Shown here: positions 1 through 64,000 of the stretch, piece after piece
Numbering within the stretch: the stretch's first letter is position 1
Layout: each line of letters starts with the position of its first letter
Source: Lentisphaeria bacterium
Lineage (GTDB): Bacteria; Verrucomicrobiota; Lentisphaeria; Victivallales; Victivallaceae
Assembly (NCBI GenBank): GCA_017508135.1
Contig: JAFVZN010000070.1
Coordinates: forward strand, 1,122-65,121
DNA: 64,000 nt
Reading direction: 5' to 3'
Translations under genes and position numbers: made by a program
The notes under the pieces: generated by a model
The model's database searches: none
What the model saw: only the letters and a program-made list of their open reading frames with translations
What the model was told of the DNA's origin: nothing

Positions 1-550
1 CGCCCCGGTCGTTGACACCCTGATTCGGATTGAATCCGGTTTTGGGACCGTTGCCAATCCACGCATGTTTTCCGGGAACCGCCCGGCGCAGAAGAGTAAC
101 TTCTCTCAATTTGGAATCGCGGTTTTTATGCACAAAAATGGTCTTCCCGTCAGTCATATCGGGCATGGCGACCCAACTGGTACATTCGTGATACTCTTCG
201 CGGTCAGTTCCGGCGGCTTTTTTCTCCGCAGGAGCAGCTTTGGACGGTTTAACGGCACCAAAGCGCATCATAGCAAGGTATGTGCCTTTTTCCCAGTTGA
301 AAACCCGGTCGATCAGGTAACTTTCCTCCACGATATGCGGAGCGAAACGCAGCAATGCACCTTTGAAATGGCGGAGCCGTTCCGCCTTCAAAGCCGGAGT
401 GAGCGGCCACCGCTTATCCCCGTTTCCGACCACGCGTCCCTGATAGATGGTCCAATATTTGCGGACATGAGCTTCCACATCGATATCCCGGGCGCAAACT
501 CCGAACGCGGCACACACCGCCAGCAACAGACAAAAATTTCTCACGTTCAT
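1..550 (-). CDS. Secreted Ntn-hydrolase-like protein (peptidase C69 / choloylglycine-hydrolase-like), 5' part only; the rest lies beyond the window start
   Basis: Not in the ORF track because there is no stop in the window. My translation of the minus strand from ATG at 550 gives MNVRNFCLLLAVCAAFGVCARD (signal peptide) ... EEYHECTSWVAMPDMTDGKTIFVHKNRDSKLREV. The HECTSW...HKNRDSK block is shared with the CDS at 18777..19940. Confidence 0.6.
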   Translation of the reverse strand, partial: MNVRNFCLLLAVCAAFGVCARDIDVEAHVRKYWTIYQGRVVGNGDKRWPLTPALKAERLRHFKGALLRFAPHIVEESYLIDRVFNWEKGTYLAMMRFGAVKPSKAAPAEKKAAGTDREEYHECTSWVAMPDMTDGKTIFVHKNRDSKLREVTLLRRAVPGKHAWIGNGPKTGFNPNQGVNDRG

Positions 551-565
551 ACTCCTTTTCAATAC

Positions 566-1918
566 TCAGTTTTTCAAACTCTGCAGCGGAGCCGGTATCC
601 GGCCGCCGCGACCGATAAATCCGGCGGGGGAATATTTGCTCACCGGGATCACCGGTGCTTCTCCGAGCAATCCTCCGAAAGAAACCATATCTCCGACTTT
701 TCCCGCCGGAATCAACCGCACAGCCGTCGTCTTGGTGTTGACCACGCCGATGGAGATCTCGTCAGCGATGATACCGGAAATAACCTCTGCCGGAGTATCT
801 CCGGGAATGGCGATCATATCCAAACCGACGGAACACACCGCCGTCATCGCTTCAAGTTTCTCCAGACTCAATGCTCCGCAGCGGGCGGCTTCGATCATTC
901 CGGCATCTTCCGACACCGGGATAAAGGCTCCGGAAAGACCGCCGACATGGCTGGATGCCATAACACCGCCCTTTTTCACCGCATCGTTGAGCATGGCAAG
1001 CGCGGCGGTGGTTCCGTGGCATCCGCACTTTTCCAGCCCCATGGATTCGAGAATATACGCCACCGAATCACCGACCGCCGGTGTCGGAGCTAGCGACAAG
1101 TCCACAATACCGAAAGGCACGCCCAGACGTTCAGAAGCCTCTTTTGCGACCAGCTGACCGACCCGGGTGATCTTGAACGCCGTCCGCTTGATCGTTTCCG
1201 CAACTTCCGTCAGATTGCAGTCACCCTTGCGCCGGATGGCGGAGGCGACCACGCCGGGGCCGGAAACACCGACATTGATGACCGTTTCCGGTTCTCCGAT
1301 GCCGTGGAACGCGCCTGCCATAAACGGGTTATCTTCCGGCACGTTGGCAAACACCACCAGCTTGGCGCAGCCGATGGCATCGCGTTCAGCAGTAATATCG
1401 GCTGTCCGGCGGATAACACGTCCCATCAGAGCGACGGCATCCATGTTGATACCGGCTTTGGTGGATGCGACATTCACGGAAGAACAAACACGCTCAGTTT
1501 CCGCCAACGCCTGCGGGATGGCATCGATCACCGCCTTGCTGCCGTTGGTGAAACCTTTCTGCACCAACGCACTGAAACCGCCGATGAAGTTGATCCCCAA
1601 TTCATGCGCCGCCCGGTCGAGCGTTTTGGCGACCTTTACCGCATCATCAGCAGACAATCCGCCCGCCATCAGTGCGATGGGAGTTACCGAAACGCGCTTG
1701 TTGATGATGGGGATGCCATATTTTTTTTCAATATCTTCACCGGTTTTCACCAGATTTTCCGCGCGGGACATGATCCGGTCGTAGATACGGGAGCAAAGCC
1801 GGGCGGGGTCTTCGCTCTGGCAATCGTAGAGAGAAATACCCATAGTAATGGTACGGATATCCAGGCACTCCTCCCGGATCATGCTGATCGTTTCAATAAT
1901 ATCTTTCGTATCAAACAT
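566..1918 (-). CDS. UPF0210 / DUF711 (PFL-like) family protein
   Basis: 450-aa ORF. The N-terminus [30 protein letters not shown] is typical of the UPF0210 family. It lies 3 nt downstream of its usual ACT-domain partner. Confidence 0.85.
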
Positions 1919-1921
1919 GGT

Positions 1922-2191
1922 TCAGATCCTGTGCATGGAGTTGAAAATATCCTCGTGCATAACATGGATATCCAGATCGTCAGCTTTGCCGCGCGCGCTC
2001 ATATAGTCCACAAATTCATTGAACGGCCGGTTGAGCTTCTCGATATCGACGATCATTATCATGGTGAAATATTCATCCAGCACGGTTTGGGAGATGTCCA
2101 GAATATTGGCTCCGAAATCCGCGCACCCGGCACTGACCTTGGCAATAATACCAACGGAATCCCGCCCGATGACCGACACAACTGCTTTCAT
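1922..2191 (-). CDS. ACT domain-containing protein (UPF0237 family)
   Basis: 89-aa ORF starting MKAVVSVIGRDSVGIIAKVS...ANILDISQTVL (ACT fold signature). GGAGG Shine-Dalgarno upstream of the ATG at 2191. Confidence 0.85.
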   Translation of the reverse strand: MKAVVSVIGRDSVGIIAKVSAGCADFGANILDISQTVLDEYFTMIMIVDIEKLNRPFNEFVDYMSARGKADDLDIHVMHEDIFNSMHRI

Positions 2192-2295
2192 AAAGTACCT
2201 CCATCAAGTTTATTTGTTTGGTATAATATAGCACGATATCGACGGGAAGTAAAATCCGTTTGCGGTAATCGTTCAAAAAAGATGCATATTTCACG

Positions 2296-2324
2296 TTAGA
2301 AAAAAATTTTTTCCGTGCTATATT
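2296..2324 (+). promoter_or_regulatory. Putative sigma70-type promoter for the Gfo/Idh/MocA gene
   Basis: TTAGAA (2296-2301), 17-nt spacer, TGc-TATATT extended -10 (2319-2324). It lies 38 nt upstream of the ATG at 2362. Confidence 0.4.
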
Positions 2325-2361
2325 AAGAAGAGATTTGTTTTTGAAATAAAGAGGTCACATT

Positions 2362-3357
2362 ATGAAATTGAAACTCGCCGTTGCCGGTCTCCGGCACAAC
2401 CATATTTTCAGTCTGCTCACTGTCGCCCAAAACAACCCCGCCGTGGAGATCGTCGCCTGCGCCGAAGAGGATGCCGCCACCAGAGCCGAACTGGAAAAAT
2501 CCGGCAAAGTCACCATCACCCATACCTCCATCACCGATATGCTGGATAATGTCGATTGCGATGCTGTCGCCATCGGCGATTGTTACGCCAGACGCGGAAA
2601 TATCGCCATCGCCGCTCTGGAGCGGAACAAGCACGTCATCTCCGACAAACCGATATGTACAAAGTTGTCTGAACTTGAAAATATCGAAGCTCTCGCCACA
2701 GCAAAAAAACTCTGTCTGGGCTGTATGTTCGATCTGCGCACCGCGCCGCCGGTAGCGGGAGCAAAAAAACTGCTCGATGCCGGTGTTATCGGTGAAGTGA
2801 TACAGATCCAGTTCACCGCCCAGCACCGCCTGATGAGAAGTTCCCGCCCGTCATGGTACTTTTCCGGCAATATGCACGGCGGCACCATCAATGATATCGG
2901 AAGTCACGCCGCTGACCTCATCCCCTTTCTCACCGGCGCACAGATAAAGACCATCAACGGCGCGCGCACCTGGAAAGCTCTTGCCCGCCCGGACGAAGAT
3001 CTCAATGATGCCGGTCAATTCATGCTCACGCTGGATAACGGCTGCGGGGTCATCGGCGATGTCTCCTACTCCGCCCCGGACACCACCGGCACACTGCCGA
3101 CCTACTGGAGATTCAATATCTGGGGGCGCAACGGCATGATCGAATTCAACTATGCCGACCAGTTCATCACTGCATACATCAATGGTACTGCCGGAAAGTC
3201 GACCTTTGCAGTGCCCACCTATCGCGGCCCGGATTTCCTCACGGAGTTTATCAGCGAAATCTCCGGCAACCCCGGGTCACTCACCACGGCAGGCATCATC
3301 ACCGCCTCGCGCTGTATTTTGAAAGTTCAGGAGTTTGCCGACCTGGCAGCAAAGTAA
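2362..3357 (+). CDS. Gfo/Idh/MocA family oxidoreductase
   Basis: 331 aa. N-terminal Rossmann segment MKLKLAVAGLRHNH and EKPI-like motif SDKPICTK. AGAGG RBS. Confidence 0.85.
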   Translation: MKLKLAVAGLRHNHIFSLLTVAQNNPAVEIVACAEEDAATRAELEKSGKVTITHTSITDMLDNVDCDAVAIGDCYARRGNIAIAALERNKHVISDKPICTKLSELENIEALATAKKLCLGCMFDLRTAPPVAGAKKLLDAGVIGEVIQIQFTAQHRLMRSSRPSWYFSGNMHGGTINDIGSHAADLIPFLTGAQIKTINGARTWKALARPDEDLNDAGQFMLTLDNGCGVIGDVSYSAPDTTGTLPTYWRFNIWGRNGMIEFNYADQFITAYINGTAGKSTFAVPTYRGPDFLTEFISEISGNPGSLTTAGIITASRCILKVQEFADLAAK

Positions 3358-3380
3358 AACTGTTTTAAAGGAGGATCATC

Positions 3381-4403
3381 ATGAAAACCAGAATTTTAAA
3401 TATGCTCTCTCTGCTGCCCGGTTTTATCCTGGCTCTCGCCATTGCCGCTGTTGCCAAAGTGATAGAAAGTTTACTGCCGGTACATATCATCGGTGCCTCG
3501 GTCATCGCCCTGTTTGCCGGTATGATAATCAACAGCTTCTACCGTCCGGCATGGGCGGTTCCCGGATTGAAGTTCACCTCGAAAAAGATACTGAAATTTG
3601 CCATTATACTTCTGGGGGCATCGCTCAGTGTCGGAGTGATACTTTCTGTGGGACAGCGTTCTCTGCTGGTCATGGTGTTCACTCTTCTCACCTGCTTCGG
3701 CGGCGGATATCTTATCGGGAAAGCACTGGGGCTGAACTGGAAACTCTCCAATCTCATCTCTGCCGGAACCGGAATTTGCGGCGGCAGTGCCATCGCGGCG
3801 ATCGCTCCCGTGATCGATGCCGAGGATAAAGATATTGCCTACGCAATGTCTGCAACGTTCCTCTTCGATATGGCGATGGTGGTGCTTTTTCCCATCATGG
3901 GACGCGCGATGGGGCTTTCGGATGAAGCATACGGCCTCTGGGCGGGAACTGCGGTCAACGATACGTCAAGCGTCGTTGCCGCAGGTTACGCTTTCAGCGA
4001 AGGAGGCGGTGATTATGCCACCATGGTAAAGTTGACAAGAACGTTGTCGATCATCCCGACAGTGCTGGTATTTGCATTCATCAATGTCAGACTGGCAAAA
4101 AAGAAGCATTTGGAATCCACCGGAGCAAAGGTCAACATCGGTGGACTCTTCCCCTGGTTCATTCTGGGCTTTCTGGCGTTGGCGGCACTCAACAGCACCG
4201 GTATCATCCCGCCGGAAATTTCCAAAATTGCCAAGAGTACGAGCAAGTTCCTCATGGTTGCCGCGCTGGCGGCGATCGGTCTGGGAACCAGTTTCAAGGA
4301 TATGAAAAAAGCAGGTCTCAATCCCATGCTGCACGGCTTCATTATTTCGGCACTGGTGGTCATCGTGGCACTTGCCGTAGAATGGTGCATGGGCCTGGTA
4401 TAA
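3381..4403 (+). CDS. YeiH / UPF0324 family membrane protein (putative sulfate exporter family)
   Basis: 340 aa and polytopic. Its length and overall pattern match the UPF0324 family. GGAGG RBS. Confidence 0.8.
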   Translation: MKTRILNMLSLLPGFILALAIAAVAKVIESLLPVHIIGASVIALFAGMIINSFYRPAWAVPGLKFTSKKILKFAIILLGASLSVGVILSVGQRSLLVMVFTLLTCFGGGYLIGKALGLNWKLSNLISAGTGICGGSAIAAIAPVIDAEDKDIAYAMSATFLFDMAMVVLFPIMGRAMGLSDEAYGLWAGTAVNDTSSVVAAGYAFSEGGGDYATMVKLTRTLSIIPTVLVFAFINVRLAKKKHLESTGAKVNIGGLFPWFILGFLALAALNSTGIIPPEISKIAKSTSKFLMVAALAAIGLGTSFKDMKKAGLNPMLHGFIISALVVIVALAVEWCMGLV

Positions 4404-4476
4404 GATTTCTGTAATGTCCCAATTTTTGTAAAATCTTTACTGCGGCGGCATCGCGGGCGGCAAAAAACAGGATCGG

Positions 4477-6600
4477 CTATTTTACATGGTAGACATTGAC
4501 TTTGACCTTCTCCGGCACACCGCCGGGAAGAGCAAATTCAAACATCGTTCCGGGTTTCACGCTGTACGCCGGAAACAAGCCGTTGCCGAACGCGATGACC
4601 GCTTCGGTCGTATCCGTCTTGTTTGACTGACGGATGGAAAGTTCGATGTCGTCACTCCGGGCTTTTTTCAAGTACAGCCGATAGATGTTCTTATTGTTTA
4701 TTCTGGCATAACGCAGTTCAAAGTCCCCATCTTTCCGGAGAACAGGCCGCCCTCCGGCTTTGGCAAAAATCTCCTCCGGCACCGGGCGCAGCCACGGAAC
4801 CGCCGGGCGCGGCACCGGTTGCGGCAATATCCGGAACATCACTATCGTATGATTTTTCCAGATAGCATAAGTCACCGGAACTGCACGCAAATCTGCGGCG
4901 AGTTTTTTCCGCAGTGCGGATATGCGCTTGCCGTCTTCAATGCCTTTGTCGTGCAGATCGATTATCACCGCATCCCCCGGGCGAATATCCGTCAGCGGTG
5001 CCGTCGGTCGCTGGAATTGGAACTGTCCGCGTATCCTCCCGGTCGCGGCAATACGTTTGGCATTACCTGCCGCCTGATCGAAAAAGTTCATCAACTCCAC
5101 TCCGGACGGGCGGTTCATCAACCGTTTCAACGGCCCCTGACTTCCCGGCACCATGCCCAGCATCCAGCCGCACAGCAGTGTTGATGCCAGAACTGCGCAC
5201 ACTGCCGGACGACGCACTTCCGGATAAAGTCGTTTCAAATTGAGTATCATCACGATCACCGCCAAAACCGTACACTCCAAACCATACTGAAGCATCACAC
5301 TCTTCACATCCGGAGAACTCTGCAATATCACTCCGGCAAAGATCGGCAAAATAGAAATCAGCATCAGCGGTTTGTAAATGATCCCGAACAGCAGCGGAAC
5401 AAAGACCGCCAATGTAAAACAAACGGTACTGCGGTCAAATACCGTTCCCCAGAATGCCCCCGGACGGATGACAGGAGACAACAGCACTTCCCCCATAGTG
5501 CTGCCCAGCTGGGAGTAGTGGAACATCTGCGAATAATTTTCCGCACCATGCGCCGCCGGAATGACCGCACTGCTGAAAAAGAAAAATAATCCAACCATAG
5601 CGGCAAAAAGTGCGATCCCGCTCTTCCAGCGTTTACAGCACACCAGATATACCGCATACCCCGCCCAGAATATGCACACCGTCTCCTGTACCAGCAGCGA
5701 CAACAGAAAACACGCCGCCATGAGATAACGGTTTTCATATTCCCGCGCGATGAAAAATCCCATCAACAGCGGCACGAAAAAGACTATCGGATGAAATCCG
5801 TAAAAGAGCGACAAATATTGATTGCTCAACACCGGGTTGAAAACCGTCAATACCAATAATACCGCACTCATCCAACTGCTCAAATTACACTTGCGGCTCA
5901 ACCGGTATCCCAGCGGCACGACAGAAGCTATGCACAGCGCATTGACCATAAACACCGTATCCGGAGCGTACCACAACTTCAGCAAAGTGGTCATCACCAG
6001 ATTGACACCGAAATTCCAGTGTCCCGCTCCGGCGCACCATTGGGCAAAATTCGCTTTGCCGCTCAACAAATGCAGATAATGTTCAACATACTGGTTCCAG
6101 TCGCCCCAGATAAAGTACAAAGTATCATACGCTCTGATTTGCAGATAATATCCCCAGACGGCAACAATGACTCCTCCGGCGACCGCGATCGCCGTACCAT
6201 ATTTCTCCGGCAGTTCCGGCAGTGACTTCCGCCACTGTCCGGCAAGGTTGAATACCACCAGCGCGATGACCGCGACCGCAATAAGTATTCCGGGAAAAGT
6301 TCCGCACGGGACCAGATATAACAGCAACGCCGGGCGCGTGATCTTCTCCCACATGCACACCCGCTCCACCCGGTTCCCCTTCCCCGCCAGCGCGGCAAGC
6401 AGAACCACCGCTCCGGCGGCCGCCGTAATGACCGGCAGAAACGGAACGGTATTGAAACGTATCACCCTGTAAGTCAGAGAATTTATCTGCGCATTGATAT
6501 AACAAATCTTTATCAGCGCATCGCTCAATGCCGCGACCGCCGCCGCCAATGATATGGCGGAAGCAGCCGGCGAAAGTATGGCTCGGAACTTATTCAACAT
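4477..6600 (-). CDS. Large polytopic membrane protein with C-terminal extracytoplasmic domain (tentatively DUF2079 / GT-C-like)
   Basis: 707-aa ORF with more than 10 hydrophobic helices followed by a ~200-aa soluble C-terminal region. It is the last gene of the asd..polB string. The family assignment is tentative and from memory. Confidence 0.75.
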   Translation of the reverse strand: MLNKFRAILSPAASAISLAAAVAALSDALIKICYINAQINSLTYRVIRFNTVPFLPVITAAAGAVVLLAALAGKGNRVERVCMWEKITRPALLLYLVPCGTFPGILIAVAVIALVVFNLAGQWRKSLPELPEKYGTAIAVAGGVIVAVWGYYLQIRAYDTLYFIWGDWNQYVEHYLHLLSGKANFAQWCAGAGHWNFGVNLVMTTLLKLWYAPDTVFMVNALCIASVVPLGYRLSRKCNLSSWMSAVLLVLTVFNPVLSNQYLSLFYGFHPIVFFVPLLMGFFIAREYENRYLMAACFLLSLLVQETVCIFWAGYAVYLVCCKRWKSGIALFAAMVGLFFFFSSAVIPAAHGAENYSQMFHYSQLGSTMGEVLLSPVIRPGAFWGTVFDRSTVCFTLAVFVPLLFGIIYKPLMLISILPIFAGVILQSSPDVKSVMLQYGLECTVLAVIVMILNLKRLYPEVRRPAVCAVLASTLLCGWMLGMVPGSQGPLKRLMNRPSGVELMNFFDQAAGNAKRIAATGRIRGQFQFQRPTAPLTDIRPGDAVIIDLHDKGIEDGKRISALRKKLAADLRAVPVTYAIWKNHTIVMFRILPQPVPRPAVPWLRPVPEEIFAKAGGRPVLRKDGDFELRYARINNKNIYRLYLKKARSDDIELSIRQSNKTDTTEAVIAFGNGLFPAYSVKPGTMFEFALPGGVPEKVKVNVYHVK

Positions 6601-6607
6601 CCCAATA

Positions 6608-7789
6608 TCACTTGCTGAAATCAGCTTTCAATTGTTCGCGGTATCCGGCATCGGTCAGAACTTTCAATCCCACTGCCGCCATCGCCGCCGATGCCTTGTG
6701 CATCTGGCTGAACGCGTAAGGTTTGCCCGAAGCCTCGCACATGGCGGCAGAGTGTCCGGCGATCTCAGTGTGATTTTCGGAAATCCCGATGTAGGGGTGG
6801 ATCGCCGGAACCGCCTGCGAAACGTTCCCGAAATCAGACGAACCGCGACCGGCACCGAAACTCAAATCTACCGGACTGCCCAGCTCTCCGATCTTCTCCA
6901 TCCACACCTGATTCATCAAAGCTGCCGGTTTGCGCGCCTTGGTTCCGGCATTGAACGGCTTGACCTCATATTCAGCTCCGGTCATAAGAGCCGCACCTTT
7001 GACGATATCGAGAAAACGGTCATTCATCTTATCCTGCCACTCCTGCGTTGCGGAACGGACATAAAAACAGCATCCGGCACGGTCGGGAGTGATATTGGGT
7101 TTGAGTCCGCCTTCGGTAACGATACCGTGGATGCGGGAACTTTCCGGAAGCTGCTGCCGCCACGCATTGATACCGGCAAAGAGCAGCTGTACCGCATCCA
7201 GCGCGTTGATCCCCAGATGCGGAGAACCGCTGGCGTGGGAGGCTTTACCCTTGAATACAACATCAAAACGTTTGATGCTCAAACATCCGGTATCCAGCGT
7301 CGTGCGCCATGACGGATGCACCATCATCGCCGCATCGACACCGTCAAGCGCGCCGGAATCGACTATCTTCACCTTGCTGCTGCCGCTCTCTTCGGCGGGG
7401 GTCCCGATCAATACGACTTTACCCGGAATGTTGTTGCGCTTCATATAATCAGTAAGCGCGATAAACGCGCCCAACGCCGCGCCGCAGATAAGATTGTGTC
7501 CGCAGCCGTGACCGATACCGGGCAGTGCATCGTATTCGGAAGTAATGGCAAACGCGGGCGTGCCGCTGCCGTATTCGCAACGGTACGCGGTTTCAAAACC
7601 GCAGTAATTTTCTGTAACTTCAAAACCGTGCTTCTTCAAAAATTCGCACTGAAGTTGGCAAGCGGCGACCTCTTTGAAGGCAAGTTCCGGATTTTTCCAC
7701 ACTTCCATACTGAGCGCATCAAGTTCAGCACCATAGGTTTCTACGATCTGCAAGAGTTGTTGTACTTCACTCATAAAGATATTCCTCAT
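6608..7789 (-). CDS. M20 family amidohydrolase / metallopeptidase
   Basis: 393 aa with EYDALPGIGHGCGHNLICGAALGA, typical of M20D-type amidohydrolases. The ATG at 7789 overlaps the polB stop (ATGA). An alternative ATG at 7774 has an AGGA RBS. Confidence 0.85.
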   Translation of the reverse strand: MRNIFMSEVQQLLQIVETYGAELDALSMEVWKNPELAFKEVAACQLQCEFLKKHGFEVTENYCGFETAYRCEYGSGTPAFAITSEYDALPGIGHGCGHNLICGAALGAFIALTDYMKRNNIPGKVVLIGTPAEESGSSKVKIVDSGALDGVDAAMMVHPSWRTTLDTGCLSIKRFDVVFKGKASHASGSPHLGINALDAVQLLFAGINAWRQQLPESSRIHGIVTEGGLKPNITPDRAGCCFYVRSATQEWQDKMNDRFLDIVKGAALMTGAEYEVKPFNAGTKARKPAALMNQVWMEKIGELGSPVDLSFGAGRGSSDFGNVSQAVPAIHPYIGISENHTEIAGHSAAMCEASGKPYAFSQMHKASAAMAAVGLKVLTDAGYREQLKADFSK

Positions 7790-9780
7790 TTGAATTGTTT
7801 GTATAATTCATCAAGTTTGGCGAGATAATATGCGGTATTTTCATCACGCACCCCGCTTTCCGCATCACTGAGCAGCTTTGAATTGCCCACGACCGGAAGT
7901 TTGGCTTTGCTTCCAGTCACATAGAATTCCACCTTGTCTCCACTGCGGAACTTCTTTCCGGATGCCAGTGCCAGCTCATAAGCGGCAGAACGGCGCGCAC
8001 CGGGTGCGCTCTGTTTGCGCTTGTAATTTTCCGGCGAATCGCTCAACACTTCGCTCTTGGCAAGTTCAGCTATATCTATCGTCCGGGCAGATATGGCATC
8101 GTGCAGTTCACGGTAGCAATTTTCCATTATTTCCGGAGCATCCAGAAGTTTGGAACGCAACACAGCGGAGATGAATTTCCGCTGATATTTTTCCAGCGCG
8201 CGCGATTTCAGCGCGGCACCGGAAACAGAAACAGAGTTGTCCGCATGGAGCAGTGCATAATTTTTGGATTTGTAACAATACATCGCCGGGTATTCAGCAT
8301 CAAAATCAAGTTCGATCCCCGCCGGCAGGACGGATTGTATCTGCGCTTCAAAATCTTCCGGAACCTCCGGCGGCATGGTGAAATATATGCCGTCGGTATC
8401 CATTTCCACTATCTGCGCATCCAGCGAAGAGAGTTTTTCCGCCAGTTTTCCCAGCAGTTCCCGCCCGAAAGCGGTGACACTTTCCGCCAGAGTGCAGTCG
8501 TTGAAACTGCCCTGCGCGAAACCGAGGTAACCGTAAAAGGAGTTTATCAATATTTTAAACGTGGACTGCAGCGCGTTCAACCGCTGTTTTTCCCGTCCTT
8601 CCGGCAACGCTCTGGCCTGATCTTTGGCATCCAGCCGGAACTGCCGCAGCCGGGAGAGCGATTTTAAAAATATCCCAAGCTCATCCCGCGCCGGAGCCTG
8701 ATTCAGATGAAGCAGTATCGACGGATAAAGCGAACGCACATCACAGTGCCGCACCTGATGATAGACTCCCGCCTCTCCCGCTCCGGTCAATGCTCCGGCA
8801 AACCGCCGCGCCTCCTCCGGATAGGGTACGGCATATCCGGCGCGCTGATATTCGGCAATAAAAAACGCATCCAGAGCCGCGCCGCTGCCGCGCAGTACAC
8901 AATCCTGAAAGGTCAGCGGCAAGGTACAGCATTTATAAAAACTTGCCGGAGAAAGCAAATTGGACAACTCCTGCACCGCGCGCGTATCTTCACAACACTC
9001 TATGCCGAAATATTCCCGCAGATAATCCAGTTCAAAACTCTCCATATCCCGGTGCGCGGCATCGTAAAACAATACCAGATGTGCCATGTCGGCAAGCTGT
9101 CTGCCATAAAGATAATAACGGTTGCAGAATATCTGTTTTTCCGCCACGGAAAACCGGCTTTTCCGGGAGGAAAATCCTCCGCCGTTCCGTCCGCAGTCAA
9201 AGGTGAACTTCAACTTTTTCGCCCGTTTTTCCAACAGCGGCAAACCATCTTTGAAGATATTGTAGCCTTCGAGCAGATCGGGGTCACAACTCTTTACCGC
9301 TTCGTTGAACTTCGCCAGCACCGCCGCTTCGCCGCCGCATTCCGCCGTTTCATAACGGGCAAAAAATCCCCGGTTGTCCGCGACTTCGATCGCGGTGATC
9401 TCCGTGCCGTCACCGTTTGCCGCCACAGCGAACTGCATCCGGTGCAGTTCGTGAAAATCCATGCCGGAAAAAAAACGGTTGCCGCTGATACTGAGAAACT
9501 GAGTACTCAACTCCCGCACAGTCAGCACACCTGGACTTTTTTTCACCGTCTCAAGAGCAACTTCATAATCGCTGACACAGTCAAATTCCCACCGGACATT
9601 CAACGGCGCACTACCGGCAAGGGCAACGGCACGTCCTCCGGAAGAAACAACGACCCCTTTCTCCGCAAGCATCCACGGAGAAAAGGGTACGATTTTTTTC
9701 ACACACTCCCCGGCAGCATCACGGCAGAAAATCTCTGCATTCTGCTCTGTTATCTCAACCGCAGTGATACGGTCAATCAT
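7786..9780 (-). CDS. polB: Family B DNA polymerase (Pol II-like), exonuclease motifs degenerate
   Basis: Motif A CDVRSLYPSILL, motif B KILINSFYGYLG and motif C VEMDTDGIYF are present in canonical order. The track ORF starts at GTG 9816 and would overlap the purO stop by 7 nt. I prefer ATG 9780 (MIDRITAVEI), which has a GGAGAG RBS 5 nt upstream. Confidence 0.85.
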   Translation of the reverse strand: MIDRITAVEITEQNAEIFCRDAAGECVKKIVPFSPWMLAEKGVVVSSGGRAVALAGSAPLNVRWEFDCVSDYEVALETVKKSPGVLTVRELSTQFLSISGNRFFSGMDFHELHRMQFAVAANGDGTEITAIEVADNRGFFARYETAECGGEAAVLAKFNEAVKSCDPDLLEGYNIFKDGLPLLEKRAKKLKFTFDCGRNGGGFSSRKSRFSVAEKQIFCNRYYLYGRQLADMAHLVLFYDAAHRDMESFELDYLREYFGIECCEDTRAVQELSNLLSPASFYKCCTLPLTFQDCVLRGSGAALDAFFIAEYQRAGYAVPYPEEARRFAGALTGAGEAGVYHQVRHCDVRSLYPSILLHLNQAPARDELGIFLKSLSRLRQFRLDAKDQARALPEGREKQRLNALQSTFKILINSFYGYLGFAQGSFNDCTLAESVTAFGRELLGKLAEKLSSLDAQIVEMDTDGIYFTMPPEVPEDFEAQIQSVLPAGIELDFDAEYPAMYCYKSKNYALLHADNSVSVSGAALKSRALEKYQRKFISAVLRSKLLDAPEIMENCYRELHDAISARTIDIAELAKSEVLSDSPENYKRKQSAPGARRSAAYELALASGKKFRSGDKVEFYVTGSKAKLPVVGNSKLLSDAESGVRDENTAYYLAKLDELYKQFK

Positions 9781-9809
9781 CTCTGCTCTCCGAAGAATGT
9801 TTACACTAT

Positions 9810-10445
9810 TCAGCACACCAGCGTTGCCAATGCGAAACCATCTTCCGTGGCGATCGCCGCGGCACTGGTGACCGGGTTTTCAAATCCGGCAAAGACACCG
9901 CCGTCAACGACATATTTCACGGCACAATTTTCGCACGCGGCATCAAAGTCGGTATCAACATTGGTATCGCAGGGAGCGTTGCACTCATAGGTGGAGATGT
10001 AACGCGCGACACCCGGTTCCATCTTGAATTCCCGGACCATCACCGCATCTTTGCGGACGATGCCGAGATAACCGAGTTTGGATTCACGACCGGCGACCGC
10101 GACCACACGCGGGGTGTCGAGAGAATCTTTTTCATAATCCATCGCCAGAAGGCACATGGTGATCGCATCGCGCACAGGCATTCCGGCGGCGATCTTTTCG
10201 GTGATGGGGTCAGTCTGGGAACCGTTGGTGGCGATCGCCCACTCTCCGGCTATACGCAGACAGTTGTAGCTGATATACGGATTCTTGGCGAGGTCGCCTT
10301 CGGCACCTTCACGGGGAATGATGGCGATATTGCCGTTATTTTCAACCGCGCGGCGGTTGGGGAAAGAACGGGATGAAACCCGGTACATGGCGCAGGGACG
10401 GCCATCTTTAGTCATTCCGAAAGCAACGATTCTTCCGATATACAT
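9810..10445 (-). CDS. purO: PurO-type (archaeal-type) IMP cyclohydrolase homologue
   Basis: 211 aa. It contains MYIGRIVAFG...YRVSSRSFPNR...NPYISYNC...NGSQTD...LLAMDYEKD, blocks I recognise as conserved in the PurO family (PF07826). GGAGG RBS. Confidence 0.8.
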   Translation of the reverse strand: MYIGRIVAFGMTKDGRPCAMYRVSSRSFPNRRAVENNGNIAIIPREGAEGDLAKNPYISYNCLRIAGEWAIATNGSQTDPITEKIAAGMPVRDAITMCLLAMDYEKDSLDTPRVVAVAGRESKLGYLGIVRKDAVMVREFKMEPGVARYISTYECNAPCDTNVDTDFDAACENCAVKYVVDGGVFAGFENPVTSAAAIATEDGFALATLVC

Positions 10446-10490
10446 GATAAAATCCTCCGTATTTTAGGGTTATTGAGTCAATTGATACAA

Positions 10491-11042
10491 TTAAAAAAGA
10501 TTTTTCCGGCGGCGGCGCACCTCCTGTGTGGCACGCACCGAGAGCAGTGACAACTGTTCATCCTGCATCTCTTTGCTCATGGCAAGGAAAATTCCCATAA
10601 GTTTGTTTTCTGCGGTCGATAAACTGGAATACTCCGACGGCGCGGCACTGCTGCCGAGCGCAGAGGCAAAACCGGCTATGATCTCCTTCTTTTCCGATTC
10701 CGAAAAGATGGCGAACTCATCCAGCAATATTTTCTGTTCACTGAGCATCTCCACCAGTTCCGGGTGGCGGCGGTAGGCACTGCCGATACGCGGCGGCGGT
10801 TCCGGCATGGGTTCCGGACCTTCAAGGTAGGGCTTCAATGCGGGGTAGACCCGATCCCAGGTTTCTGCCCGGATGGTGCGCACCTTGCGGTCGAGATAAC
10901 GGCGCAGCAGCTCGATCTTCACACCGGAAAGCTGGGAAAGCTCTTCCAGCGAGAGTGCTTCGGCGTAACTGTCAAGTGCGCGGAAAAAATCATTATTCAG
11001 CTTGCGGACTTCGCGCCGTCCGTTTTTATCTGACTGCTCCAT
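10491..11042 (-). CDS. Hypothetical protein with N-terminal helix-turn-helix-like segment
   Basis: 183 aa. LSLEELSQLSGVKIELLRRYL resembles an HTH. The C-terminus is basic (RRRRKNLF). It is tightly packed between neighbouring genes. Confidence 0.6.
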   Translation of the reverse strand: MEQSDKNGRREVRKLNNDFFRALDSYAEALSLEELSQLSGVKIELLRRYLDRKVRTIRAETWDRVYPALKPYLEGPEPMPEPPPRIGSAYRRHPELVEMLSEQKILLDEFAIFSESEKKEIIAGFASALGSSAAPSEYSSLSTAENKLMGIFLAMSKEMQDEQLSLLSVRATQEVRRRRKNLF

Positions 11043-11048
11043 AACAAC

Positions 11049-12638
11049 TTACTCCTTATTCAATACATTGTTGTCCAGAAGTTCCGCCTGCTTTACCAAG
11101 TATTTGAACACATCCATTTTCCACCGGTGTACGGTAAAGAGGAAACTTATAACTCTCCGGCAATGGCCGGGATTTGACAAAGTAAACTGCCGCACCGTTC
11201 CGTCGGTATAAAGCACACACACCCGGTCGGGGTGGGTCCCGCAATCCAGGAGAAGCGGAATATTTTTCTCTTTTGCCAACGCTTTATTGTATCCGAGATA
11301 GAGATATTTTCCATCTTCGGGAAGGTTTTTCGCCGCAACTTTGATTTTGTTCCAACCGACAGCACCGGCTTCGGCCGGGAAAGTGCCGTTATTTTTGGCA
11401 CTGTGATTTTTCAACGCCGCAAAAATCAGCTTCATATTTTTGCGGCAATCCGGCTGAACCTGTTTGGGAACTGCCGCTTTTTTACGCGGTGCAGGGGCTT
11501 TTTTCTCCTGAACAGCGACCTTTTCAGGCATCAACAACCGCTTTTGCCAACGTTCAAGCAATATTTCAAACATCTCTCCGGAGAGATCCTTCCCGCTGTT
11601 CCGCACCAGCAGAATGCCATCATCCGTCCGGGTAAGTACCGAACTTTCCGGCAGAAACTCATCTCCGGCAACAGTTACTCCGGGACGGATATAGAAAAAT
11701 GCACATCCACTCTCCGGCAGATTTTTATTCCATTTGATAAACTCTTTATCATCCTTCAAACGCGGCACACCGGCAGCGGGAGAAAAGATTTTTTCGCCTG
11801 CGGCGGTATCGTAAAAAATGAGTTTTTTATCTTTATGGCACAGTACACCTTTGTCATTCGGCAGCACCACGCGCCGGGAATTCTTATCCACGATGCGATC
11901 CAGATATAACGCTTTGACAACAGCATCAAAGATTTCGCCATTTTCATCGGGAAAGGAGATGGAGAAAGCTCCATCTTCCGGGCCGTACCCCGCTTTCCGG
12001 GAGAACGCAAGCATCGCCCAGCCGTTAGCCTGGTTGAGTACGGAGAGATCGACATTCTTCGGCAGTGCGATCTGAGAAATGAACTGCTGACCGACATCTC
12101 CGGTGGCAATGATCGCATCCAGCACCGCTTTGAGTGAAATATTGACGGCAAGCACCCACTGCACCGATGCGGGCAGTTCGCCGATGACGGCATTGCGCGC
12201 CGCGCTCTCTTTCTGCACAAGAGAGTTCAATAATCCGCTGCTTGCCGGAGGTATGGCGGCAAATACCCGGCTGCGGTAAAAATCAGGAGCAACTTTGACC
12301 GAACTTGCCCCGGCTCCCTGCAAATCGCGGAGTCCGGAAATCTCCCAAAGCAACCGGAAAAGCACCAGATTGCGCTGCATCTCCGCTTTCCGTGCAGCAG
12401 AGAGTTTGAAAGCCGACAATCTCTGTTCAAATTTGAGCGCACTGCGATCCAACACGCGGAAAACGCTCTCACTGTTCCACACCACATAATTGCTGCCGCC
12501 CGCTTCAAGATGCGATGAAATCAGATCAAAACGGACGGAATCAGCATTTTTACGCGCACACCCGGTGAACAGTGCCACTGCCAGCAACAGCACTGCGGAA
12601 AAACTTTTTCTCCAAAAATCCGGATATGCGCGTTTCAT
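11049..12638 (-). CDS. Lipoprotein of unknown function with C-terminal pseudopilin-like (DUF1559 / H-X9-DG) module
   Basis: 529 aa. Lipobox LLAVALFTGCARK. The C-terminal segment reads CRKNMKLIFAALKNHSAKNNGTFP...GTHPDRVCVLYTDGTVRQF, which fits H-X9-DG exactly. Confidence 0.7.
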   Translation of the reverse strand: MKRAYPDFWRKSFSAVLLLAVALFTGCARKNADSVRFDLISSHLEAGGSNYVVWNSESVFRVLDRSALKFEQRLSAFKLSAARKAEMQRNLVLFRLLWEISGLRDLQGAGASSVKVAPDFYRSRVFAAIPPASSGLLNSLVQKESAARNAVIGELPASVQWVLAVNISLKAVLDAIIATGDVGQQFISQIALPKNVDLSVLNQANGWAMLAFSRKAGYGPEDGAFSISFPDENGEIFDAVVKALYLDRIVDKNSRRVVLPNDKGVLCHKDKKLIFYDTAAGEKIFSPAAGVPRLKDDKEFIKWNKNLPESGCAFFYIRPGVTVAGDEFLPESSVLTRTDDGILLVRNSGKDLSGEMFEILLERWQKRLLMPEKVAVQEKKAPAPRKKAAVPKQVQPDCRKNMKLIFAALKNHSAKNNGTFPAEAGAVGWNKIKVAAKNLPEDGKYLYLGYNKALAKEKNIPLLLDCGTHPDRVCVLYTDGTVRQFTLSNPGHCRRVISFLFTVHRWKMDVFKYLVKQAELLDNNVLNKE

Positions 12639-12649
12639 ATTTGCCTGTA

Positions 12650-13654
12650 TTAAAGCAATTCAGCGATCTGCACCGCATTGAGCGCAGCCCCCTTGAGGAG
12701 CTGGTCGCCGGAAACAAACATTTCGATACCGCGTTTGTCGTTACGGGAGATATCCTGACGGATACGACCGGCAAGTACATCATACTTTTCAGTGGCATCG
12801 ACGGGCATCGGATAACGCTTGGCTTCCGGATCATCGACCACGGTCACGCCGGGAGCGGCTTCCAGAATGGCGCGAACCTCTTCCGGAGTGATCTCATCTT
12901 CAAACTCCATGTTCAAAGATTCGGAGTGGGCGCGCAGTGCCGGAATACGGACACTGGTGCAGCTGAGCATCAGATCCGGAATGTGCAGCATCTTGCGGGA
13001 TTCGTTGACCATCTTCAACTCCTCTTTGGTGTAGCCGTTGGCACAGAAGGAGTCGATGTGGGGAATCAAGTTGAAAGCGATGCGATGGGCAAACGCTTTG
13101 GGATCGATAGCTTCGCCGTTGAGGATCTGCCGGGTCTGTTCGATCAGTTCCTGCATACCTTTGGCACCGGCACCGCTGGCTGCCTGATAGGTGGAAGCGA
13201 CCAGACGGCGGAGTTTTTTGGCGCGATGCAGCGGAGCGACAGCGACCAGCATGATCGCGGTGGTGCAGTTGGGGTTGGCGATAACGCCGTTGTGTCCGGC
13301 GACATCTTCGGGGTTGACTTCGGGCACGACCAGCGGAACATCATCCTCCATGCGGAAGGCACTGGAGTTATCGACCATCACCGCGCCGGAATCGACCACG
13401 ATCTGACGGTAGGCACGGGAAATATCGCCGCCGGCAGAAAAGAGAGCGATGTCAACTCCTTTGAAAGAGTTTTCAGTCATCTCTTCAATAACCAGCTTTT
13501 CACCGCGGAACTCCATAGTTTTACCGGCGGAACGGGCAGAAGCCAGAAGTTTAAGATTTTTCACCGGAAAATTACGTTTTTCCAGCGTTTTGACCATTTC
13601 GACGCCGACTGCACCAGTGGCACCGGCAACAGCAACAGTGTAGCTTTTTGACAT
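12650..13654 (-). CDS. asd: Aspartate-semialdehyde dehydrogenase
   Basis: 334 aa with VAVAGATGAVG, the active-site region IANPNCTT, and a typical overall length. Confidence 0.95.
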   Translation of the reverse strand: MSKSYTVAVAGATGAVGVEMVKTLEKRNFPVKNLKLLASARSAGKTMEFRGEKLVIEEMTENSFKGVDIALFSAGGDISRAYRQIVVDSGAVMVDNSSAFRMEDDVPLVVPEVNPEDVAGHNGVIANPNCTTAIMLVAVAPLHRAKKLRRLVASTYQAASGAGAKGMQELIEQTRQILNGEAIDPKAFAHRIAFNLIPHIDSFCANGYTKEELKMVNESRKMLHIPDLMLSCTSVRIPALRAHSESLNMEFEDEITPEEVRAILEAAPGVTVVDDPEAKRYPMPVDATEKYDVLAGRIRQDISRNDKRGIEMFVSGDQLLKGAALNAVQIAELL

Positions 13655-13732
13655 ACTCTTTTTTCTCTTTCTTTGACGATTACGGATAAATTTTTCTACC
13701 GTTTTTGCTCAAAAGCGCATTAATAGCTTTAT

Positions 13733-13761
13733 AATATAGTTCTCTTGGTTGAAAAATTCAA
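13733..13761 (-). promoter_or_regulatory. Putative sigma70-type promoter for asd
   Basis: The minus strand reads TTGAAT, 17-nt spacer, TATATT. It lies 79 nt upstream of the asd ATG and interdigitates with the ligA promoter. Confidence 0.4.
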
Positions 13762-13777
13762 TCTCAAGAGTTATATT
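13749..13777 (+). promoter_or_regulatory. Putative sigma70-type promoter for ligA
   Basis: TTGAAA (13749-13754), 17-nt spacer, TATATT (13772-13777). It lies 42 nt upstream of the ATG at 13819. Confidence 0.5.
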
Positions 13778-13818
13778 TCAAGGCAAAATATTTCAACAAA
13801 TTTAAAGGAGTCCCATCC

Positions 13819-15708
13819 ATGACCGCTTTTGAACCGGAAAAAATGACGATCTCTCAACTTGAAGAGCAGATAAAATATCACGATCAGCGTTACTGGGATG
13901 CCAATGCCCCGGAGATAAGCGATGCCGATTACGACCGGCTGGTCGAAGCTCTGCGAAAACTTGACCCCGGTCACGAACTGGTGAACCTTGTCCACGCAGT
14001 CACAGTGGAAAGTTCCGGAAAAGTCCGCCACGCCGAACCCATGCTCTCTCTGGACAAGGCCTACTCTCTGGAAGCTGTTCTGGAATGGGCAAACAAATAT
14101 GCCCGCTCCCCCCGGGAAATCCTGCTGGTCGAACCCAAGTACGACGGCATCTCCGCCGGTTTCGATGGAACCATCCTCGCCACCCGGGGCGACGGCGACA
14201 CCGGAGAAAACATCTCCGACAAGCTCCCGCTGATCGAACTGGAAGCCCCCGGCTACACCGGAAAAGTCGACCGCCCCGCCCGGGGGGAGATCATCATCCG
14301 GAACGACGACTTCAAAAACCTCTACTCCTCCATCACCAAAAAAGGCGGCGGCACTTACAAAAATTCCCGCAACGCCGTCGCCGGTATCATGGGGTTGAAA
14401 GATATCTCCGGAATGCTCATCCAGAAAGCCAAACTCACTCTGGTCGATTACCGGCTTATCTCCACGCAAGTCACCCTTGAGGAACTTCCGCGCCGCTGGG
14501 AGGAGTTGAAGCTGGAGCTTGCGGAACTGCCCTACCCGATGGACGGTATCGTTTTGAAGTTCGCCGATGAAGAGTTCCGCCGGAGCCTGGGCTCCACCGC
14601 CCATCATCCCCGGGGGGAGATCGCCTACAAGTTCACAAATTTGAAGTGCCGGACAACTCTGGTCGGCATCGAATGGAGCTTCGGCAAAAACTGCCTCACT
14701 CCGGTAGCGCAGCTGGAACCGGTCGACCTCTCCGGCATCACCATCAAACGGGCTTCTCTGCACAACGCACAGAATATCGAAGATATGCAGATAATGATCG
14801 GTGATACCGTAACTGTTGAACGCGCCGGTGATGTCATACCTTATATCAGTGCCAGTTCCCCCGGCTTGTTCCGCTCCTCCCCGTGGATAACCAAGTGCCC
14901 ATCCTGCGGCACCGCACTGAGCCGGCGCGGACCGGAGCTGTGCTGTACCAACAGAGATTGCCCGGAAACGGTACTCTTCAACCTCCTTGCCGCCGTCCGG
15001 AACTTCGGCATTGAACGGCTGGGGGAACCGACCCTGCGGAAACTCATGGAAAAGTTCCACATCACCAAACTCCACGAAATATTGACGTTGACCGCAGATG
15101 ACCTTATGCAAATAGAAGGCTTCAAAGAGCGCAGTGCCGGCAACCTTGCCAGAGAGATATCAAAGAGCAGACAGGCTCCGGAGGCAAACATCATCGCCGC
15201 CTTGAACATCCCCAATGTCGGCATAAACATCGCCGCACTTCTGCTGGAAAACTATTCCATATCCGAACTGCGCGCCCTTGATGAGGATACCCTTTCCGCC
15301 ATTCCCGGCATCGGTCCGGAACGTGCCGGAGCCATCGTGGAGAGCTTCGCGTCCGGCGGAGAGGATATCGACCGTCTGCTGGCAGTGACCACTCCGCTCC
15401 GGCAGCAGAACAGTTCCGGCGATGCTCCGACGATATGCTTTACCGGAAAGATGCCCGAAAAACGCTCCTTTTATGAAAATCTCGCCAAATCCCGCGGTAT
15501 GCGCCCGGTGGATACCGTATCTTCAACGTTGTCTTACCTTGTCGCCGCCGACCCGGCGTCCGGCAGTTCCAAGCTGAAAGCCGCCGCAAAATTCAACGTC
15601 ACCATCCTCTCTCTGGATGAATTTCTCTCCGGTGAAACGCCGGAACTTCCGCCGGAAGAAAAACCGGAGGAGCCCAACGCCGCCTGGGAGCGGGGTGAAC
15701 TTTTCTGA
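13819..15708 (+). CDS. ligA: NAD-dependent DNA ligase
   Basis: 629 aa. It has the adenylation motif VEPKYDGIS, TRGDGDTGENIS, the Zn finger CPSCGTALSRRGPELCCTNRDCPE, HhH repeats and a C-terminal BRCT-like region. Confidence 0.95.
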   Translation: MTAFEPEKMTISQLEEQIKYHDQRYWDANAPEISDADYDRLVEALRKLDPGHELVNLVHAVTVESSGKVRHAEPMLSLDKAYSLEAVLEWANKYARSPREILLVEPKYDGISAGFDGTILATRGDGDTGENISDKLPLIELEAPGYTGKVDRPARGEIIIRNDDFKNLYSSITKKGGGTYKNSRNAVAGIMGLKDISGMLIQKAKLTLVDYRLISTQVTLEELPRRWEELKLELAELPYPMDGIVLKFADEEFRRSLGSTAHHPRGEIAYKFTNLKCRTTLVGIEWSFGKNCLTPVAQLEPVDLSGITIKRASLHNAQNIEDMQIMIGDTVTVERAGDVIPYISASSPGLFRSSPWITKCPSCGTALSRRGPELCCTNRDCPETVLFNLLAAVRNFGIERLGEPTLRKLMEKFHITKLHEILTLTADDLMQIEGFKERSAGNLAREISKSRQAPEANIIAALNIPNVGINIAALLLENYSISELRALDEDTLSAIPGIGPERAGAIVESFASGGEDIDRLLAVTTPLRQQNSSGDAPTICFTGKMPEKRSFYENLAKSRGMRPVDTVSSTLSYLVAADPASGSSKLKAAAKFNVTILSLDEFLSGETPELPPEEKPEEPNAAWERGELF

Positions 15709-15718
15709 TACAGTGCTA

Positions 15719-15747
15719 TTGAAAAAGAGTGATTCCGGTGTTATATT
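15719..15747 (+). promoter_or_regulatory. Putative sigma70-type promoter for the aas-like gene
   Basis: TTGAAA (15719-15724), 17-nt spacer, TATATT (15742-15747). It lies 58 nt upstream of the ATG at 15805. Confidence 0.5.
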
Positions 15748-15804
15748 ATGGAAACGTTATCTTTCAGTGAAAAATAATTTTAAACAATTTTCAAGGAGTT
15801 ATAT

Positions 15805-18084
15805 ATGATCCAATGGTTGTCTGAAAACTGGCTGTACATCGTTTATGCGGTGCTGGCACTTGCTGTTCTCTGGGTACTGCTCAGCCCGAAACAGATGCTC
15901 AAAGCCGTCGGCTGGCTTCTGCGTATGTTCATGCTGCGTGTCCGTATCAACGGCACAGCCAACATTCCCTATTCCGGTCCGGTACTGCTGGTGTCGAACC
16001 ATATTTCGCTGCTCGATCTGATCATGATCCAGGCGATCGCCCGGAGAAAAGTGCGTTTCATGGTCCATACCAGTCTGGTAAGTTTTCTTCCGATCCGCTG
16101 GATATTCCGTTACCTCGGAGTGATGGAGGTTCCCAATATCCGCCGTCCCAAAGCGATGACCAGATTCTTTGAAGAGTCCAAAAGACGTTTGCGTAAAGGT
16201 GAAATACTCTGCTTCTTCCCGGAAGGTGCCATCTCCGGCAACGGCAGTCTGATGCGTTTCCGTTCCGGTGTTTCGCCGCTGCTTCCGCCGGAACTTGACG
16301 TTCCGATCATCCCCATCCGTCTGGGCATGGTCTCCGGCAGAATGTCCGGCATCCATGACGGCAAGCTCCATCTGCGCACCCCGCTGAGCTGGCCGGTCGA
16401 CTACTCCATTCTGGTCGGAGCCCCCATCTCCGCCAAACTCTCCGCTTTTGAACTGCGCCAGACCATCTCCAAACTGGGCGCAATCGCCGAAAAACAGATC
16501 CAGCCCGGAGAACGTCCGCTGCACACCAATTTCGTGTTCAACGCCAAGCGTCACCCGTTGAAAACCACCTTCGCCGATGGTGCCACCGGCGATATGATCA
16601 ACAACTTCAACACCCTCGTCCGGGTCATCATCTTCTCCCGGCTGCTCCGGAAACTCAACACCGGTGACAACACCCAGTACACCGGTGTCCTGCTTCCCAA
16701 TATGCCGATCTCGGCGGTTGCCCTGCTGGCGGTGATGTGTTCCGACCGCACCCCGGCGATGATAAACTTCTCCAGCGGTCAGGAGGTGGCTCTTGCCGCC
16801 GCCCGCCGCGCCGGTATCAAAAAGATACTTACCAGCCGGAGATTTCTGGAGAAACTCAAATGGGAAGTTTCTCCGGAGATGGTATTCCTCGAAGATCTGG
16901 TTCCCATGATCAAAAAATCTGACAAGATCAAAGCTCTTCTGATGGCGATCTTCCTCCCCGGACGCACCATCGTCCGCAACCTCGCCCCCTCCAGCTGCCA
17001 CAATATGCACAATCAGGCGGTACTGCTCTTCTCCAGCGGTTCCACCGGACAGCCCAAGGCGGTCATGCTCACCCACCACAACCTGACCTGCAACACGCTC
17101 TCCTTCGTCCGTGTCGTCGACCTGGCGCGCAGCACTGACCGCATCGCCGGAAATCTGCCGATGTTCCACGCTTACGGATTCATGGTCGGCTTCGCTTTCC
17201 CGGCGATCTTCGGCACGATGTCGGCACTTATCCCCAACCCGCTGGATGCGGCGATGCTGGTGAAATCGGTGCGAGAATTCAAACTTACCATCCTCACCGC
17301 CACCCCGACCTTCCTCCAGAAGTATATGATGAAAGCCACCGGAGAGGATTTCAAGACCCTCCGTCTGGTCATCACCGGCGCAGAAAAGCTCCGTCCGGAA
17401 CTCGCCGTGAAGTTCAACGAAATGACCGGCAGAGACGTCATCGAAGGTTACGGCTGTACCGAATTGTCCCCCATCGCCACCATCAACTTGAGCAACTCCA
17501 TCTACACCCTCGGCAAAAAAGCTGACCATCCGGGCAGTATCGGCTGTCCGCTTCCGGGTATCCACATCCGTATCGTTGACCCCGATACCGGCGTGGAACT
17601 TGCTCCGGGGCAGAGCGGCAGGATGCAGGTCATGGCAGGTTCCGTGATGAAAGGTTATCTCAACGACGAAGAACTCACCGCCCGCGTGCTTCAGGACGGT
17701 TACTACGATACCGGCGACATCGCCAAAATGGACCTTGACGGCTACGTCTATATCACCGGACGCGCCAGCCGTTTCAGCAAGATCGGCGGAGAAATGGTTC
17801 CGCACGAAGGCGTGGAAGAGGCCATCTCCCGCATCCGCAACCGCGAAGTCCGGGAAATTGCCGTCGCCGGACGCGGTGACAGCCGCAAAGGTGAACGTCT
17901 GGTGGTATTCTACACCGCAGATGACTTTGACATCCCGGCGGTCATTGATGCCATGCGCAAAGAGGGTATGCCCAACATCTGGATACCCAAAGCTGATGAC
18001 TTCATCCGCATCGACGAACTGCCGCTTCTGGGCAGCGGCAAACTTGACTTGGTAAAACTCCGCGCCCTTGCGGATAAACTTTAA
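15805..18084 (+). CDS. aas: Bifunctional lysophospholipid acyltransferase / acyl-ACP (AMP-forming) synthetase, Aas-like
   Basis: 759 aa. The N-terminal part is PlsC-type with the HX4D motif (SNHISLLD). The C-terminal part is an adenylate-forming domain (LLFSSGSTGQPKAVMLTHHNL, YGCTE). This is the same architecture as E. coli Aas. Confidence 0.85.
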   Translation: MIQWLSENWLYIVYAVLALAVLWVLLSPKQMLKAVGWLLRMFMLRVRINGTANIPYSGPVLLVSNHISLLDLIMIQAIARRKVRFMVHTSLVSFLPIRWIFRYLGVMEVPNIRRPKAMTRFFEESKRRLRKGEILCFFPEGAISGNGSLMRFRSGVSPLLPPELDVPIIPIRLGMVSGRMSGIHDGKLHLRTPLSWPVDYSILVGAPISAKLSAFELRQTISKLGAIAEKQIQPGERPLHTNFVFNAKRHPLKTTFADGATGDMINNFNTLVRVIIFSRLLRKLNTGDNTQYTGVLLPNMPISAVALLAVMCSDRTPAMINFSSGQEVALAAARRAGIKKILTSRRFLEKLKWEVSPEMVFLEDLVPMIKKSDKIKALLMAIFLPGRTIVRNLAPSSCHNMHNQAVLLFSSGSTGQPKAVMLTHHNLTCNTLSFVRVVDLARSTDRIAGNLPMFHAYGFMVGFAFPAIFGTMSALIPNPLDAAMLVKSVREFKLTILTATPTFLQKYMMKATGEDFKTLRLVITGAEKLRPELAVKFNEMTGRDVIEGYGCTELSPIATINLSNSIYTLGKKADHPGSIGCPLPGIHIRIVDPDTGVELAPGQSGRMQVMAGSVMKGYLNDEELTARVLQDGYYDTGDIAKMDLDGYVYITGRASRFSKIGGEMVPHEGVEEAISRIRNREVREIAVAGRGDSRKGERLVVFYTADDFDIPAVIDAMRKEGMPNIWIPKADDFIRIDELPLLGSGKLDLVKLRALADKL

Positions 18085-18104
18085 TATTGAAGGGAAATAC
18101 CATC

Positions 18105-18761
18105 ATGAGTTTTCAGAAAAACACCCAAATCGCAGTTGAAAAACTTTCCGCCATAAAAATCGTTCCCGTCCTCGTTCTGAACGATGTCGATTCCGGTTTG
18201 AAGATGTGCGAACTCCTCGCTGAATGCGGTCTGCCCGCCGCAGAGATAACCTTCCGCACCACCGCCGCCGAAGCGGTGATAAAGGCCGCCGCCAGCCGTT
18301 TCCCGGAACTCTACCTCGGAGCCGGAACCATTCTCAACTCCCGCGATCTGCACCGCGCCTTTGAAGCCGGTGCCAAATTTGCCGTGGCTCCGGGCTTCAA
18401 CCCGACCATCGTCAAGGAGGCGGTCGCCAACGGTTTCGCTTTCGCCCCCGGTGTCTGCACTCCCAGCGAAGTGGAACAGGCGATGGAGTACGGCTGCCGT
18501 TTCCTCAAATTCTTCCCGGCGGAAGCCTCCGGCGGCGTGAACTTTCTCAAATCTCTGATCGCTCCCTACAAGCATCTCGGAGTGCGCTTTATGCCCACCG
18601 GCGGTGTTTCCACCGGAAACGTGGCTGAATATCTGAAACTCAAAGAAGTCGTCGCCGTCGGCGGAACCTGGCTGGGCAAGAGCAGCGATATCGAAAGCGG
18701 CAGCTGGGATACCATCCGCACTGCGGTCAAAGCGGCAGTTGAACTGAGCAAAAATATCTGA
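18105..18761 (+). CDS. eda: KDPG / KHG aldolase
   Basis: IVPVLVL...AEITFRT...GAGTILN...KFFPAE...MPTGGV. ATG 18105 is preferred; the track ORF starts at TTG 18087. Confidence 0.9.
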   Translation: MSFQKNTQIAVEKLSAIKIVPVLVLNDVDSGLKMCELLAECGLPAAEITFRTTAAEAVIKAAASRFPELYLGAGTILNSRDLHRAFEAGAKFAVAPGFNPTIVKEAVANGFAFAPGVCTPSEVEQAMEYGCRFLKFFPAEASGGVNFLKSLIAPYKHLGVRFMPTGGVSTGNVAEYLKLKEVVAVGGTWLGKSSDIESGSWDTIRTAVKAAVELSKNI

Positions 18762-18776
18762 CGGAGAGATGATCGT

Positions 18777-19940
18777 ATGAAAAAGTTTTTCTCACTGTTC
18801 GCTCTGGCAGCAGCAGTGTTATCATTTCATGCACTCAGAGCAGAAGATGATACCGAACCGGCACACGAATGTACCAGTTGGATGGTGTTCAGCAACCTGA
18901 CCAAAAACAACACCAACATTCTGCACAAAAACCGCGATTCCAAGATCCGTAACATCGCCGCATATATGAGTGCCCCCGGCACCAAACGCAAGTGGATCGC
19001 CATCGGCAACGCCTCCACCAACTCCGGCGTAAACTCTTCCGGTCTTGCCGGTGCCATGAACAGCGGAGAAAAAACTCCCGATGAACCCAACCCCAAGGGG
19101 CAGGGCAGAAAAGGTACAGTAGAACTGCTTGAAATCATTCTCAACAGTTGCGACACTGCGGCGCAGGCAGTCGCCAAACTCAAAGAGATGGTCGTTGATA
19201 AAAAAGATTATTACCACGGCGATCACGGTTCGACCTTCTTTTTCCTGGACACCAAAGAGGGGTATATTTGCGAATTCACCCCGAAATATTTCACCGTTCA
19301 GCGGTGTGAAAAAGATTACGCGCTCCGCGCCAATATCTGGCAGAACCCCGGAATGCAGTCCCGCGCCAGAGGCTCTTTTCTCACCTATCTTCACAGCAGT
19401 ACCCGGGCATACACAGTTCTTTCCAGCTTGAACAACGCTCTGGATACCAACGGTAAAATCACCGTCAAAGATATTATCGCTCTCTCCCGCAACAACACGC
19501 TGCCCAAAGGTGCTGAAAAGAAGTATCTGGTCTGCAACAAACGTACCAACTCCGGCAACACCATGGAGATCGACATCCAGTATCCGGATGTCCTTTCCAG
19601 CTGTTACTTCACCCTCGGTTATCCCCGTCACACCATCTGTCTGCCGATGCCCGTCTGTGTTGAAAAGATCCTGCCTTCCATGCAGACTTACATTTGGTCA
19701 AAGGCGGCGTTTGCCCGCTTTGACAAACTTGGTACCGATGTGGAAATCCCGGCAGAATGGCAGAAGTTTGAAGCTGATGCCATGACAAAATATGCCGCTG
19801 CCAAAGTGCAGGCGCGCAAACTTCTTGCCCTCGGCAAGCGCGCTGAAGCGATCAAACTGCTCAACACGACGGCTTACGGAATTTGGACTCAGGCAGAAGC
19901 TCTGTTGAAACCGGCAGCGGCAACAACTGTTACCAAGTAA
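18777..19940 (+). CDS. Secreted Ntn-hydrolase-like protein (peptidase C69 / choloylglycine-hydrolase-like)
   Basis: 387 aa. A signal peptide is followed by AHECTSWMVF...ILHKNRDSK, i.e. Cys-Thr followed by an NRD box as in Cys-nucleophile Ntn hydrolases. It is a paralogue of the partial CDS at 1..550. Confidence 0.75.
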   Translation: MKKFFSLFALAAAVLSFHALRAEDDTEPAHECTSWMVFSNLTKNNTNILHKNRDSKIRNIAAYMSAPGTKRKWIAIGNASTNSGVNSSGLAGAMNSGEKTPDEPNPKGQGRKGTVELLEIILNSCDTAAQAVAKLKEMVVDKKDYYHGDHGSTFFFLDTKEGYICEFTPKYFTVQRCEKDYALRANIWQNPGMQSRARGSFLTYLHSSTRAYTVLSSLNNALDTNGKITVKDIIALSRNNTLPKGAEKKYLVCNKRTNSGNTMEIDIQYPDVLSSCYFTLGYPRHTICLPMPVCVEKILPSMQTYIWSKAAFARFDKLGTDVEIPAEWQKFEADAMTKYAAAKVQARKLLALGKRAEAIKLLNTTAYGIWTQAEALLKPAAATTVTK

Positions 19941-19955
19941 GCAAGGAGAAATAAA

Positions 19956-20864
19956 TTGCACAACTTGTCGAAACAGCAAATGTCAAAATTTTCTCCGGCG
20001 GTATACTTTTGTACCGCCGTTTTGCTGTTGCTGTCGGCATCTCTTCCGGCACAAGCGGCAAAGAAAGTCTGGACACGCGGTCTGAAGTCCCGGAATTATA
20101 ATTTCTATATTTACGATTCCAGAAAAAATCTGTTCCGCAAAGTACTCAACAATCTGGAAAATGCCCGCTCCCAATTTGAACTTTTTCTGCCGCCGCCGCC
20201 CGGAGTTGTTCCGGAACGGGGAATAGTAAATATATACCGTACCCGGCAGCAGTACCTGGCTGCAGTCGGAAAAGAGTTCAGTTGGAGTTCCGGTGTCTGG
20301 AACGGCAAGACCCTTGAAATCTCCCCGCCCCCCGGCGAAGGCAGCCGGAACGCCTACCGCAAGTACACGTCAACTGTCATCTACCATGAAGGTTTCCATC
20401 AATATCTTGCCTCCATTCTGGAAAACAACGTGATGCCCGGCATGTGGTTCAACGAAGGCAGTGCGCAGGTTTTTGAAGATATTCAAAACAGCGGCAATAT
20501 CGCGATTCCGCGCAAAAAAGAAAATGAGCTTGCCCTGGCGGTCAGGATGTTCCACGGAGATTTGTACACCTTTATGAAAAAAGATTACAAGCAGTTCTAT
20601 GAAGAAAAGAGCCGTAATCTCAACTACCGTTTTGCCAACGCTTTGATGTTCTACCTCTACGTTGGCGCCGCATCGGAAAAATCTCCGTTTGCCAGGCTTC
20701 CAATCCGCTATGTTCATCTGCTCAGGCAGTACCGCGACCAGTTCAAGGCACTGAATGTCCTGAAAAAAGAGTTCGATTTCAAACAGCTTGAACGCGAATT
20801 TCGCGCGTTCTGGAGTTCAACCTCCCGGATAAACCGGGCGCGCCGTTACCGGAAACAGCCATGA
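19956..20864 (+). CDS. Secreted hypothetical protein with HEXXH zinc-metallopeptidase motif
   Basis: 302 aa. TTG start with AAGGAG 7 nt upstream; an alternative ATG is at 19980. It has a signal peptide and the motif IYHEGFHQY. Its stop overlaps the recQ start (ATGA). Confidence 0.7.
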   Translation: MHNLSKQQMSKFSPAVYFCTAVLLLLSASLPAQAAKKVWTRGLKSRNYNFYIYDSRKNLFRKVLNNLENARSQFELFLPPPPGVVPERGIVNIYRTRQQYLAAVGKEFSWSSGVWNGKTLEISPPPGEGSRNAYRKYTSTVIYHEGFHQYLASILENNVMPGMWFNEGSAQVFEDIQNSGNIAIPRKKENELALAVRMFHGDLYTFMKKDYKQFYEEKSRNLNYRFANALMFYLYVGAASEKSPFARLPIRYVHLLRQYRDQFKALNVLKKEFDFKQLEREFRAFWSSTSRINRARRYRKQP

Positions 20865-22876
20865 ATTCTCTGCCTGATTTGGAAAATTTGTTGCGGAAAT
20901 ATTTCGGCTTTGACGGTTTTCTCGACCACCAGAAGGATGTGGTCCGGCGCATTACCGCCGGAGAAAATCTCTGTGTCGTCATGCCGACCGGTGCCGGAAA
21001 GTCGCTCTGTTATCAACTTCCGGCGATGCTGAACAACTCCTACACGCTGGTCATCTCCCCGCTTATCGCCCTGATGGCGGATCAGGTGGCGGCACTGCGG
21101 CGGCACAATATTCCTGCGGCATTTATCAACAGTTCCATCAGCTTTGCCGAACAGCTTGATGCCGTGAGAGAAACTGAAAGCGGCAGAATAAAACTTCTCT
21201 ATGTCGCACCGGAACGGCTGCAGACCGACTTCTTTTACGACTTCCTCTGCCGGAACAAGCCGGATATGCTGGTGGTGGACGAAGCGCACTGCATAAGCGA
21301 ATGGGGACATGATTTCCGCCCGAGCTACCGCCGGATAGGTGCGATCGCGGAAAATGCGGGGATCAAACATATATGCGCTTTCACCGCCACGGCAACGCCG
21401 GAGGTGTGTGCCGATATCGCCGTCCAGCTCCGCGCTCCGGAGATGCAGCTGGTCGCCGCCGGATTCCGCCGTCCCAATCTCTCTTTTAAAGTGCAGGAGT
21501 GCAAAGGCGGCAGAGAAGCCAAACTTTCCGTCATAAAAAAGCTGCTGGAAAAAAGAAAAGACGGTGCCGTCATCATCTATGCCGCCACCCGGCAGGCGGT
21601 GGATGAACTCTCCTCTCTGCCCGATGTCCGGGGTTATCACGCCGGAATGAGCAACGAAGAACGCAACGATGCGCAGAAATATTTTATGACCCACCCGGCA
21701 CCGGTGCTGGCGGCAACCAACGCTTTCGGCATGGGTATCGACCGGCCGGACGTGCGGATGGTCATCCATTACCAGCTGCCGGGCTCGCTGGAAGCCTATT
21801 ATCAGGAGGCGGGCAGAGCCGGACGTGACGGGGAAAGTGCCGAATGTATTTTGCTTTTCAGTTACGCTGACCGCTACATCCAGAGCTTCCTTATTGAGAT
21901 GAACAATCCGCCGCCGGGAGTGATCCGCTCGGTTTACCGTACCATCCGGGCGTTATGCAGTGCCTCCCCCCATGCGGCACTGGAAATAAGTGCCGCCGAA
22001 TTGCAGAAACATATTCCGGAAGCGGCAAGTGACGGTCAGATTTCTGCGGCATTGGGGATATTGGAAAAATCCGGAGCCATCATCCGCAAATCCCGCCAGA
22101 CCGGTACCGGCAAGCTCAGATTCATTCAGGACACCGACTCTCTCCGTGTTCTGCATCAGGAGGAAAAGACTCAGCGTTCACGTTTCATCCACCGCATGAT
22201 CGGGCGTTACGGCACGGCATTAAAGAAGCCGCTTCCCGTGAACGTCGACGTGATGGCAGAAATCTGTCAACTCACCCCGGAACAGATCAAACGGGTGATA
22301 AACGCACTCAACAACGACGTTCTGCTCTGGGAGAGCGGCTTTTCCGGCAGAGCGATCGAACTTGCCGACTGCAATATGGTCGAAGCTCCGCTGGATGATA
22401 AAGAGTTGAACTTCCGCCGCGAATATGAAGAACAGCGGCTCAATGCCGTTATCCGTTACGCCTCAAGCTCCGACTGCCGCCAGAAGGAGCTTATCGGTTA
22501 CTTCGGAGAAAAGCCGGACAACTGGCAGTGCAACAGCTGCGACAACTGTTCCGGCCATTCCCCGGAAGCGTTGCACGCACAGGGCATAAGTGATGACGAT
22601 ATCCGTGTGGCACTCCGTGGAGCGGAACTTTTCAACGGCAGAATAGGTGCGGTCAAACTTGCCCAGATCCTGGCGGGCAGCCGCAGTGCCGGTATCATCG
22701 CCGGAAACTACCACCGGAACGTCTGTTTCGGCGCATTGCGGAAATTGAAGGTGACCCGCGTGGAGGAACTTATCCGCTCGTTGATCTCATCCGGGTTACT
22801 GGAACGAATTGAGCGCGGCGGTTATCCCTGCATCCGTCTCTCCGCCGCCGGGAAAGCCAAACTTTACGGCAGCTGA
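20861..22876 (+). CDS. recQ: ATP-dependent DNA helicase RecQ
   Basis: 671 aa with PTGAGKSLCYQLP, DEAHCISEWGHDFRPSY, QEAGRAGRDG and a Zn-binding Cys cluster. Confidence 0.95.
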   Translation: MNSLPDLENLLRKYFGFDGFLDHQKDVVRRITAGENLCVVMPTGAGKSLCYQLPAMLNNSYTLVISPLIALMADQVAALRRHNIPAAFINSSISFAEQLDAVRETESGRIKLLYVAPERLQTDFFYDFLCRNKPDMLVVDEAHCISEWGHDFRPSYRRIGAIAENAGIKHICAFTATATPEVCADIAVQLRAPEMQLVAAGFRRPNLSFKVQECKGGREAKLSVIKKLLEKRKDGAVIIYAATRQAVDELSSLPDVRGYHAGMSNEERNDAQKYFMTHPAPVLAATNAFGMGIDRPDVRMVIHYQLPGSLEAYYQEAGRAGRDGESAECILLFSYADRYIQSFLIEMNNPPPGVIRSVYRTIRALCSASPHAALEISAAELQKHIPEAASDGQISAALGILEKSGAIIRKSRQTGTGKLRFIQDTDSLRVLHQEEKTQRSRFIHRMIGRYGTALKKPLPVNVDVMAEICQLTPEQIKRVINALNNDVLLWESGFSGRAIELADCNMVEAPLDDKELNFRREYEEQRLNAVIRYASSSDCRQKELIGYFGEKPDNWQCNSCDNCSGHSPEALHAQGISDDDIRVALRGAELFNGRIGAVKLAQILAGSRSAGIIAGNYHRNVCFGALRKLKVTRVEELIRSLISSGLLERIERGGYPCIRLSAAGKAKLYGS

Positions 22877-23337
22877 GTGCCTTGCAATGCGGCAAGCGCG
22901 GAACTGATGGTGCTCCCGTCCGGAAAAGTCCACTCCGGAGCGATCTCAGCTAATGGCGCAAGGACGAACTCCCGGATTCTGGCGCGGGGATGAGGAATGG
23001 TCAAACGCGGCGTGTTGATCTCCATTTGGTCAAAGAGGATGATATCCAAGTCAAGGATACGGGATTCGCGGCTGCTGTGGATGGCGGGGCGGCCGGAAGA
23101 GATTTCAATTTTCTGACAGAGAGAGAGCAGTTCTTCCGGAGTACCGTTCCAACAGCCGATGACCGCCTGATCGATAAAATCCGGCGTACCGGGGACACAA
23201 TCCACGGCGGCAGAGTGGAAGATCGAACTGATTTTCCCGACGGAAAAACCGTTTTTTTCCAGTTCGGTGATGGCAGCTGCCATGGCATTTTCGCTTCCCG
23301 GCAGATTTCCGCCGAGCATAATTGCACTATTTGACAT
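22864..23337 (-). CDS. folK: 2-amino-4-hydroxy-6-hydroxymethyldihydropteridine diphosphokinase
   Basis: 157 aa with LDLDIILF...LTIPHPRARIREFVLAPLAEI. Its 3' end overlaps the recQ 3' end by 13 nt (convergent). Confidence 0.9.
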   Translation of the reverse strand: MSNSAIMLGGNLPGSENAMAAAITELEKNGFSVGKISSIFHSAAVDCVPGTPDFIDQAVIGCWNGTPEELLSLCQKIEISSGRPAIHSSRESRILDLDIILFDQMEINTPRLTIPHPRARIREFVLAPLAEIAPEWTFPDGSTISSALAALQGTQLP

Positions 23338-23407
23338 AAAAAAATTCGCTTTTTCGGGTTTATTGGTGTATATTATCTAATATGAATGTATACAGGAGTT
23401 TTTGCAA

Positions 23408-24376
23408 GTGTTGAAACAATTAAAAGTCGTTTTTCTTGGTTCCGGTCCGATCGCAGTGCCGATCCTGGAGGCGTTGTACCGTTCCGATATGATAGAGCTG
23501 CTCGAAGTCGTGACCCAGCCTGACCGTCCGGCAGGGCGCAAACGGGTGCTGACACCGACACCGCTGGGCAGTGCGGCACTGGCTCTGGGCATGGAACCGC
23601 TCCGGATACCGGATGTCAATGCTCCGGAGTTTCTGGAACATCTGACGGAACTTGAACCGGATATGCTGTGTGTGGTATCTTTCGGGCAGATATTGAAATC
23701 CCCCTTGCTGGCACTGCCGCGCTGCGGATGTGTCAATGTCCACGCCTCTCTGCTGCCGCTCTATCGCGGAGCATCACCCATCACCCAGGCGTTGCTCAAT
23801 GGCGACACCATGACAGGGATCGCATTCATGGAGATGGAAAAAGGTCTGGATTCCGGCCCCGTCTACCGGATGGAATATTGCCCGCTCGATGGCACGGAGT
23901 ACGCCGATGCGCTGGAGCTGAAACTCGGTCAGATTGCCGCTGATGTCGCCGCTGAAACCTTGTGCGCCATCGCTCAGGGCAAACTTCCGGGTGAAGTGCA
24001 GGATAAGACCCGGGTGACGGTCTGCCGCAAAATTTCCAAGCGGGACGGCAGATTTTCCTGGGAGTTCAACGCCGCGAAGATCGAACGCATGACCCGGGCA
24101 TTTTTCCCGTGGCCAGGCGCGGTGTGCGACTACCTTTCACCGGAAGGCAACGCCGGTGTCATCAATATTTGCAAAGCTGCAGTCATTGAAAATTCCACCC
24201 TTGCTCCCGGAGAGTGTGCCGATGTTCCGGGAAAACTTATCGTCGGCTGCGGCGAAAATACGGCATTGGAGATCATCGAACTTATTCCTTCCGGAGCCAA
24301 GCGGATGAATGCCGCCGCCTTCCGGAACGGGTTGCGCGGGCGGATCCCGCTTTTCCCGGAGGAGATATCAATTTAA
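23408..24376 (+). CDS. fmt: Methionyl-tRNA formyltransferase
   Basis: VVFLGSGPIAVPILEAL...NVHASLLPLYRGASPI. GTG 23408 is preferred because AGGAG lies 9 nt upstream; the track ORF starts at TTG 23402. Confidence 0.9.
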   Translation: MLKQLKVVFLGSGPIAVPILEALYRSDMIELLEVVTQPDRPAGRKRVLTPTPLGSAALALGMEPLRIPDVNAPEFLEHLTELEPDMLCVVSFGQILKSPLLALPRCGCVNVHASLLPLYRGASPITQALLNGDTMTGIAFMEMEKGLDSGPVYRMEYCPLDGTEYADALELKLGQIAADVAAETLCAIAQGKLPGEVQDKTRVTVCRKISKRDGRFSWEFNAAKIERMTRAFFPWPGAVCDYLSPEGNAGVINICKAAVIENSTLAPGECADVPGKLIVGCGENTALEIIELIPSGAKRMNAAAFRNGLRGRIPLFPEEISI

Positions 24377-24391
24377 TGGAAAAAAAGTTTT

Positions 24392-25996
24392 ATGGAAAGT
24401 AAACACAAGGAGATCATTCTTAATTGTGAAAAAATGGAACGCCGCTTTGCTCTGCTCAGCGGCGGCAAACTGGAAGAGTACAAAATTGAACGCGATGACA
24501 ATACCCCGCAGGTGGGGGATATCTATCTGGGAAAAATCATCAATCTGGATATTTCGCTTCAGGCGGCATTCGTCGATATCGGTGCCGCAAAAAATGCCTT
24601 TCTCCATTTCCGGGAGATGATACCGGGCAATTCCGAATTGATCGAACAATTTCAATTGGAACAAATGGAACGCCGCAGTTCCATACAGAAATGTTCCAAA
24701 AAACACAAAAACAGCGGTGCCAAAGCATCGCAGGAACAGCAACGCCGCAAAAACCGCATCACCCCGGAGGATATCCCCGATATCTTCAAACCCGGCATGG
24801 AGATCCTCGTTCAGGTGGTGAAAGCTCCCATCAGTACCAAAGGCGCCCGCGTTTCCACCGACATCTCCATTCCCGGCAGGTTTCTGGTGCTGATGCCGTA
24901 CTGCAACCATATCGGTTTATCCACACGCATCGAAAGCGCACCGGAACGTGAACGCTTACGCAAGATCATCGAAGCTCTCAATATCCCGGAGGGTATGGGA
25001 CTCATCTGCCGTACCGTCGGCGAAGGACGGCGCGCCACCAGTTTCAAACGCGACCTTGAACTGCTGATGGACCACTGGGACAAAATAACATCCGATATGG
25101 AGGAGCTTTCCGCTCCGGCACTGCTCTTTTCCGAACCCAACCTTATCGACCGCACGGTACGGGATTTTGTCACCGAAGAGATCAGCAGTCTCACCGTGGA
25201 TGATCCGGCGGCATACCGGAAGATCCGCGATACGCTCAAGCGCATCGGCGGCAGTAAAATGGTTTCCCGCGTACATCTGTACAGCGGCAACGAGCCGGTT
25301 TTTGAGTATTACCACATCGACGAACAGCTGGTCGAAGTCTTTCAGCGGAAGGTGAAACTCCCCGGCGGCGGCGAGATCGTCATCGACGAAACCGAAGCAA
25401 TGATCGCTATCGACGTCAACTCCGGTCACGGACGGAAGGCGGCTGAACAGCCGGACTTCATCCTCAAAACCAATCTGGAAGCGGCTGAAGAGATCGCCCG
25501 CCAGCTCCGGCTGCGCGATATCGGAGGTCTTGTTGTGATCGACTTTATCGATATGCGTTCAAGTTCCGACCGCGATGAGATCTTGCGCGTAATGAAACGC
25601 CTTACCAAAGATGACCGCGCCAAGACCAGAGTTCTGCCGTTGAGCAAACTCGGATTGATGGAGATGACCCGCCAGCGTGAACATGAAAGTATCCAGGCAC
25701 AGGTTTATACCCCCTGCCCCTATTGTCAGGGCAGCGGGCTGGTGAAATCCCCGGTGACGATGAGCGCGGAGATCCAGCGCAAACTGAACTCCATCATGCG
25801 CGACAAAAAGTACAAAGGTGTTGCTTTGCGTGTCTTTATGCATCCGGAAGTCCTCGCCCGGCTGCGCAATGAAGATGCCCATTTGCTCAGTGCCATGGAA
25901 TCAAAATACAAAAATGAACTTTCCTTCCGTGCCGATCCTGTACTCCACTACGAAGAGTTCAAGCTGGTCGATGTCGATACCGGCGTGGAAGTATGA
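24392..25996 (+). CDS. rng: Rne/Rng family ribonuclease (RNase G-like)
   Basis: 534 aa with an S1 domain (GDIYLGKIINLDISLQAAFVDIG), a catalytic core (AIDVNSG, GGLVVIDFIDM) and a Zn-link (CPYCQGSG). Confidence 0.9.
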   Translation: MESKHKEIILNCEKMERRFALLSGGKLEEYKIERDDNTPQVGDIYLGKIINLDISLQAAFVDIGAAKNAFLHFREMIPGNSELIEQFQLEQMERRSSIQKCSKKHKNSGAKASQEQQRRKNRITPEDIPDIFKPGMEILVQVVKAPISTKGARVSTDISIPGRFLVLMPYCNHIGLSTRIESAPERERLRKIIEALNIPEGMGLICRTVGEGRRATSFKRDLELLMDHWDKITSDMEELSAPALLFSEPNLIDRTVRDFVTEEISSLTVDDPAAYRKIRDTLKRIGGSKMVSRVHLYSGNEPVFEYYHIDEQLVEVFQRKVKLPGGGEIVIDETEAMIAIDVNSGHGRKAAEQPDFILKTNLEAAEEIARQLRLRDIGGLVVIDFIDMRSSSDRDEILRVMKRLTKDDRAKTRVLPLSKLGLMEMTRQREHESIQAQVYTPCPYCQGSGLVKSPVTMSAEIQRKLNSIMRDKKYKGVALRVFMHPEVLARLRNEDAHLLSAMESKYKNELSFRADPVLHYEEFKLVDVDTGVEV

Positions 25997-26020
25997 TATT
26001 TCAACGAAAGCAAGCATATT

Positions 26021-27136
26021 ATGAAAATCGTTGCCGATGACAAAATTCCGTACCTCAAAGGAGTATTGGAACCTTACGCCGAAGTGGTCTACCTTCCCGG
26101 CGGCAAAATCTCCCCCGCCGACCTCGCGGATGCCGATGCCCTTATCACCCGGACCCGCACCAGGTGTGACCGCCAGCTGTTGGAAAACTCTTCCGTAAAA
26201 CTGGTCGCCACCGCCACTATCGGCATCGACCATATCAACACCGCCGAACTTGATTCTCTCGGAATAAAATACTGCAACGCCCCCGGCTGTAACGCCGCCA
26301 GTGTAAAAAATTACATCGCAAGCGCGCTGGCTGTTCAAAACCGCGATCTGTCAAATCTGACACTGGGTATCATCGGTGCCGGTCACGTCGGGAAACTGGT
26401 CGCCGAAGCCGCAACTGCTATGGGGATGAAAGTTTTACTCAACGATCCGCCGCGCGCCGATGCGGAGGGGAAAGAAGCATTTACCGGATTGGATGAACTT
26501 CTCAAAGTTTCCGATGTGGTGACCATGCACGTTCCGCTGGAACACGGCGGAAAGTATCCGACGGTAAATATGGCAGATGCGGAATTTTTCGCAAAAATGA
26601 AAGACGGCGCATACTTTTTCAACAGCTGCCGCGGCGAAGTGATGGTCAAAGAGGCGTTCCTTGCCGCCAGAAATTCCGGAAAAATTGCCGGAGCATTGAT
26701 CGACGTCTGGCCGGAAGAACCGGAACTTGATCCCCGTCTGGTGCAGGCGGTGGAGATCGGTACGCCGCACATAGCCGGGTATTCCAAAGAGGGCAAAGCC
26801 AACGGAACTGCGGCAAGTATCCGCGCTGTGGCAGAGTTTTTCGATCTGCCCGCGTTGAAAGATTTTCAGCTTCCGCCGGGAACTTTGCCGGATCCGGTGT
26901 TTCCGGGATCCATTGAACTTGATCGCACCCTGCCGCTGTGGCAGCAGATAAACCGCGCGATACTCCATGTTTATGATGTACGCAGCGATGCCGCCGCGCT
27001 TTCCGGTGCGCCGGAGAAGTTTGAAGAGCTGCGCGGCGGATATTGGAACCGCCGGGAGTTTTCTGCATTTACCGTATACGGAGCATCGGCAGAGGCGCAG
27101 CGCGCACTTGCCGTTTTAGGATTCAACATTGGGTGA
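26021..27136 (+). CDS. pdxB: 4-phosphoerythronate dehydrogenase
   Basis: 371 aa starting MKIVADDKIPYL. It has the NAD site GIIGAGHVG and a PdxB-type C-terminal dimerisation region. Confidence 0.85.
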   Translation: MKIVADDKIPYLKGVLEPYAEVVYLPGGKISPADLADADALITRTRTRCDRQLLENSSVKLVATATIGIDHINTAELDSLGIKYCNAPGCNAASVKNYIASALAVQNRDLSNLTLGIIGAGHVGKLVAEAATAMGMKVLLNDPPRADAEGKEAFTGLDELLKVSDVVTMHVPLEHGGKYPTVNMADAEFFAKMKDGAYFFNSCRGEVMVKEAFLAARNSGKIAGALIDVWPEEPELDPRLVQAVEIGTPHIAGYSKEGKANGTAASIRAVAEFFDLPALKDFQLPPGTLPDPVFPGSIELDRTLPLWQQINRAILHVYDVRSDAAALSGAPEKFEELRGGYWNRREFSAFTVYGASAEAQRALAVLGFNIG

Positions 27137-27141
27137 GCTGT

Positions 27142-28062
27142 ATGAAAATTTTTAACAACATTCTCGAAACCGTCGGCACCACTCCGCTGGTCAAAATCAA
27201 CAAACTCAACCGCACCACCGCGGAGATCGTTGCCAAAATCGAATCGTTCAACCCCGGCGGTTCCGCCAAAGACCGGGTCGGTATCGCCATGATCGAAGCC
27301 GCTGAAAAAGCCGGTCTCCTCGCCCCCGGCGGCTTGATAATCGAACCCACCAGCGGCAATACCGGTGTCGGTCTGGCTCTGGCGGCGGCGATAAAAGGTT
27401 ACCGTCTTATTCTCACCATGCCCGATTCCATGAGCGTGGAACGGCGCAAACTTCTGGCGGCATACGGTGCGGAAATCGTTCTCACTCCCGGGGAGGGCGG
27501 AATGAATGCCGCCATCGCCAAAGCGGAGGAACTCCACCGCGCCAATCCCGGTTCCATCATTCCGGCACAATTCAGCAACCCCGCCAATCCGGATATCCAC
27601 CGCCGCACCACCGCTCAGGAGATCATCGCGGATACCGATGGCGATATCGCCGCGTTCGTTGCCGGTGTCGGCACCGGCGGAACGCTGACCGGTATCGGAG
27701 AGGTTCTCAAAGAACTGAACAAAGATATCAAAATCATCGCCGTTGAACCTGATTGCAGTGCCGTCATCTCCGGCAAAGCTCCCGGAGTGCATAAACTTCA
27801 GGGTATCGGCGCCGGGTTTATCCCGGATATATTGAACACCGCCATCATCGACGAAGTCGTTCCCGTCAGTGCGGACGATGCCGGAAAAACGGCGCGCGCC
27901 GCCGCGCGTGAAGAAGGTTTGCTCATCGGTATTTCCGGTGGAGCCGCCCTCTTTGCCGCCTGTGAGATCGCCAGGCGGCAGGAGTTTGCCGGAAAGCGTA
28001 TCGTTGTCCTGCTCCCGGATTCCGGCGAACGGTATCTTTCCACATGGTTGTTTGCGGATTGA
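27142..28062 (+). CDS. cysK: Cysteine synthase A (O-acetylserine sulfhydrylase)
   Basis: MKIFNNILETVGTTPLVKINKL, SFNPGGSAKDR, PTSGNTGVGLA. The track ORF (27043) carries a spurious N-terminal extension that overlaps pdxB. Confidence 0.95.
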   Translation: MKIFNNILETVGTTPLVKINKLNRTTAEIVAKIESFNPGGSAKDRVGIAMIEAAEKAGLLAPGGLIIEPTSGNTGVGLALAAAIKGYRLILTMPDSMSVERRKLLAAYGAEIVLTPGEGGMNAAIAKAEELHRANPGSIIPAQFSNPANPDIHRRTTAQEIIADTDGDIAAFVAGVGTGGTLTGIGEVLKELNKDIKIIAVEPDCSAVISGKAPGVHKLQGIGAGFIPDILNTAIIDEVVPVSADDAGKTARAAAREEGLLIGISGGAALFAACEIARRQEFAGKRIVVLLPDSGERYLSTWLFAD

Positions 28063-28094
28063 CCGCAACACCTTGAAAAGCCGATTAAAAAAAC

Positions 28095-28126
28095 TCGTGA
28101 ACAGTGCGCTGTCCACGAATTTTTTT
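28095..28126. terminator. Bidirectional rho-independent terminator between cysK and the MATE gene
   Basis: Stem tcgtgaacag / ctgtccacga (9 of 10 pairs) with a 4-nt loop. It is followed by T7 on the plus strand and preceded by A7 (a T-run on the minus strand). Confidence 0.7.
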
Positions 28127-28143
28127 ATACCTGCATTGGTCGG

Positions 28144-29529
28144 CTATTTCATCTCCAGATCATCGAACTGGCGATCCTTTGCGCGCCTTAACATATTGCG
28201 GCAAATGACAAAGAGCATCGTTCCGTTGACCAGAGCAACAAGCAGCCATGATACCGGATAGGAGATCATCAGATTTTCCATTCTGCGATCCAGCGGGAAG
28301 ATGAAAAACACCCATGCCACGCGGAGTACACACGCTCCCATCAAAGTGACGATCGTCGGCCAGAACGAATATCCCAATCCCCGCAGTGAACCGGCGATCA
28401 CCTCTATTGCGGCAACGAGGAAATAGAAGGTCAACTGGTAATTCATCCGCAACACCCCCCATTCGATGACCTCCGGATCCGGGTTGTATATCCCCAGCAG
28501 TTGACGTTTGAAGATCAACTCCAATGCACTCAATACGATCGCAATGGAGCATCCGCATCCCAGACAGAGAAAAATACTGCGCATGATGCGTTTATATTTT
28601 TTCGCCCCGTGGTTCTGTCCGACAAAGCTGACCACCGCAAGACCGAAGGCCCCGAATGCCGTATGCACCACCCCTTCCAAACTCAGTGCCGCCGTACTTC
28701 CGGCGATCGCCTTATAACCGAAAAAGTTGATGGACGACTGGATAATGATGTTGGAAATGGAGTAAAACATCCCCTGCACACCGGCAGGCAATCCGATGCG
28801 GAACATCTCTTTGAATATTCCCCAATGGATGTGGAGCTTCTTGAAAAACAACCGGTACTGCTCCTGCGTGCAGACCAGTGCCCGCAGTACCAGCACCGCC
28901 GATACCAGATTGGAGATCTTGGTGGCAATGGCAACCCCGGCGGCATCCATTTTGAACACGATAACAAAGACGAGGTTCAATACCACGTTCACGATACCCG
29001 CGATCACCATGTAGATAAACGGCCGCCTGGTGTCTCCGATCGCCCGGAGGATGGCACTGCCGAAGCTGAACAACACCATGAACGGGGTTCCCAGACACCA
29101 TATCCAGTAGTAGAGCGTTGCTTTTCTCATAATATCTTCCGGTACCGCCATAAGCTGCAGCATCGGTTTGGTAACGATCAACCCCAGAACCATCATAATG
29201 ACGCCCCCGATACACGCTACCGAAATCGCCGTATGTACGGTACGGAACACATTTTTCTCATCTTTTGCCCCGATGTAACGGGCGACCAGCACATTGACAC
29301 CGGAGGCGATGCCCCAAAACAGATTGAGCATCAAATTGGGGAATCCCGGCGCAGCACCTACCGCCGCCATCGCCTTGGCGGAAGCGAAACGTCCGACGAC
29401 GATCAAGTCTGCGGCATGGAACATCAATGCCATGACGTTTGCCATCATCAACGGAATGGCAAATTGAATAATTTTTTTCAACAACGGTCCATGACACATA
29501 TCGATCTTATATTTGTTTGCGGTCGCCAT
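28144..29529 (-). CDS. MATE family efflux transporter
   Basis: 461 aa with 12 predicted TM helices. The N-terminus GPLLKKIIQFAIPLMMANVMALMF is typical of MATE/NorM. Confidence 0.9.
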   Translation of the reverse strand: MATANKYKIDMCHGPLLKKIIQFAIPLMMANVMALMFHAADLIVVGRFASAKAMAAVGAAPGFPNLMLNLFWGIASGVNVLVARYIGAKDEKNVFRTVHTAISVACIGGVIMMVLGLIVTKPMLQLMAVPEDIMRKATLYYWIWCLGTPFMVLFSFGSAILRAIGDTRRPFIYMVIAGIVNVVLNLVFVIVFKMDAAGVAIATKISNLVSAVLVLRALVCTQEQYRLFFKKLHIHWGIFKEMFRIGLPAGVQGMFYSISNIIIQSSINFFGYKAIAGSTAALSLEGVVHTAFGAFGLAVVSFVGQNHGAKKYKRIMRSIFLCLGCGCSIAIVLSALELIFKRQLLGIYNPDPEVIEWGVLRMNYQLTFYFLVAAIEVIAGSLRGLGYSFWPTIVTLMGACVLRVAWVFFIFPLDRRMENLMISYPVSWLLVALVNGTMLFVICRNMLRRAKDRQFDDLEMK

Positions 29530-29611
29530 ATTTTTCTCCCCGGCGTTTTATGGTTTTATCGAATATTTCACTTGAAAAACTGTATCTGTATCCGGCACTG
29601 CCGGAAAATGC

Positions 29612-30796
29612 TCACACCATAGAACACAAGCCTTTCAAATAAAAAGTTTCCGGGACCGGAAGCAGAACCGGATGATCCGGTGCCTGCGTAAATTTTCCGA
29701 TGATCTTCGCTTCCACACCGGCATCCAGTGCGGCGGCTGCGGTGATCTTCTGGAAGAGTTCCGTATCCATCAACCCCGAACAGGAGAAGTTGAACATCAC
29801 CCCTCCGGGATTGAGCAGTTTGAATCCGAGCCGCGCCAGATCCTGATAACCGCGACAGCCGCGCATCAATGCTTTTTGGGAATCAATGAGTTTCGGCGGG
29901 TCAAGGATGACCAGATCGAACTTCTCCCCGGCACCGGCAAGTTCCCGCAGTACGGTAAAACCGTCCCCCTGGCGGTTTTCAAAGTTGGAAGTAAATCCGT
30001 TGAGCGCAAGATTTTTCTCTGCCATCTTCAATGCCGGAGCAGATGAATCCACGTTGATGACACTTTCCGCACCGGCGGCAAGTGCCACACAGCCGAACGC
30101 TCCGGTGTAGGAGAACAAATTCAATATCCGCCGCCCGGAGGCGAAGCGGCGCAATGTCCGCCGCGCTTCGCGCAAATCAAAGTAAAATCCGGTCTTTTGT
30201 CCGTGCTGAAGATCGACATTATATTTGACACCATCTTCGGTGATAACAAGATTTTCCGGCACCGGCGCACCGCACAAATGACCGCATCGCGCAGGCAATC
30301 CCTCTTTTTTGCGTATTGATGCATCGGAACGGTCAAAGACGGTGTCGATACCGTCAACTTCAAGCAGAAGTTTTCCGATCAGATCACGGTATTTTTCCGC
30401 ACCGGCACTGAGAAACTGCACGGCGGCACAGTTGGCGTAACGGTCAACGATGATACCCGGCAGCCGGTCGGATTCCGAATAGATAAGGCGGCAGCCGCCG
30501 TCAGGAGCATCAAGTTTGAGCGCACGGCGCAACTGTACGGCATCGGCAATACGTCTGCGGAAGAAGTTTTCATCTATCTTTTCATCCGGGTCGAAGCTCC
30601 ACACCCTGCCGCACAACTGCGACTGCGGCGACCATGCTGCATTCGCCAGATGTGCTTCTCCGGCAAAAACTTTAACGGTATCTCCGGGAGATGGGTCTCC
30701 GGTCACTTTCAGCACCGCACCGGAATATATCCACGGGTGACGGCGGAGCAGGGATTTTTCCCGCCCGGGTTTGAGATATAAACAAGGGGAACTCAT
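29612..30796 (-). CDS. rlmI: Class I SAM-dependent 23S rRNA m5C methyltransferase, RlmI-like
   Basis: 394 aa with an N-terminal PUA-like segment (LRRHPWIYSGAV) and a SAM-MTase core (NLFSYTGAFG, DPP). Confidence 0.85.
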   Translation of the reverse strand: MSSPCLYLKPGREKSLLRRHPWIYSGAVLKVTGDPSPGDTVKVFAGEAHLANAAWSPQSQLCGRVWSFDPDEKIDENFFRRRIADAVQLRRALKLDAPDGGCRLIYSESDRLPGIIVDRYANCAAVQFLSAGAEKYRDLIGKLLLEVDGIDTVFDRSDASIRKKEGLPARCGHLCGAPVPENLVITEDGVKYNVDLQHGQKTGFYFDLREARRTLRRFASGRRILNLFSYTGAFGCVALAAGAESVINVDSSAPALKMAEKNLALNGFTSNFENRQGDGFTVLRELAGAGEKFDLVILDPPKLIDSQKALMRGCRGYQDLARLGFKLLNPGGVMFNFSCSGLMDTELFQKITAAAALDAGVEAKIIGKFTQAPDHPVLLPVPETFYLKGLCSMV

Positions 30797-31242
30797 TTTT
30801 TCAACCCTTTGATCTCGGAAATAAAATCGGATGCCGCCTGAAACTGCCGGTAGACCGATGCAAAGCGCACAAATGCCACCTGGTCAAGTTCACGCAACTC
30901 CTCCATCACCCGTTTGCCGATCTCCAGACTGTCGACCTCTTTTTCAAAATCCCGCAGCAATCCGGCGGTGATCTTGCCGACGATAAGGTCGATATCATCA
31001 CCGGAAATATCCCGCTTGTAGCAGGCGTTGACGATACCGGCGCGAAGCTTGTCCCGGTTGAAATCCTCCCGGCTGTGATCCCGTTTGACCACTTTCAACT
31101 CTTCGGGGATGACACTTTCAAAGGTGGAAAAACGACGTCCGCACGCCAGACATTCCCGGCGGCGGCGCACCCCGAGGCCGTTGCGGACACTGCGGGAATC
31201 GATCACTTTATCATTGTCATTGTCACATTGGGGGCAACGCAT
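30793..31242 (-). CDS. nrdR: Transcriptional repressor NrdR
   Basis: 149 aa with the Zn ribbon MRCPQC...CLACGRRFSTFE plus an ATP-cone. Confidence 0.95.
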   Translation of the reverse strand: MRCPQCDNDNDKVIDSRSVRNGLGVRRRRECLACGRRFSTFESVIPEELKVVKRDHSREDFNRDKLRAGIVNACYKRDISGDDIDLIVGKITAGLLRDFEKEVDSLEIGKRVMEELRELDQVAFVRFASVYRQFQAASDFISEIKGLKK

Positions 31243-32292
31243 TTATCTCTCCTGACGTAAAAATTCGATGATTGCAAGCGGGGAGACGACCACTCCGCCG
31301 AATGACGGATATTTGCGGAAATGCTTCCCGGCATAATCCAGCGCACGGCAGAAATCGTTCCAGTCCCGGCGGCGCAGTTTACCACGCTCTTCCGAAACAT
31401 GACCGGCAAGCGGAATGACCAGAAGCAAAGGAACATTGCCGCCGGCTTTCAACTCATCTTCCACTTTTTTCACCAGCTGTGTCGGCACGTTTCCGCTGTT
31501 GATGATCATGACTTTGCCCAGCTTCTGAAAATCGGCAATACTACCGATACTGAGTTTGCCTTCAACAGCGTTCTGATGATAAAAGTCGTGTATCGCCAGC
31601 TTCAGCGGCGGCAACGATGGAAGTCGGGAGATCTTCTTCAACTGCTCATAGGTGTCGCGCATAAGCATATCATTATCCTGCCCGATACCGTAACGCTCTT
31701 CGCTCCAGGCATAAAGTTTGCCGTGGGAACGTTCCACGTTGGCATTGGTATAGCAGTGCGGTTCGACCACGACAGTCAATCCGGCAAGTTTTTTCACATC
31801 CTCCGGCAGATCACTGTTGAAGTCGATGACCTTGCGGACAACATCGCTCAGTCCGGGATAAGCCGGCAGCAGCGGCCGCAGCAGACGGTTGCTGTGATTC
31901 ACCCGGTAGTAGTCCCGCTGAAAGATAACTGTTTCCGCAGGAATACCTCTCTTCCCCAGAGCCCGGAGCAGTTCAATGAATGAATCGTTCAACGCGCGCT
32001 CAGTGGTAATACAGCAATATGCCCGGTTGAAACCGAGTTCAGCGATGCGTTCAGCAACACTGTCGGCACTGAAACGGTTTTCAAACGCCTCCGGATAGAT
32101 ACCGACACCGCGCTCCGGAAACGCTCCGGTGATGGCGCGGAACTGTTTTATCCGGGCGGCGGTGACATGATTTTCGGCAAGGTTTGCCGGGGTCGCACCC
32201 GGAGTTATATGGCGCGCAGGCGTGGAACACCCTCCACAAAGCACAACACCTGCAATAACAGCAAGTGCGGCAGTCAGCGTTCTCATTTTCAC
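31243..32292 (-). CDS. Hypothetical lipoprotein
   Basis: 349 aa. Lipobox GVVLCGGCSTP. Its stop directly abuts the nrdR start, and its start overlaps the upstream MBL gene stop by 4 nt. Confidence 0.7.
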   Translation of the reverse strand: MKMRTLTAALAVIAGVVLCGGCSTPARHITPGATPANLAENHVTAARIKQFRAITGAFPERGVGIYPEAFENRFSADSVAERIAELGFNRAYCCITTERALNDSFIELLRALGKRGIPAETVIFQRDYYRVNHSNRLLRPLLPAYPGLSDVVRKVIDFNSDLPEDVKKLAGLTVVVEPHCYTNANVERSHGKLYAWSEERYGIGQDNDMLMRDTYEQLKKISRLPSLPPLKLAIHDFYHQNAVEGKLSIGSIADFQKLGKVMIINSGNVPTQLVKKVEDELKAGGNVPLLLVIPLAGHVSEERGKLRRRDWNDFCRALDYAGKHFRKYPSFGGVVVSPLAIIEFLRQER

Positions 32293-33164
32293 AGATATAC
32301 CTCCAGACCGTCAAACGCAACACCGATACCTTCCGGATTGAAACGTTCCTCCAGCTGCGCGTGGGTCATGTGACCGTTATGGGAGAAGTGGTTGACAAAA
32401 TACTGAGTCGAAGCATCGACCAGCCCCAGAGATTCCAGCCGGGTTTTGGTATCGACGACATATTTTCCGCTCATGTGGTTGCTGAACCGGTCATAACCGC
32501 AACCGCAGCAATCGTTGAACACGGCAGAAAGTTTGATATTCATTTTTGCCAGATATTCCCAGTTTTCATCACAGAAAACGCCGGTATCGTTGGCGATCAT
32601 GAAATATTTATCCTCCCAGCGGATGACGTAGATCATCGGTTCTTCCGTCTTTATGGAGACCATGTGGTTGGCTTTCAGCGGATAAATGGTCATATCGACA
32701 TCGGGAAGTTCGACTGCTTCAAAGGGGTACAGTTCATGCACCTGCATTTGCAGACAGGAGAAGTCGCCATGAAATCCTATCGTTTTGCCGCCATTCCAGG
32801 CAAACTGATTGATCTTCCGCACCACACCGGCACCGCCGTAAATGTGCAGCGTATTATCCGGTGCGACTTTGGAAAAACTCGCCCGCCGGTAGTTGAACAG
32901 CGTGGTATCGAAGTGATCTTCATGGCTGTGCGTAACGATGACATGCCGGAGTTTTTCGCTGTGCAGATGGTATTTCTGCTCCTGCGCCATCGCATCCGGT
33001 CCGAAGTCGATACGCACAAAATCCCCCAGTTGATAACTGGTGCGCAAACGGAAATCTTTCCCGCCATTCTTCCACGCACTGCGACAGGTGTCGCAATCAC
33101 AGAATATTGCCGGGATACACTCTGCCGCCGCACTGCCGAGAACAACTACTTTCTTATATTTCAT
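32289..33164 (-). CDS. MBL-fold metallo-hydrolase
   Basis: 291 aa with the motif VIVTHSHEDHFD (HxHxDH). Confidence 0.8.
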   Translation of the reverse strand: MKYKKVVVLGSAAAECIPAIFCDCDTCRSAWKNGGKDFRLRTSYQLGDFVRIDFGPDAMAQEQKYHLHSEKLRHVIVTHSHEDHFDTTLFNYRRASFSKVAPDNTLHIYGGAGVVRKINQFAWNGGKTIGFHGDFSCLQMQVHELYPFEAVELPDVDMTIYPLKANHMVSIKTEEPMIYVIRWEDKYFMIANDTGVFCDENWEYLAKMNIKLSAVFNDCCGCGYDRFSNHMSGKYVVDTKTRLESLGLVDASTQYFVNHFSHNGHMTHAQLEERFNPEGIGVAFDGLEVYL

Positions 33165-33184
33165 TGCTCAAAATCTCCCGTAAC

Positions 33185-34462
33185 TCACGCGCGCAGAGCC
33201 TGATCCAGATCAGCTTTGATATCTTCGACATTCTCGATACCGACCGACAAGCGGATCAAATCAGGGCTGACACCGGCGGCGACCAATTCGCTGTCGCTGA
33301 GCTGGCGGTGAGTCATGCTCGCCGGATGGAGAACACCGGTACGGACATCGGCGACATGAACGACGATATTGGCAAGTTTAAGCGCGTTCATCGCCCGTTC
33401 ACCAGCCGCTTTGCCGCCTTTGACACCGAAGCACAAGACACCGGAAGCCATGCCGTTGCGGAAATATTTCTGCACTTTTTCATATTCGGCATTTCCCGGC
33501 AGTCCCGGATAGTTGACCCAACTGACGTTGGGATGGTTCTGCAAAAATTTGGCAACTTCCAGTGCGTTTTCGCTGTGGCGTTCAATACGCAGCGGCAGCG
33601 TTTCGCAGCCGAGATGGGACAGAAATGCGTTGAACGGTGCCATGGGGATGCCATAGTCACGCACCAGCTGCACCCGCAGTTTCACTGAGAACGGAGCTTC
33701 GGCAAAGTCACGGGTGTAGACCACGCCGTGATAACTTTCATCCGGTTCGGTGAATTCCGGGAACTTGCCGCATCCCCAGTCAAAACCGCCTTTTTCCACC
33801 ACGATACCACCGACACTGGTGGCATGACCGTCGATATATTTGGTCGTGGAATGGGTAACGATGTCAGCACCGAAATCGAAGGGGTTGCACAACACCGGGG
33901 TCGGGAAGGTGTTATCCACTATCAGCGGCAGACCGAACGAATGTGCCGCTTTGGCATAAAGTTCAAAATCCGCCACGACCAGCGCCGGGTTGGCAAGAGA
34001 TTCGATAAACACCGCCTTGGTATTGGGACGGATGGCGGCGACGACTTCATCGTATGTTGCATCCGGGGTGACAAAGGTGATCTCGATACCGGATTTTTTC
34101 AGAGTGTTGGTAAAGAGCGACACCGTGCCGCCGTACAAGCTGGAAAGTGCCAGCACATGATCGCCGCACCGGGCGATGTTGAGCAGCGTATAAGCATTGG
34201 CGGCCTGTCCGCTGCTGAGAGCGACTGCGGCGACACCTTTTTCCATGGCGGCGATCTTCTTTTCAAAGCAATCCACAGTGGGGTTGGCGAGGCGGGAGTA
34301 GAAAAATCCCGCTTTTTTCAAGTCAAAGAGGTCGGCGACACTCTGCACATCATTGTATTTGAACGTTGTACTCTGAACCAGCGGCAAAATCCGCGCTTCA
34401 CCATCCTGCGGTTCATATCCGGCCTGAACTGCCAGTGTTTCGATTTTCCAGTTTTTATCCAT
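33185..34462 (-). CDS. metY: O-acetylhomoserine aminocarboxypropyltransferase / sulfhydrylase
   Basis: 425 aa with TLAVQAGYEP...YSRLANPT and the PLP-lysine region HSTTKYIDGH. Confidence 0.9.
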   Translation of the reverse strand: MDKNWKIETLAVQAGYEPQDGEARILPLVQSTTFKYNDVQSVADLFDLKKAGFFYSRLANPTVDCFEKKIAAMEKGVAAVALSSGQAANAYTLLNIARCGDHVLALSSLYGGTVSLFTNTLKKSGIEITFVTPDATYDEVVAAIRPNTKAVFIESLANPALVVADFELYAKAAHSFGLPLIVDNTFPTPVLCNPFDFGADIVTHSTTKYIDGHATSVGGIVVEKGGFDWGCGKFPEFTEPDESYHGVVYTRDFAEAPFSVKLRVQLVRDYGIPMAPFNAFLSHLGCETLPLRIERHSENALEVAKFLQNHPNVSWVNYPGLPGNAEYEKVQKYFRNGMASGVLCFGVKGGKAAGERAMNALKLANIVVHVADVRTGVLHPASMTHRQLSDSELVAAGVSPDLIRLSVGIENVEDIKADLDQALRA

Positions 34463-34488
34463 GTTCTGTTCCTCCTGTATATGATGTG

Positions 34489-35739
34489 TTATTTGATATT
34501 TATGATTGGAAGATTGTATTTGCTGTCGGCGACACTGGCTTCGAGCTGATCGAAGGTGCGGTCGAAAACGGAAAATTCCGCCGTTTCAGCATCGCCTTTG
34601 CCGTTGACCATCTGCAAAAAGTTCAGTACAGTGAAATTTTCCGGCGGCACGCCCGGCAGATAAGCGGGCTGCTGTTTTTCATTTATGGTGCGGCGGATGA
34701 TCTTCTTTTCCAGCAATTCGGCGATTTCAAGTTTCATCATCGTCTCCGGCAGTTTCAGCATCTGCATCAGTTCGAGTTCCGACAGCTCACCTTTGCCTTC
34801 GGAGAAGTGGCAGAATATCTGCCGGATGACCGCCAGCTGATGTTCGCGGCACACCCGCAGACTGCGCTCTTTTTCCTTGCCGTTCTCAAAAACACCGTTG
34901 TCGATGTTCTGGCTGACAAAACTTATCTCTGCGCCGAACAGCACGATCTGCCACGACCAGTTCATCCACACCAGAAATAACGGCAGCGCGGCAAACCCGC
35001 CATAGATGCGGTTGTAGGAAAAGACCTTTTTCTGCAAAAACAGGAAGCTGTTCTGCAATACCACAAACGCGATACCCGCCACCAGCGCGGCGAAAAACGC
35101 ACTCTTCAAATACACCCGCGTATTGGGAGCGCACCGGTAGACCGCCGTAAAGAGCAGACAGATGAAAAGCACCGTGACGATCTCCGCCAGCGTGTCGGCA
35201 ATGGCAAGCCGGTTCAACAGTTCATACCGGTCGGCAAGCCGATGCAATCCTCTGCGCATCATGACACCGGCGGCACCGGTGATTATCATTAAAAACGGCG
35301 TGAACAGCGTCAGCGAAAGACAGTTGGTAAGTTTCCGCCACCAGCTGCGGCCGCTGGGCAGATCCCAAACAGCGTTGAACGCGCGTTCAATGTTGGTTAT
35401 CAGCCAGATGACGGTCCACAATAATGCGATGACACCGATACCGGCAATAATGCCGCCGGATGCTTCGGAAAGGGTGCGTTCGGCAAGCTCGTAGATATAC
35501 TTCAACACCTCCTTGTTGTGCTGTGCCCGGGAATTTATCGCATCCTGGAGACTCTGTTCCAGAGCAAAGCCCTTGGCAATACCGAACAACAGTGCCGCCA
35601 CCGGCACAATGGAAAACATGGTGTAATATGTCAACAGCACGGCACGTTGCGCGTGCTGTGCGGAAATATACCGCCGACCGGAGATTATAAAGATGTCAGC
35701 GACAGTTTTTATACTTTTTTTGAAGTCCGGCATAGTCAC
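34489..35739 (-). CDS. YihY/BrkB family membrane protein with C-terminal soluble extension
   Basis: 416 aa. The first ~290 aa are polytopic and YihY-like (YYTMFSIVPVAALLFGIAKGF). They are followed by a ~125-aa hydrophilic domain. Confidence 0.8.
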   Translation of the reverse strand: MTMPDFKKSIKTVADIFIISGRRYISAQHAQRAVLLTYYTMFSIVPVAALLFGIAKGFALEQSLQDAINSRAQHNKEVLKYIYELAERTLSEASGGIIAGIGVIALLWTVIWLITNIERAFNAVWDLPSGRSWWRKLTNCLSLTLFTPFLMIITGAAGVMMRRGLHRLADRYELLNRLAIADTLAEIVTVLFICLLFTAVYRCAPNTRVYLKSAFFAALVAGIAFVVLQNSFLFLQKKVFSYNRIYGGFAALPLFLVWMNWSWQIVLFGAEISFVSQNIDNGVFENGKEKERSLRVCREHQLAVIRQIFCHFSEGKGELSELELMQMLKLPETMMKLEIAELLEKKIIRRTINEKQQPAYLPGVPPENFTVLNFLQMVNGKGDAETAEFSVFDRTFDQLEASVADSKYNLPIINIK

Positions 35740-35751
35740 TCCTTTCGGAAC

Positions 35752-36417
35752 TTACTTTTTCCCGAGCAGATAGTCGATCAATATGAAATTATCGGCAATA
35801 AAATCGGCATTGGAGAAAGATTCCTCCCGGTGTCCGGGCAGGAAGATAACTTCCGTGCCGCCGCAGGGCGTGATACACTCCACACACTGCGGATAGATGC
35901 CTTCATCGGTATGGGTCTCCATCAGCACGGTCATCGGAAGCATCTGTTCGCACTTGATATAAATTTCATCATTTTCCAGAGTGAAATCTTTCAGCTTGCC
36001 ACTGAGGACATGGCGGCTCTTGGCGACCGTGGTGGTAAATGTCCGAACCGGATGGATGGAGCGTTCCACGTTATCCGGGTCGTTGGGGCGCACCCAGCGG
36101 AAACCGCAGATATCCCGCCACCATTGCCACTGCCAGAAGGCGGCGGACGAACCGTGAAGCATCAGAATATTGCCGCCGCGTTCGACATAACGTTTTACCG
36201 CCGCTTCCGCGCCGGCACCGGCGTGAGGCTGACCGCAGGTCGTGGCGATCATATTCAAAATAAGCAGTTCGCAATCGCGTTCCCATTCGCCGCTTTCAAG
36301 GATATCCCATTGATTTTCGGTAAAGACGGTACGCGCAGCCAATTCTGCGGGAAATTGTTCATAGAGTTTCAGCCCGCAATGTTTGTCAAAGTGAGAATCT
36401 GCGAAAAAACAAATCAT
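35752..36417 (-). CDS. ThuA-like domain protein (tentative)
   Basis: 221 aa. The pattern GGNILMLHGSSAAFWQW...IFLPGHREESF resembles ThuA/class-I glutamine-amidotransferase-like proteins. The assignment is from memory only. Confidence 0.55.
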   Translation of the reverse strand: MICFFADSHFDKHCGLKLYEQFPAELAARTVFTENQWDILESGEWERDCELLILNMIATTCGQPHAGAGAEAAVKRYVERGGNILMLHGSSAAFWQWQWWRDICGFRWVRPNDPDNVERSIHPVRTFTTTVAKSRHVLSGKLKDFTLENDEIYIKCEQMLPMTVLMETHTDEGIYPQCVECITPCGGTEVIFLPGHREESFSNADFIADNFILIDYLLGKK

Positions 36418-37136
36418 TTATTTTTCCTCCGGGAAGATTTTTCGTCCTGTTCAAATTTTTTATTGTGCTGAGAGTTGATATTGTTTATCCGCTGGCGGTG
36501 GCGGGAGACATTGTAGGGATTGTTTCTGCCGCCGCCGCCGTAAGATCCGCTTGACGGAGCGTAATCAATGACTCCTCCGGAACGGCTGTCATACTCAACG
36601 TTACCATGCTGTTCGTTATCATCATCGACTTTCTTCTTCTTTTTTCCGGGAACAAACATCGTCTTCAACAACTCATAACTGATGCCGTTGGTGCGGATGG
36701 AAGCCAGCGAAGTCCGTACCGTCCCGGCGTGTTTGGGTTCAACCATTATCAAATAAAACAAATACGCCGCCGCCGCCAGAGAGGTCAGCAGTATCAGCAG
36801 CACCGGAGCGATCACCAGGTAGAACCAGCATTTGAAAACGTGACTGCGGTAGGCTTTTTCCGATTCCGTTTTTCCGGAGACCTTCCGGTGGGGAACAGTC
36901 TTGCTGGACATATCGACCTTCTCCGCCGGTTTTCCATCCGGAGCGGGTGCAGGTGCTGCCGGAACATCCGGCTTGGAGACCGCCGGAGTTTTGATTTTCA
37001 CCTCCACCATGTCCGGGGCCGGAGCGGCGGCAGATACGGGAACGGGTTCTTTTTTTTCCGGCTCACGCTTTTTGTCCAAAGGAGAAAATTTGAGTTTCAG
37101 CTCAAGTTTTCCATCATCTTTTTTCTCTTCCGCCAT
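36414..37136 (-). CDS. Hypothetical single-pass membrane protein, low complexity
   Basis: 240 aa with a Lys/Glu- and Pro/Ala-rich N-terminus, one TM helix (CWFYLVIAPVLLILLTSLAAAAYLFYLIMV) and a Gly/Asn/Lys-rich C-terminus. Its stop overlaps the ThuA-like gene's start by 4 nt. Confidence 0.6.
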   Translation of the reverse strand: MAEEKKDDGKLELKLKFSPLDKKREPEKKEPVPVSAAAPAPDMVEVKIKTPAVSKPDVPAAPAPAPDGKPAEKVDMSSKTVPHRKVSGKTESEKAYRSHVFKCWFYLVIAPVLLILLTSLAAAAYLFYLIMVEPKHAGTVRTSLASIRTNGISYELLKTMFVPGKKKKKVDDDNEQHGNVEYDSRSGGVIDYAPSSGSYGGGGRNNPYNVSRHRQRINNINSQHNKKFEQDEKSSRRKNK

Positions 37137-37153
37137 GCTGCACCTCCATTTTT

Positions 37154-37840
37154 TTACTGAAAGGTTACTCCGTCACTGTAACGGGTCGGATCCTCAACTC
37201 CGGCATCGACAAAACCCCGGTGCCGGAGAAAACAACTGTCGCACTTGCCGCAGGAGTTACCATCCTTATCCGGATTGTAACAACTGGTGGTCAAGCTGTA
37301 ATCCACGCCCAGAGTGATACCGAGACGGATGATATCCGCTTTGGACAAAGCCTGCAGCGGGGTGTGGATGTTCCACTTCCAGTTTTCATCCACGGCGCAG
37401 GTTCCCAGACGTGCAGTTTCAGCGAAGCTCTCGATGAACGGTTTGCGGCAATCCGGGTATCCGGAATAGTCCACGCTGTTCACGCCGATGTAGATATCGT
37501 GCGCGCCCAGAACCTCTCCCCACGCGGTCGCCAGCGCAAGAAAAACCATGTTCCGCGCCGGAACATAAGTTATGGGAATACCGGTGTCACTGTGGTCGGG
37601 AACCGCAATGGCATCATCGGTCAAAGCGGAACCGCCCCACTGGGCAAGATCAAGTTTAAAAACGCGGAACTCTTTTGCTCCGAGATGTTTTGCAATTTTT
37701 TCCGAAGCTGATATCTCACAGCGGTGCCGCTGTCCGTAATCGAAACTCAAGGCGTAACAATCAAAACCGTCTTTGCGCGCCTGAGCAAGACAGGTTGCGG
37801 AATCCAGACCGCCGCTTAAAAGTACGATGGCACGTTTCAC
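37154..37840 (-). CDS. queC: 7-cyano-7-deazaguanine synthase
   Basis: 228 aa with the PP-loop VLLSGGLDS and a C-terminal Zn Cys cluster (CGKCDSC). Confidence 0.95.
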
Positions 37841-37843
37841 AGT

Positions 37844-38482
37844 TCAAACTCCTTTTCTGTCACCCCAGATCACCTTGTGCATCTGGATCTGCATACGCAC
37901 CGGATGGGGAGACGAGATGACCCATTGGGCAAGAGTTTCCGGTTTCACGCGGTCCCAGACCGGAGAAAAGAGCAAATGCGGGGTTTTATCAGCGAGGTGA
38001 TATTTTTCAATAACAGTTTCAGCAAACTCAAAATCGTTCCGGTCGGAAACGACAAACTTAACTTCATCGCGGGAAGTAAGGCAGGAATATGCCGCATAAC
38101 AGTTGTGTTCCGCCATGCCGGATGCCGGAAGTTTGCAATCCACTATCCGGCAGCACCCCTCCGGCAGAATGGAGAAATCCACTGAACCGTTGGTCTCGAT
38201 AAGGACAGTTTTTCCAGCCTCCAGCAGTTTTTGAGCAAGAAGCGGTGTCTCCTTTTGAAGGAGCGGTTCGCCGCCGGTGATCTCGACAACTGCAACTCCG
38301 GAAGATACGGCAAGAGAAACAAGCTCTTCAACAGAAAACTCTTTTCCCCCCTCCCAGGCGTATGCCGTATCGCAGTATGTACAGCGCAGATTGCACCCGG
38401 CAAGCCGGATAAAAAAACAGACTTTCCCGGCGTGAGTGGATTCACCCTGCACACTTGTGAAAGTCTCAATGATTTGAAGCAT
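37844..38482 (-). CDS. queE: 7-carboxy-7-deazaguanine synthase (radical SAM)
   Basis: 212 aa with SVQGEST...RLAGCNLRCTYCDT (CX3CX2C). Confidence 0.9.
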   Translation of the reverse strand: MLQIIETFTSVQGESTHAGKVCFFIRLAGCNLRCTYCDTAYAWEGGKEFSVEELVSLAVSSGVAVVEITGGEPLLQKETPLLAQKLLEAGKTVLIETNGSVDFSILPEGCCRIVDCKLPASGMAEHNCYAAYSCLTSRDEVKFVVSDRNDFEFAETVIEKYHLADKTPHLLFSPVWDRVKPETLAQWVISSPHPVRMQIQMHKVIWGDRKGV

Positions 38483-38492
38483 AACGCAAATA

Positions 38493-38876
38493 TTATTCCG
38501 AATATATGATACGGCTGGCTGAAGACTCCGCTATGCTGACTTTGGCAACTTTGATGTCGGGAGAGTTCAACTTTGCCGCCATCTGACGGTAGATGCACCG
38601 GGCAAGTACCTCGCTGGTCGGGTTGATCTCCTGAAACTCCGGCAATTCGGACAAGTTGCGGTGATCGTACTGGTTGATGACCTCATCCAGAGCCGCTTTG
38701 AGCAATTTGAAATCCAGAGCGATACCGATTTCGTTGAGTTTATCTGTTACGACAGTCACCGTCACCCCGTAGTTATGCCCGTGGAGATTACGGCAATCGC
38801 CATTGTAACCTTTGAGCTGATGGGCGGCGGCAAAAGAACGATCAATTTCGATTTCAAACAATTTCCTGTCTCCCAT
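38493..38876 (-). CDS. queD: 6-carboxytetrahydropterin synthase
   Basis: 127 aa with FAAAHQL...CRNLHGHNY. Confidence 0.9.
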   Translation of the reverse strand: MGDRKLFEIEIDRSFAAAHQLKGYNGDCRNLHGHNYGVTVTVVTDKLNEIGIALDFKLLKAALDEVINQYDHRNLSELPEFQEINPTSEVLARCIYRQMAAKLNSPDIKVAKVSIAESSASRIIYSE

Positions 38877-39007
38877 AAGGTAATTTCAAAAGTCATACAA
38901 AAAAATCGCGAGGAGTTTTGAAATTGCCTCCAAGTATAAAAGTTAAAGGCTCCGGTGGGACAGCGAGCAACTCTGCTCAGCCATTCCGCCGGAGCTTCAC
39001 CGGATGA

Positions 39008-40090
39008 TTAACGGTTTGCGCTTTCAAACTTCTTCATGAAGTCGACCAGCGCGACGATGCCTTCAACGGGCATGGCGTTGTAGATGCTGGCGCGGCATCC
39101 GCCGACCAGACGGTGACCTTTGAGCTGGGTAAGTCCGGCAGCGGTGGCTTCGGAAACAAACTTGGCATCAAGTTCATCGCTGGGGGTGCGGAAGACGACG
39201 TTCATTCTGGAACGGTCGAGACCCTTGACCGGGCAGCTGTAGAAGCTGCTGTCATCGAGGAAGTCATACAGGATCTTCGCCTTTTCGTTGTTCATCTTTT
39301 CAACACCGGCAAGACCGCCGTTTTCCTTGATCCAGTCGGTGACCAGAGCCAGCAGATAGATGGCGAAGGTGGGCGGAGTGTTGAACATGGAACCGTCTTC
39401 GATGTAGGTGGAATAACGAAGCATGGTCGGAACTTTGGTGCTGTCGGTGCGTTCAGCCAGATCCTTGCGGAGAACGACCAGCGCGACACCGGCGGGACCG
39501 AGGTTCTTCTGGGCACCGGCGTAGATCATACCGAACTTGGAAGCGTCAAACTGACGGGACATGATGTCGCTGGACATATCGGCGATAAGGGGGACACCGG
39601 CAGGAGCTTCCGGAAGGTTGAAATACTGGGTACCGGCAATGGTGTTGTTGCTGGTGATGTGCATATAAGCCGCACCCGGGGTGAGCTTCCACTGATCCTG
39701 AGCGGGAATGTGGTCATACTTGTCATCGCGGGAACTGGCAACGACGTTGACGTTACCGAACATCTTGGCTTCTTTGCTCGCCTTGTTGCTCCAGACGCCG
39801 GTATCGACGTAATCGGCAGTACCGCCGTTGAGAAAGTTCATGGCGAGCATGGCGAACTGCATGCTGGCACCGCCCTGGATGAAGAGGACAGCGTAATCAT
39901 CGGAGAGGTTCAGGATCTCCCGGACGTTGGCTTCCGCGCGGTCGATGACCGGCTGAAAAAATTTGCCGCGGTGTGAAAGTTCAAGAATACCACTGCCGCT
40001 GCCTTGGTAATCGATGAATTCAGCCTGAGCTTTGCGCATGACGGATTCCGGAAGCATTGCCGGACCAGCCGCGAAATTGTAAATCTTCAT
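39008..40090 (-). CDS. serC: Phosphoserine aminotransferase
   Basis: 360 aa with MKIYNFAAGPAMLPESV and YAGAQKNLGPAG (PLP lysine). Confidence 0.95.
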   Translation of the reverse strand: MKIYNFAAGPAMLPESVMRKAQAEFIDYQGSGSGILELSHRGKFFQPVIDRAEANVREILNLSDDYAVLFIQGGASMQFAMLAMNFLNGGTADYVDTGVWSNKASKEAKMFGNVNVVASSRDDKYDHIPAQDQWKLTPGAAYMHITSNNTIAGTQYFNLPEAPAGVPLIADMSSDIMSRQFDASKFGMIYAGAQKNLGPAGVALVVLRKDLAERTDSTKVPTMLRYSTYIEDGSMFNTPPTFAIYLLALVTDWIKENGGLAGVEKMNNEKAKILYDFLDDSSFYSCPVKGLDRSRMNVVFRTPSDELDAKFVSEATAAGLTQLKGHRLVGGCRASIYNAMPVEGIVALVDFMKKFESANR

Positions 40091-40157
40091 AACTCTCTCC
40101 TTGCCTTTCCCCGCAGAAATACTTTCCTACTGCGGTAATATCTGTTGGTTATTCCAT

Positions 40158-40186
40158 AATATACACTTGAAACAGTCAATTTTCAA
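40158..40186 (-). promoter_or_regulatory. Putative sigma70-type promoter for serC
   Basis: The minus strand reads TTGAAA, 17-nt spacer, TATATT. It lies 68 nt upstream of the serC ATG. The -35 element overlaps the last codons of the U32 gene. Confidence 0.5.
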
Positions 40187-42194
40187 GTTTGCTCAGAGAG
40201 TAAAGTTCATAAACATTGCGGTTTTTACGCACCTCGAAGCGGTTGCGCCGCTCATCGTGCCATTTTCCTTCCGTCAGCGGCACTCTGGTGACCAGAAGCG
40301 GGTGTTCTTCCGAAGTGCGGAATACGGCGATGTCAGACCGTTTCTGCAACGCAGAAAACGCGGCATCATCCAACTCCGGAGCCGCTTCAACGGCGGAACA
40401 GGACAGCTGCTCTTTCAGCAGTTTCACGGCGCGGGAGTTGCACACCGGCAAGGGGAAAAGCACACTTACTTGCACATCCGGGTACGCTTTCAACATCGTA
40501 AAACCGTGCCAGTGGGAGATCTTGAAACGGCGGATGCCGGAACGGTAGGCTTTTTCAATATCGCATTCAAGTTCTCCGAGTTCACCTTCGGAGACAAAGG
40601 GGGGAACAATAAACGCGGCAGCTTCATCGTGAACATACGGCGGCACGGAAGATGCCGGAGTTTGAGTGACCTCCTCAAAAAATGCGGTCATCTTCTCCGC
40701 ATGAGCAGAAAAATACTCTTCAACGCTCAAGCAGGCGGCGATCTCTTCCCAGAATTCCCGGCGCAGTTTTTTCAATCCGGCTGCCGGAACGAAAAATTTT
40801 CCATCCACGCGGACTGAAATATTCCCGGTGCGCCACGGCTCCGGAACGCCTTCAGAGAAACACTTTTCCACCTCGACTTTGCCCAGCGGATGCTTTTCCG
40901 CCGGAGCAAAACTTAACGCCCGGGAAAAGGTGTGACCGGCAACGCGGACTTCAATGCCTTCTGAACAGAAATCTATTTCCAGATCCAATGGATAACGCAG
41001 CGGCGGCAAATTGGCGGCATGGCGGGAGAAATCATAACCGTTCTCTCCGATCTTCAAAAGCTGCCACGCGGCACCGGCAGAAAATTTTCCGGGGATGAAC
41101 ACCCGGCTTCCGGCTTTGACCTTCAACGCTCTCACGCCGGGAGCAGATTCCATTCCGGTCAGGGAAAACGAATCTCCATCTCCGCCCTGCGGCGGCAGAA
41201 AGCGCAGCCGGTCGCCCAGATGCAGAGGAGATGATGTGGAAACCAGAATACCGCGCCGGGTGATCTTTTCCACTTTCGCAACCGGCGTTCCGAAAACTCC
41301 GGATATCCGGCTGTCCACAAGATCGCGTCTGGAGGGGAAGTCATAAAATCCCAGAGTCTTGCGCCGGGAGAGCGCGGATGAGAGAATATTTTCCGCCTCC
41401 CGGTGAGCTTCGTGAACCTCGCCCGGAGCGGCATCCAGAAGTATCCGGTAAGCGCGGGCGGTCTTCCAGACGTAATCCGGTGAACGCAGCCGCCCCTCGA
41501 TCTTCAAAGAGGATACGCCGCACGCTTTAAATTCATCAAGAAGAGTGGTCGCGCACAGATCCCCGGGGGAGAGAAAAAAACCTTCTCCCTGCGGTGTCGT
41601 GTAACGGCGGCGGCAGGGCTGTTTGCACCGCCCCCGGTTGCCGCTCTGTCCGTAAAGAAAACCGGAAAGAAGACATCTTCCGGAGAGCGAACAGCACAGC
41701 GAACCGTGAACAAAGACTTCCAGTTCGATTTTTGCCGTCCGGGAAATTTCCCGCAATTCATCAAGGGTGATCTGCCGTTCCAGAATCACCCGGCTCAATC
41801 CCAGCTCCGCCATCGCTTCGACCCCGGCGGAGTTGTGTATTCCCATCTGGGTCGAAGCGTGGAGTTTCAGTTCGGGAAAATATTTTTTTGCCACTTCGAC
41901 CACTCCCGGGTCCTGTACGATAAGCGCATCCGGATGAAGCCGGGCAAGGGTGGTCAAAGTTTCAAAGAGCGTACCGAGTTCATCCTCTTTCACCAATGTG
42001 TTGAGGGTAACGTAAACTTTTTTGGAGTTTTCATTGGCGTAACGGATAAGTTTGCCCAGAGTTTCCGGTGTAAAATTTTCCGCCCGCATCCGGGCATTGA
42101 AAGCTCCGGAAAGACCGCAATAGACCGCATCGGCACCGCCGTCAAAGGCGGCAAGCGCAAGTTCTGGATTCCCGGCGGGAGAGAGCAGTTCCAT
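40176..42194 (-). CDS. Long U32 family protein (RlhA/YdcP-like architecture)
   Basis: 672 aa with the N-terminus MELLSPAGNPE...GADAVYCG. It matches the U32 signature E-x-F-x2-G-S-L-C-x4-G-x-C-x-L-S exactly (EVFVHGSLCCSLSGRCLLS). The long C-terminal extension resembles the ~650-aa YdcP class. Confidence 0.9.
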   Translation of the reverse strand: MELLSPAGNPELALAAFDGGADAVYCGLSGAFNARMRAENFTPETLGKLIRYANENSKKVYVTLNTLVKEDELGTLFETLTTLARLHPDALIVQDPGVVEVAKKYFPELKLHASTQMGIHNSAGVEAMAELGLSRVILERQITLDELREISRTAKIELEVFVHGSLCCSLSGRCLLSGFLYGQSGNRGRCKQPCRRRYTTPQGEGFFLSPGDLCATTLLDEFKACGVSSLKIEGRLRSPDYVWKTARAYRILLDAAPGEVHEAHREAENILSSALSRRKTLGFYDFPSRRDLVDSRISGVFGTPVAKVEKITRRGILVSTSSPLHLGDRLRFLPPQGGDGDSFSLTGMESAPGVRALKVKAGSRVFIPGKFSAGAAWQLLKIGENGYDFSRHAANLPPLRYPLDLEIDFCSEGIEVRVAGHTFSRALSFAPAEKHPLGKVEVEKCFSEGVPEPWRTGNISVRVDGKFFVPAAGLKKLRREFWEEIAACLSVEEYFSAHAEKMTAFFEEVTQTPASSVPPYVHDEAAAFIVPPFVSEGELGELECDIEKAYRSGIRRFKISHWHGFTMLKAYPDVQVSVLFPLPVCNSRAVKLLKEQLSCSAVEAAPELDDAAFSALQKRSDIAVFRTSEEHPLLVTRVPLTEGKWHDERRNRFEVRKNRNVYELYSLSKLEN

Positions 42195-42211
42195 AGATCA
42201 CCCCCCGCAGG

Positions 42212-43102
42212 TCAATCATCCATCTTGAGTTTTCCCCGGCGGCGCGGCGGACGGCGCAGCGTGGCATCGTTATCGACACCACAGCTGAAACGGACGGCGG
42301 CGGCACCGGCGGAGGCGATATTCAAAGCGAAACCGTTCCGCTGTTCGGGAGCGACATTGTTTTGCAGCTGCGCCTCCCGCAGTAAACGGAAGCGGGGACA
42401 CTCCGGGAAAAGTTCCACTACGCCCCAGACGGGAGGAATAAGTTCCGGAGAGAGAAGTTTTTCCGGGATGGCAAGGTAACATTGATCGGCGACACCCGCC
42501 TGCCGGATGCGTTCAAGTTTGCTGCCTTTGCACAATATTTCCAGTTCCCGGGTGATGGTGCGGCAGAGCTTGTGATAATCCCGGTTTACAGAAGAAGCAT
42601 AATCCCAACTGCGGAACTCGGAAAAAAGATCATCGGCAGCGGCAAGGTGCGGTTCATTTTTCCGGATAAGGGCCTCCATTGCCGCTTTTTCCTGCTGTAA
42701 TGAGTTTATCATCTCCATGCGTTCAGCTTTTCCGGTGCAATCGGCAAAACAGTTGTCGATATCGTTGTACATCATCACCAGCGCGGTGCGGGTGACGATG
42801 GTTCCGCTGCGGCGGGCCTGTTTCCAGAATCCTGCGACCGAGGCGCGGTATTTGCTGGTTCTGGTCGGAACATTCAGAGCGACCGCATCCGGATGTAAAG
42901 AGACGAAAAATGCCAATGCCGCCTGCTGCAACTCAGCACGGGAAAGCGTTTTATCCTTTTTCTCAACGGCAATGACTGCCGGAACTTCGACTTCGGCAGC
43001 AGTCCCGGCATCCGGCTTCACCGCCGATTCAGCGGCGGCAAAGGCGGCAAATTCAAACAAATCCATATTCTGATTATCGTTCACAGCGGTATCCCCGATC
43101 AA
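42212..43102 (-). CDS. Hypothetical protein
   Basis: 296-aa ORF with coding-like composition. Its start overlaps the stop of the upstream small lipoprotein gene by 4 nt. I recognise no motif confidently. Confidence 0.6.
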   Translation of the reverse strand: MIGDTAVNDNQNMDLFEFAAFAAAESAVKPDAGTAAEVEVPAVIAVEKKDKTLSRAELQQAALAFFVSLHPDAVALNVPTRTSKYRASVAGFWKQARRSGTIVTRTALVMMYNDIDNCFADCTGKAERMEMINSLQQEKAAMEALIRKNEPHLAAADDLFSEFRSWDYASSVNRDYHKLCRTITRELEILCKGSKLERIRQAGVADQCYLAIPEKLLSPELIPPVWGVVELFPECPRFRLLREAQLQNNVAPEQRNGFALNIASAGAAAVRFSCGVDNDATLRRPPRRRGKLKMDD

Positions 43103-43488
43103 AAGTATTTGCCATTTTTGGTTCCGAACACATCATCGCCTCTCCGGGTGCGCTCCTTTTTGTTGCGCTCATTGATGCGGCGTATCTCCGGGTCATCGGA
43201 GGGGTAACGGGTATCACCGAAACTTTTTTCCACCAGTGCCCGCTCCCGGTCATTGAGTTCAGAACTGGTGACCGGTCGGCTTTTGGCAGGTTTCCCCCGG
43301 TGAAACACGGTGTCGAAAAGTTTATCTCCGGTTTCGCCGTGCCGGGCAGGACGGGGAGGAGCTTTCTTTTTGGGAGCAGAACGTTTCATCGATTCCGGAG
43401 TGCGGGAAAAAGCGTTGCGGAAACTCCGGCATCCCGTAAAAAGCAGGATGCAGAGCATCATAACGGTAAAGCTGACCCGTTTATTCAT
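43099..43488 (-). CDS. Small basic lipoprotein, unknown function
   Basis: 129 aa. Lipobox ILLFTGCRS. Highly basic (Lys/Arg-rich). Confidence 0.6.
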   Translation of the reverse strand: MNKRVSFTVMMLCILLFTGCRSFRNAFSRTPESMKRSAPKKKAPPRPARHGETGDKLFDTVFHRGKPAKSRPVTSSELNDRERALVEKSFGDTRYPSDDPEIRRINERNKKERTRRGDDVFGTKNGKYF

Positions 43489-43502
43489 AAGTTACCTCCT
43501 GC

Positions 43503-44528
43503 TCATGATTTTTTCATCCGGGATATCCGCAGCTGACCGCAGGCGGCGGACTTTTTGCCGCCCCGTTCCACCCGGCGGGTGACGCGGGCTCCGGCGGATT
43601 TTATCTCATTTTCAAAACTTTCAATAACCGTGCGCTCCGGACGGCGGAAATCACCGTCGGTGGCATTGTAGGGAATAAGATTGATCTTGGCGTGATGGTC
43701 GATGGCGATCTGTGCCAGCTTGCGCGCGGAATCAAGGTCATCGTTCACCCCGGCGATCATGGTGTATTCCAGAGTGTACTGGCGGTTGTTGGCATCGCGG
43801 CACAAATCGGCGGCTTTCAATATTTCCGCGATGCTGAAACGGACACGGGGCGGAATAAGTCCGGCTCTGATCTCATCGCTGACGGCGTGTAAACTCACGG
43901 CAAGGTTGTACTCTTTTTTCAATTCAGCGAACTTCAGCATACCGGGAACATAACCGCTGGTGGAAACGGTTATCCGGCGCGGCGACATCCCGAACCCGTC
44001 GGGCGAGGTCAATATTTCCAGTGCCGGGAAAAGCTGTTCCACATTCAGCATCCCTTCGCCGATGCCCATAAAAACCAGATTATCCGGGAATCCGGCACGG
44101 CGGGTCCCGAGCATGAACTCTTCAATAATTTCGCCGCAGCTCAGATTCCGGGTAAAACCGTTCTTTCCCGAGGCGCAGAAATAACATCCGACCGGACAGC
44201 CGACCTGCGTACTCAGACAGAAGGTCATCCGTTCTCCGGAGGGGATGACGACCATCTCGATACATTCGCCATCATGCAGTGTCAGCAGCAGTTTTTCCAC
44301 TCCGTCACCGGAGGAGACGATTTCGGAAACGGAACTTCCCGGAGCGTGAAAATCCTCTTTCAGAAGTTCCCGCATATTCTGCGGCAGATTCAACATGGCA
44401 CCGGGGTCGGCTTCGACTTGTTCATAAAGCCAGTTGGCGATCTGCCTGCCCCGGAACTTCGGCAGTTTGCGTTCAATGCACCAACGGGTCAGGGTGTCGA
44501 TACTGCATCCGGCAAGAAAAGGTTTCAT
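43503..44528 (-). CDS. rlmN: 23S rRNA/tRNA (adenine-C2)-methyltransferase RlmN (radical SAM)
   Basis: The start is set at ATG 44528 (MKPFLAGCSIDTL...KFRGRQIANWLY), which overlaps the upstream TPR gene's stop (ATGA). It has the radical-SAM motif GCPVGCYFCASG. The track ORF (to 44693) carries a spurious Arg/Cys-rich extension. Confidence 0.9.
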   Translation of the reverse strand: MKPFLAGCSIDTLTRWCIERKLPKFRGRQIANWLYEQVEADPGAMLNLPQNMRELLKEDFHAPGSSVSEIVSSGDGVEKLLLTLHDGECIEMVVIPSGERMTFCLSTQVGCPVGCYFCASGKNGFTRNLSCGEIIEEFMLGTRRAGFPDNLVFMGIGEGMLNVEQLFPALEILTSPDGFGMSPRRITVSTSGYVPGMLKFAELKKEYNLAVSLHAVSDEIRAGLIPPRVRFSIAEILKAADLCRDANNRQYTLEYTMIAGVNDDLDSARKLAQIAIDHHAKINLIPYNATDGDFRRPERTVIESFENEIKSAGARVTRRVERGGKKSAACGQLRISRMKKS

Positions 44529-46042
44529 TTTGACAACTCCTGTTTCAACTCTTTGGCACGGGCATGATCGTATTCGGAATCTTCGCTCAACGCGGCAAGT
44601 TCCGCCTTCCGCAGATATTCCCGGGCGGCATCTTTGTCTTTCGTGGCGGCAAGTTCGATCTCGGCGGCATGAAGGAGGATGGTGGAAGGACAATCGGCGG
44701 GGTTGGAAAACTTCAACGCCAGACGGATGAAACGGCGCGCCTGAGTAAAGCGTTTTTTCCGGTAGAGCAAATACGCCATGCTGTCGAGGTATGCCGGATT
44801 TTTCGGCTCTGCGTTGACGGCATATTTCAACAGTTTTTCCGCGCGGTCAAGTTCGATATTCAAAACGGCGAAGTTGTAGGCGATGCCGTTGGCATTGGCG
44901 GGGATAAGGAGCTTTTTTTTGTTCTTCTCCGCGACGGAGGCGATCTCTTTCAACATGGAACGGTTCCGGGTGTGCCAGATGAGTTCAAGCATCGCCCGGA
45001 TGGTCCAGGGAGAAGAAACCGTTCCGGAAGAGAGAACCGCGGAAACATTCTTTTCGGCAATGTCATACTTTTTATCGCAGACCGCCCGGATCAGACCGGC
45101 TTCGTTTGCCGGAAAAAATTTGTCCAGCCGGGAGGAGTCGTTAAAGTACATAGCGAGGGCAAATGCTCCGAAGCCGGAATTTTTCTGTTTGGGAAAAAGA
45201 TCAAGCAGTTTGCGATCCCGGGTGGCAAATGCCGCTTCGTAAACTTGAGCGCGCACAGCTTCGCTGCGGGAATCAGCCAACTTTCCGGCGTAGACGGCGG
45301 CATGTTTCAGCAAGTGAGCGTTGTACACTTGAAGCAGAACAACGGAATGGGGGAACGGAAGAACATCTTCCAACGCGATCAGTTTCTTCAATGTATCGTC
45401 ATAATGCTTTTTGCATCCGGTATCCGGAAGTTTCTGCCAGCGGTCGAAGTTCGGCGCGGAACAGTGTTCCTCCCACGCGCCGTTCCAGAAGAGATAGAAC
45501 GCATGGTAAAGCAGTTCAAACTTGAGTTTGGCATCAAGTTCCTCCGGAATGGCAGTGACGATACGGGCGACGGTATTTCCGGCTTGGGAACAACTGTTGT
45601 TCCGGATATGGAACGCGGCATACTGTTCTGTGATCTTTTGAACCGCTTGCCACTCCTGCAAAGTCAATGCCGGAAAATCGCACTTTTCAATAAAGTTTTT
45701 CCGGTAGGCATCCCGCTGTTTTCCGTCCGGGATGAACTTCAAAGCGATAACGGCGACACCAGGAGCGGAGCCATGCTGTTTCAGCAGATTTTCCGCTGAA
45801 CGTGTCATGACCGGAGTGACCTTTTTATCTTTGCTCAAAGTGGAGATGACAAGATCGAGTTCAACGGCTTTTTCCGGATACTTTTCCAATAACTGCAAAA
45901 AGCGTTCCACTTTCAACACCGGGTCGTCAATGCAGAGTGCGGTATGGTATCCGCAGTAAAAAGCACTGTGATCTGCCGCAGGTGAACACCAAGCGGATAC
46001 CGTCAACAGCACGGCAACAATAAATATGGTCGTAAATCTCAT
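44525..46042 (-). CDS. Secreted TPR-like repeat protein
   Basis: 505 aa with a signal peptide (MRFTTIFIVAVLLTVSAWCSPA) and C-terminal TPR-like helices (AYLDSMAYLLYRKKRFTQARRFI). Confidence 0.75.
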   Translation of the reverse strand: MRFTTIFIVAVLLTVSAWCSPAADHSAFYCGYHTALCIDDPVLKVERFLQLLEKYPEKAVELDLVISTLSKDKKVTPVMTRSAENLLKQHGSAPGVAVIALKFIPDGKQRDAYRKNFIEKCDFPALTLQEWQAVQKITEQYAAFHIRNNSCSQAGNTVARIVTAIPEELDAKLKFELLYHAFYLFWNGAWEEHCSAPNFDRWQKLPDTGCKKHYDDTLKKLIALEDVLPFPHSVVLLQVYNAHLLKHAAVYAGKLADSRSEAVRAQVYEAAFATRDRKLLDLFPKQKNSGFGAFALAMYFNDSSRLDKFFPANEAGLIRAVCDKKYDIAEKNVSAVLSSGTVSSPWTIRAMLELIWHTRNRSMLKEIASVAEKNKKKLLIPANANGIAYNFAVLNIELDRAEKLLKYAVNAEPKNPAYLDSMAYLLYRKKRFTQARRFIRLALKFSNPADCPSTILLHAAEIELAATKDKDAAREYLRKAELAALSEDSEYDHARAKELKQELSK

Positions 46043-47124
46043 TTTTCCAACTCCGAAATAAAAAATTTCAACGCTTCTTCGCGGGTGGCTTGCCGGATAA
46101 CTTCACCGTTGCGGAAGATTATCAGCTCACCGCTGCGGGTCCCGCTGATACCGAGATCGGCATCCCGCGCTTCGCCGGGGCCGTTGACCGGGCATCCCAT
46201 CACGGCGATTTTTTTAAGATTGGTTTGTCTGCCGGAGGCTTTGAACTCCTGAATGACAGTTTCAATGTCGTTTATCAAACCGAAAAGGTCTATTTCTGTT
46301 CTGCCGCAGCTGGGACAGGAAACTATCTCCGGCATGGCATCGCGGATGCCGCAGGCTTCGAGTATCCTGACGGCGGCGTGGATCTCCTCCTCCGGAGAGG
46401 CGGTCAAACTTATCCGGATGGTGTCACCGATGCCGTCCGGCAGCAATGCGCCCAGCGCGGCGGCGGATTTGATGATCCCGCGCTGCGGAGTTCCGGCTTC
46501 GGTCAATCCGAGGTGCAGCGGGTAATCGGTCATCGCGGCAAAGCGGCGGCAGGCATTGACGGTAACGCGCACATCGGAACACTTCAATGCGACCTTGATA
46601 TTTCTGACCCCGTACTGCTCCAATTTCTGACACTGCAAATATGCCGCATCGCACAAGCCTTCAGCGATGGCATCTTCGCGGGGAATGCCACGGTTCAGCC
46701 TGCGTTCGATATCCTGACGCGGCAAACTTCCGGCGTTGGCACCGACCCGGATGGGGATGTTGGAACTTATCACTTTCCGGGCAACAACTTTCAGCATATC
46801 TTCATCACGGACGATGCCCGGATTGAGCCGGATCGCGGCACAGCCGGCATCGACAGCTTTTACCGCCATCTCCGCGTTGAACTGGATATCCGCCACCAGC
46901 GGCAGCGGTGATTCGGCATTTATCCGGTAAAGTGCCGCAATGTCTTCATCTTTATCCACAGAGACCCGGCTGATCTGACAACCGGCATTTGCCAACCGGT
47001 GCAGCTGCTCCAGTGTGGCATCCGCATCGGAGGTCAAGGTGTTGCACATGGATTGGATGGATACCGGATGATCGGAACCGACACCCACTTTTCCAAGCAT
47101 GAAATTACGGGTTTTCCGGCGCAT
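46039..47124 (-). CDS. ispG: 4-hydroxy-3-methylbut-2-enyl diphosphate synthase
   Basis: 361 aa with RRKTRNFMLGKVGVGSDHPVSIQSM and CPSCGR...GCPVNGPGE. Confidence 0.95.
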   Translation of the reverse strand: MRRKTRNFMLGKVGVGSDHPVSIQSMCNTLTSDADATLEQLHRLANAGCQISRVSVDKDEDIAALYRINAESPLPLVADIQFNAEMAVKAVDAGCAAIRLNPGIVRDEDMLKVVARKVISSNIPIRVGANAGSLPRQDIERRLNRGIPREDAIAEGLCDAAYLQCQKLEQYGVRNIKVALKCSDVRVTVNACRRFAAMTDYPLHLGLTEAGTPQRGIIKSAAALGALLPDGIGDTIRISLTASPEEEIHAAVRILEACGIRDAMPEIVSCPSCGRTEIDLFGLINDIETVIQEFKASGRQTNLKKIAVMGCPVNGPGEARDADLGISGTRSGELIIFRNGEVIRQATREEALKFFISELEK

Positions 47125-48790
47125 TTTGAGTATTTCCTGTGGCGGCGGGTTTCTCCGGCATGACCTTGTTCACGGCGCGCCGGATATCAAAGAAGGTGAC
47201 AAACAGCATCAGCGACACCAGTAACGTGACGAATATGTAAGAGAGTATTCTGGTGACCCGGGTCGGTATCGGACGGCGGAAGATGAGTTCCAGCAATCCG
47301 AAGAAAATATGTCCGCCATCCAGCACCGGAAGCGGCAGCAAGTTGAAGATAGCCAGCGCAAAACTCACCACCACCATCATATATATTCCGATCGCCGGAG
47401 AGGTTTTCACCGAAGTGAAAAGCACGATGCCGATACCCAATGGTCCTGACATGTGGCTGGGTTTCAAGGTGCTGGTATTCCGGGTCAATCCGAGCTTGTT
47501 GCCCAGACCGGTGACGATACCGCGCAGAGCCTTCCAGCTCATCATCACCGTGTCGTGGAACTGGCGGAACGGAGTCGGATGGTCGTAGACCGCCATGGAA
47601 ATACCGATATCGGCAGGAATGACCGCCTTCGGCGTGAGCGTAAACTTCTCAACTTTCCCGTTGCGGATGACTTCAAGTTCCACGGGAGCCCCTTGGGTTC
47701 GGGTAATGGTCTTCTTGATGGTAAGGGTACTTGTCACTTTGGTACCGTTGACCGTACTCAGCTGATCGTTTATCATCACGCCCGCCATCGCGGCGGGGTA
47801 CTCTTTTATCATATCGGTGACGAAAACCGGCTGATCTTTGCCGCGCTGTTCCATCGTGATACCGATAAGGTAATTGGTGTACTTTTCAGCAAGTTCAGGA
47901 ACCGGCTGCGGGATAACGGTGATGTCGATACGTTTTCCATCGCGTTCAACGGTCAGCACCAGCGGCTTGCCGCAAAAAAGGTCTATCTGCAGCTGGAACT
48001 GCCGGTAATCGCTGAGCTGCACACCGTTGGCGGCGATGACGATATCTCCGGCTTTCAAACCGGCTTTTTCCGCGACAGAACCGCGTTTGGGAAAGATCTT
48101 TATCGGAACGCGGGGCATGAAGAAGGGATACCCCACCCCCTCTTTGCGGATGCTTCCGGGAGCATTGGGGTTATCGACCGGAGTGTAACGGACGACAAAA
48201 GTTTTACCATCCCGGCGGACGGTCAACTCCACTTCTCCAGTGGTGTAGAGTATCTGTTCGACAAACTTCGCCCAGGAGAGGAAAAACTCTTCGCCGTTGA
48301 GCTTGGTTATAACATCGCCTTCGCGCAAACCGGCACGGTATTCAGGACTTGCTTCGACGATGCTCTGAACCGTGATCTCGCGCATTTTGGGAGTGTCCTG
48401 CGGCATACCCCAGATCCAGATGATACAGCCGATAAGCAAGCCGGAAATAATATTGAACAACGGTCCTGCCGCCGCCGTGATTATCCGTTCTTTCGGCGTA
48501 CCCGGGCGCAGTTCAGTACCGTCAGCGGCCTTGGGTATCTCATCGCTGGCATCGATCTGCGGAATTTCCACATACCCGCCGAAAGGGAGATAGCCGATGC
48601 GGTACTCCACGCCTTTATACTTTTTCCGCCAGAAAGGACGGAACCCCAGCGAAAAGGCATCGATGTGCAATCCCAGCATCTTTGCCGCCAGAAAGTGACC
48701 GAGTTCGTGAAACAATATGCAAAATCCCAGCGCGGCAAAAACAAATATCACCGCGCCCACAGTTCCGAGATGACTCCAAAAAGTTTCCAT
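47105..48790 (-). CDS. rseP: RIP metalloprotease RseP (site-2 protease)
   Basis: The start is set at ATG 48790 (METFWSHLG), which has an AGGAA RBS. It has HELGHFLAAK (HEXXH), several PDZ-like segments and a C-terminal NLLPLPVLDGG. Its 3' end overlaps the ispG start by 20 nt. Confidence 0.9.
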   Translation of the reverse strand: METFWSHLGTVGAVIFVFAALGFCILFHELGHFLAAKMLGLHIDAFSLGFRPFWRKKYKGVEYRIGYLPFGGYVEIPQIDASDEIPKAADGTELRPGTPKERIITAAAGPLFNIISGLLIGCIIWIWGMPQDTPKMREITVQSIVEASPEYRAGLREGDVITKLNGEEFFLSWAKFVEQILYTTGEVELTVRRDGKTFVVRYTPVDNPNAPGSIRKEGVGYPFFMPRVPIKIFPKRGSVAEKAGLKAGDIVIAANGVQLSDYRQFQLQIDLFCGKPLVLTVERDGKRIDITVIPQPVPELAEKYTNYLIGITMEQRGKDQPVFVTDMIKEYPAAMAGVMINDQLSTVNGTKVTSTLTIKKTITRTQGAPVELEVIRNGKVEKFTLTPKAVIPADIGISMAVYDHPTPFRQFHDTVMMSWKALRGIVTGLGNKLGLTRNTSTLKPSHMSGPLGIGIVLFTSVKTSPAIGIYMMVVVSFALAIFNLLPLPVLDGGHIFFGLLELIFRRPIPTRVTRILSYIFVTLLVSLMLFVTFFDIRRAVNKVMPEKPAATGNTQNAPENP

Positions 48791-48919
48791 GATTTTCCTG
48801 TCTGCTGTCGGAGGCAACTTCAAAAGTTTTGAACGGCTTTTGAAATCGGCTCATTGGTTAAAAAATATTTACTTCTTTATAAAATAGCCTCTCGCGGCTG
48901 ATTTTCAAGTTTTTTCAAC

Positions 48920-48948
48920 TTGTTTTAATGGCATTACTGTGTTATATT
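48920..48948 (+). promoter_or_regulatory. Putative sigma70-type promoter for folD
   Basis: TTGTTT, 17-nt spacer, TATATT (48943-48948). It lies 37 nt upstream of the ATG at 48985. Confidence 0.35.
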
Positions 48949-48984
48949 TTGAAAATGACAAATTTCATGAAAGGAATTTTTATT

Positions 48985-49866
48985 ATGCCAACGATCATTG
49001 ACGGTAAAGCTGTCGCCGCAAAACTCAATCAGGAAACTGCCAAACTGGTCGCAGAACTTGCCGCCAGAGGCAAAAAAACCACCCTTGCAGTCGTTCTCGT
49101 CGGAGAAGACCCGGCAAGTCAGGTCTATGTCCGCAACAAGATCCGCACCTGCGGCGAAGTAGGTATCATCTCCCGCGAAGTGCGTATGCCCAAAGAGAGC
49201 ACCACGGAAGAGGTTCTCGAAGTGGTCAATGCCCTCAACAATGACCCGGATGTGGACGGTATTCTGGTTCAGTCTCCTCCGCCGCCGCAGGTCGATGAAG
49301 AGAAGGTCATCGAAGCCATCGATCCGGATAAAGATGTCGACTGTTTCGCGGAACGCAATGTCGGCAGACTTCTGATCGGTCAGAAAGCCGGATTCCGTCC
49401 CTGCACCCCCTGGGGCGTTATCGAACTGCTCAAACACTACGGTGTCGACCCCGCCGGAAAACATGCGGTCGTCATCGGCAGAAGCAATATCGTCGGGAAA
49501 CCGATGGCGGCTCTGCTGATGCAGAAAGGAGCCACTGCCAACGCCACCGTCACAGTCGTCCACTCCCGCACTCCGGATATCTCCCGTTACACTCTGGATG
49601 CGGATATCCTGATCGCCGCCATCGGCAAAGCCAACTTCGTGCGCGGAAAAATGATAAAACCCGGTGCCGTGGTCATCGACGTCGGCATCAACCGCATCTT
49701 CGATGAGAAGCTGGGCAAAAACCGCCTGACCGGAGACGTCGATTTTGAAGAGTGCGCTCCGCTGGCCTCCATGATAACCCCGGTTCCCGGCGGTGTCGGT
49801 CCCATGACTATCGCGGTATTGATGCAGAACGCTTACATCGCCGCGAAACAGCGTTTCGAAGCGTGA
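48985..49866 (+). CDS. folD: Bifunctional methylenetetrahydrofolate dehydrogenase / methenyl-THF cyclohydrolase
   Basis: MPTIIDGKAVAAKL...VGEDPASQVYVRNK...GRSNIVGKP...PVPGGVGPMT. The track ORF start at 48928 is a spurious extension. Confidence 0.95.
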   Translation: MPTIIDGKAVAAKLNQETAKLVAELAARGKKTTLAVVLVGEDPASQVYVRNKIRTCGEVGIISREVRMPKESTTEEVLEVVNALNNDPDVDGILVQSPPPPQVDEEKVIEAIDPDKDVDCFAERNVGRLLIGQKAGFRPCTPWGVIELLKHYGVDPAGKHAVVIGRSNIVGKPMAALLMQKGATANATVTVVHSRTPDISRYTLDADILIAAIGKANFVRGKMIKPGAVVIDVGINRIFDEKLGKNRLTGDVDFEECAPLASMITPVPGGVGPMTIAVLMQNAYIAAKQRFEA

Positions 49867-49899
49867 TCCGGTTGAATGATTTCAGCCGTATAAAAAGAG

Positions 49900-49936
49900 A
49901 ATGTGCTGTGCGGAAATACCAACCGCACAGCACATT
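49900..49936. terminator. Bidirectional rho-independent terminator between folD and the aminotransferase gene
   Basis: Perfect 14-bp stem aatgtgctgtgcgg / ccgcacagcacatt with a 9-nt loop. T-runs follow on both strands. Confidence 0.8.
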
Positions 49937-49958
49937 TTGTAATGCCAGGCTGCGTTTT

Positions 49959-51146
49959 TCAACGCCCCATAAAACGTTTTATCCTTACCAACGCTTCCCG
50001 GAGTTCTGCCGCTCCGGTGGCGTAACAGCAGCGGACGAACCCCTCTCCTCCGGGACCGAATGCAGTTCCCGGAACCACCGCGACACGCTCTTCCTTCAAC
50101 AATTTTTCGGCAAACTCTTCCGAACTCATCCCGGTTTCCTTCACCGACGGGAAGGCATAAAACGCTCCATGCGGCATCAGACACTTCAATCCGGCATCGT
50201 TCAATCCGGCAACAAAAAAGTTCCGCCGTTCCCGGTAACTTTCCTTCATTTCAAGCATGGAGCGTTCACCCCGCTTGAGTGCCTCCAACGCCGCCTCCTG
50301 CGCCATGGTCGGTGCGCACATGATGGCGTACTGGTGTATCTTCATCATGGCATCTATCAACGCTTCCGGGCCGCAGGCAAAACCGATACGCCACCCGGTC
50401 ATGGCAAATGCTTTGCTCAAACCGTGCAGAAAAACCGTCCGTTCTTTCATATCCGGGAACGAAGCAATGGAAACATACTCTTCGGCATAGCACAATTCTG
50501 AATATATCTCATCGGTCAGCACCACCAGATTATGTTCAATGGCAATATCTGCGATCTGTCTCAGCTGGGCACGGTCCATCACCGCCCCGGTCGGGTTGCA
50601 CGGAAAGTTCAGCAATATGGCTTTGGTCCGGGGGGAGATCAACTTTTTCAAATCGTCCGGATCCACCGCGAAACCGTTTTCCATCCGGGTCGGCAACGGA
50701 ACCGGCACTCCGTGCGCCATGGCGATACCCGCCGGATAAGAGACGTATGCCGGTGTCGCATAAATCACCTCATCCCCCGGAGAAATCAACGCCCGGAACG
50801 CCAGATCCAATGCTTCACTTACTCCGACAGTGATGATACACTCCTTCGCCGGATCGTAATCGGCATGGTAATTTCTCTTAAGATACCGGCACACCTCCTC
50901 CCGGAGTTTCGGCATTCCCAGATTTGAAGTATAACCGGTATGCCCGGATTCCAGAGAATATATCCCGCTTTCCCGGATGCCCCACGGAGTGGTAAAATCG
51001 GGTTCTCCAACCCCCAGAGAGATGCAGTCGTCCATGGCATTCACCAGATCGAAGAATTTTCTGATACCGCTTTTCGGCAATCCGGCGATGTGCGGGGCAA
51101 TAAATTTTTCAGAAACAGATTTTGAGTCGTTCATAATTTTCATCAT
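49959..51146 (-). CDS. Class I/II PLP-dependent aminotransferase (aspartate aminotransferase-like)
   Basis: 395 aa with GEPDFTTP...YTSNLG...LSKAFAMTGWRIG (PLP lysine). The start is uncertain (51146, 51143 or 51134). It overlaps the 3' end of the Lrp gene. Confidence 0.9.
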   Translation of the reverse strand: MMKIMNDSKSVSEKFIAPHIAGLPKSGIRKFFDLVNAMDDCISLGVGEPDFTTPWGIRESGIYSLESGHTGYTSNLGMPKLREEVCRYLKRNYHADYDPAKECIITVGVSEALDLAFRALISPGDEVIYATPAYVSYPAGIAMAHGVPVPLPTRMENGFAVDPDDLKKLISPRTKAILLNFPCNPTGAVMDRAQLRQIADIAIEHNLVVLTDEIYSELCYAEEYVSIASFPDMKERTVFLHGLSKAFAMTGWRIGFACGPEALIDAMMKIHQYAIMCAPTMAQEAALEALKRGERSMLEMKESYRERRNFFVAGLNDAGLKCLMPHGAFYAFPSVKETGMSSEEFAEKLLKEERVAVVPGTAFGPGGEGFVRCCYATGAAELREALVRIKRFMGR

Positions 51147-51603
51147 TCAGCATTATACGTCCGGATTCTTTGTATTTACGGAGCATGAATCCGGTCGAGG
51201 TTGAAATCACACCGTCGATAGTTGCCAGCTTTTCAGCGACAAAGTTCGCCACTTCCTGCAAACTTTCCCCCTGGATGGTCAACAGCAGATCACAGCTTCC
51301 GGACAATAAAATCAAGTCGGTAACTTCCGGAAATTTGGCGATCCTCTGCGCCACATGGTCGAATCCGCCATCCCGGCGCGGAGTAACTTTGACTTCGATG
51401 ATCGCCTTCACCATAGCGGCACCGCCGGAGACCGCAAAATCATCCGTCACTGCCGTGTAACCCCGGATAACTCCGGAACGCTCCAAACCGGCAACGATAT
51501 CCTCAACTTCCTGCACGGAAGATATACCGCAACGCAATGCTATTTCAGCAAAATCCATGCGGGCATTTTCCCGCAGCAGCTTCAAAACTTTATTTTTCAT
51601 CAT
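51109..51603 (-). CDS. Lrp/AsnC family transcriptional regulator
   Basis: 164 aa with an N-terminal HTH (KVLKLLRENARMDFAEIALRCGISSVQEV) and a RAM domain. Confidence 0.9.
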   Translation of the reverse strand: MMKNKVLKLLRENARMDFAEIALRCGISSVQEVEDIVAGLERSGVIRGYTAVTDDFAVSGGAAMVKAIIEVKVTPRRDGGFDHVAQRIAKFPEVTDLILLSGSCDLLLTIQGESLQEVANFVAEKLATIDGVISTSTGFMLRKYKESGRIMLNDENYERLKICF

Positions 51604-52430
51604 AAAACCATTTCAAGTAAAACGATCAGTACCGGAAAAACAATACCGTTAAAGATAAAACTGTCCAACACGTCAAACGCTCCGCCCATTCCGGGGACCC
51701 AGTGACCGGAATCTTTGACATCGCACATCCGCTTGACTGCCGATTCCGCCAAATCACCGAAGAAACTTCCCAAACTCAGCACAGCCGCCGCTGTCAAGTA
51801 CCACCACGACGGCGCGTATGAGGTAAGGAGCGCAAAAACCGTTCCCACGGTCAGCGACAGAACAATTCCTCCGGCGAGCCCTTCCCACGACTTTTTCGGG
51901 CTGAGCGACGGGGCGAGCTTATGGTTGCCTCCGGGCAGTTTGGATGTCAGCATTCCGAAGATGTAACCGCCGGTATCAGTAGCCTTGGTCGCCAGACACA
52001 AAAAGAGCAGCCACGTTCCCGCCGGTACGCCTCCGGCAGTGCAGTTGTAACTGGAGAGAAATCCCAGCATCGCGGGAGCAAGCAGCATGAATACTCCTCC
52101 GGAAACCAGCACCCGTTCCAGAAGTTCATCTTTCTTTTTCAACAATATAACACCGCCGCCGATGCCTGCCGCCGCTCCGCACACGATCACAGCGGTCGTG
52201 AACTGGTTCAAAATCGTCAACATCGCAGTGATATAAAACAATTCCGCCACCACCGCCGGAAAGTTTTTCCGTCCGGAATCGTGCAGCATCTTCGCACATT
52301 CATAAACCGCCAGTGCCGCCATCAGCGGTGCCGCCGCAAGAAAGAGATACCAGCCGTAAGGACGCCAGAAAAATATCCCGCTCAACAGCGATATCAGCAA
52401 AATAAATCCGATGATCCTGAACTTTAACAT
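51600..52430 (-). CDS. cdsA: Phosphatidate cytidylyltransferase
   Basis: The start is set at ATG 52430 (MLKFRIIGFILL). The C-terminal signature is SAVKRMCDVKDSGHWVPGMGGAFDVLDS. The track ORF (to 52565) has an implausible Arg/Cys-rich extension. Confidence 0.9.
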   Translation of the reverse strand: MLKFRIIGFILLISLLSGIFFWRPYGWYLFLAAAPLMAALAVYECAKMLHDSGRKNFPAVVAELFYITAMLTILNQFTTAVIVCGAAAGIGGGVILLKKKDELLERVLVSGGVFMLLAPAMLGFLSSYNCTAGGVPAGTWLLFLCLATKATDTGGYIFGMLTSKLPGGNHKLAPSLSPKKSWEGLAGGIVLSLTVGTVFALLTSYAPSWWYLTAAAVLSLGSFFGDLAESAVKRMCDVKDSGHWVPGMGGAFDVLDSFIFNGIVFPVLIVLLEMVL

Positions 52431-52440
52431 CTTAAATTGG

Positions 52441-53076
52441 TCACTCCTTGAAAAATTCCGCTTCCACCGCCAGACACACCGTATGATATATCGGCAGATG
52501 CAGCTCCTGTATGCGGTAAGTCTCTTTTTCCGGGACCGCGATAACGATATCGGCAAACTCTTCACAGCAACCGTGACGGTTTCCGGTCAGCAGACAGGTT
52601 TTGATATTTTTCGCGCGGGCGGTGATGAACGCCTTGCGGATATTGGCAGCGTTGCCGCCGGTGGATATTCCCAGAAATATATCGCCGCTGCGCCCCAGAG
52701 ACCACAACTGCTGGGCAAATGCCAGATCTGCATCGACATCGTTTCCGAATGCCGTGGTCAGTGCCGGATGCGAAAGCAGTGACACCGCCCGCAAACCATT
52801 CTGCAGCTGAGTTCCGAAGGGGACACTTCCGGTATCTCCGCACTGCTTCAACTTTTCCAGATCCTCTGCACCAAGCGGACGTTTCCGGCAGAAACCTTTG
52901 AGCAGTTCGCCGCAAATATGTTCAGCGTCCGCCCCGCTTCCGCCGTTACCGGCGACAAAAAATGTGCCGCTGCTGCGGTAGAGGGCGATCATATCGCTTA
53001 TCAACTCTCCGATCGCCGGGATATTTCCTTTGAGTACCGGATAGCGAGCTTCAAGTTCGTCAAGATATGTTTTCAT
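52441..53076 (-). CDS. gmhA: SIS-domain D-sedoheptulose-7-phosphate isomerase-like protein
   Basis: 211 aa with GNGGSGADAEHICGEL...FGND...GISTGGNAANI...QELHLPIYH. This is colinear with GmhA. Confidence 0.85.
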   Translation of the reverse strand: MKTYLDELEARYPVLKGNIPAIGELISDMIALYRSSGTFFVAGNGGSGADAEHICGELLKGFCRKRPLGAEDLEKLKQCGDTGSVPFGTQLQNGLRAVSLLSHPALTTAFGNDVDADLAFAQQLWSLGRSGDIFLGISTGGNAANIRKAFITARAKNIKTCLLTGNRHGCCEEFADIVIAVPEKETYRIQELHLPIYHTVCLAVEAEFFKE

Positions 53077-53150
53077 AGGTAAAACCTCCCTTTCGGGCTT
53101 AATTTAACCGCATTTATAATGAAATACAAGGACTTTTTTGGAAAAAAGTA

Positions 53151-53717
53151 TCATTTTTCACTGAAACAGCCGAAAATCCGGCAAAGTTCATCGAAACGTG
53201 CCAGTGAAGCGGGACCGAATTTCGCCATCTGCTTCCTTATGAGCGGCAGCGGCTTTTCTTTCATCTCCCCGGATTTGGAGAAAAATTTGTCCGCAAGACA
53301 AATCACCTTTTCTTCCGGCGTCTCCGGCAGAAAATCCTGCACCGGCAACGGCAAACCCTGACTTGCGATCTCCTCTGCTGTCAAACCGCTTCCGGTATGA
53401 CGTTCACAAATCCGCGCCAGATTTTCCATCTCCTTTCCCGGCAATCCCCGCAGCATCCCGGCTCCGGCGATCCCGTGCGCAATATAGGGCAACCCGCCCG
53501 GACAGAAAATATCCGGAGCGTGGCACTTTATGATCCCGATGTCGTGGAGCATCGCTCCGTCAGAAACCAGTTGCAAATCGATTTCATGCGGTGAATTTTC
53601 ACACAACTGCAACGCTTTATCCCGCACCTGCATACTGTGTTTGAGCAGTACCCGGCGCAACTCCGGATCCCGGTAATAAAAACGCTCTATTATCTCATTG
53701 ACAAAATCCATAATCAA
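53151..53717 (-). CDS. HD-domain phosphohydrolase
   Basis: 188 aa with the HD motif AMLHDIGII and a downstream His cluster. Confidence 0.8.
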   Translation of the reverse strand: MIMDFVNEIIERFYYRDPELRRVLLKHSMQVRDKALQLCENSPHEIDLQLVSDGAMLHDIGIIKCHAPDIFCPGGLPYIAHGIAGAGMLRGLPGKEMENLARICERHTGSGLTAEEIASQGLPLPVQDFLPETPEEKVICLADKFFSKSGEMKEKPLPLIRKQMAKFGPASLARFDELCRIFGCFSEK

Positions 53718-53804
53718 CTATCCTGTCCTATAAACAACAACCGGCAGCCGTTTCTTGCGGACAATCCTGCCCTTTTCCTCCGAAGCCGTAACGGCGATGC
53801 AAAA

Positions 53805-53833
53805 AATATACTGCACGAGAACCGATTTGTCAA
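53805..53833 (-). promoter_or_regulatory. Putative sigma70-type promoter for the HD-domain gene string
   Basis: The minus strand reads TTGACA, 17-nt spacer, TATATT, a near-consensus promoter. It lies 88 nt upstream of the ATG at 53717. Confidence 0.55.
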
Positions 53834-53897
53834 GCAATCAAGGGGCAAGAGGTTCGGGCGACGCCGCATGTCGGATTTTTCACAAAAAATGCGATAT

Positions 53898-53934
53898 GAA
53901 GTTGAAAAGTTGAGAATATATGCTATTGTAATAC
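53898..53934 (+). repeat. Direct repeat copy A (37 nt, identical to 55309..55345), contains a promoter-like element
   Basis: Sequence gaagttgaaaagttgagaatatatgctattgtaatac. It contains TTGAAA (53902-53907), a 16-nt spacer and TGc-TATTGT (53921-53929). It lies 103 nt upstream of the BNR gene ATG. Confidence 0.9.
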
Positions 53935-54036
53935 ACCATTCAGGCTTTCCGGATCAAATATTAAGGTACAGGCGTTTCTGATATACTGTCGATCCGGAAA
54001 TTTTATTACTGCCAATGGATCATAACGGAGGCTTTA

Positions 54037-55254
54037 ATGAAAAAATATGGAGTTTTGATTATGTGTATATCTCTGCTTTGCAGTACACACGCGGTTCCGG
54101 AAATCACCTTGCAGCAGATAAAAACCAATTTCAAAGGCGATTTCTGCTATGTTCACGCACGGGCGGGAATGGTTCCGGATGGAACCGTCATTATCACCAC
54201 CCAGCCGCTGATACTGAAAGGGACGGACGTTTTTTACGGTTTGGAAATGCTCAAAAGCCGCGATGGTGGAAAGACATGGGGAAGTTTTGAAAAATCCAAA
54301 ACCATGATCCGCCGGAAATATGATGCTGAACGGGAATATGTCATATCCGACAGCACCCCGTTTTATCACAAAAAAAGCGGTAAACTTCTTATCACCGGAC
54401 ACAGCGCGGTATATTTGAAAAACCGCCTTGCTCCCCCGCCACGCCCGCGCCATACGTTATGGAGCATTTTTGATTTTGCGTCCGGAGACTGGGAAGTGCC
54501 GCGCCAACTTGAAATGCCGGATAATGAGTTGTTTTTCAGTTATGGAGCCGGTTGCACGCAAATTCTGGAGCTGCCGGATGGTGATCTGCTGATCCCGGTT
54601 TACGGTGCGTCTCTTGATGACGTGAAGTCGAAGCGACCCGGCAATACCCGGGTGCTGAAATGCAGTTTTGACGGCAAAGAACTTAAAGTTAAATCCTTTG
54701 GTGCCCCGCTGTCGGTAAATGTTCCCCGGGGATTGGGTGAGCCGTCGATAGCTGAATTCAACGGCAAATATTTTCTGGCACTGCGCAATGATGAAAAGGG
54801 GTATGTTGCCAGTAGTGACGATGGACTTAATTACAAGATCATAAAGGAACTTTGTTTCGATGACGGAAAACTTTCCGGAAACTACAACACCCAGATGCAC
54901 TGGCTCAAAGGCGGCGGTAAACTTTATCTGGTCTACACCAGAAAAGATGCCAAAAACGGACATGTTTTCCGCCACCGTGCCCCGCTGTACATGGCAGAAT
55001 TCGACCCGGAAAAACTGTGTATCATCCGCAGCTCTGAAATCATCGCAGTCCCGGAACGCGGCGCACGGCTGGGCAACTTCGGCTGTCTGCAAGTAAACGA
55101 TAACGAAGCATGGATCATCGCCGCCGAATGGATGCAGACCACCGCGCCGGATCCGTCAGATTACACCCGCTGTATGAAATACGGCAGCGACAATTCCATC
55201 TGGATCGCAAAAATCAGATTTACCCCGGAACCGGCGGCGTCTCATTCGTTGTAA
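54037..55254 (+). CDS. Secreted BNR/Asp-box beta-propeller protein (sialidase superfamily-like)
   Basis: 405 aa with a signal peptide and Asp-box motifs SRDGGKTW and SSDDGLNY. GGAGG RBS. Confidence 0.75.
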   Translation: MKKYGVLIMCISLLCSTHAVPEITLQQIKTNFKGDFCYVHARAGMVPDGTVIITTQPLILKGTDVFYGLEMLKSRDGGKTWGSFEKSKTMIRRKYDAEREYVISDSTPFYHKKSGKLLITGHSAVYLKNRLAPPPRPRHTLWSIFDFASGDWEVPRQLEMPDNELFFSYGAGCTQILELPDGDLLIPVYGASLDDVKSKRPGNTRVLKCSFDGKELKVKSFGAPLSVNVPRGLGEPSIAEFNGKYFLALRNDEKGYVASSDDGLNYKIIKELCFDDGKLSGNYNTQMHWLKGGGKLYLVYTRKDAKNGHVFRHRAPLYMAEFDPEKLCIIRSSEIIAVPERGARLGNFGCLQVNDNEAWIIAAEWMQTTAPDPSDYTRCMKYGSDNSIWIAKIRFTPEPAASHSL

Positions 55255-55308
55255 ACAGTTTCACTGAAACGGGATTATCACGATTTTTTCAAAACTATAT
55301 CGGAAAAA

Positions 55309-55345
55309 GAAGTTGAAAAGTTGAGAATATATGCTATTGTAATAC
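55309..55345 (+). repeat. Direct repeat copy B (37 nt, identical to 53898..53934), contains a promoter-like element
   Basis: Same 37-mer as copy A. It lies 142 nt upstream of the response-regulator ATG at 55487. The flanks are about 60% identical to the copy A flanks. Confidence 0.9.
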
Positions 55346-55486
55346 GCCGTTCGGGATTTTTGGGTTGAATATCAGGGAGCCGGTCGTTTTTGACATGTGG
55401 CAGAACCCGGAATTTTCACCGGACAGCAGTGATAGGATCATATATTTTGCATATTTATATATTTGACAAACCGGAGAGATTTTATT

Positions 55487-56155
55487 ATGAAAATACTGGT
55501 CATTGAAGACGATAAAAAGACAGCTGATTTTTTGCTCCGCGCATTGGCCGATGCCGGATATGAAACTTGTTATGCCGCCGATGGAGCACAAGGGCTGGAA
55601 CTCGGTCTGAGCGAAGATTTTGCCTGCGGCATCGTCGATATAATGCTTCCGGAGATCGACGGCTTTACGGTGATCGAAAAACTCCGCGCCGCCGGAAAAA
55701 ATGTTCCGCTGATCGTCCTGAGTGCCAAAAGTTCGCTGGATGACAAAGTTCACGGCCTCCACGCCGGTGCCGACTGCTACCTTGCCAAACCCTTCTCCGT
55801 GGCGGAACTTCTGGCAAACATCCAGGCCCAGCTCCGCCGGGTCTCTCTCAGCGCGGAACCGACCGTGCTGACGGTCGAAGACCTTGAGATCAACATCATC
55901 ACCCGCAAAGTCACCCGCGCCGGGAAATTGATCGACCTCCCCCCTCTCGAATATGACCTTCTGGAATATCTCGTCCGCAACGCCCACCGGGTCGTCACCC
56001 GCAGTATGCTTATGGAAAATGTCTGGGAATACAGCTTCGACCCCTCGACCAATATCGTCGAAACCCGCGTCTGCAAACTCCGGGAAAAAATCGACAAACC
56101 CTTTGGCAAAGAATTGATCCATACGGTACGCGGAATCGGCTATGTTCTCGAATAA
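55487..56155 (+). CDS. OmpR/PhoB-family response regulator (CusR/CopR-like)
   Basis: MKILVIEDDKKTADFL...DIMLPEIDGF...KPFSVAELLANI plus a winged-helix C-terminus (TVRGIGYVLE). The track ORF starts at 55463, but ATG 55487 has a GGAGAG RBS. Confidence 0.9.
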   Translation: MKILVIEDDKKTADFLLRALADAGYETCYAADGAQGLELGLSEDFACGIVDIMLPEIDGFTVIEKLRAAGKNVPLIVLSAKSSLDDKVHGLHAGADCYLAKPFSVAELLANIQAQLRRVSLSAEPTVLTVEDLEINIITRKVTRAGKLIDLPPLEYDLLEYLVRNAHRVVTRSMLMENVWEYSFDPSTNIVETRVCKLREKIDKPFGKELIHTVRGIGYVLE

Positions 56156-57842
56156 TTCCCTGCGGATCTCGCTGAAGATCCGTTTGGTTTCGATCTATTC
56201 TCTGCTTTTTATCGTCTCCTGCTCTTTGATATTCGTAGTGGCGTCTTACCGCATCTACCTTGAAATGAACCGTCTGGTGGATGTGGAGGCGCAGCGTATA
56301 TCCCGGAACATGCGCGAGGTCTATGAGCTTTCCCTTCAACCGCCCGCTGCGGAACCGGTGATACCGGGTGCTGAATCCATCCGCAATTATCCGGCATCGG
56401 ATCTGGAAATACTTCAAAAACGCTTCCCCGGCATGGAGCTGCTCACGGCGCGCGAAGAGAACGGCGTTATCGCCGGGAACGGTGGTGTTCCGCAAAAATA
56501 TTATACCGCCTCCATCTTTTATCAGGACAAATATTACACCTGCCGGGTACGGAGCGACGGTTCGGTTTATTCCAAGCTGGTCAAAGAACCGTCACATTTG
56601 ATGGAACTGCGCCGTCAACTCAAACTTCAACTTAAGCCGGTCAAACCGGATCCGCTGAAAAATTTGAAACGCCGCTTCTCCGAACTTATCCGTTCCCGCG
56701 GACATGAAGGCTTCCTTATCGTCATCCGGGATCGCAGCACCGGAAAAACGGTTCTCAGTGCCGGAGGAAATTTACAGATACACGACAAGGTGCTTTCCGG
56801 AAATTTCCCGGAAGAAACCGCCTTTGAAGTCGGAAATTTCCGCTATTTCAAAAGCGAGATCCCCGGTCTGGGACAACTGTTCATCGGCCGCTCCATCAGG
56901 AACCGTGACCGTCTGGTACGTCAGTGCATGGTGATCTTTTTCGGTGTGCTGTTCAGTGTCACCGGAGCCGGAGTTGCCGTGGCGTGGATCATCGCCCGCC
57001 GTTTCATCCACGGTATCCGGCAGACCACTCTGGCCATGAAAAACATCTCCGACGGCGATTACAGCTACCGCATCGCGGAGATACCCTACACTGACGAAGA
57101 GATCGTCACTTTGATGGAGACCTTCAACGACATGAATGAACGGACCGAAAATCTTCTCAACGAGATCAAAATGATGTCCGATAATGTCGCCCACGACCTC
57201 CGCACCCCGCTGACCCGGATATCCGGAACCGTGGAACTGCTGCTGCACGACCGGGAGTTGAACGAAGAGGTACGCAACGTCTGCATTTCTGTTCTGGAGG
57301 AAACTCTGAGACTCAAGGCTCTGGTAAATACCGTTATGGACATCTCCCGCACCACCGCCCATCCGGACGCGCTCAGCAAAGAGAAGCTGAACCTCTCCCG
57401 CCTTATCCGCAATTTCGGCGACTTCATGCAGCCGGGGTTTGAAGAAAAAGGTTTGTCGTTGGATCTCCTGCTCCCGGAGGAGGAGATCATCATCGAAGCA
57501 GATAAGACCATGTTCCAGCGGATGCTTGCCAACCTGGTCGAAAACGCGCTTAAATTCACCAAAGAAGGCGGTGTCACCATCGCCGTATCCAAAGATAACA
57601 AGTCGATAAAATTATCCGTTGAGGACTCCGGCTGCGGCATCGAAGAGAAAGATCTGCCGCACATCTTCGACCGGTTTTACCGTGCCGATGCCAGCCGTCA
57701 TCTCTCCGGGAACGGGCTGGGACTGGCTCTGGTCAAAGCCGTTGCCCTGGCGCATAAATGGCAGCTCGATGTAACATCCGTTACCGGTAAAGGTACTACT
57801 TTTTCAATAACCATCAACCATGACGATCCGACAGGAGGATAA
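56142..57842 (+). CDS. Sensor histidine kinase (two TM helices, HAMP, HisKA, HATPase_c)
   Basis: 566 aa with the H-box MMSDNVAHDLRTPLTRI, the N-box LVENALKFT and the G-boxes EDSGCGI / GNGLGLALV. It overlaps the regulator gene by 14 nt. Confidence 0.9.
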   Translation: MFSNNSLRISLKIRLVSIYSLLFIVSCSLIFVVASYRIYLEMNRLVDVEAQRISRNMREVYELSLQPPAAEPVIPGAESIRNYPASDLEILQKRFPGMELLTAREENGVIAGNGGVPQKYYTASIFYQDKYYTCRVRSDGSVYSKLVKEPSHLMELRRQLKLQLKPVKPDPLKNLKRRFSELIRSRGHEGFLIVIRDRSTGKTVLSAGGNLQIHDKVLSGNFPEETAFEVGNFRYFKSEIPGLGQLFIGRSIRNRDRLVRQCMVIFFGVLFSVTGAGVAVAWIIARRFIHGIRQTTLAMKNISDGDYSYRIAEIPYTDEEIVTLMETFNDMNERTENLLNEIKMMSDNVAHDLRTPLTRISGTVELLLHDRELNEEVRNVCISVLEETLRLKALVNTVMDISRTTAHPDALSKEKLNLSRLIRNFGDFMQPGFEEKGLSLDLLLPEEEIIIEADKTMFQRMLANLVENALKFTKEGGVTIAVSKDNKSIKLSVEDSGCGIEEKDLPHIFDRFYRADASRHLSGNGLGLALVKAVALAHKWQLDVTSVTGKGTTFSITINHDDPTGG

Positions 57843-57846
57843 TATC

Positions 57847-58749
57847 ATGACTCTTACCGCATTTTTTCTGCTGCTCTTATCAGTGACCTTTCACGCTTCG
57901 TGGAATCTGATCGCCAAAAAATCAACGATGAGCATAACCTATTACATGGTGATCTGCATGACCTCCGCGTGCTGCTGGCTGCATCTGCAATTCTGGACAC
58001 CGGTGAATATATTTGCCCTTCCGGGGAAATATTATCTGCTGATGTTCTGTTCCGTTCTCTCCGATCTGCTCTACTGCTGCGGACTGGTTCGCGCATACCG
58101 GACGATGGAAATGTCCACCGCGTACCCGATGATGCGCAGTCTGCCGCTGCTCTTCACGGCGGCGATAACCGGTATATTGGGGCTGGGCAAACCGCTGAAA
58201 CCGATGGCTTTCGCCGGGATGAGCGTGGTATTCGCCGGATGTATGCTGATGCCGCTGAAAAGTTTCTCCGATTTCAAGATCAGAAATTACATCAACCCGC
58301 GTCTGCTCTTTGTCACCATCGTCGCCCTGGGTACGACCGGCTACACCATCTTCGACAGTCAGGCACAGGCGGTGTTGCGGGATGCCGTCTCCGGAGTGAG
58401 CAAACCGGTTCTGGCACTTACTTACTACTCCTCCCGGGGAATAATGCTGACCACAGCTCTGTGGACACTGGTACTCTGCTTGAAACAAGAACGGGAAAAT
58501 TTGAAAACCATCGTCAAAGAGCGCAACTTCACTCCGGTTTTTGCCGGATGTTTTGCCACATTCGCCTATGCGCTGGTGCTGATAGCGATGAATTATGTTT
58601 CCAATGTTTCGTTTGTTCAGGTCTTCCGCCAGCTGGGGCTGCTGGTGGGCGTGGCAGGCGGTATAATCATCCTCAAAGAACAGTGTTCTGTCACCAAGAT
58701 ATCGGGAAGTCTGCTAATCGTCAGCGGGCTGGTAATGACGGTTCTGTGA
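57847..58749 (+). CDS. EamA/DMT family transporter
   Basis: About 300 aa with 10 hydrophobic helices. Start at ATG 57847 (MTLTAFFLLLLSV). It immediately follows the kinase gene. Confidence 0.8.
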   Translation: MTLTAFFLLLLSVTFHASWNLIAKKSTMSITYYMVICMTSACCWLHLQFWTPVNIFALPGKYYLLMFCSVLSDLLYCCGLVRAYRTMEMSTAYPMMRSLPLLFTAAITGILGLGKPLKPMAFAGMSVVFAGCMLMPLKSFSDFKIRNYINPRLLFVTIVALGTTGYTIFDSQAQAVLRDAVSGVSKPVLALTYYSSRGIMLTTALWTLVLCLKQERENLKTIVKERNFTPVFAGCFATFAYALVLIAMNYVSNVSFVQVFRQLGLLVGVAGGIIILKEQCSVTKISGSLLIVSGLVMTVL

Positions 58750-58790
58750 ATGCGGAACCGTTTTTTACAACAAAGCTCTGTACTTTTGAC

Positions 58791-58819
58791 TTGATTTAAT
58801 GCAGTTGTTGCAGTATATT
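58791..58819 (+). promoter_or_regulatory. Putative sigma70-type promoter for the yebC-like gene
   Basis: TTGATT, 17-nt spacer, TATATT (58814-58819). It lies 59 nt upstream of the ATG at 58878. Confidence 0.45.
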
Positions 58820-58877
58820 ATAAGGATAAAGGTTTAAGTTTTTAGAAACAACAGAAACAAAACAACAGGAGTTTATT

Positions 58878-59630
58878 ATGTCCGGACACAGTAAATGGGC
58901 AAACATCAAGCACAAAAAAGAAGCCGCCGATAAGCAGAAGGGAAAGATGTTCTCCCGCGTCGGTAAAGAAATCATGGTCGCCGCCAAGAACGGCGGTGCC
59001 GATCCCGCCACCAACCCCGCTCTCCGCGCGGCTCTGACCGCCGCCAAAGCGGTCAATATGCCCAACGCCAACATCGACCGCGCCATCAAAAAAGGTATCG
59101 GTGAACTGGGCGATGTGGTCTTTGAAGAGATCATGTACGAAGGTTATGGTGCCGGCGGTGTTGCCGTTATCGTTGACTGCCTGACCGACAACCGCAACCG
59201 TTCCATCAGCGAAGTCCGTATGGCGTTTGAACGCAACAACGGAAACCTCGCTGCCTCCGGTGCCGTTTCCCGTATGTTCAAGCGGCAGGCGCACTTCATC
59301 ATCACCGGTGAATGGGCGGATGAAGAAAAACTTATGGATATCGTTCTCGATGCCGGTGCCAACGACCTCATCGTTGAAGACGGTGAAGCCGAAATCTGGG
59401 CTGACCCCGAAAACTTTGAAGCTCTGGTGAAGGTCTTTGAAGAAAAGGGCATCGTCCCCGAAACCGCCGAACAGACCCGTAAACCGGAAATGACCGTCAA
59501 CATCACCGATGCCAAGGTCGCATCTCAGGTCATCCGCATGATCGAACGTCTGGAAGAGAGCGATGATGTCCAGAACGTCACCGCCAACTACATCATCGAC
59601 GATTCCATCGCCGATCAGATCGAAGAGTAA
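58878..59630 (+). CDS. YebC/PmpR family DNA-binding regulator
   Basis: 250 aa with MSGHSKWANIKHKK, the hallmark N-terminus of this family. Confidence 0.95.
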   Translation: MSGHSKWANIKHKKEAADKQKGKMFSRVGKEIMVAAKNGGADPATNPALRAALTAAKAVNMPNANIDRAIKKGIGELGDVVFEEIMYEGYGAGGVAVIVDCLTDNRNRSISEVRMAFERNNGNLAASGAVSRMFKRQAHFIITGEWADEEKLMDIVLDAGANDLIVEDGEAEIWADPENFEALVKVFEEKGIVPETAEQTRKPEMTVNITDAKVASQVIRMIERLEESDDVQNVTANYIIDDSIADQIEE

Positions 59631-59662
59631 GCATTTTCCCGAAAAGGAGCTTTGCGGTCACA

Positions 59663-61204
59663 ATGAACTGGATCGAACGGTCAGAGAGGTATACGCTGCG
59701 CGATAACGCCAGCGGATTTGCGGTTTCGTTTGCCGGAATGAAGTTCAAAGACGGTGATCTTTCGGCGATGGCACCCTTGTTCGCCCACGCCGCATCGGAG
59801 ATGATCGAACTGGAAGCCGGAGCCATCAAAAATCCGGACGAACAGCGAAAAGTCACCCACTTCACTGACCGTATCACCTATCCGCAAAGCAGTGAATTTC
59901 AGGAAGTCGAAGATTTTGCTTCCCGCATCCGCGCCGAAGGAAAATTCGATGCCGTGGTGGTCAACGGTATCGGCGGATCCGCTCTGGGCCCGCAGCTGAT
60001 GCAGTTCGCCATCAACGGTCCGTATTGGAACGAACTTTCCCGCGAACAGCGCAAAAACGGTCTCAAAATCTACTTCCTCGACAACACTGACACCGCGGGT
60101 TTCGCCGATCTGCTGGCAGTTATGGTTCCGGAAAAGACTTTGCATCTGGTCGTTTCCAAATCCGGCGGCACGCAGGAGACGCGCAACAACATGATCGCCA
60201 TGGAGAAGTTCTATGCCGCACGCGGATTGAAGTTCGGAGATCACGCCTGCGCCGTCACCATGCAGGGCAGCATGTTGTACCAACACGCGCAGGAAGCCGG
60301 ATATCTCAAGATATTCAACATGGCTGATTCCGTCGGCGGCCGCACCAGCGAAACCGCCATCGTCGGACATCTCCCGGCGGCACTGACCGGGGTGGATTTC
60401 AAAACCTTCCTCGCCGGTGCCTGCGCCATGGATAAGTGGACAAGGAATATCGACTGCCTCTGCAATCCGGCAATGTTCCTCGCCGCCATGTGGTATATCG
60501 CCGGAAACCATCGCGGCGACCGCAATATGGTCATCGTTCCGTACAGCGACCGTCTGGTACTGCTGTCGCGCTATCTCCAGCAGCTCGTTATGGAAAGTCT
60601 GGGCAAAGAACTCGACCTTGACGGCAATGTTGTCCATCAGGGCTTGAACGTTTTCGGCAACAAGGGCGGTACCGATGCCCACGCCTTCATCCAACAGCTC
60701 AACGACGGCAGAGATGACTTTTTTGCCACCTTTATCGAAGTGCAGAAAGATGCGGTCAAACTGCCGATCGATGGCAACACCGGCATGGGCGATTATCTGC
60801 ACGGATTCTTTGAAGGTTTGTGCGCCGCACTGCGCAACAAAGGCCGTCAGGTCATCACCATCACCATCCCGCAGATAACCGTCTTTGAACTGGGACAGAT
60901 CATCGCCCTCTATGAACGCGCGGTGGCGATCTACGCGGAATTTATCCACATCAACGCCTTCCATCAGCCGGGAGTGCAGGCATACAAACTTGCCGCAAAA
61001 GATGCACTTGCTCTGCGCGAAAAAGTGCTTGCCGCGATCGGTGCGAATCCGGGATTTTCCGGCAATGCCGCAGCTTTCGCAAAACTTGCCGGATGCGAAG
61101 AGGATGCGGTGGAAGTTGCCGGGATACTCAACCGCGCCGCCGTCAACGGGGAATACGTTTCCCGCCAGGATAAGTCCGGAAACTGGGTTTATACCGTCAA
61201 GTGA
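59663..61204 (+). CDS. pgi: Glucose-6-phosphate isomerase
   Basis: 513 aa with a SIS-domain pattern (VVNGIGGSALGP, VSKSGGTQET, DSVGGRTSE). Confidence 0.9.
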   Translation: MNWIERSERYTLRDNASGFAVSFAGMKFKDGDLSAMAPLFAHAASEMIELEAGAIKNPDEQRKVTHFTDRITYPQSSEFQEVEDFASRIRAEGKFDAVVVNGIGGSALGPQLMQFAINGPYWNELSREQRKNGLKIYFLDNTDTAGFADLLAVMVPEKTLHLVVSKSGGTQETRNNMIAMEKFYAARGLKFGDHACAVTMQGSMLYQHAQEAGYLKIFNMADSVGGRTSETAIVGHLPAALTGVDFKTFLAGACAMDKWTRNIDCLCNPAMFLAAMWYIAGNHRGDRNMVIVPYSDRLVLLSRYLQQLVMESLGKELDLDGNVVHQGLNVFGNKGGTDAHAFIQQLNDGRDDFFATFIEVQKDAVKLPIDGNTGMGDYLHGFFEGLCAALRNKGRQVITITIPQITVFELGQIIALYERAVAIYAEFIHINAFHQPGVQAYKLAAKDALALREKVLAAIGANPGFSGNAAAFAKLAGCEEDAVEVAGILNRAAVNGEYVSRQDKSGNWVYTVK

Positions 61205-61911
61205 ATCTTCTGCTGATAGACAACAGTGACTTTATCTCTCCCGGAACCATCGCGGTTTCCGGGAGGAGATTTCTGCAGTTGCGCGACATCATCAAAGCCG
61301 CCCCCGGCGACACCATCCGCACCGGAATGAAAAACGGGATGCTGGGCATTTCCACCATAACAGCAATGGAGGAGGAACGTGCCATCTTGCAGCCGGAGCT
61401 GAACACGCCTCCCCCGCCGCCGTCACCGGTAACGCTGGTGTGTGCGCTCCAGCGGCCGCCGACATTCAAAAAGATCCTCCACGGCGCGTTGACCATGGGC
61501 GTAAAAAAGATACACTTCATTCACGCCGCCAAGGTGGAAAAAAGTTACTGGCAATCCAGCGTTCTCCGGGAAAACGAACTCGACCACGAAATACGCCTTG
61601 CCCTCGAACAGTGCGGCGACACGGTTTACCCGGATTTTGAGTATCACACCAAATTCAAACCGTTTGTTGAAGATATCCTGCCGCAACTGGTGAAAGATTC
61701 CGCACTGGCACTCTTCGGACATCCCCGGGCGCAAACCCCGCTGCCGCCGCCGCCGCCGGGAAAGATCATCGTCGCCGCCGGGCCGGAGGGCGGGTTTACT
61801 GATTACGAAAACATGATGCTGGAAAATGCCGGCATGACCCCGGTAACTCTGGGACAGCGGGTACTGCGCAGTGAATACGCGGTGACGGCATTACTGGCGA
61901 AATTATCCTGA
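61201..61911 (+). CDS. rsmE: 16S rRNA (uracil1498-N3)-methyltransferase RsmE
   Basis: 236 aa. The GTG start overlaps the pgi stop. It has the SPOUT C-terminus AAGPEGGFTDYE...LGQRVLRSEYA. Confidence 0.85.
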   Translation: MNLLLIDNSDFISPGTIAVSGRRFLQLRDIIKAAPGDTIRTGMKNGMLGISTITAMEEERAILQPELNTPPPPPSPVTLVCALQRPPTFKKILHGALTMGVKKIHFIHAAKVEKSYWQSSVLRENELDHEIRLALEQCGDTVYPDFEYHTKFKPFVEDILPQLVKDSALALFGHPRAQTPLPPPPPGKIIVAAGPEGGFTDYENMMLENAGMTPVTLGQRVLRSEYAVTALLAKLS

Positions 61912-63653
61912 TGTGTTCAGAAAAGTTAAAAACATTCCTGACGGAAAAAAACATCACTCCGACCGGGATAAGAAAATTTTTCTCACTGCGGCTGACCGTA
62001 TTCATCGCCACGCTGACATTGAGCTGGCTTTTCCGTTTCACCGCCGATGTCTGGGCGTTTGACAACAGTTGTTTCCGGGGGATGGCAGCAGTCGGAGAAG
62101 TTTTATCTGCCGGGAAAAATTACCTTGCCCTGCTTCAAAGTTGGATATTGTGGTGCGGGATTTATGCCCTGGGGTGCTGGACACTTCCGGAAAAGGTGAA
62201 CAATGTACTGCTTGCCGTGTTTGTCGCCGCAGAAGTTTTACTGAGCGTGACCGATTGCTTCATGGTAGTACGCTACTCCTGCCCGATGAAAGATATGATC
62301 GTCATACTCCGCGCCACCGATCAGCAGGAGATACGGGAATATTTTTCGGCGATGTTCGGTCAGGGAAATGCGGCAGTCCCATTGTTGTTATCACTGCTGG
62401 TATTGATTGTTTCAGGCGGGGTATTTTATCTTCTGCACAAGTTGAAAACCGCTCCGGAGCGCGCCGTTTCAGCGGTGATATTCTTTTTCTGTGCCGCACT
62501 GACACTGTTTTTCCCCGGAGAAAGCACCCTGCGCGACCATCCGGACCCGCTCTGGAGTTTCGCGGTAAATTTCAACACCCGCGACCACTTTCTCACCATG
62601 GCGGCGCGTACCACAGCATCTCCGGTACTGCCGCCGGAAGTGAAAGATATTTTAACCGGAAATGCAACACCGGTTTACGGTATCGTGATCGCCGGAGAAT
62701 CGGACAGTCGCGCCCGCCATTCTCTTTACGGTCACAACAAAGATACGGACATCTTTCTCCGGAAATCACGCGCCAGCGGTATGATCTGTTTCACCGATAC
62801 GATCAGTGCAACGGCATCCACCATGCACTCCATATATTTTATGTTCACCAACGCGCGGATATTGAACAAATACGCCGCGCCGGATTACGGCATTTGCGAA
62901 TATATCCGTCATGCCGGAGGTACTGTATCGCTCCATGATATGCAGCGTTCCCACGGGGCATGGTCAAGCATGATGGCACTGCTGTTTGCCAACGCCGACC
63001 GCAAGCGAGCCTACTCCGATGATGGGAAAAACCATTTTGACGGCGAACTGCTGGTTCCCGTTTGTAATGAGATCACCGCCGCCGGTGACCGGCAGGCGCA
63101 ACTGCTCGTGCTTCATTTGATGGGCAGCCATTATGACCAGAACTTCCGGGTGCCGGAAGCGTGGAAGCAGGAACACGCCAAATTTCTGACCGGTATGGAT
63201 GCCTATGATCGCAGTATCGTCTACACCGGCTTTATTCTCTCCCGCATCCATGCGGCAACGGAAAAGATCACCCGACCGGCATTTGTACTTTACATTCCCG
63301 ACCACAGTGAAGAACCACTTTCGCGCCGTTCCATGACCACCCCGGAGGCGGTATACTATGAGATCCCGATGCTGTTGTACTTCAACGCGGCGTACCGGAA
63401 ACAGTTTCCCCAAACGGTCGCTCTTGCCCGGAAAGCGGCGGCAAAACCGTTTCAAACCGACCTTTCTCTGCCGCTTATCGCCCGGTTGATGCAGATACCG
63501 GAACAGATGATCGCCGCAGAAGATGATCTCCTGTCACCGGCATACCGCCCGCCGCGCCGGAAAGTTGCCTGGGGCGAAGAAGATTACATTCCATTCCCGC
63601 CGATTGCAGAACGGCGTTATTTTCACCGTATCAACAAAATACCTGCGGAATAA
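61911..63653 (+). CDS. Phosphoethanolamine transferase / sulfatase-family membrane protein (EptA-like)
   Basis: 580 aa with N-terminal TM helices followed by a sulfatase-like domain (GESDSR, HLMGSHYDQNF). The ATG overlaps the rsmE stop by 1 nt. Confidence 0.8.
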   Translation: MCSEKLKTFLTEKNITPTGIRKFFSLRLTVFIATLTLSWLFRFTADVWAFDNSCFRGMAAVGEVLSAGKNYLALLQSWILWCGIYALGCWTLPEKVNNVLLAVFVAAEVLLSVTDCFMVVRYSCPMKDMIVILRATDQQEIREYFSAMFGQGNAAVPLLLSLLVLIVSGGVFYLLHKLKTAPERAVSAVIFFFCAALTLFFPGESTLRDHPDPLWSFAVNFNTRDHFLTMAARTTASPVLPPEVKDILTGNATPVYGIVIAGESDSRARHSLYGHNKDTDIFLRKSRASGMICFTDTISATASTMHSIYFMFTNARILNKYAAPDYGICEYIRHAGGTVSLHDMQRSHGAWSSMMALLFANADRKRAYSDDGKNHFDGELLVPVCNEITAAGDRQAQLLVLHLMGSHYDQNFRVPEAWKQEHAKFLTGMDAYDRSIVYTGFILSRIHAATEKITRPAFVLYIPDHSEEPLSRRSMTTPEAVYYEIPMLLYFNAAYRKQFPQTVALARKAAAKPFQTDLSLPLIARLMQIPEQMIAAEDDLLSPAYRPPRRKVAWGEEDYIPFPPIAERRYFHRINKIPAE

Positions 63654-63747
63654 GCAGCCGGTTGGAACTGTTTTCAACGGCAAAAAGAACGGGCTGCTGC
63701 TCACCTTTTTTCAGGTTTCACAACAGCCCGCTGTAATTCGCAAATTC

Positions 63748-63773
63748 CCCCGGAGAAGTTGCACTCTCCGGGG
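63748..63773. terminator. Stem-loop between the convergent eptA-like and fba genes (possible terminator)
   Basis: Perfect 9-bp stem ccccggaga / tctccgggg with an 8-nt loop. No strong U-tract follows on either strand. Confidence 0.35.
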
Positions 63774-63788
63774 AATCGTTGTGCAGAA

Positions 63789-64000
63789 TTATTTGTCGAA
63801 AGCGTGTCCGGCAGAACCCAGAACTTCTTTGTTCTTGCGGATGTACAGCTCTTTCAAGCTGGTACGGGCAGGACCGAGATATTTGCGCGGATCGAATTCT
63901 TCCGGCTTTTCCGCAAAGACTTTGCGGATGGCAGCGGTCATGGCAAGACGGCCGTCAGAGTCGATGTTGATCTTGCAGACAGCACTCTTGGCAGCAGCGC
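63789..64000 (-). CDS. fba: Class II fructose-bisphosphate aldolase, 3' part only; the start lies beyond the window end
   Basis: My translation of the minus strand gives ...AAKSAVCKINIDSDGRLAMTAAIRKVFAEKPEEFDPRKYLGPARTSLKELYIRKNKEVLGSAGHAFDK*. This matches the conserved C-terminus of class II FBA. Confidence 0.85.
   Translation of the reverse strand, partial: AAAKSAVCKINIDSDGRLAMTAAIRKVFAEKPEEFDPRKYLGPARTSLKELYIRKNKEVLGSAGHAFDK

Follow-up and report, generated by a model that had tools for sequence, protein, structure and literature searches.

A family-B DNA polymerase of a Lentisphaeria bacterium with a predicted dead exonuclease site and no clamp-binding-type tail

The polB locus and its product

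The polB gene of an uncultured gut Lentisphaeria bacterium is a chromosomal gene located at positions 7786..9780 (minus strand, including the stop codon) of the window, the 64,000-nt stretch of contig JAFVZN010000070.1 that was analysed here. It encodes a protein of 664 amino acids starting from an ATG at 9780, as delimited by the list of open reading frames, homologue starts, a PF00136 match, an AF2 model and Foldseek. The length had previously been given as 664 to 676 amino acids; the lower value holds, but the upper one requires an alternative in-frame GTG at 9816, which would overlap the upstream gene purO. The ATG at 9780 fits the homologues better than this GTG, as it is the start in all database homologues, including the identical protein P0001. 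A Shine-Dalgarno-like GGAGAG hexamer (9786..9791, minus strand) can be read 5 nt upstream of the ATG, within the 29-nt spacer between purO and polB.

In the HMM comparison proposed in the original prediction, the polB reading frame matched PF00136 with E=5e-23, and PF03104 (exo1) reached 20.5 bits, which is under the cutoff of 23, and covered the Exo II stretch only. The AF2 model of the protein has a pLDDT of 92.3 and a pTM of 0.84, and the best structural matches obtained with Foldseek are the primer-dependent archaeal B3 enzymes of 9°N, KOD and Tgo (TM 0.79-0.81, around 770 columns). These comparisons show a complete set of domains, with the N-terminal and exonuclease-fold domains as well as palm, fingers and thumb. 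Judged by sequence and model, the product of polB is thus a full-length family-B DNA polymerase of the primer-dependent, DNA/RNA-primed type.

The polymerase motifs are canonical and follow each other in the family-B order. Motif A, CDVRSLYPSILL (8710..8745, minus strand), contains a catalytic Asp and the steric-gate Tyr, is invariant in all homologues and has the core DVRSLYPS, which fits the family-B pattern DxxSLYPS. Motif B, KILINSFYGYLG (8521..8556, minus strand), fits KxxxNSxYG in the alignment. It is followed by motif C, VEMDTDGIYF (8380..8409, minus strand; DTD at 8400-8392), which retains both Asp residues and a Glu that marks G3/PolεN-like enzymes, and by the KxY block YKSKNYAL (8251..8274, minus strand), whose K, K, N, Y and A do not vary across homologues. 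All four motifs are unchanged across at least 196 homologues, and the peptides quoted in the original prediction are exact translations at the coordinates given there. Together with the confident fold model and a dN/dS of 0.10, the invariant motifs support the earlier view that the enzyme looks competent for polymerisation.

Directly upstream of polB lies purO (9810..10445, minus strand), which encodes an archaeal-type IMP cyclohydrolase of 211 amino acids (PF07826, 198 bits; NCBIfam equivalog, 229 bits versus a cutoff of 150). It is the sole neighbour conserved in synteny across the main clade of exonuclease-dead relatives described below, and the purO-polB pair is kept down to around 45% PolB identity. 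The gene directly downstream encodes an M20-family amidohydrolase (6608..7789, minus strand), whose first ATG shares bases with the stop codon of polB (ATGA) and which is conserved beside polB only in the closest relative. These genes form a co-directional array, asd-...-purO-polB-M20-DUF2079, which diverges from ligA; promoter-like sites were found only in the asd/ligA spacer. Housekeeping genes occur in the window, the GC content is uniform, and the position of polB is conserved in relatives, in line with the chromosomal housekeeping string described before. The gene is chromosomal and vertically inherited. PolBs are common in mobile elements, and the bacterial G3 group of PolBs has been suggested to have entered bacteria from viruses (PMC7544198), so that a polymerase of a mobile element, a phage or a defence island could be considered. 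However, the conserved synteny, the housekeeping neighbours and the flat GC content argue against such an origin, as do the N-terminal domain and the structural matches to primer-dependent archaeal B3 enzymes, and the single PADLOC match is a spurious one to a homing-endonuclease model; we regard this origin as extremely improbable. The archaeal B3 folds, the N-terminal domain and the housekeeping context also led us to reject an assignment to the protein-primed or primer-independent PolBs (phi29-type, casposon, piPolB), whose hallmarks are a missing N-terminal domain, TPR1/TPR2 insertions and a location in mobile elements.

Exonuclease site and C-terminal tail

Three tests addressed the register of the exonuclease motifs: HMMER against KOD and Deep Vent, MAFFT against homologues carrying the canonical FDIET, NIFRFDLPY and YALDDVRET motifs, and hhalign of a dead-clade against an active-clade profile, which gave 100% probability over 665 columns. 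Exonuclease-intact relatives at 45% identity (profile-profile) served as the reference for mapping the lesions, which are numbered according to the 664-amino-acid protein. All three tests concur on the lesions in Exo I and Exo II. In the Exo I remnant MQFAVAA (9418..9438, minus strand; the peptide MQFAVAANGD translates at 9438-9409), A118 stands at the position of the catalytic Asp and A120 at that of the Glu, as anticipated in the proposal that DxE is absent, and an 11-residue deletion follows. At these two positions, 103 active homologues have D and E without exception (100%), while the dead clade varies. In the Exo II remnant GYNIFKDGLPLLEKR (9223..9267, minus strand), D178 occupies the Phe column and G179 the catalytic Asp column according to HMMER, the MAFFT family alignments and hhalign, which bears out the Gly predicted there.

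Exo III has been lost in a different way. The alignments, hhalign and the AF2 models locate a 26-residue deletion at the scar ECCED (8986..9000, minus strand); the deleted segment, RTYVxGxxIxxxWxxDRxxLLxYAL, includes the Tyr of Y-x3-D and the helix before it. The model of an active homologue shows two helices here (297-306 and 308-337), whereas the model of the window's protein shows only one (265-284). LFYDAAHRD (9072-9046), which had been taken for the Exo III neighbourhood, is the wrong block: it corresponds to FYDAxHRxLES, which is kept in active and dead forms alike and lies around 40 residues upstream of the true Exo III in the active forms. The earlier description of three degenerate motifs therefore stands for Exo I and Exo II, which are replaced, but not for Exo III, which is deleted rather than degenerate in place. 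MAFFT aligns D265 with the Asp of Exo III, and the protein may therefore retain one of the four carboxylates; the gap placement at the ECCED scar is ambiguous, and the column is unconserved, since close relatives have D, E, L, I, Q or A at this position.

The positions that show full (100%) conservation in active exonuclease sites all vary within the dead clade, and an alignment survey of this clade revealed no conserved acidic column as a replacement. An alignment with Asp or Glu in register at Exo I, II and III was looked for as a possible contradiction; the Exo I and Exo II carboxylates are absent in all alignments. With its catalytic residues replaced or deleted, the exonuclease site is, as far as can be judged from sequence, dead, as had been proposed.

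The last helix, YYLAKLDELYKQFK (7789..7830, minus strand), is directly followed by the stop codon, and a tail survey showed that the C-terminal tail is absent. G3 PolBs are described as having a beta-clamp binding motif (PMC12926913). An ending of the type L[FLI] or QxxLF was found in none of the 76 main-clade proteins surveyed. Among 115 active forms, 102 have a tail of at least 8 amino acids and 54 carry L[FLI] among their five C-terminal residues; around half of the active forms are without a clear ending of this kind, and in some, such as V. vadensis P0097, it is missing altogether. The tails of active forms end in QPDLF, EPGLF or DDLFAGL and align with QLGLF of E. coli Pol II, and the clamp motif was called in these relatives by likeness to this sequence and the QxxLF consensus only. 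In the active homologue P0093, the tail is unstructured in the predicted model (residues 726-730, pLDDT <50). The sole QxxL[FL]-like string of the 664-amino-acid protein, QDCVL, lies within the folded core, and an internal or non-canonical clamp contact may exist.

The short length of the protein had been measured against E. coli Pol II, which is not a suitable yardstick, as the match has an E-value of only ~1e-10 and the GWN signature is lacking; the proper reference is the exonuclease-intact relatives of around 720-760 amino acids. Compared with P0093 (730 amino acids), the shortfall of 66 residues is made up of 37 residues deleted at the exonuclease site, 12 of the C-terminal tail and small N-terminal indels. 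The absence of a clamp-binding-type tail had been overlooked in the original prediction.

Selection, recurrent loss and proposed function

The exonuclease-dead Lentisphaeria clade comprises around 77 sequences of 644-690 amino acids that lack the exonuclease residues and the C-terminal tail. Their reading frames are intact, down to around 45% identity. Compared with an 86%-identical orthologue, polB has an overall dN/dS of 0.096; the exonuclease domain alone gives 0.12, the polymerase domain 0.075, and palm, fingers and thumb 0.06-0.075. The neighbouring ligA has a value of 0.14. polB is under purifying selection. A decaying relic, whether a gene on its way to becoming a pseudogene or a structural protein without polymerase activity, might be suspected from the loss of three functional elements, the 66 residues missing relative to P0093 and the faster divergence of PolB (86% identity to the closest genome) compared with PurO (99.5%). 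This explanation is effectively refuted by the intact frames, the invariant polymerase motifs, the low dN/dS and the confident full-length model.

The ratio of p-distances between exonuclease and polymerase domain is 1.4-1.8 in the dead clade and 0.6-0.9 in active forms. The exonuclease domain is therefore relaxed, evolving around two times faster relative to the polymerase domain than in active relatives, but retained. Its retention, with a dN/dS of 0.12, would also be expected if proofreading persisted, whether through non-canonical residues that remain in the domain or through an exonuclease acting in trans, such as a DnaQ-like protein or a Metallophos phosphoesterase. Bacterial Pol III, which uses a trans-acting proofreader, provides a precedent, and a Metallophos gene is located 16 nt downstream of polB in one relative, L084; in addition, the Exo II Asp is kept in 43 of 71 dead-clade sequences (first survey), and D265 may occupy the Exo III Asp column. 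Against this, both Exo I carboxylates are absent without a conserved acidic substitute in the clade, Gly replaces the Exo II Asp in the 664-amino-acid protein, the Tyr and part of the helix of Exo III are deleted, the domain evolves faster, and Metallophos and UvrD neighbours are limited to one lineage each. Persistent proofreading is hence considered very unlikely.

Loss of the exonuclease site is not confined to one lineage. Of the 123 nearest 50%-identity cluster representatives, 41 are exonuclease-dead with intact polymerase motifs, and the type of lesion varies by clade, with deletions in some and substitutions only in others. The main dead clade was monophyletic in 43 of 60 neighbour-joining bootstraps, whereas all dead forms grouped together in none of the 60; Fitch parsimony required at least 18 state changes from an active root. 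The number of independent losses is approximate, since the neighbour-joining trees cover the polymerase domain alone. In the evolution of the polB family, proofreading has been lost repeatedly and not by a single accident. The combination of an intact polymerase and a dead exonuclease had been called unusual for bacteria, which is correct with respect to the published description of G3, but exonuclease-dead G2/PolB2 enzymes are known and about one third of the nearest cluster representatives, which are metagenomic, are dead.

Taken together, polB probably encodes a proofreading-dead G3-lineage PolB without a clamp tail that serves short-patch, error-tolerant synthesis. The enzyme would still make DNA, but without proofreading, and the exonuclease domain would be kept as a scaffold that supports the structure of the DNA-binding cleft. 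Because the tail motif is lost, the enzyme probably does not ride on the beta clamp and would therefore act distributively on short stretches. Expression would be constitutive from the asd...purO-polB array, and a role as replicase is not envisaged. The most likely cellular job suggested by these features is short-patch, error-tolerant repair, either by filling gaps or by extension past lesions or mismatches; the gap-filling or translesion role named in the original prediction is plausible.

A more specific proposal is that the polymerase substitutes for Pol I in genomes lacking polA, acting as a constitutive gap filler in Okazaki-fragment maturation and excision repair together with a stand-alone FEN 5'-3' exonuclease and LigA. 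A sizeable share of Verrucomicrobia is reported to have no Pol I but still a stand-alone FEN, and Pol I orthologues can often do without proofreading (PMC12926913). The position of polB in a co-directional housekeeping array that diverges from ligA, with promoter-like sites only in the asd/ligA spacer, and purifying selection comparable to that on ligA are consistent with this idea, and it gains slight support from the 80 GTDB loci, which come from 80 different assemblies, with a second family copy seen in no dead-clade genome. However, the published statement concerns Verrucomicrobia and not Lentisphaeria, and sister lineages have exonuclease-intact orthologues in a genomic context without obvious difference. 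We consider the substitution of Pol I rather unlikely; it would refine short-patch, error-tolerant synthesis as the main explanation without contradicting it.

Comparison with known family-B polymerases

By its sequence, polB appears to group with the bacterial G3 (PolεN-like) PolBs. The Glu of motif C (ExDTDG), a synapomorphy of the G3/PolεN-like clade (PMC7544198), is conserved across the family. The sole phage relatives are enzymes of Salinibacter phages (E=7e-78, 90% coverage) and Nostoc/Anabaena phages, which are the two phage exceptions placed in G3 (PMC7544198), and the Salinibacter phage enzyme aligns colinearly with the protein, with a common DIET-FPNP loop and YAMDDVYET block; the grouping was judged by these phage matches and the colinear alignment. 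The architecture of N-terminal, exonuclease-fold and polymerase domains and ExDTDG are shared with published G3 enzymes (PMC7544198, PMC12926913), which are biochemically uncharacterised and in which both the exonuclease and the polymerase active site are described as conserved (PMC12926913). The 45%-identical exonuclease-intact relatives from Victivallales, Verrucomicrobiota and Kiritimatiellota have G3-type Exo I-III and a QxxLF-like tail. In contrast, two traits ascribed to G3, the exonuclease active site and the beta-clamp motif, seem to be lacking in the 664-amino-acid protein, and its Lentisphaeria lineage, without the exonuclease catalytic residues and the tail, thereby departs from the published picture of a conserved exonuclease and clamp motif. 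The published G3 surveys (Kazlauskas et al. 2020, PMC7544198; Timinskas et al. 2026, PMC12926913) are mostly based on complete genomes, and the supplement text examined contains no Lentisphaerae.

Like polB, E. coli Pol II (G1) is a chromosomal accessory family-B polymerase, and its QLGLF aligns with the tails of active relatives. However, it has an active exonuclease, a clamp motif, a length of 783 amino acids and GWN in Exo II, where the polB family has GHN or GYN. A G1 or Pol II-like placement was rejected, as the match reaches only E ~1e-10 at 21% identity and the GWN signature is absent.

The best functional analogy is offered by bacterial G2 and archaeal PolB2, the known exonuclease-dead prokaryotic PolB, which acts as a translesion extender and is predicted to form a mutasome with two partner proteins. 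They share with polB an unconserved Exo I, the lack of Exo III and a proposed error-tolerant role. In G2/PolB2, however, motif C has a single Asp and His, and a D(K/R) motif compensates, whereas polB has canonical motifs A and B and a full DTD with both Asp residues, which rules out a placement in G2/PolB2; besides purO, no conserved partner gene of polB was found. Since the closest relatives are exonuclease-intact G3 forms, the inactivation in polB is independent of that in G2/PolB2 and more recent, and the likeness, which arose by exonuclease loss within a family with intact members, is convergent.

A vestigial 3'-5' exonuclease fold that serves as a scaffold, as suggested for polB, is also found in the catalytic subunits of Pol α and Pol ζ, the actinobacterial PolA2/APEX and exonuclease-dead Pol I orthologues, where the catalytic carboxylates have likewise been lost; all of these belong to other families or clades. 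In PolA2, the vestigial domain acquired a clamp motif, whereas the polB lineage lost one.

Polymerase fold and exonuclease site

The open reading frame at 7786-9816 (minus strand), which had been described as a short family-B DNA polymerase, was confirmed in the ORF list, and all peptides quoted from it in the original prediction translate exactly at their coordinates. The gene is taken as 7786-9780 (minus strand), encoding 664 amino acids, since 120 of the 120 database homologues listed, including a 664-aa protein with 100% identity, start at the internal Met, the ATG at 9780 is preceded by GGAGAG 5 nt upstream, and a start at the GTG (9816) would make polB run over the stop codon of the gene before it. 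The best-named homologues stem from MAGs of uncultured Lentisphaeria and Victivallaceae of animal guts. A strong RNA hairpin is located in the 5' coding region of polB (9653-9688, minus strand; 16 bp, -27 kcal/mol, z = -5.2), and its stem arms are identical in L082, the 86%-identical orthologue of the closest genome, although the dS of the gene is around 0.87; it is missing in orthologues more distant than L082 and is thus not a feature of the family.

The window protein matches PF00136 (E=5e-23), and its AlphaFold2 model, which was built with 50 homologues as input, has a mean pLDDT of 92.3, contains no region below 50 and superposes on the 9°N, KOD and Tgo polymerases with TM-scores of 0.79-0.81 over ~770 columns. 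Motif A (DVRSLYPS, including the steric-gate Tyr), motif B (KILINSFYGYLG), motif C (EMDTDG) and the KxY motif (KSKNYA) are invariant across the family. The protein is a complete family-B polymerase with an intact polymerase site.

The core reading of the original prediction, namely that the polymerase motifs are intact and the exonuclease residues destroyed, is real and was borne out by profile alignment. The match to the exonuclease family PF03104 reaches 20.5 bits, which is below the cutoff of 23, and is confined to the region around Exo II. The decisive comparison is the one within the family, with proteins that share 43-47% identity across 98% of the length and originate from Victivallis vadensis, other Victivallales, Verrucomicrobiota and Kiritimatiellota. 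These intact relatives possess motifs of the textbook type (MQFDIET, GHNIFRFDLPY and LLxYALDDVRET). Profile-profile alignment of 30 short and 18 long proteins (100% probability, 665 columns) places A118 and A120 of the window protein in the Asp and Glu columns of Exo I, so that both carboxylates are lost, and an 11-residue deletion follows. At Exo II, D178-G179 occupy the Phe-Asp columns, meaning that the catalytic Asp is replaced by Gly, and the same register is obtained by HMMER against KOD and Deep Vent; in place of Asp or Glu in register at Exo I and Exo II, the profile alignment thus contains A, A and G. Exo III is affected by a 26-residue deletion, which removes the segment RTYVxGxxIxxxWxxDRxxLLxYAL together with its Tyr and leaves the scar ECCED (nt 9000-8986, minus strand). 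The block LFYDAAHRD, which had been taken for the Exo III neighbourhood, is common to active and dead proteins, i.e., those that have kept or lost the exonuclease residues, and is located before the true Exo III, on its upstream side. MAFFT positions E264-D265 of the window protein below the "DD" of YALDD; among close relatives, the D265 column is filled by D, E, L, I, Q or A, so that the residual Exo III Asp column is not maintained. Comparison of the models by secondary structure and pLDDT revealed helices 297-306 and 308-337 in an active homologue versus a single helix 265-284 in the window protein, and the predicted secondary structure thus agrees with the Exo III deletion.

Family placement and recurrence of proofreading loss

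E. coli Pol II, which had served as the frame of reference, is poorly suited for this purpose: its match has an E-value of only ~1e-10 with 21% identity, and it carries the GWN Exo II signature marking the G1 or Pol II group (PMC7544198), whereas the family of the window protein lacks it. The weak match and the missing signature rule out a G1 identity. G2/PolB2, whose motif C has a single Asp (PMC7544198), is ruled out as well, as the window protein has the full DTD. The window protein carries the motif C Glu, a synapomorphy of the PolεN, B10 and G3 groups (PMC7544198). Among 50,697 phage records, the only homologues are the polymerases of Salinibacter phages (E=7e-78, 90% coverage) and of Nostoc/Anabaena phages, which are the two phage exceptions in G3 (PMC7544198). 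The Salinibacter phage enzyme is colinear with the active PVC forms and has the DIET-FPNP loop and the YAMDDVYET block in common with them. The window protein would therewith fit G3, a placement made indirectly, via motif C and the phage homologues. G3 is the second-largest bacterial PolB group. The literature pictures it as a high-fidelity, processive, clamp-using enzyme; experimentally, the group is uncharacterised (PMC12926913). The exo-dead, tail-less lineage is a derived, previously undescribed G3 PolB and not a new kind of enzyme, and a literature search for exo-dead G3, Lentisphaerae or Verrucomicrobia PolBs yielded nothing beyond the two NAR surveys (PMC7544198, PMC12926913).

Of 196 sequences surveyed at first, 71 make up the dead clade of Lentisphaeria that holds the window protein, or 77 if small groups lying apart in the tree (P0056/58/64/L009 and P0057/L011) are included. 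The main clade was monophyletic in 43/60 NJ bootstraps of the polymerase-plus-thumb columns, and all dead proteins together in 0/60. Among the separate dead groups, one branches as the sister of the V. vadensis group, and three or more belong to Verrucomicrobiota (Chthoniobacterales). The type of lesion varies by group: some have the Exo III deletion, and others keep the segment with substitutions (FRRRALCGVRET). Independent exo-dead loci of Verrucomicrobiota, mostly Chthoniobacterales, are L046, L054, L058, L063-L065, L074-L076, L078 and L079. The lesions of L074 and L063 are minimal (DIQ for DIE, Tyr→Cys) and stand beside the intact sister L057, which looks like a snapshot of early inactivation.

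When 1.84 billion representatives of 50%-identity clusters were searched exhaustively with phmmer, 390 proteins were retrieved at E≤1e-30. Among the 123 full-length proteins from the best 150 of these 390 (P0121-P0266), 41 are exo-dead with intact polymerase motifs, a share that contradicts the published generalisation of conserved G3 exonuclease sites. The suggestion that an exo-dead PolB is unusual in bacteria needs correcting in view of this count of nearest representatives. Fitch parsimony on the NJ tree reconstructed the root as active, with 18 or more state changes and with 20 maximal clades consisting of dead forms throughout, and these loss counts are rough because the NJ trees cover the polymerase domain only. 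The qualitative conclusion that proofreading loss recurs in the family nevertheless stands. A second, intact polB copy was found in none of the dead-clade genomes among at least 80 GTDB loci, each from a different assembly, which is a weak negative result.

C-terminal tail, selection and genomic setting

The loss of the C-terminal tail is a second loss in the window protein, which the original prediction had missed. The peptide QLGLF at the C-terminus of E. coli Pol II is known to bind the clamp. It aligns with the ends of active PVC proteins (QPDLF, EPGLFD, ELSLF, DDLFAGL, QDSLF). Of the 115 active proteins, 102 have a tail of at least 8 aa, 54 have L[FLI] in the last five residues and 22 have the strict QxxL[FL]; for the 76 members of the main Lentisphaeria dead clade, the respective numbers are 16, 0 and 0. 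Most main-clade members, including the window protein (…LDELYKQFK), end with the last helix. The dead Verrucomicrobia forms have kept their tails (QETLAL, QADLFA). In the model of P0093, an exonuclease-intact, tailed relative of 730 aa, the last ten residues are unstructured and residues 726-730 have a pLDDT below 50, as would be expected of a linear docking motif. The window protein is 66 residues shorter than P0093, with 37 residues due to the two exo-site deletions and 12 due to the tail. An internal clamp motif was rejected, as the sole QxxL[FL]-like string, QDCVL, lies in a buried core block that all forms share.

Purifying selection acts on the gene, which is not decaying. With L082, which is located on a 204-kb contig, as the reference, the dN/dS of polB is 0.096, and no sign of pseudogene decay was found; the values are 0.15 for the N-terminal domain, 0.12 for the exonuclease domain, 0.075 for palm and fingers and 0.06 for the thumb, next to 0.14 for ligA, 0.12 for the M20 amidohydrolase gene and 0.009 for purO. 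When proteins are matched for divergence of the polymerase domain, active forms have an Exo/Pol distance ratio of 0.6-0.9 and the dead clade one of 1.4-1.8. All exonuclease-domain residues that are 100% conserved in active forms are variable in dead forms, in which the only newly conserved columns are leucines. This faster and variable evolution is the pattern that would be expected if a catalytic domain has come to serve as no more than a scaffold.

The proposed chromosomal housekeeping setting holds, with flat GC across the window and ordinary chromosomal genes around polB (DUF711, oxidoreductase, asd, ligA, RecQ-like helicase, fmt, RNase G, ispG, rseP, folD, cdsA, pgi and others). polB belongs to a co-directional array running from 13654 down to 4477, which is headed by asd (12650-13654, minus strand) and continues with a 529-aa ORF, a 183-aa ORF, purO, polB, M20 and DUF2079, with spacing from overlap to gaps of up to 45 nt. 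ligA, encoding an NAD-dependent DNA ligase (13819-15708, plus strand), diverges from this array, and the 164-nt asd/ligA spacer contains, in back-to-back arrangement at 13733-13777, the region's best sigma-70-like sites.

purO (9810-10445, minus strand) encodes a bona fide archaeal-type IMP cyclohydrolase (229 bits, cutoff 150) and precedes polB by 8-29 nt in the window and at the loci L002-L007, L030 and L082-L086. The pair is held down to ~45% PolB identity, with both outer flanks reshuffled; it was found at no exonuclease-intact locus and is also missing in the dead lineages L027/L040, L009 and L011. Compared with the closest genome, PurO is 99.5% and PolB 86% identical. A role of PurO as a polymerase partner was rejected as the default, since it is an IMP cyclohydrolase equivalog whose rate of evolution is far below that of polB; in the simplest view, the adjacency may reflect inherited co-transcription or operon hitch-hiking rather than a functional partnership.

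A Metallophos phosphoesterase gene (L084, 7991-8920) or a UvrD-like helicase gene (L086, 8056-10101) follows the exo-dead polB by 12-16 nt. The Metallophos superfamily includes the PolD DP1 proofreader. Both were dismissed as trans-acting factors because each is confined to one lineage. A link to defence systems was likewise discarded, as a PADLOC scan matched only a homing-endonuclease model. The RecQ-like helicase (20861-22876, plus strand; 671 aa) has a longer gap than usual, with ~180 residues separating Helicase_C, which ends near residue 324, from the RecQ Zn-binding domain, which starts near residue 507. Ten ORFs of 183-529 aa in the window have no Pfam match (10491-11042, 11049-12638, 18777-19940, 19956-20864, 26971-28116, 31243-32292, 32265-33203, 42212-43102, 44525-46042 and 54037-55254). 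Two of them, the 183-aa and 529-aa ORFs of the array just upstream of purO-polB, have 91% and 67% identity in the closest relative and are not conserved at more distant loci.

Possible role of the exo-dead polymerase

The intact polymerase site and the destroyed exonuclease residues suggest that the enzyme polymerises without proofreading. As the tail is absent, synthesis would probably be independent of the clamp and hence distributive, and such an enzyme would suit repair synthesis over short patches or the extension of termini that are damaged or mismatched. The most interesting point is the repeated loss of proofreading, accompanied here by that of the clamp tail, in a group described as high-fidelity and clamp-using. 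A substantial share of the metagenomic diversity of the family, about one third of the nearest 50%-identity clusters, has dropped proofreading in many independent events, with the polymerase site kept under selection, and one large gut-associated clade has dropped the clamp tail too. Error tolerance may accordingly be an outcome that bacterial B-family enzymes reach time and again, and not in PolB2 alone. The natural orthologue pairs, exo-plus/exo-minus and tail-plus/tail-minus at ~45% identity, could be used for probing G3 roles, and mesophilic PolBs that are exo-minus by nature may serve as enzyme scaffolds.

Many Verrucomicrobia are reported to be devoid of Pol I (PMC12926913), which, together with the housekeeping operon, prompted the speculation that PVC G3-type PolBs shed proofreading repeatedly, and the Lentisphaeria clade also the clamp tether, because they were recruited in polA-less lineages to fill short gaps constitutively, taking the place of Pol I during excision repair and the maturation of Okazaki fragments; we regard this explanation as rather unlikely. 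If true, it would be a bacterial parallel to the way in which eukaryotes divide labour among their B-family polymerases. The nearest analogies of the window protein are PolB2/G2, which acts as a TLS extender (PMC12926913), Pol α, Pol ζ and the exo-dead orthologues of Pol I.
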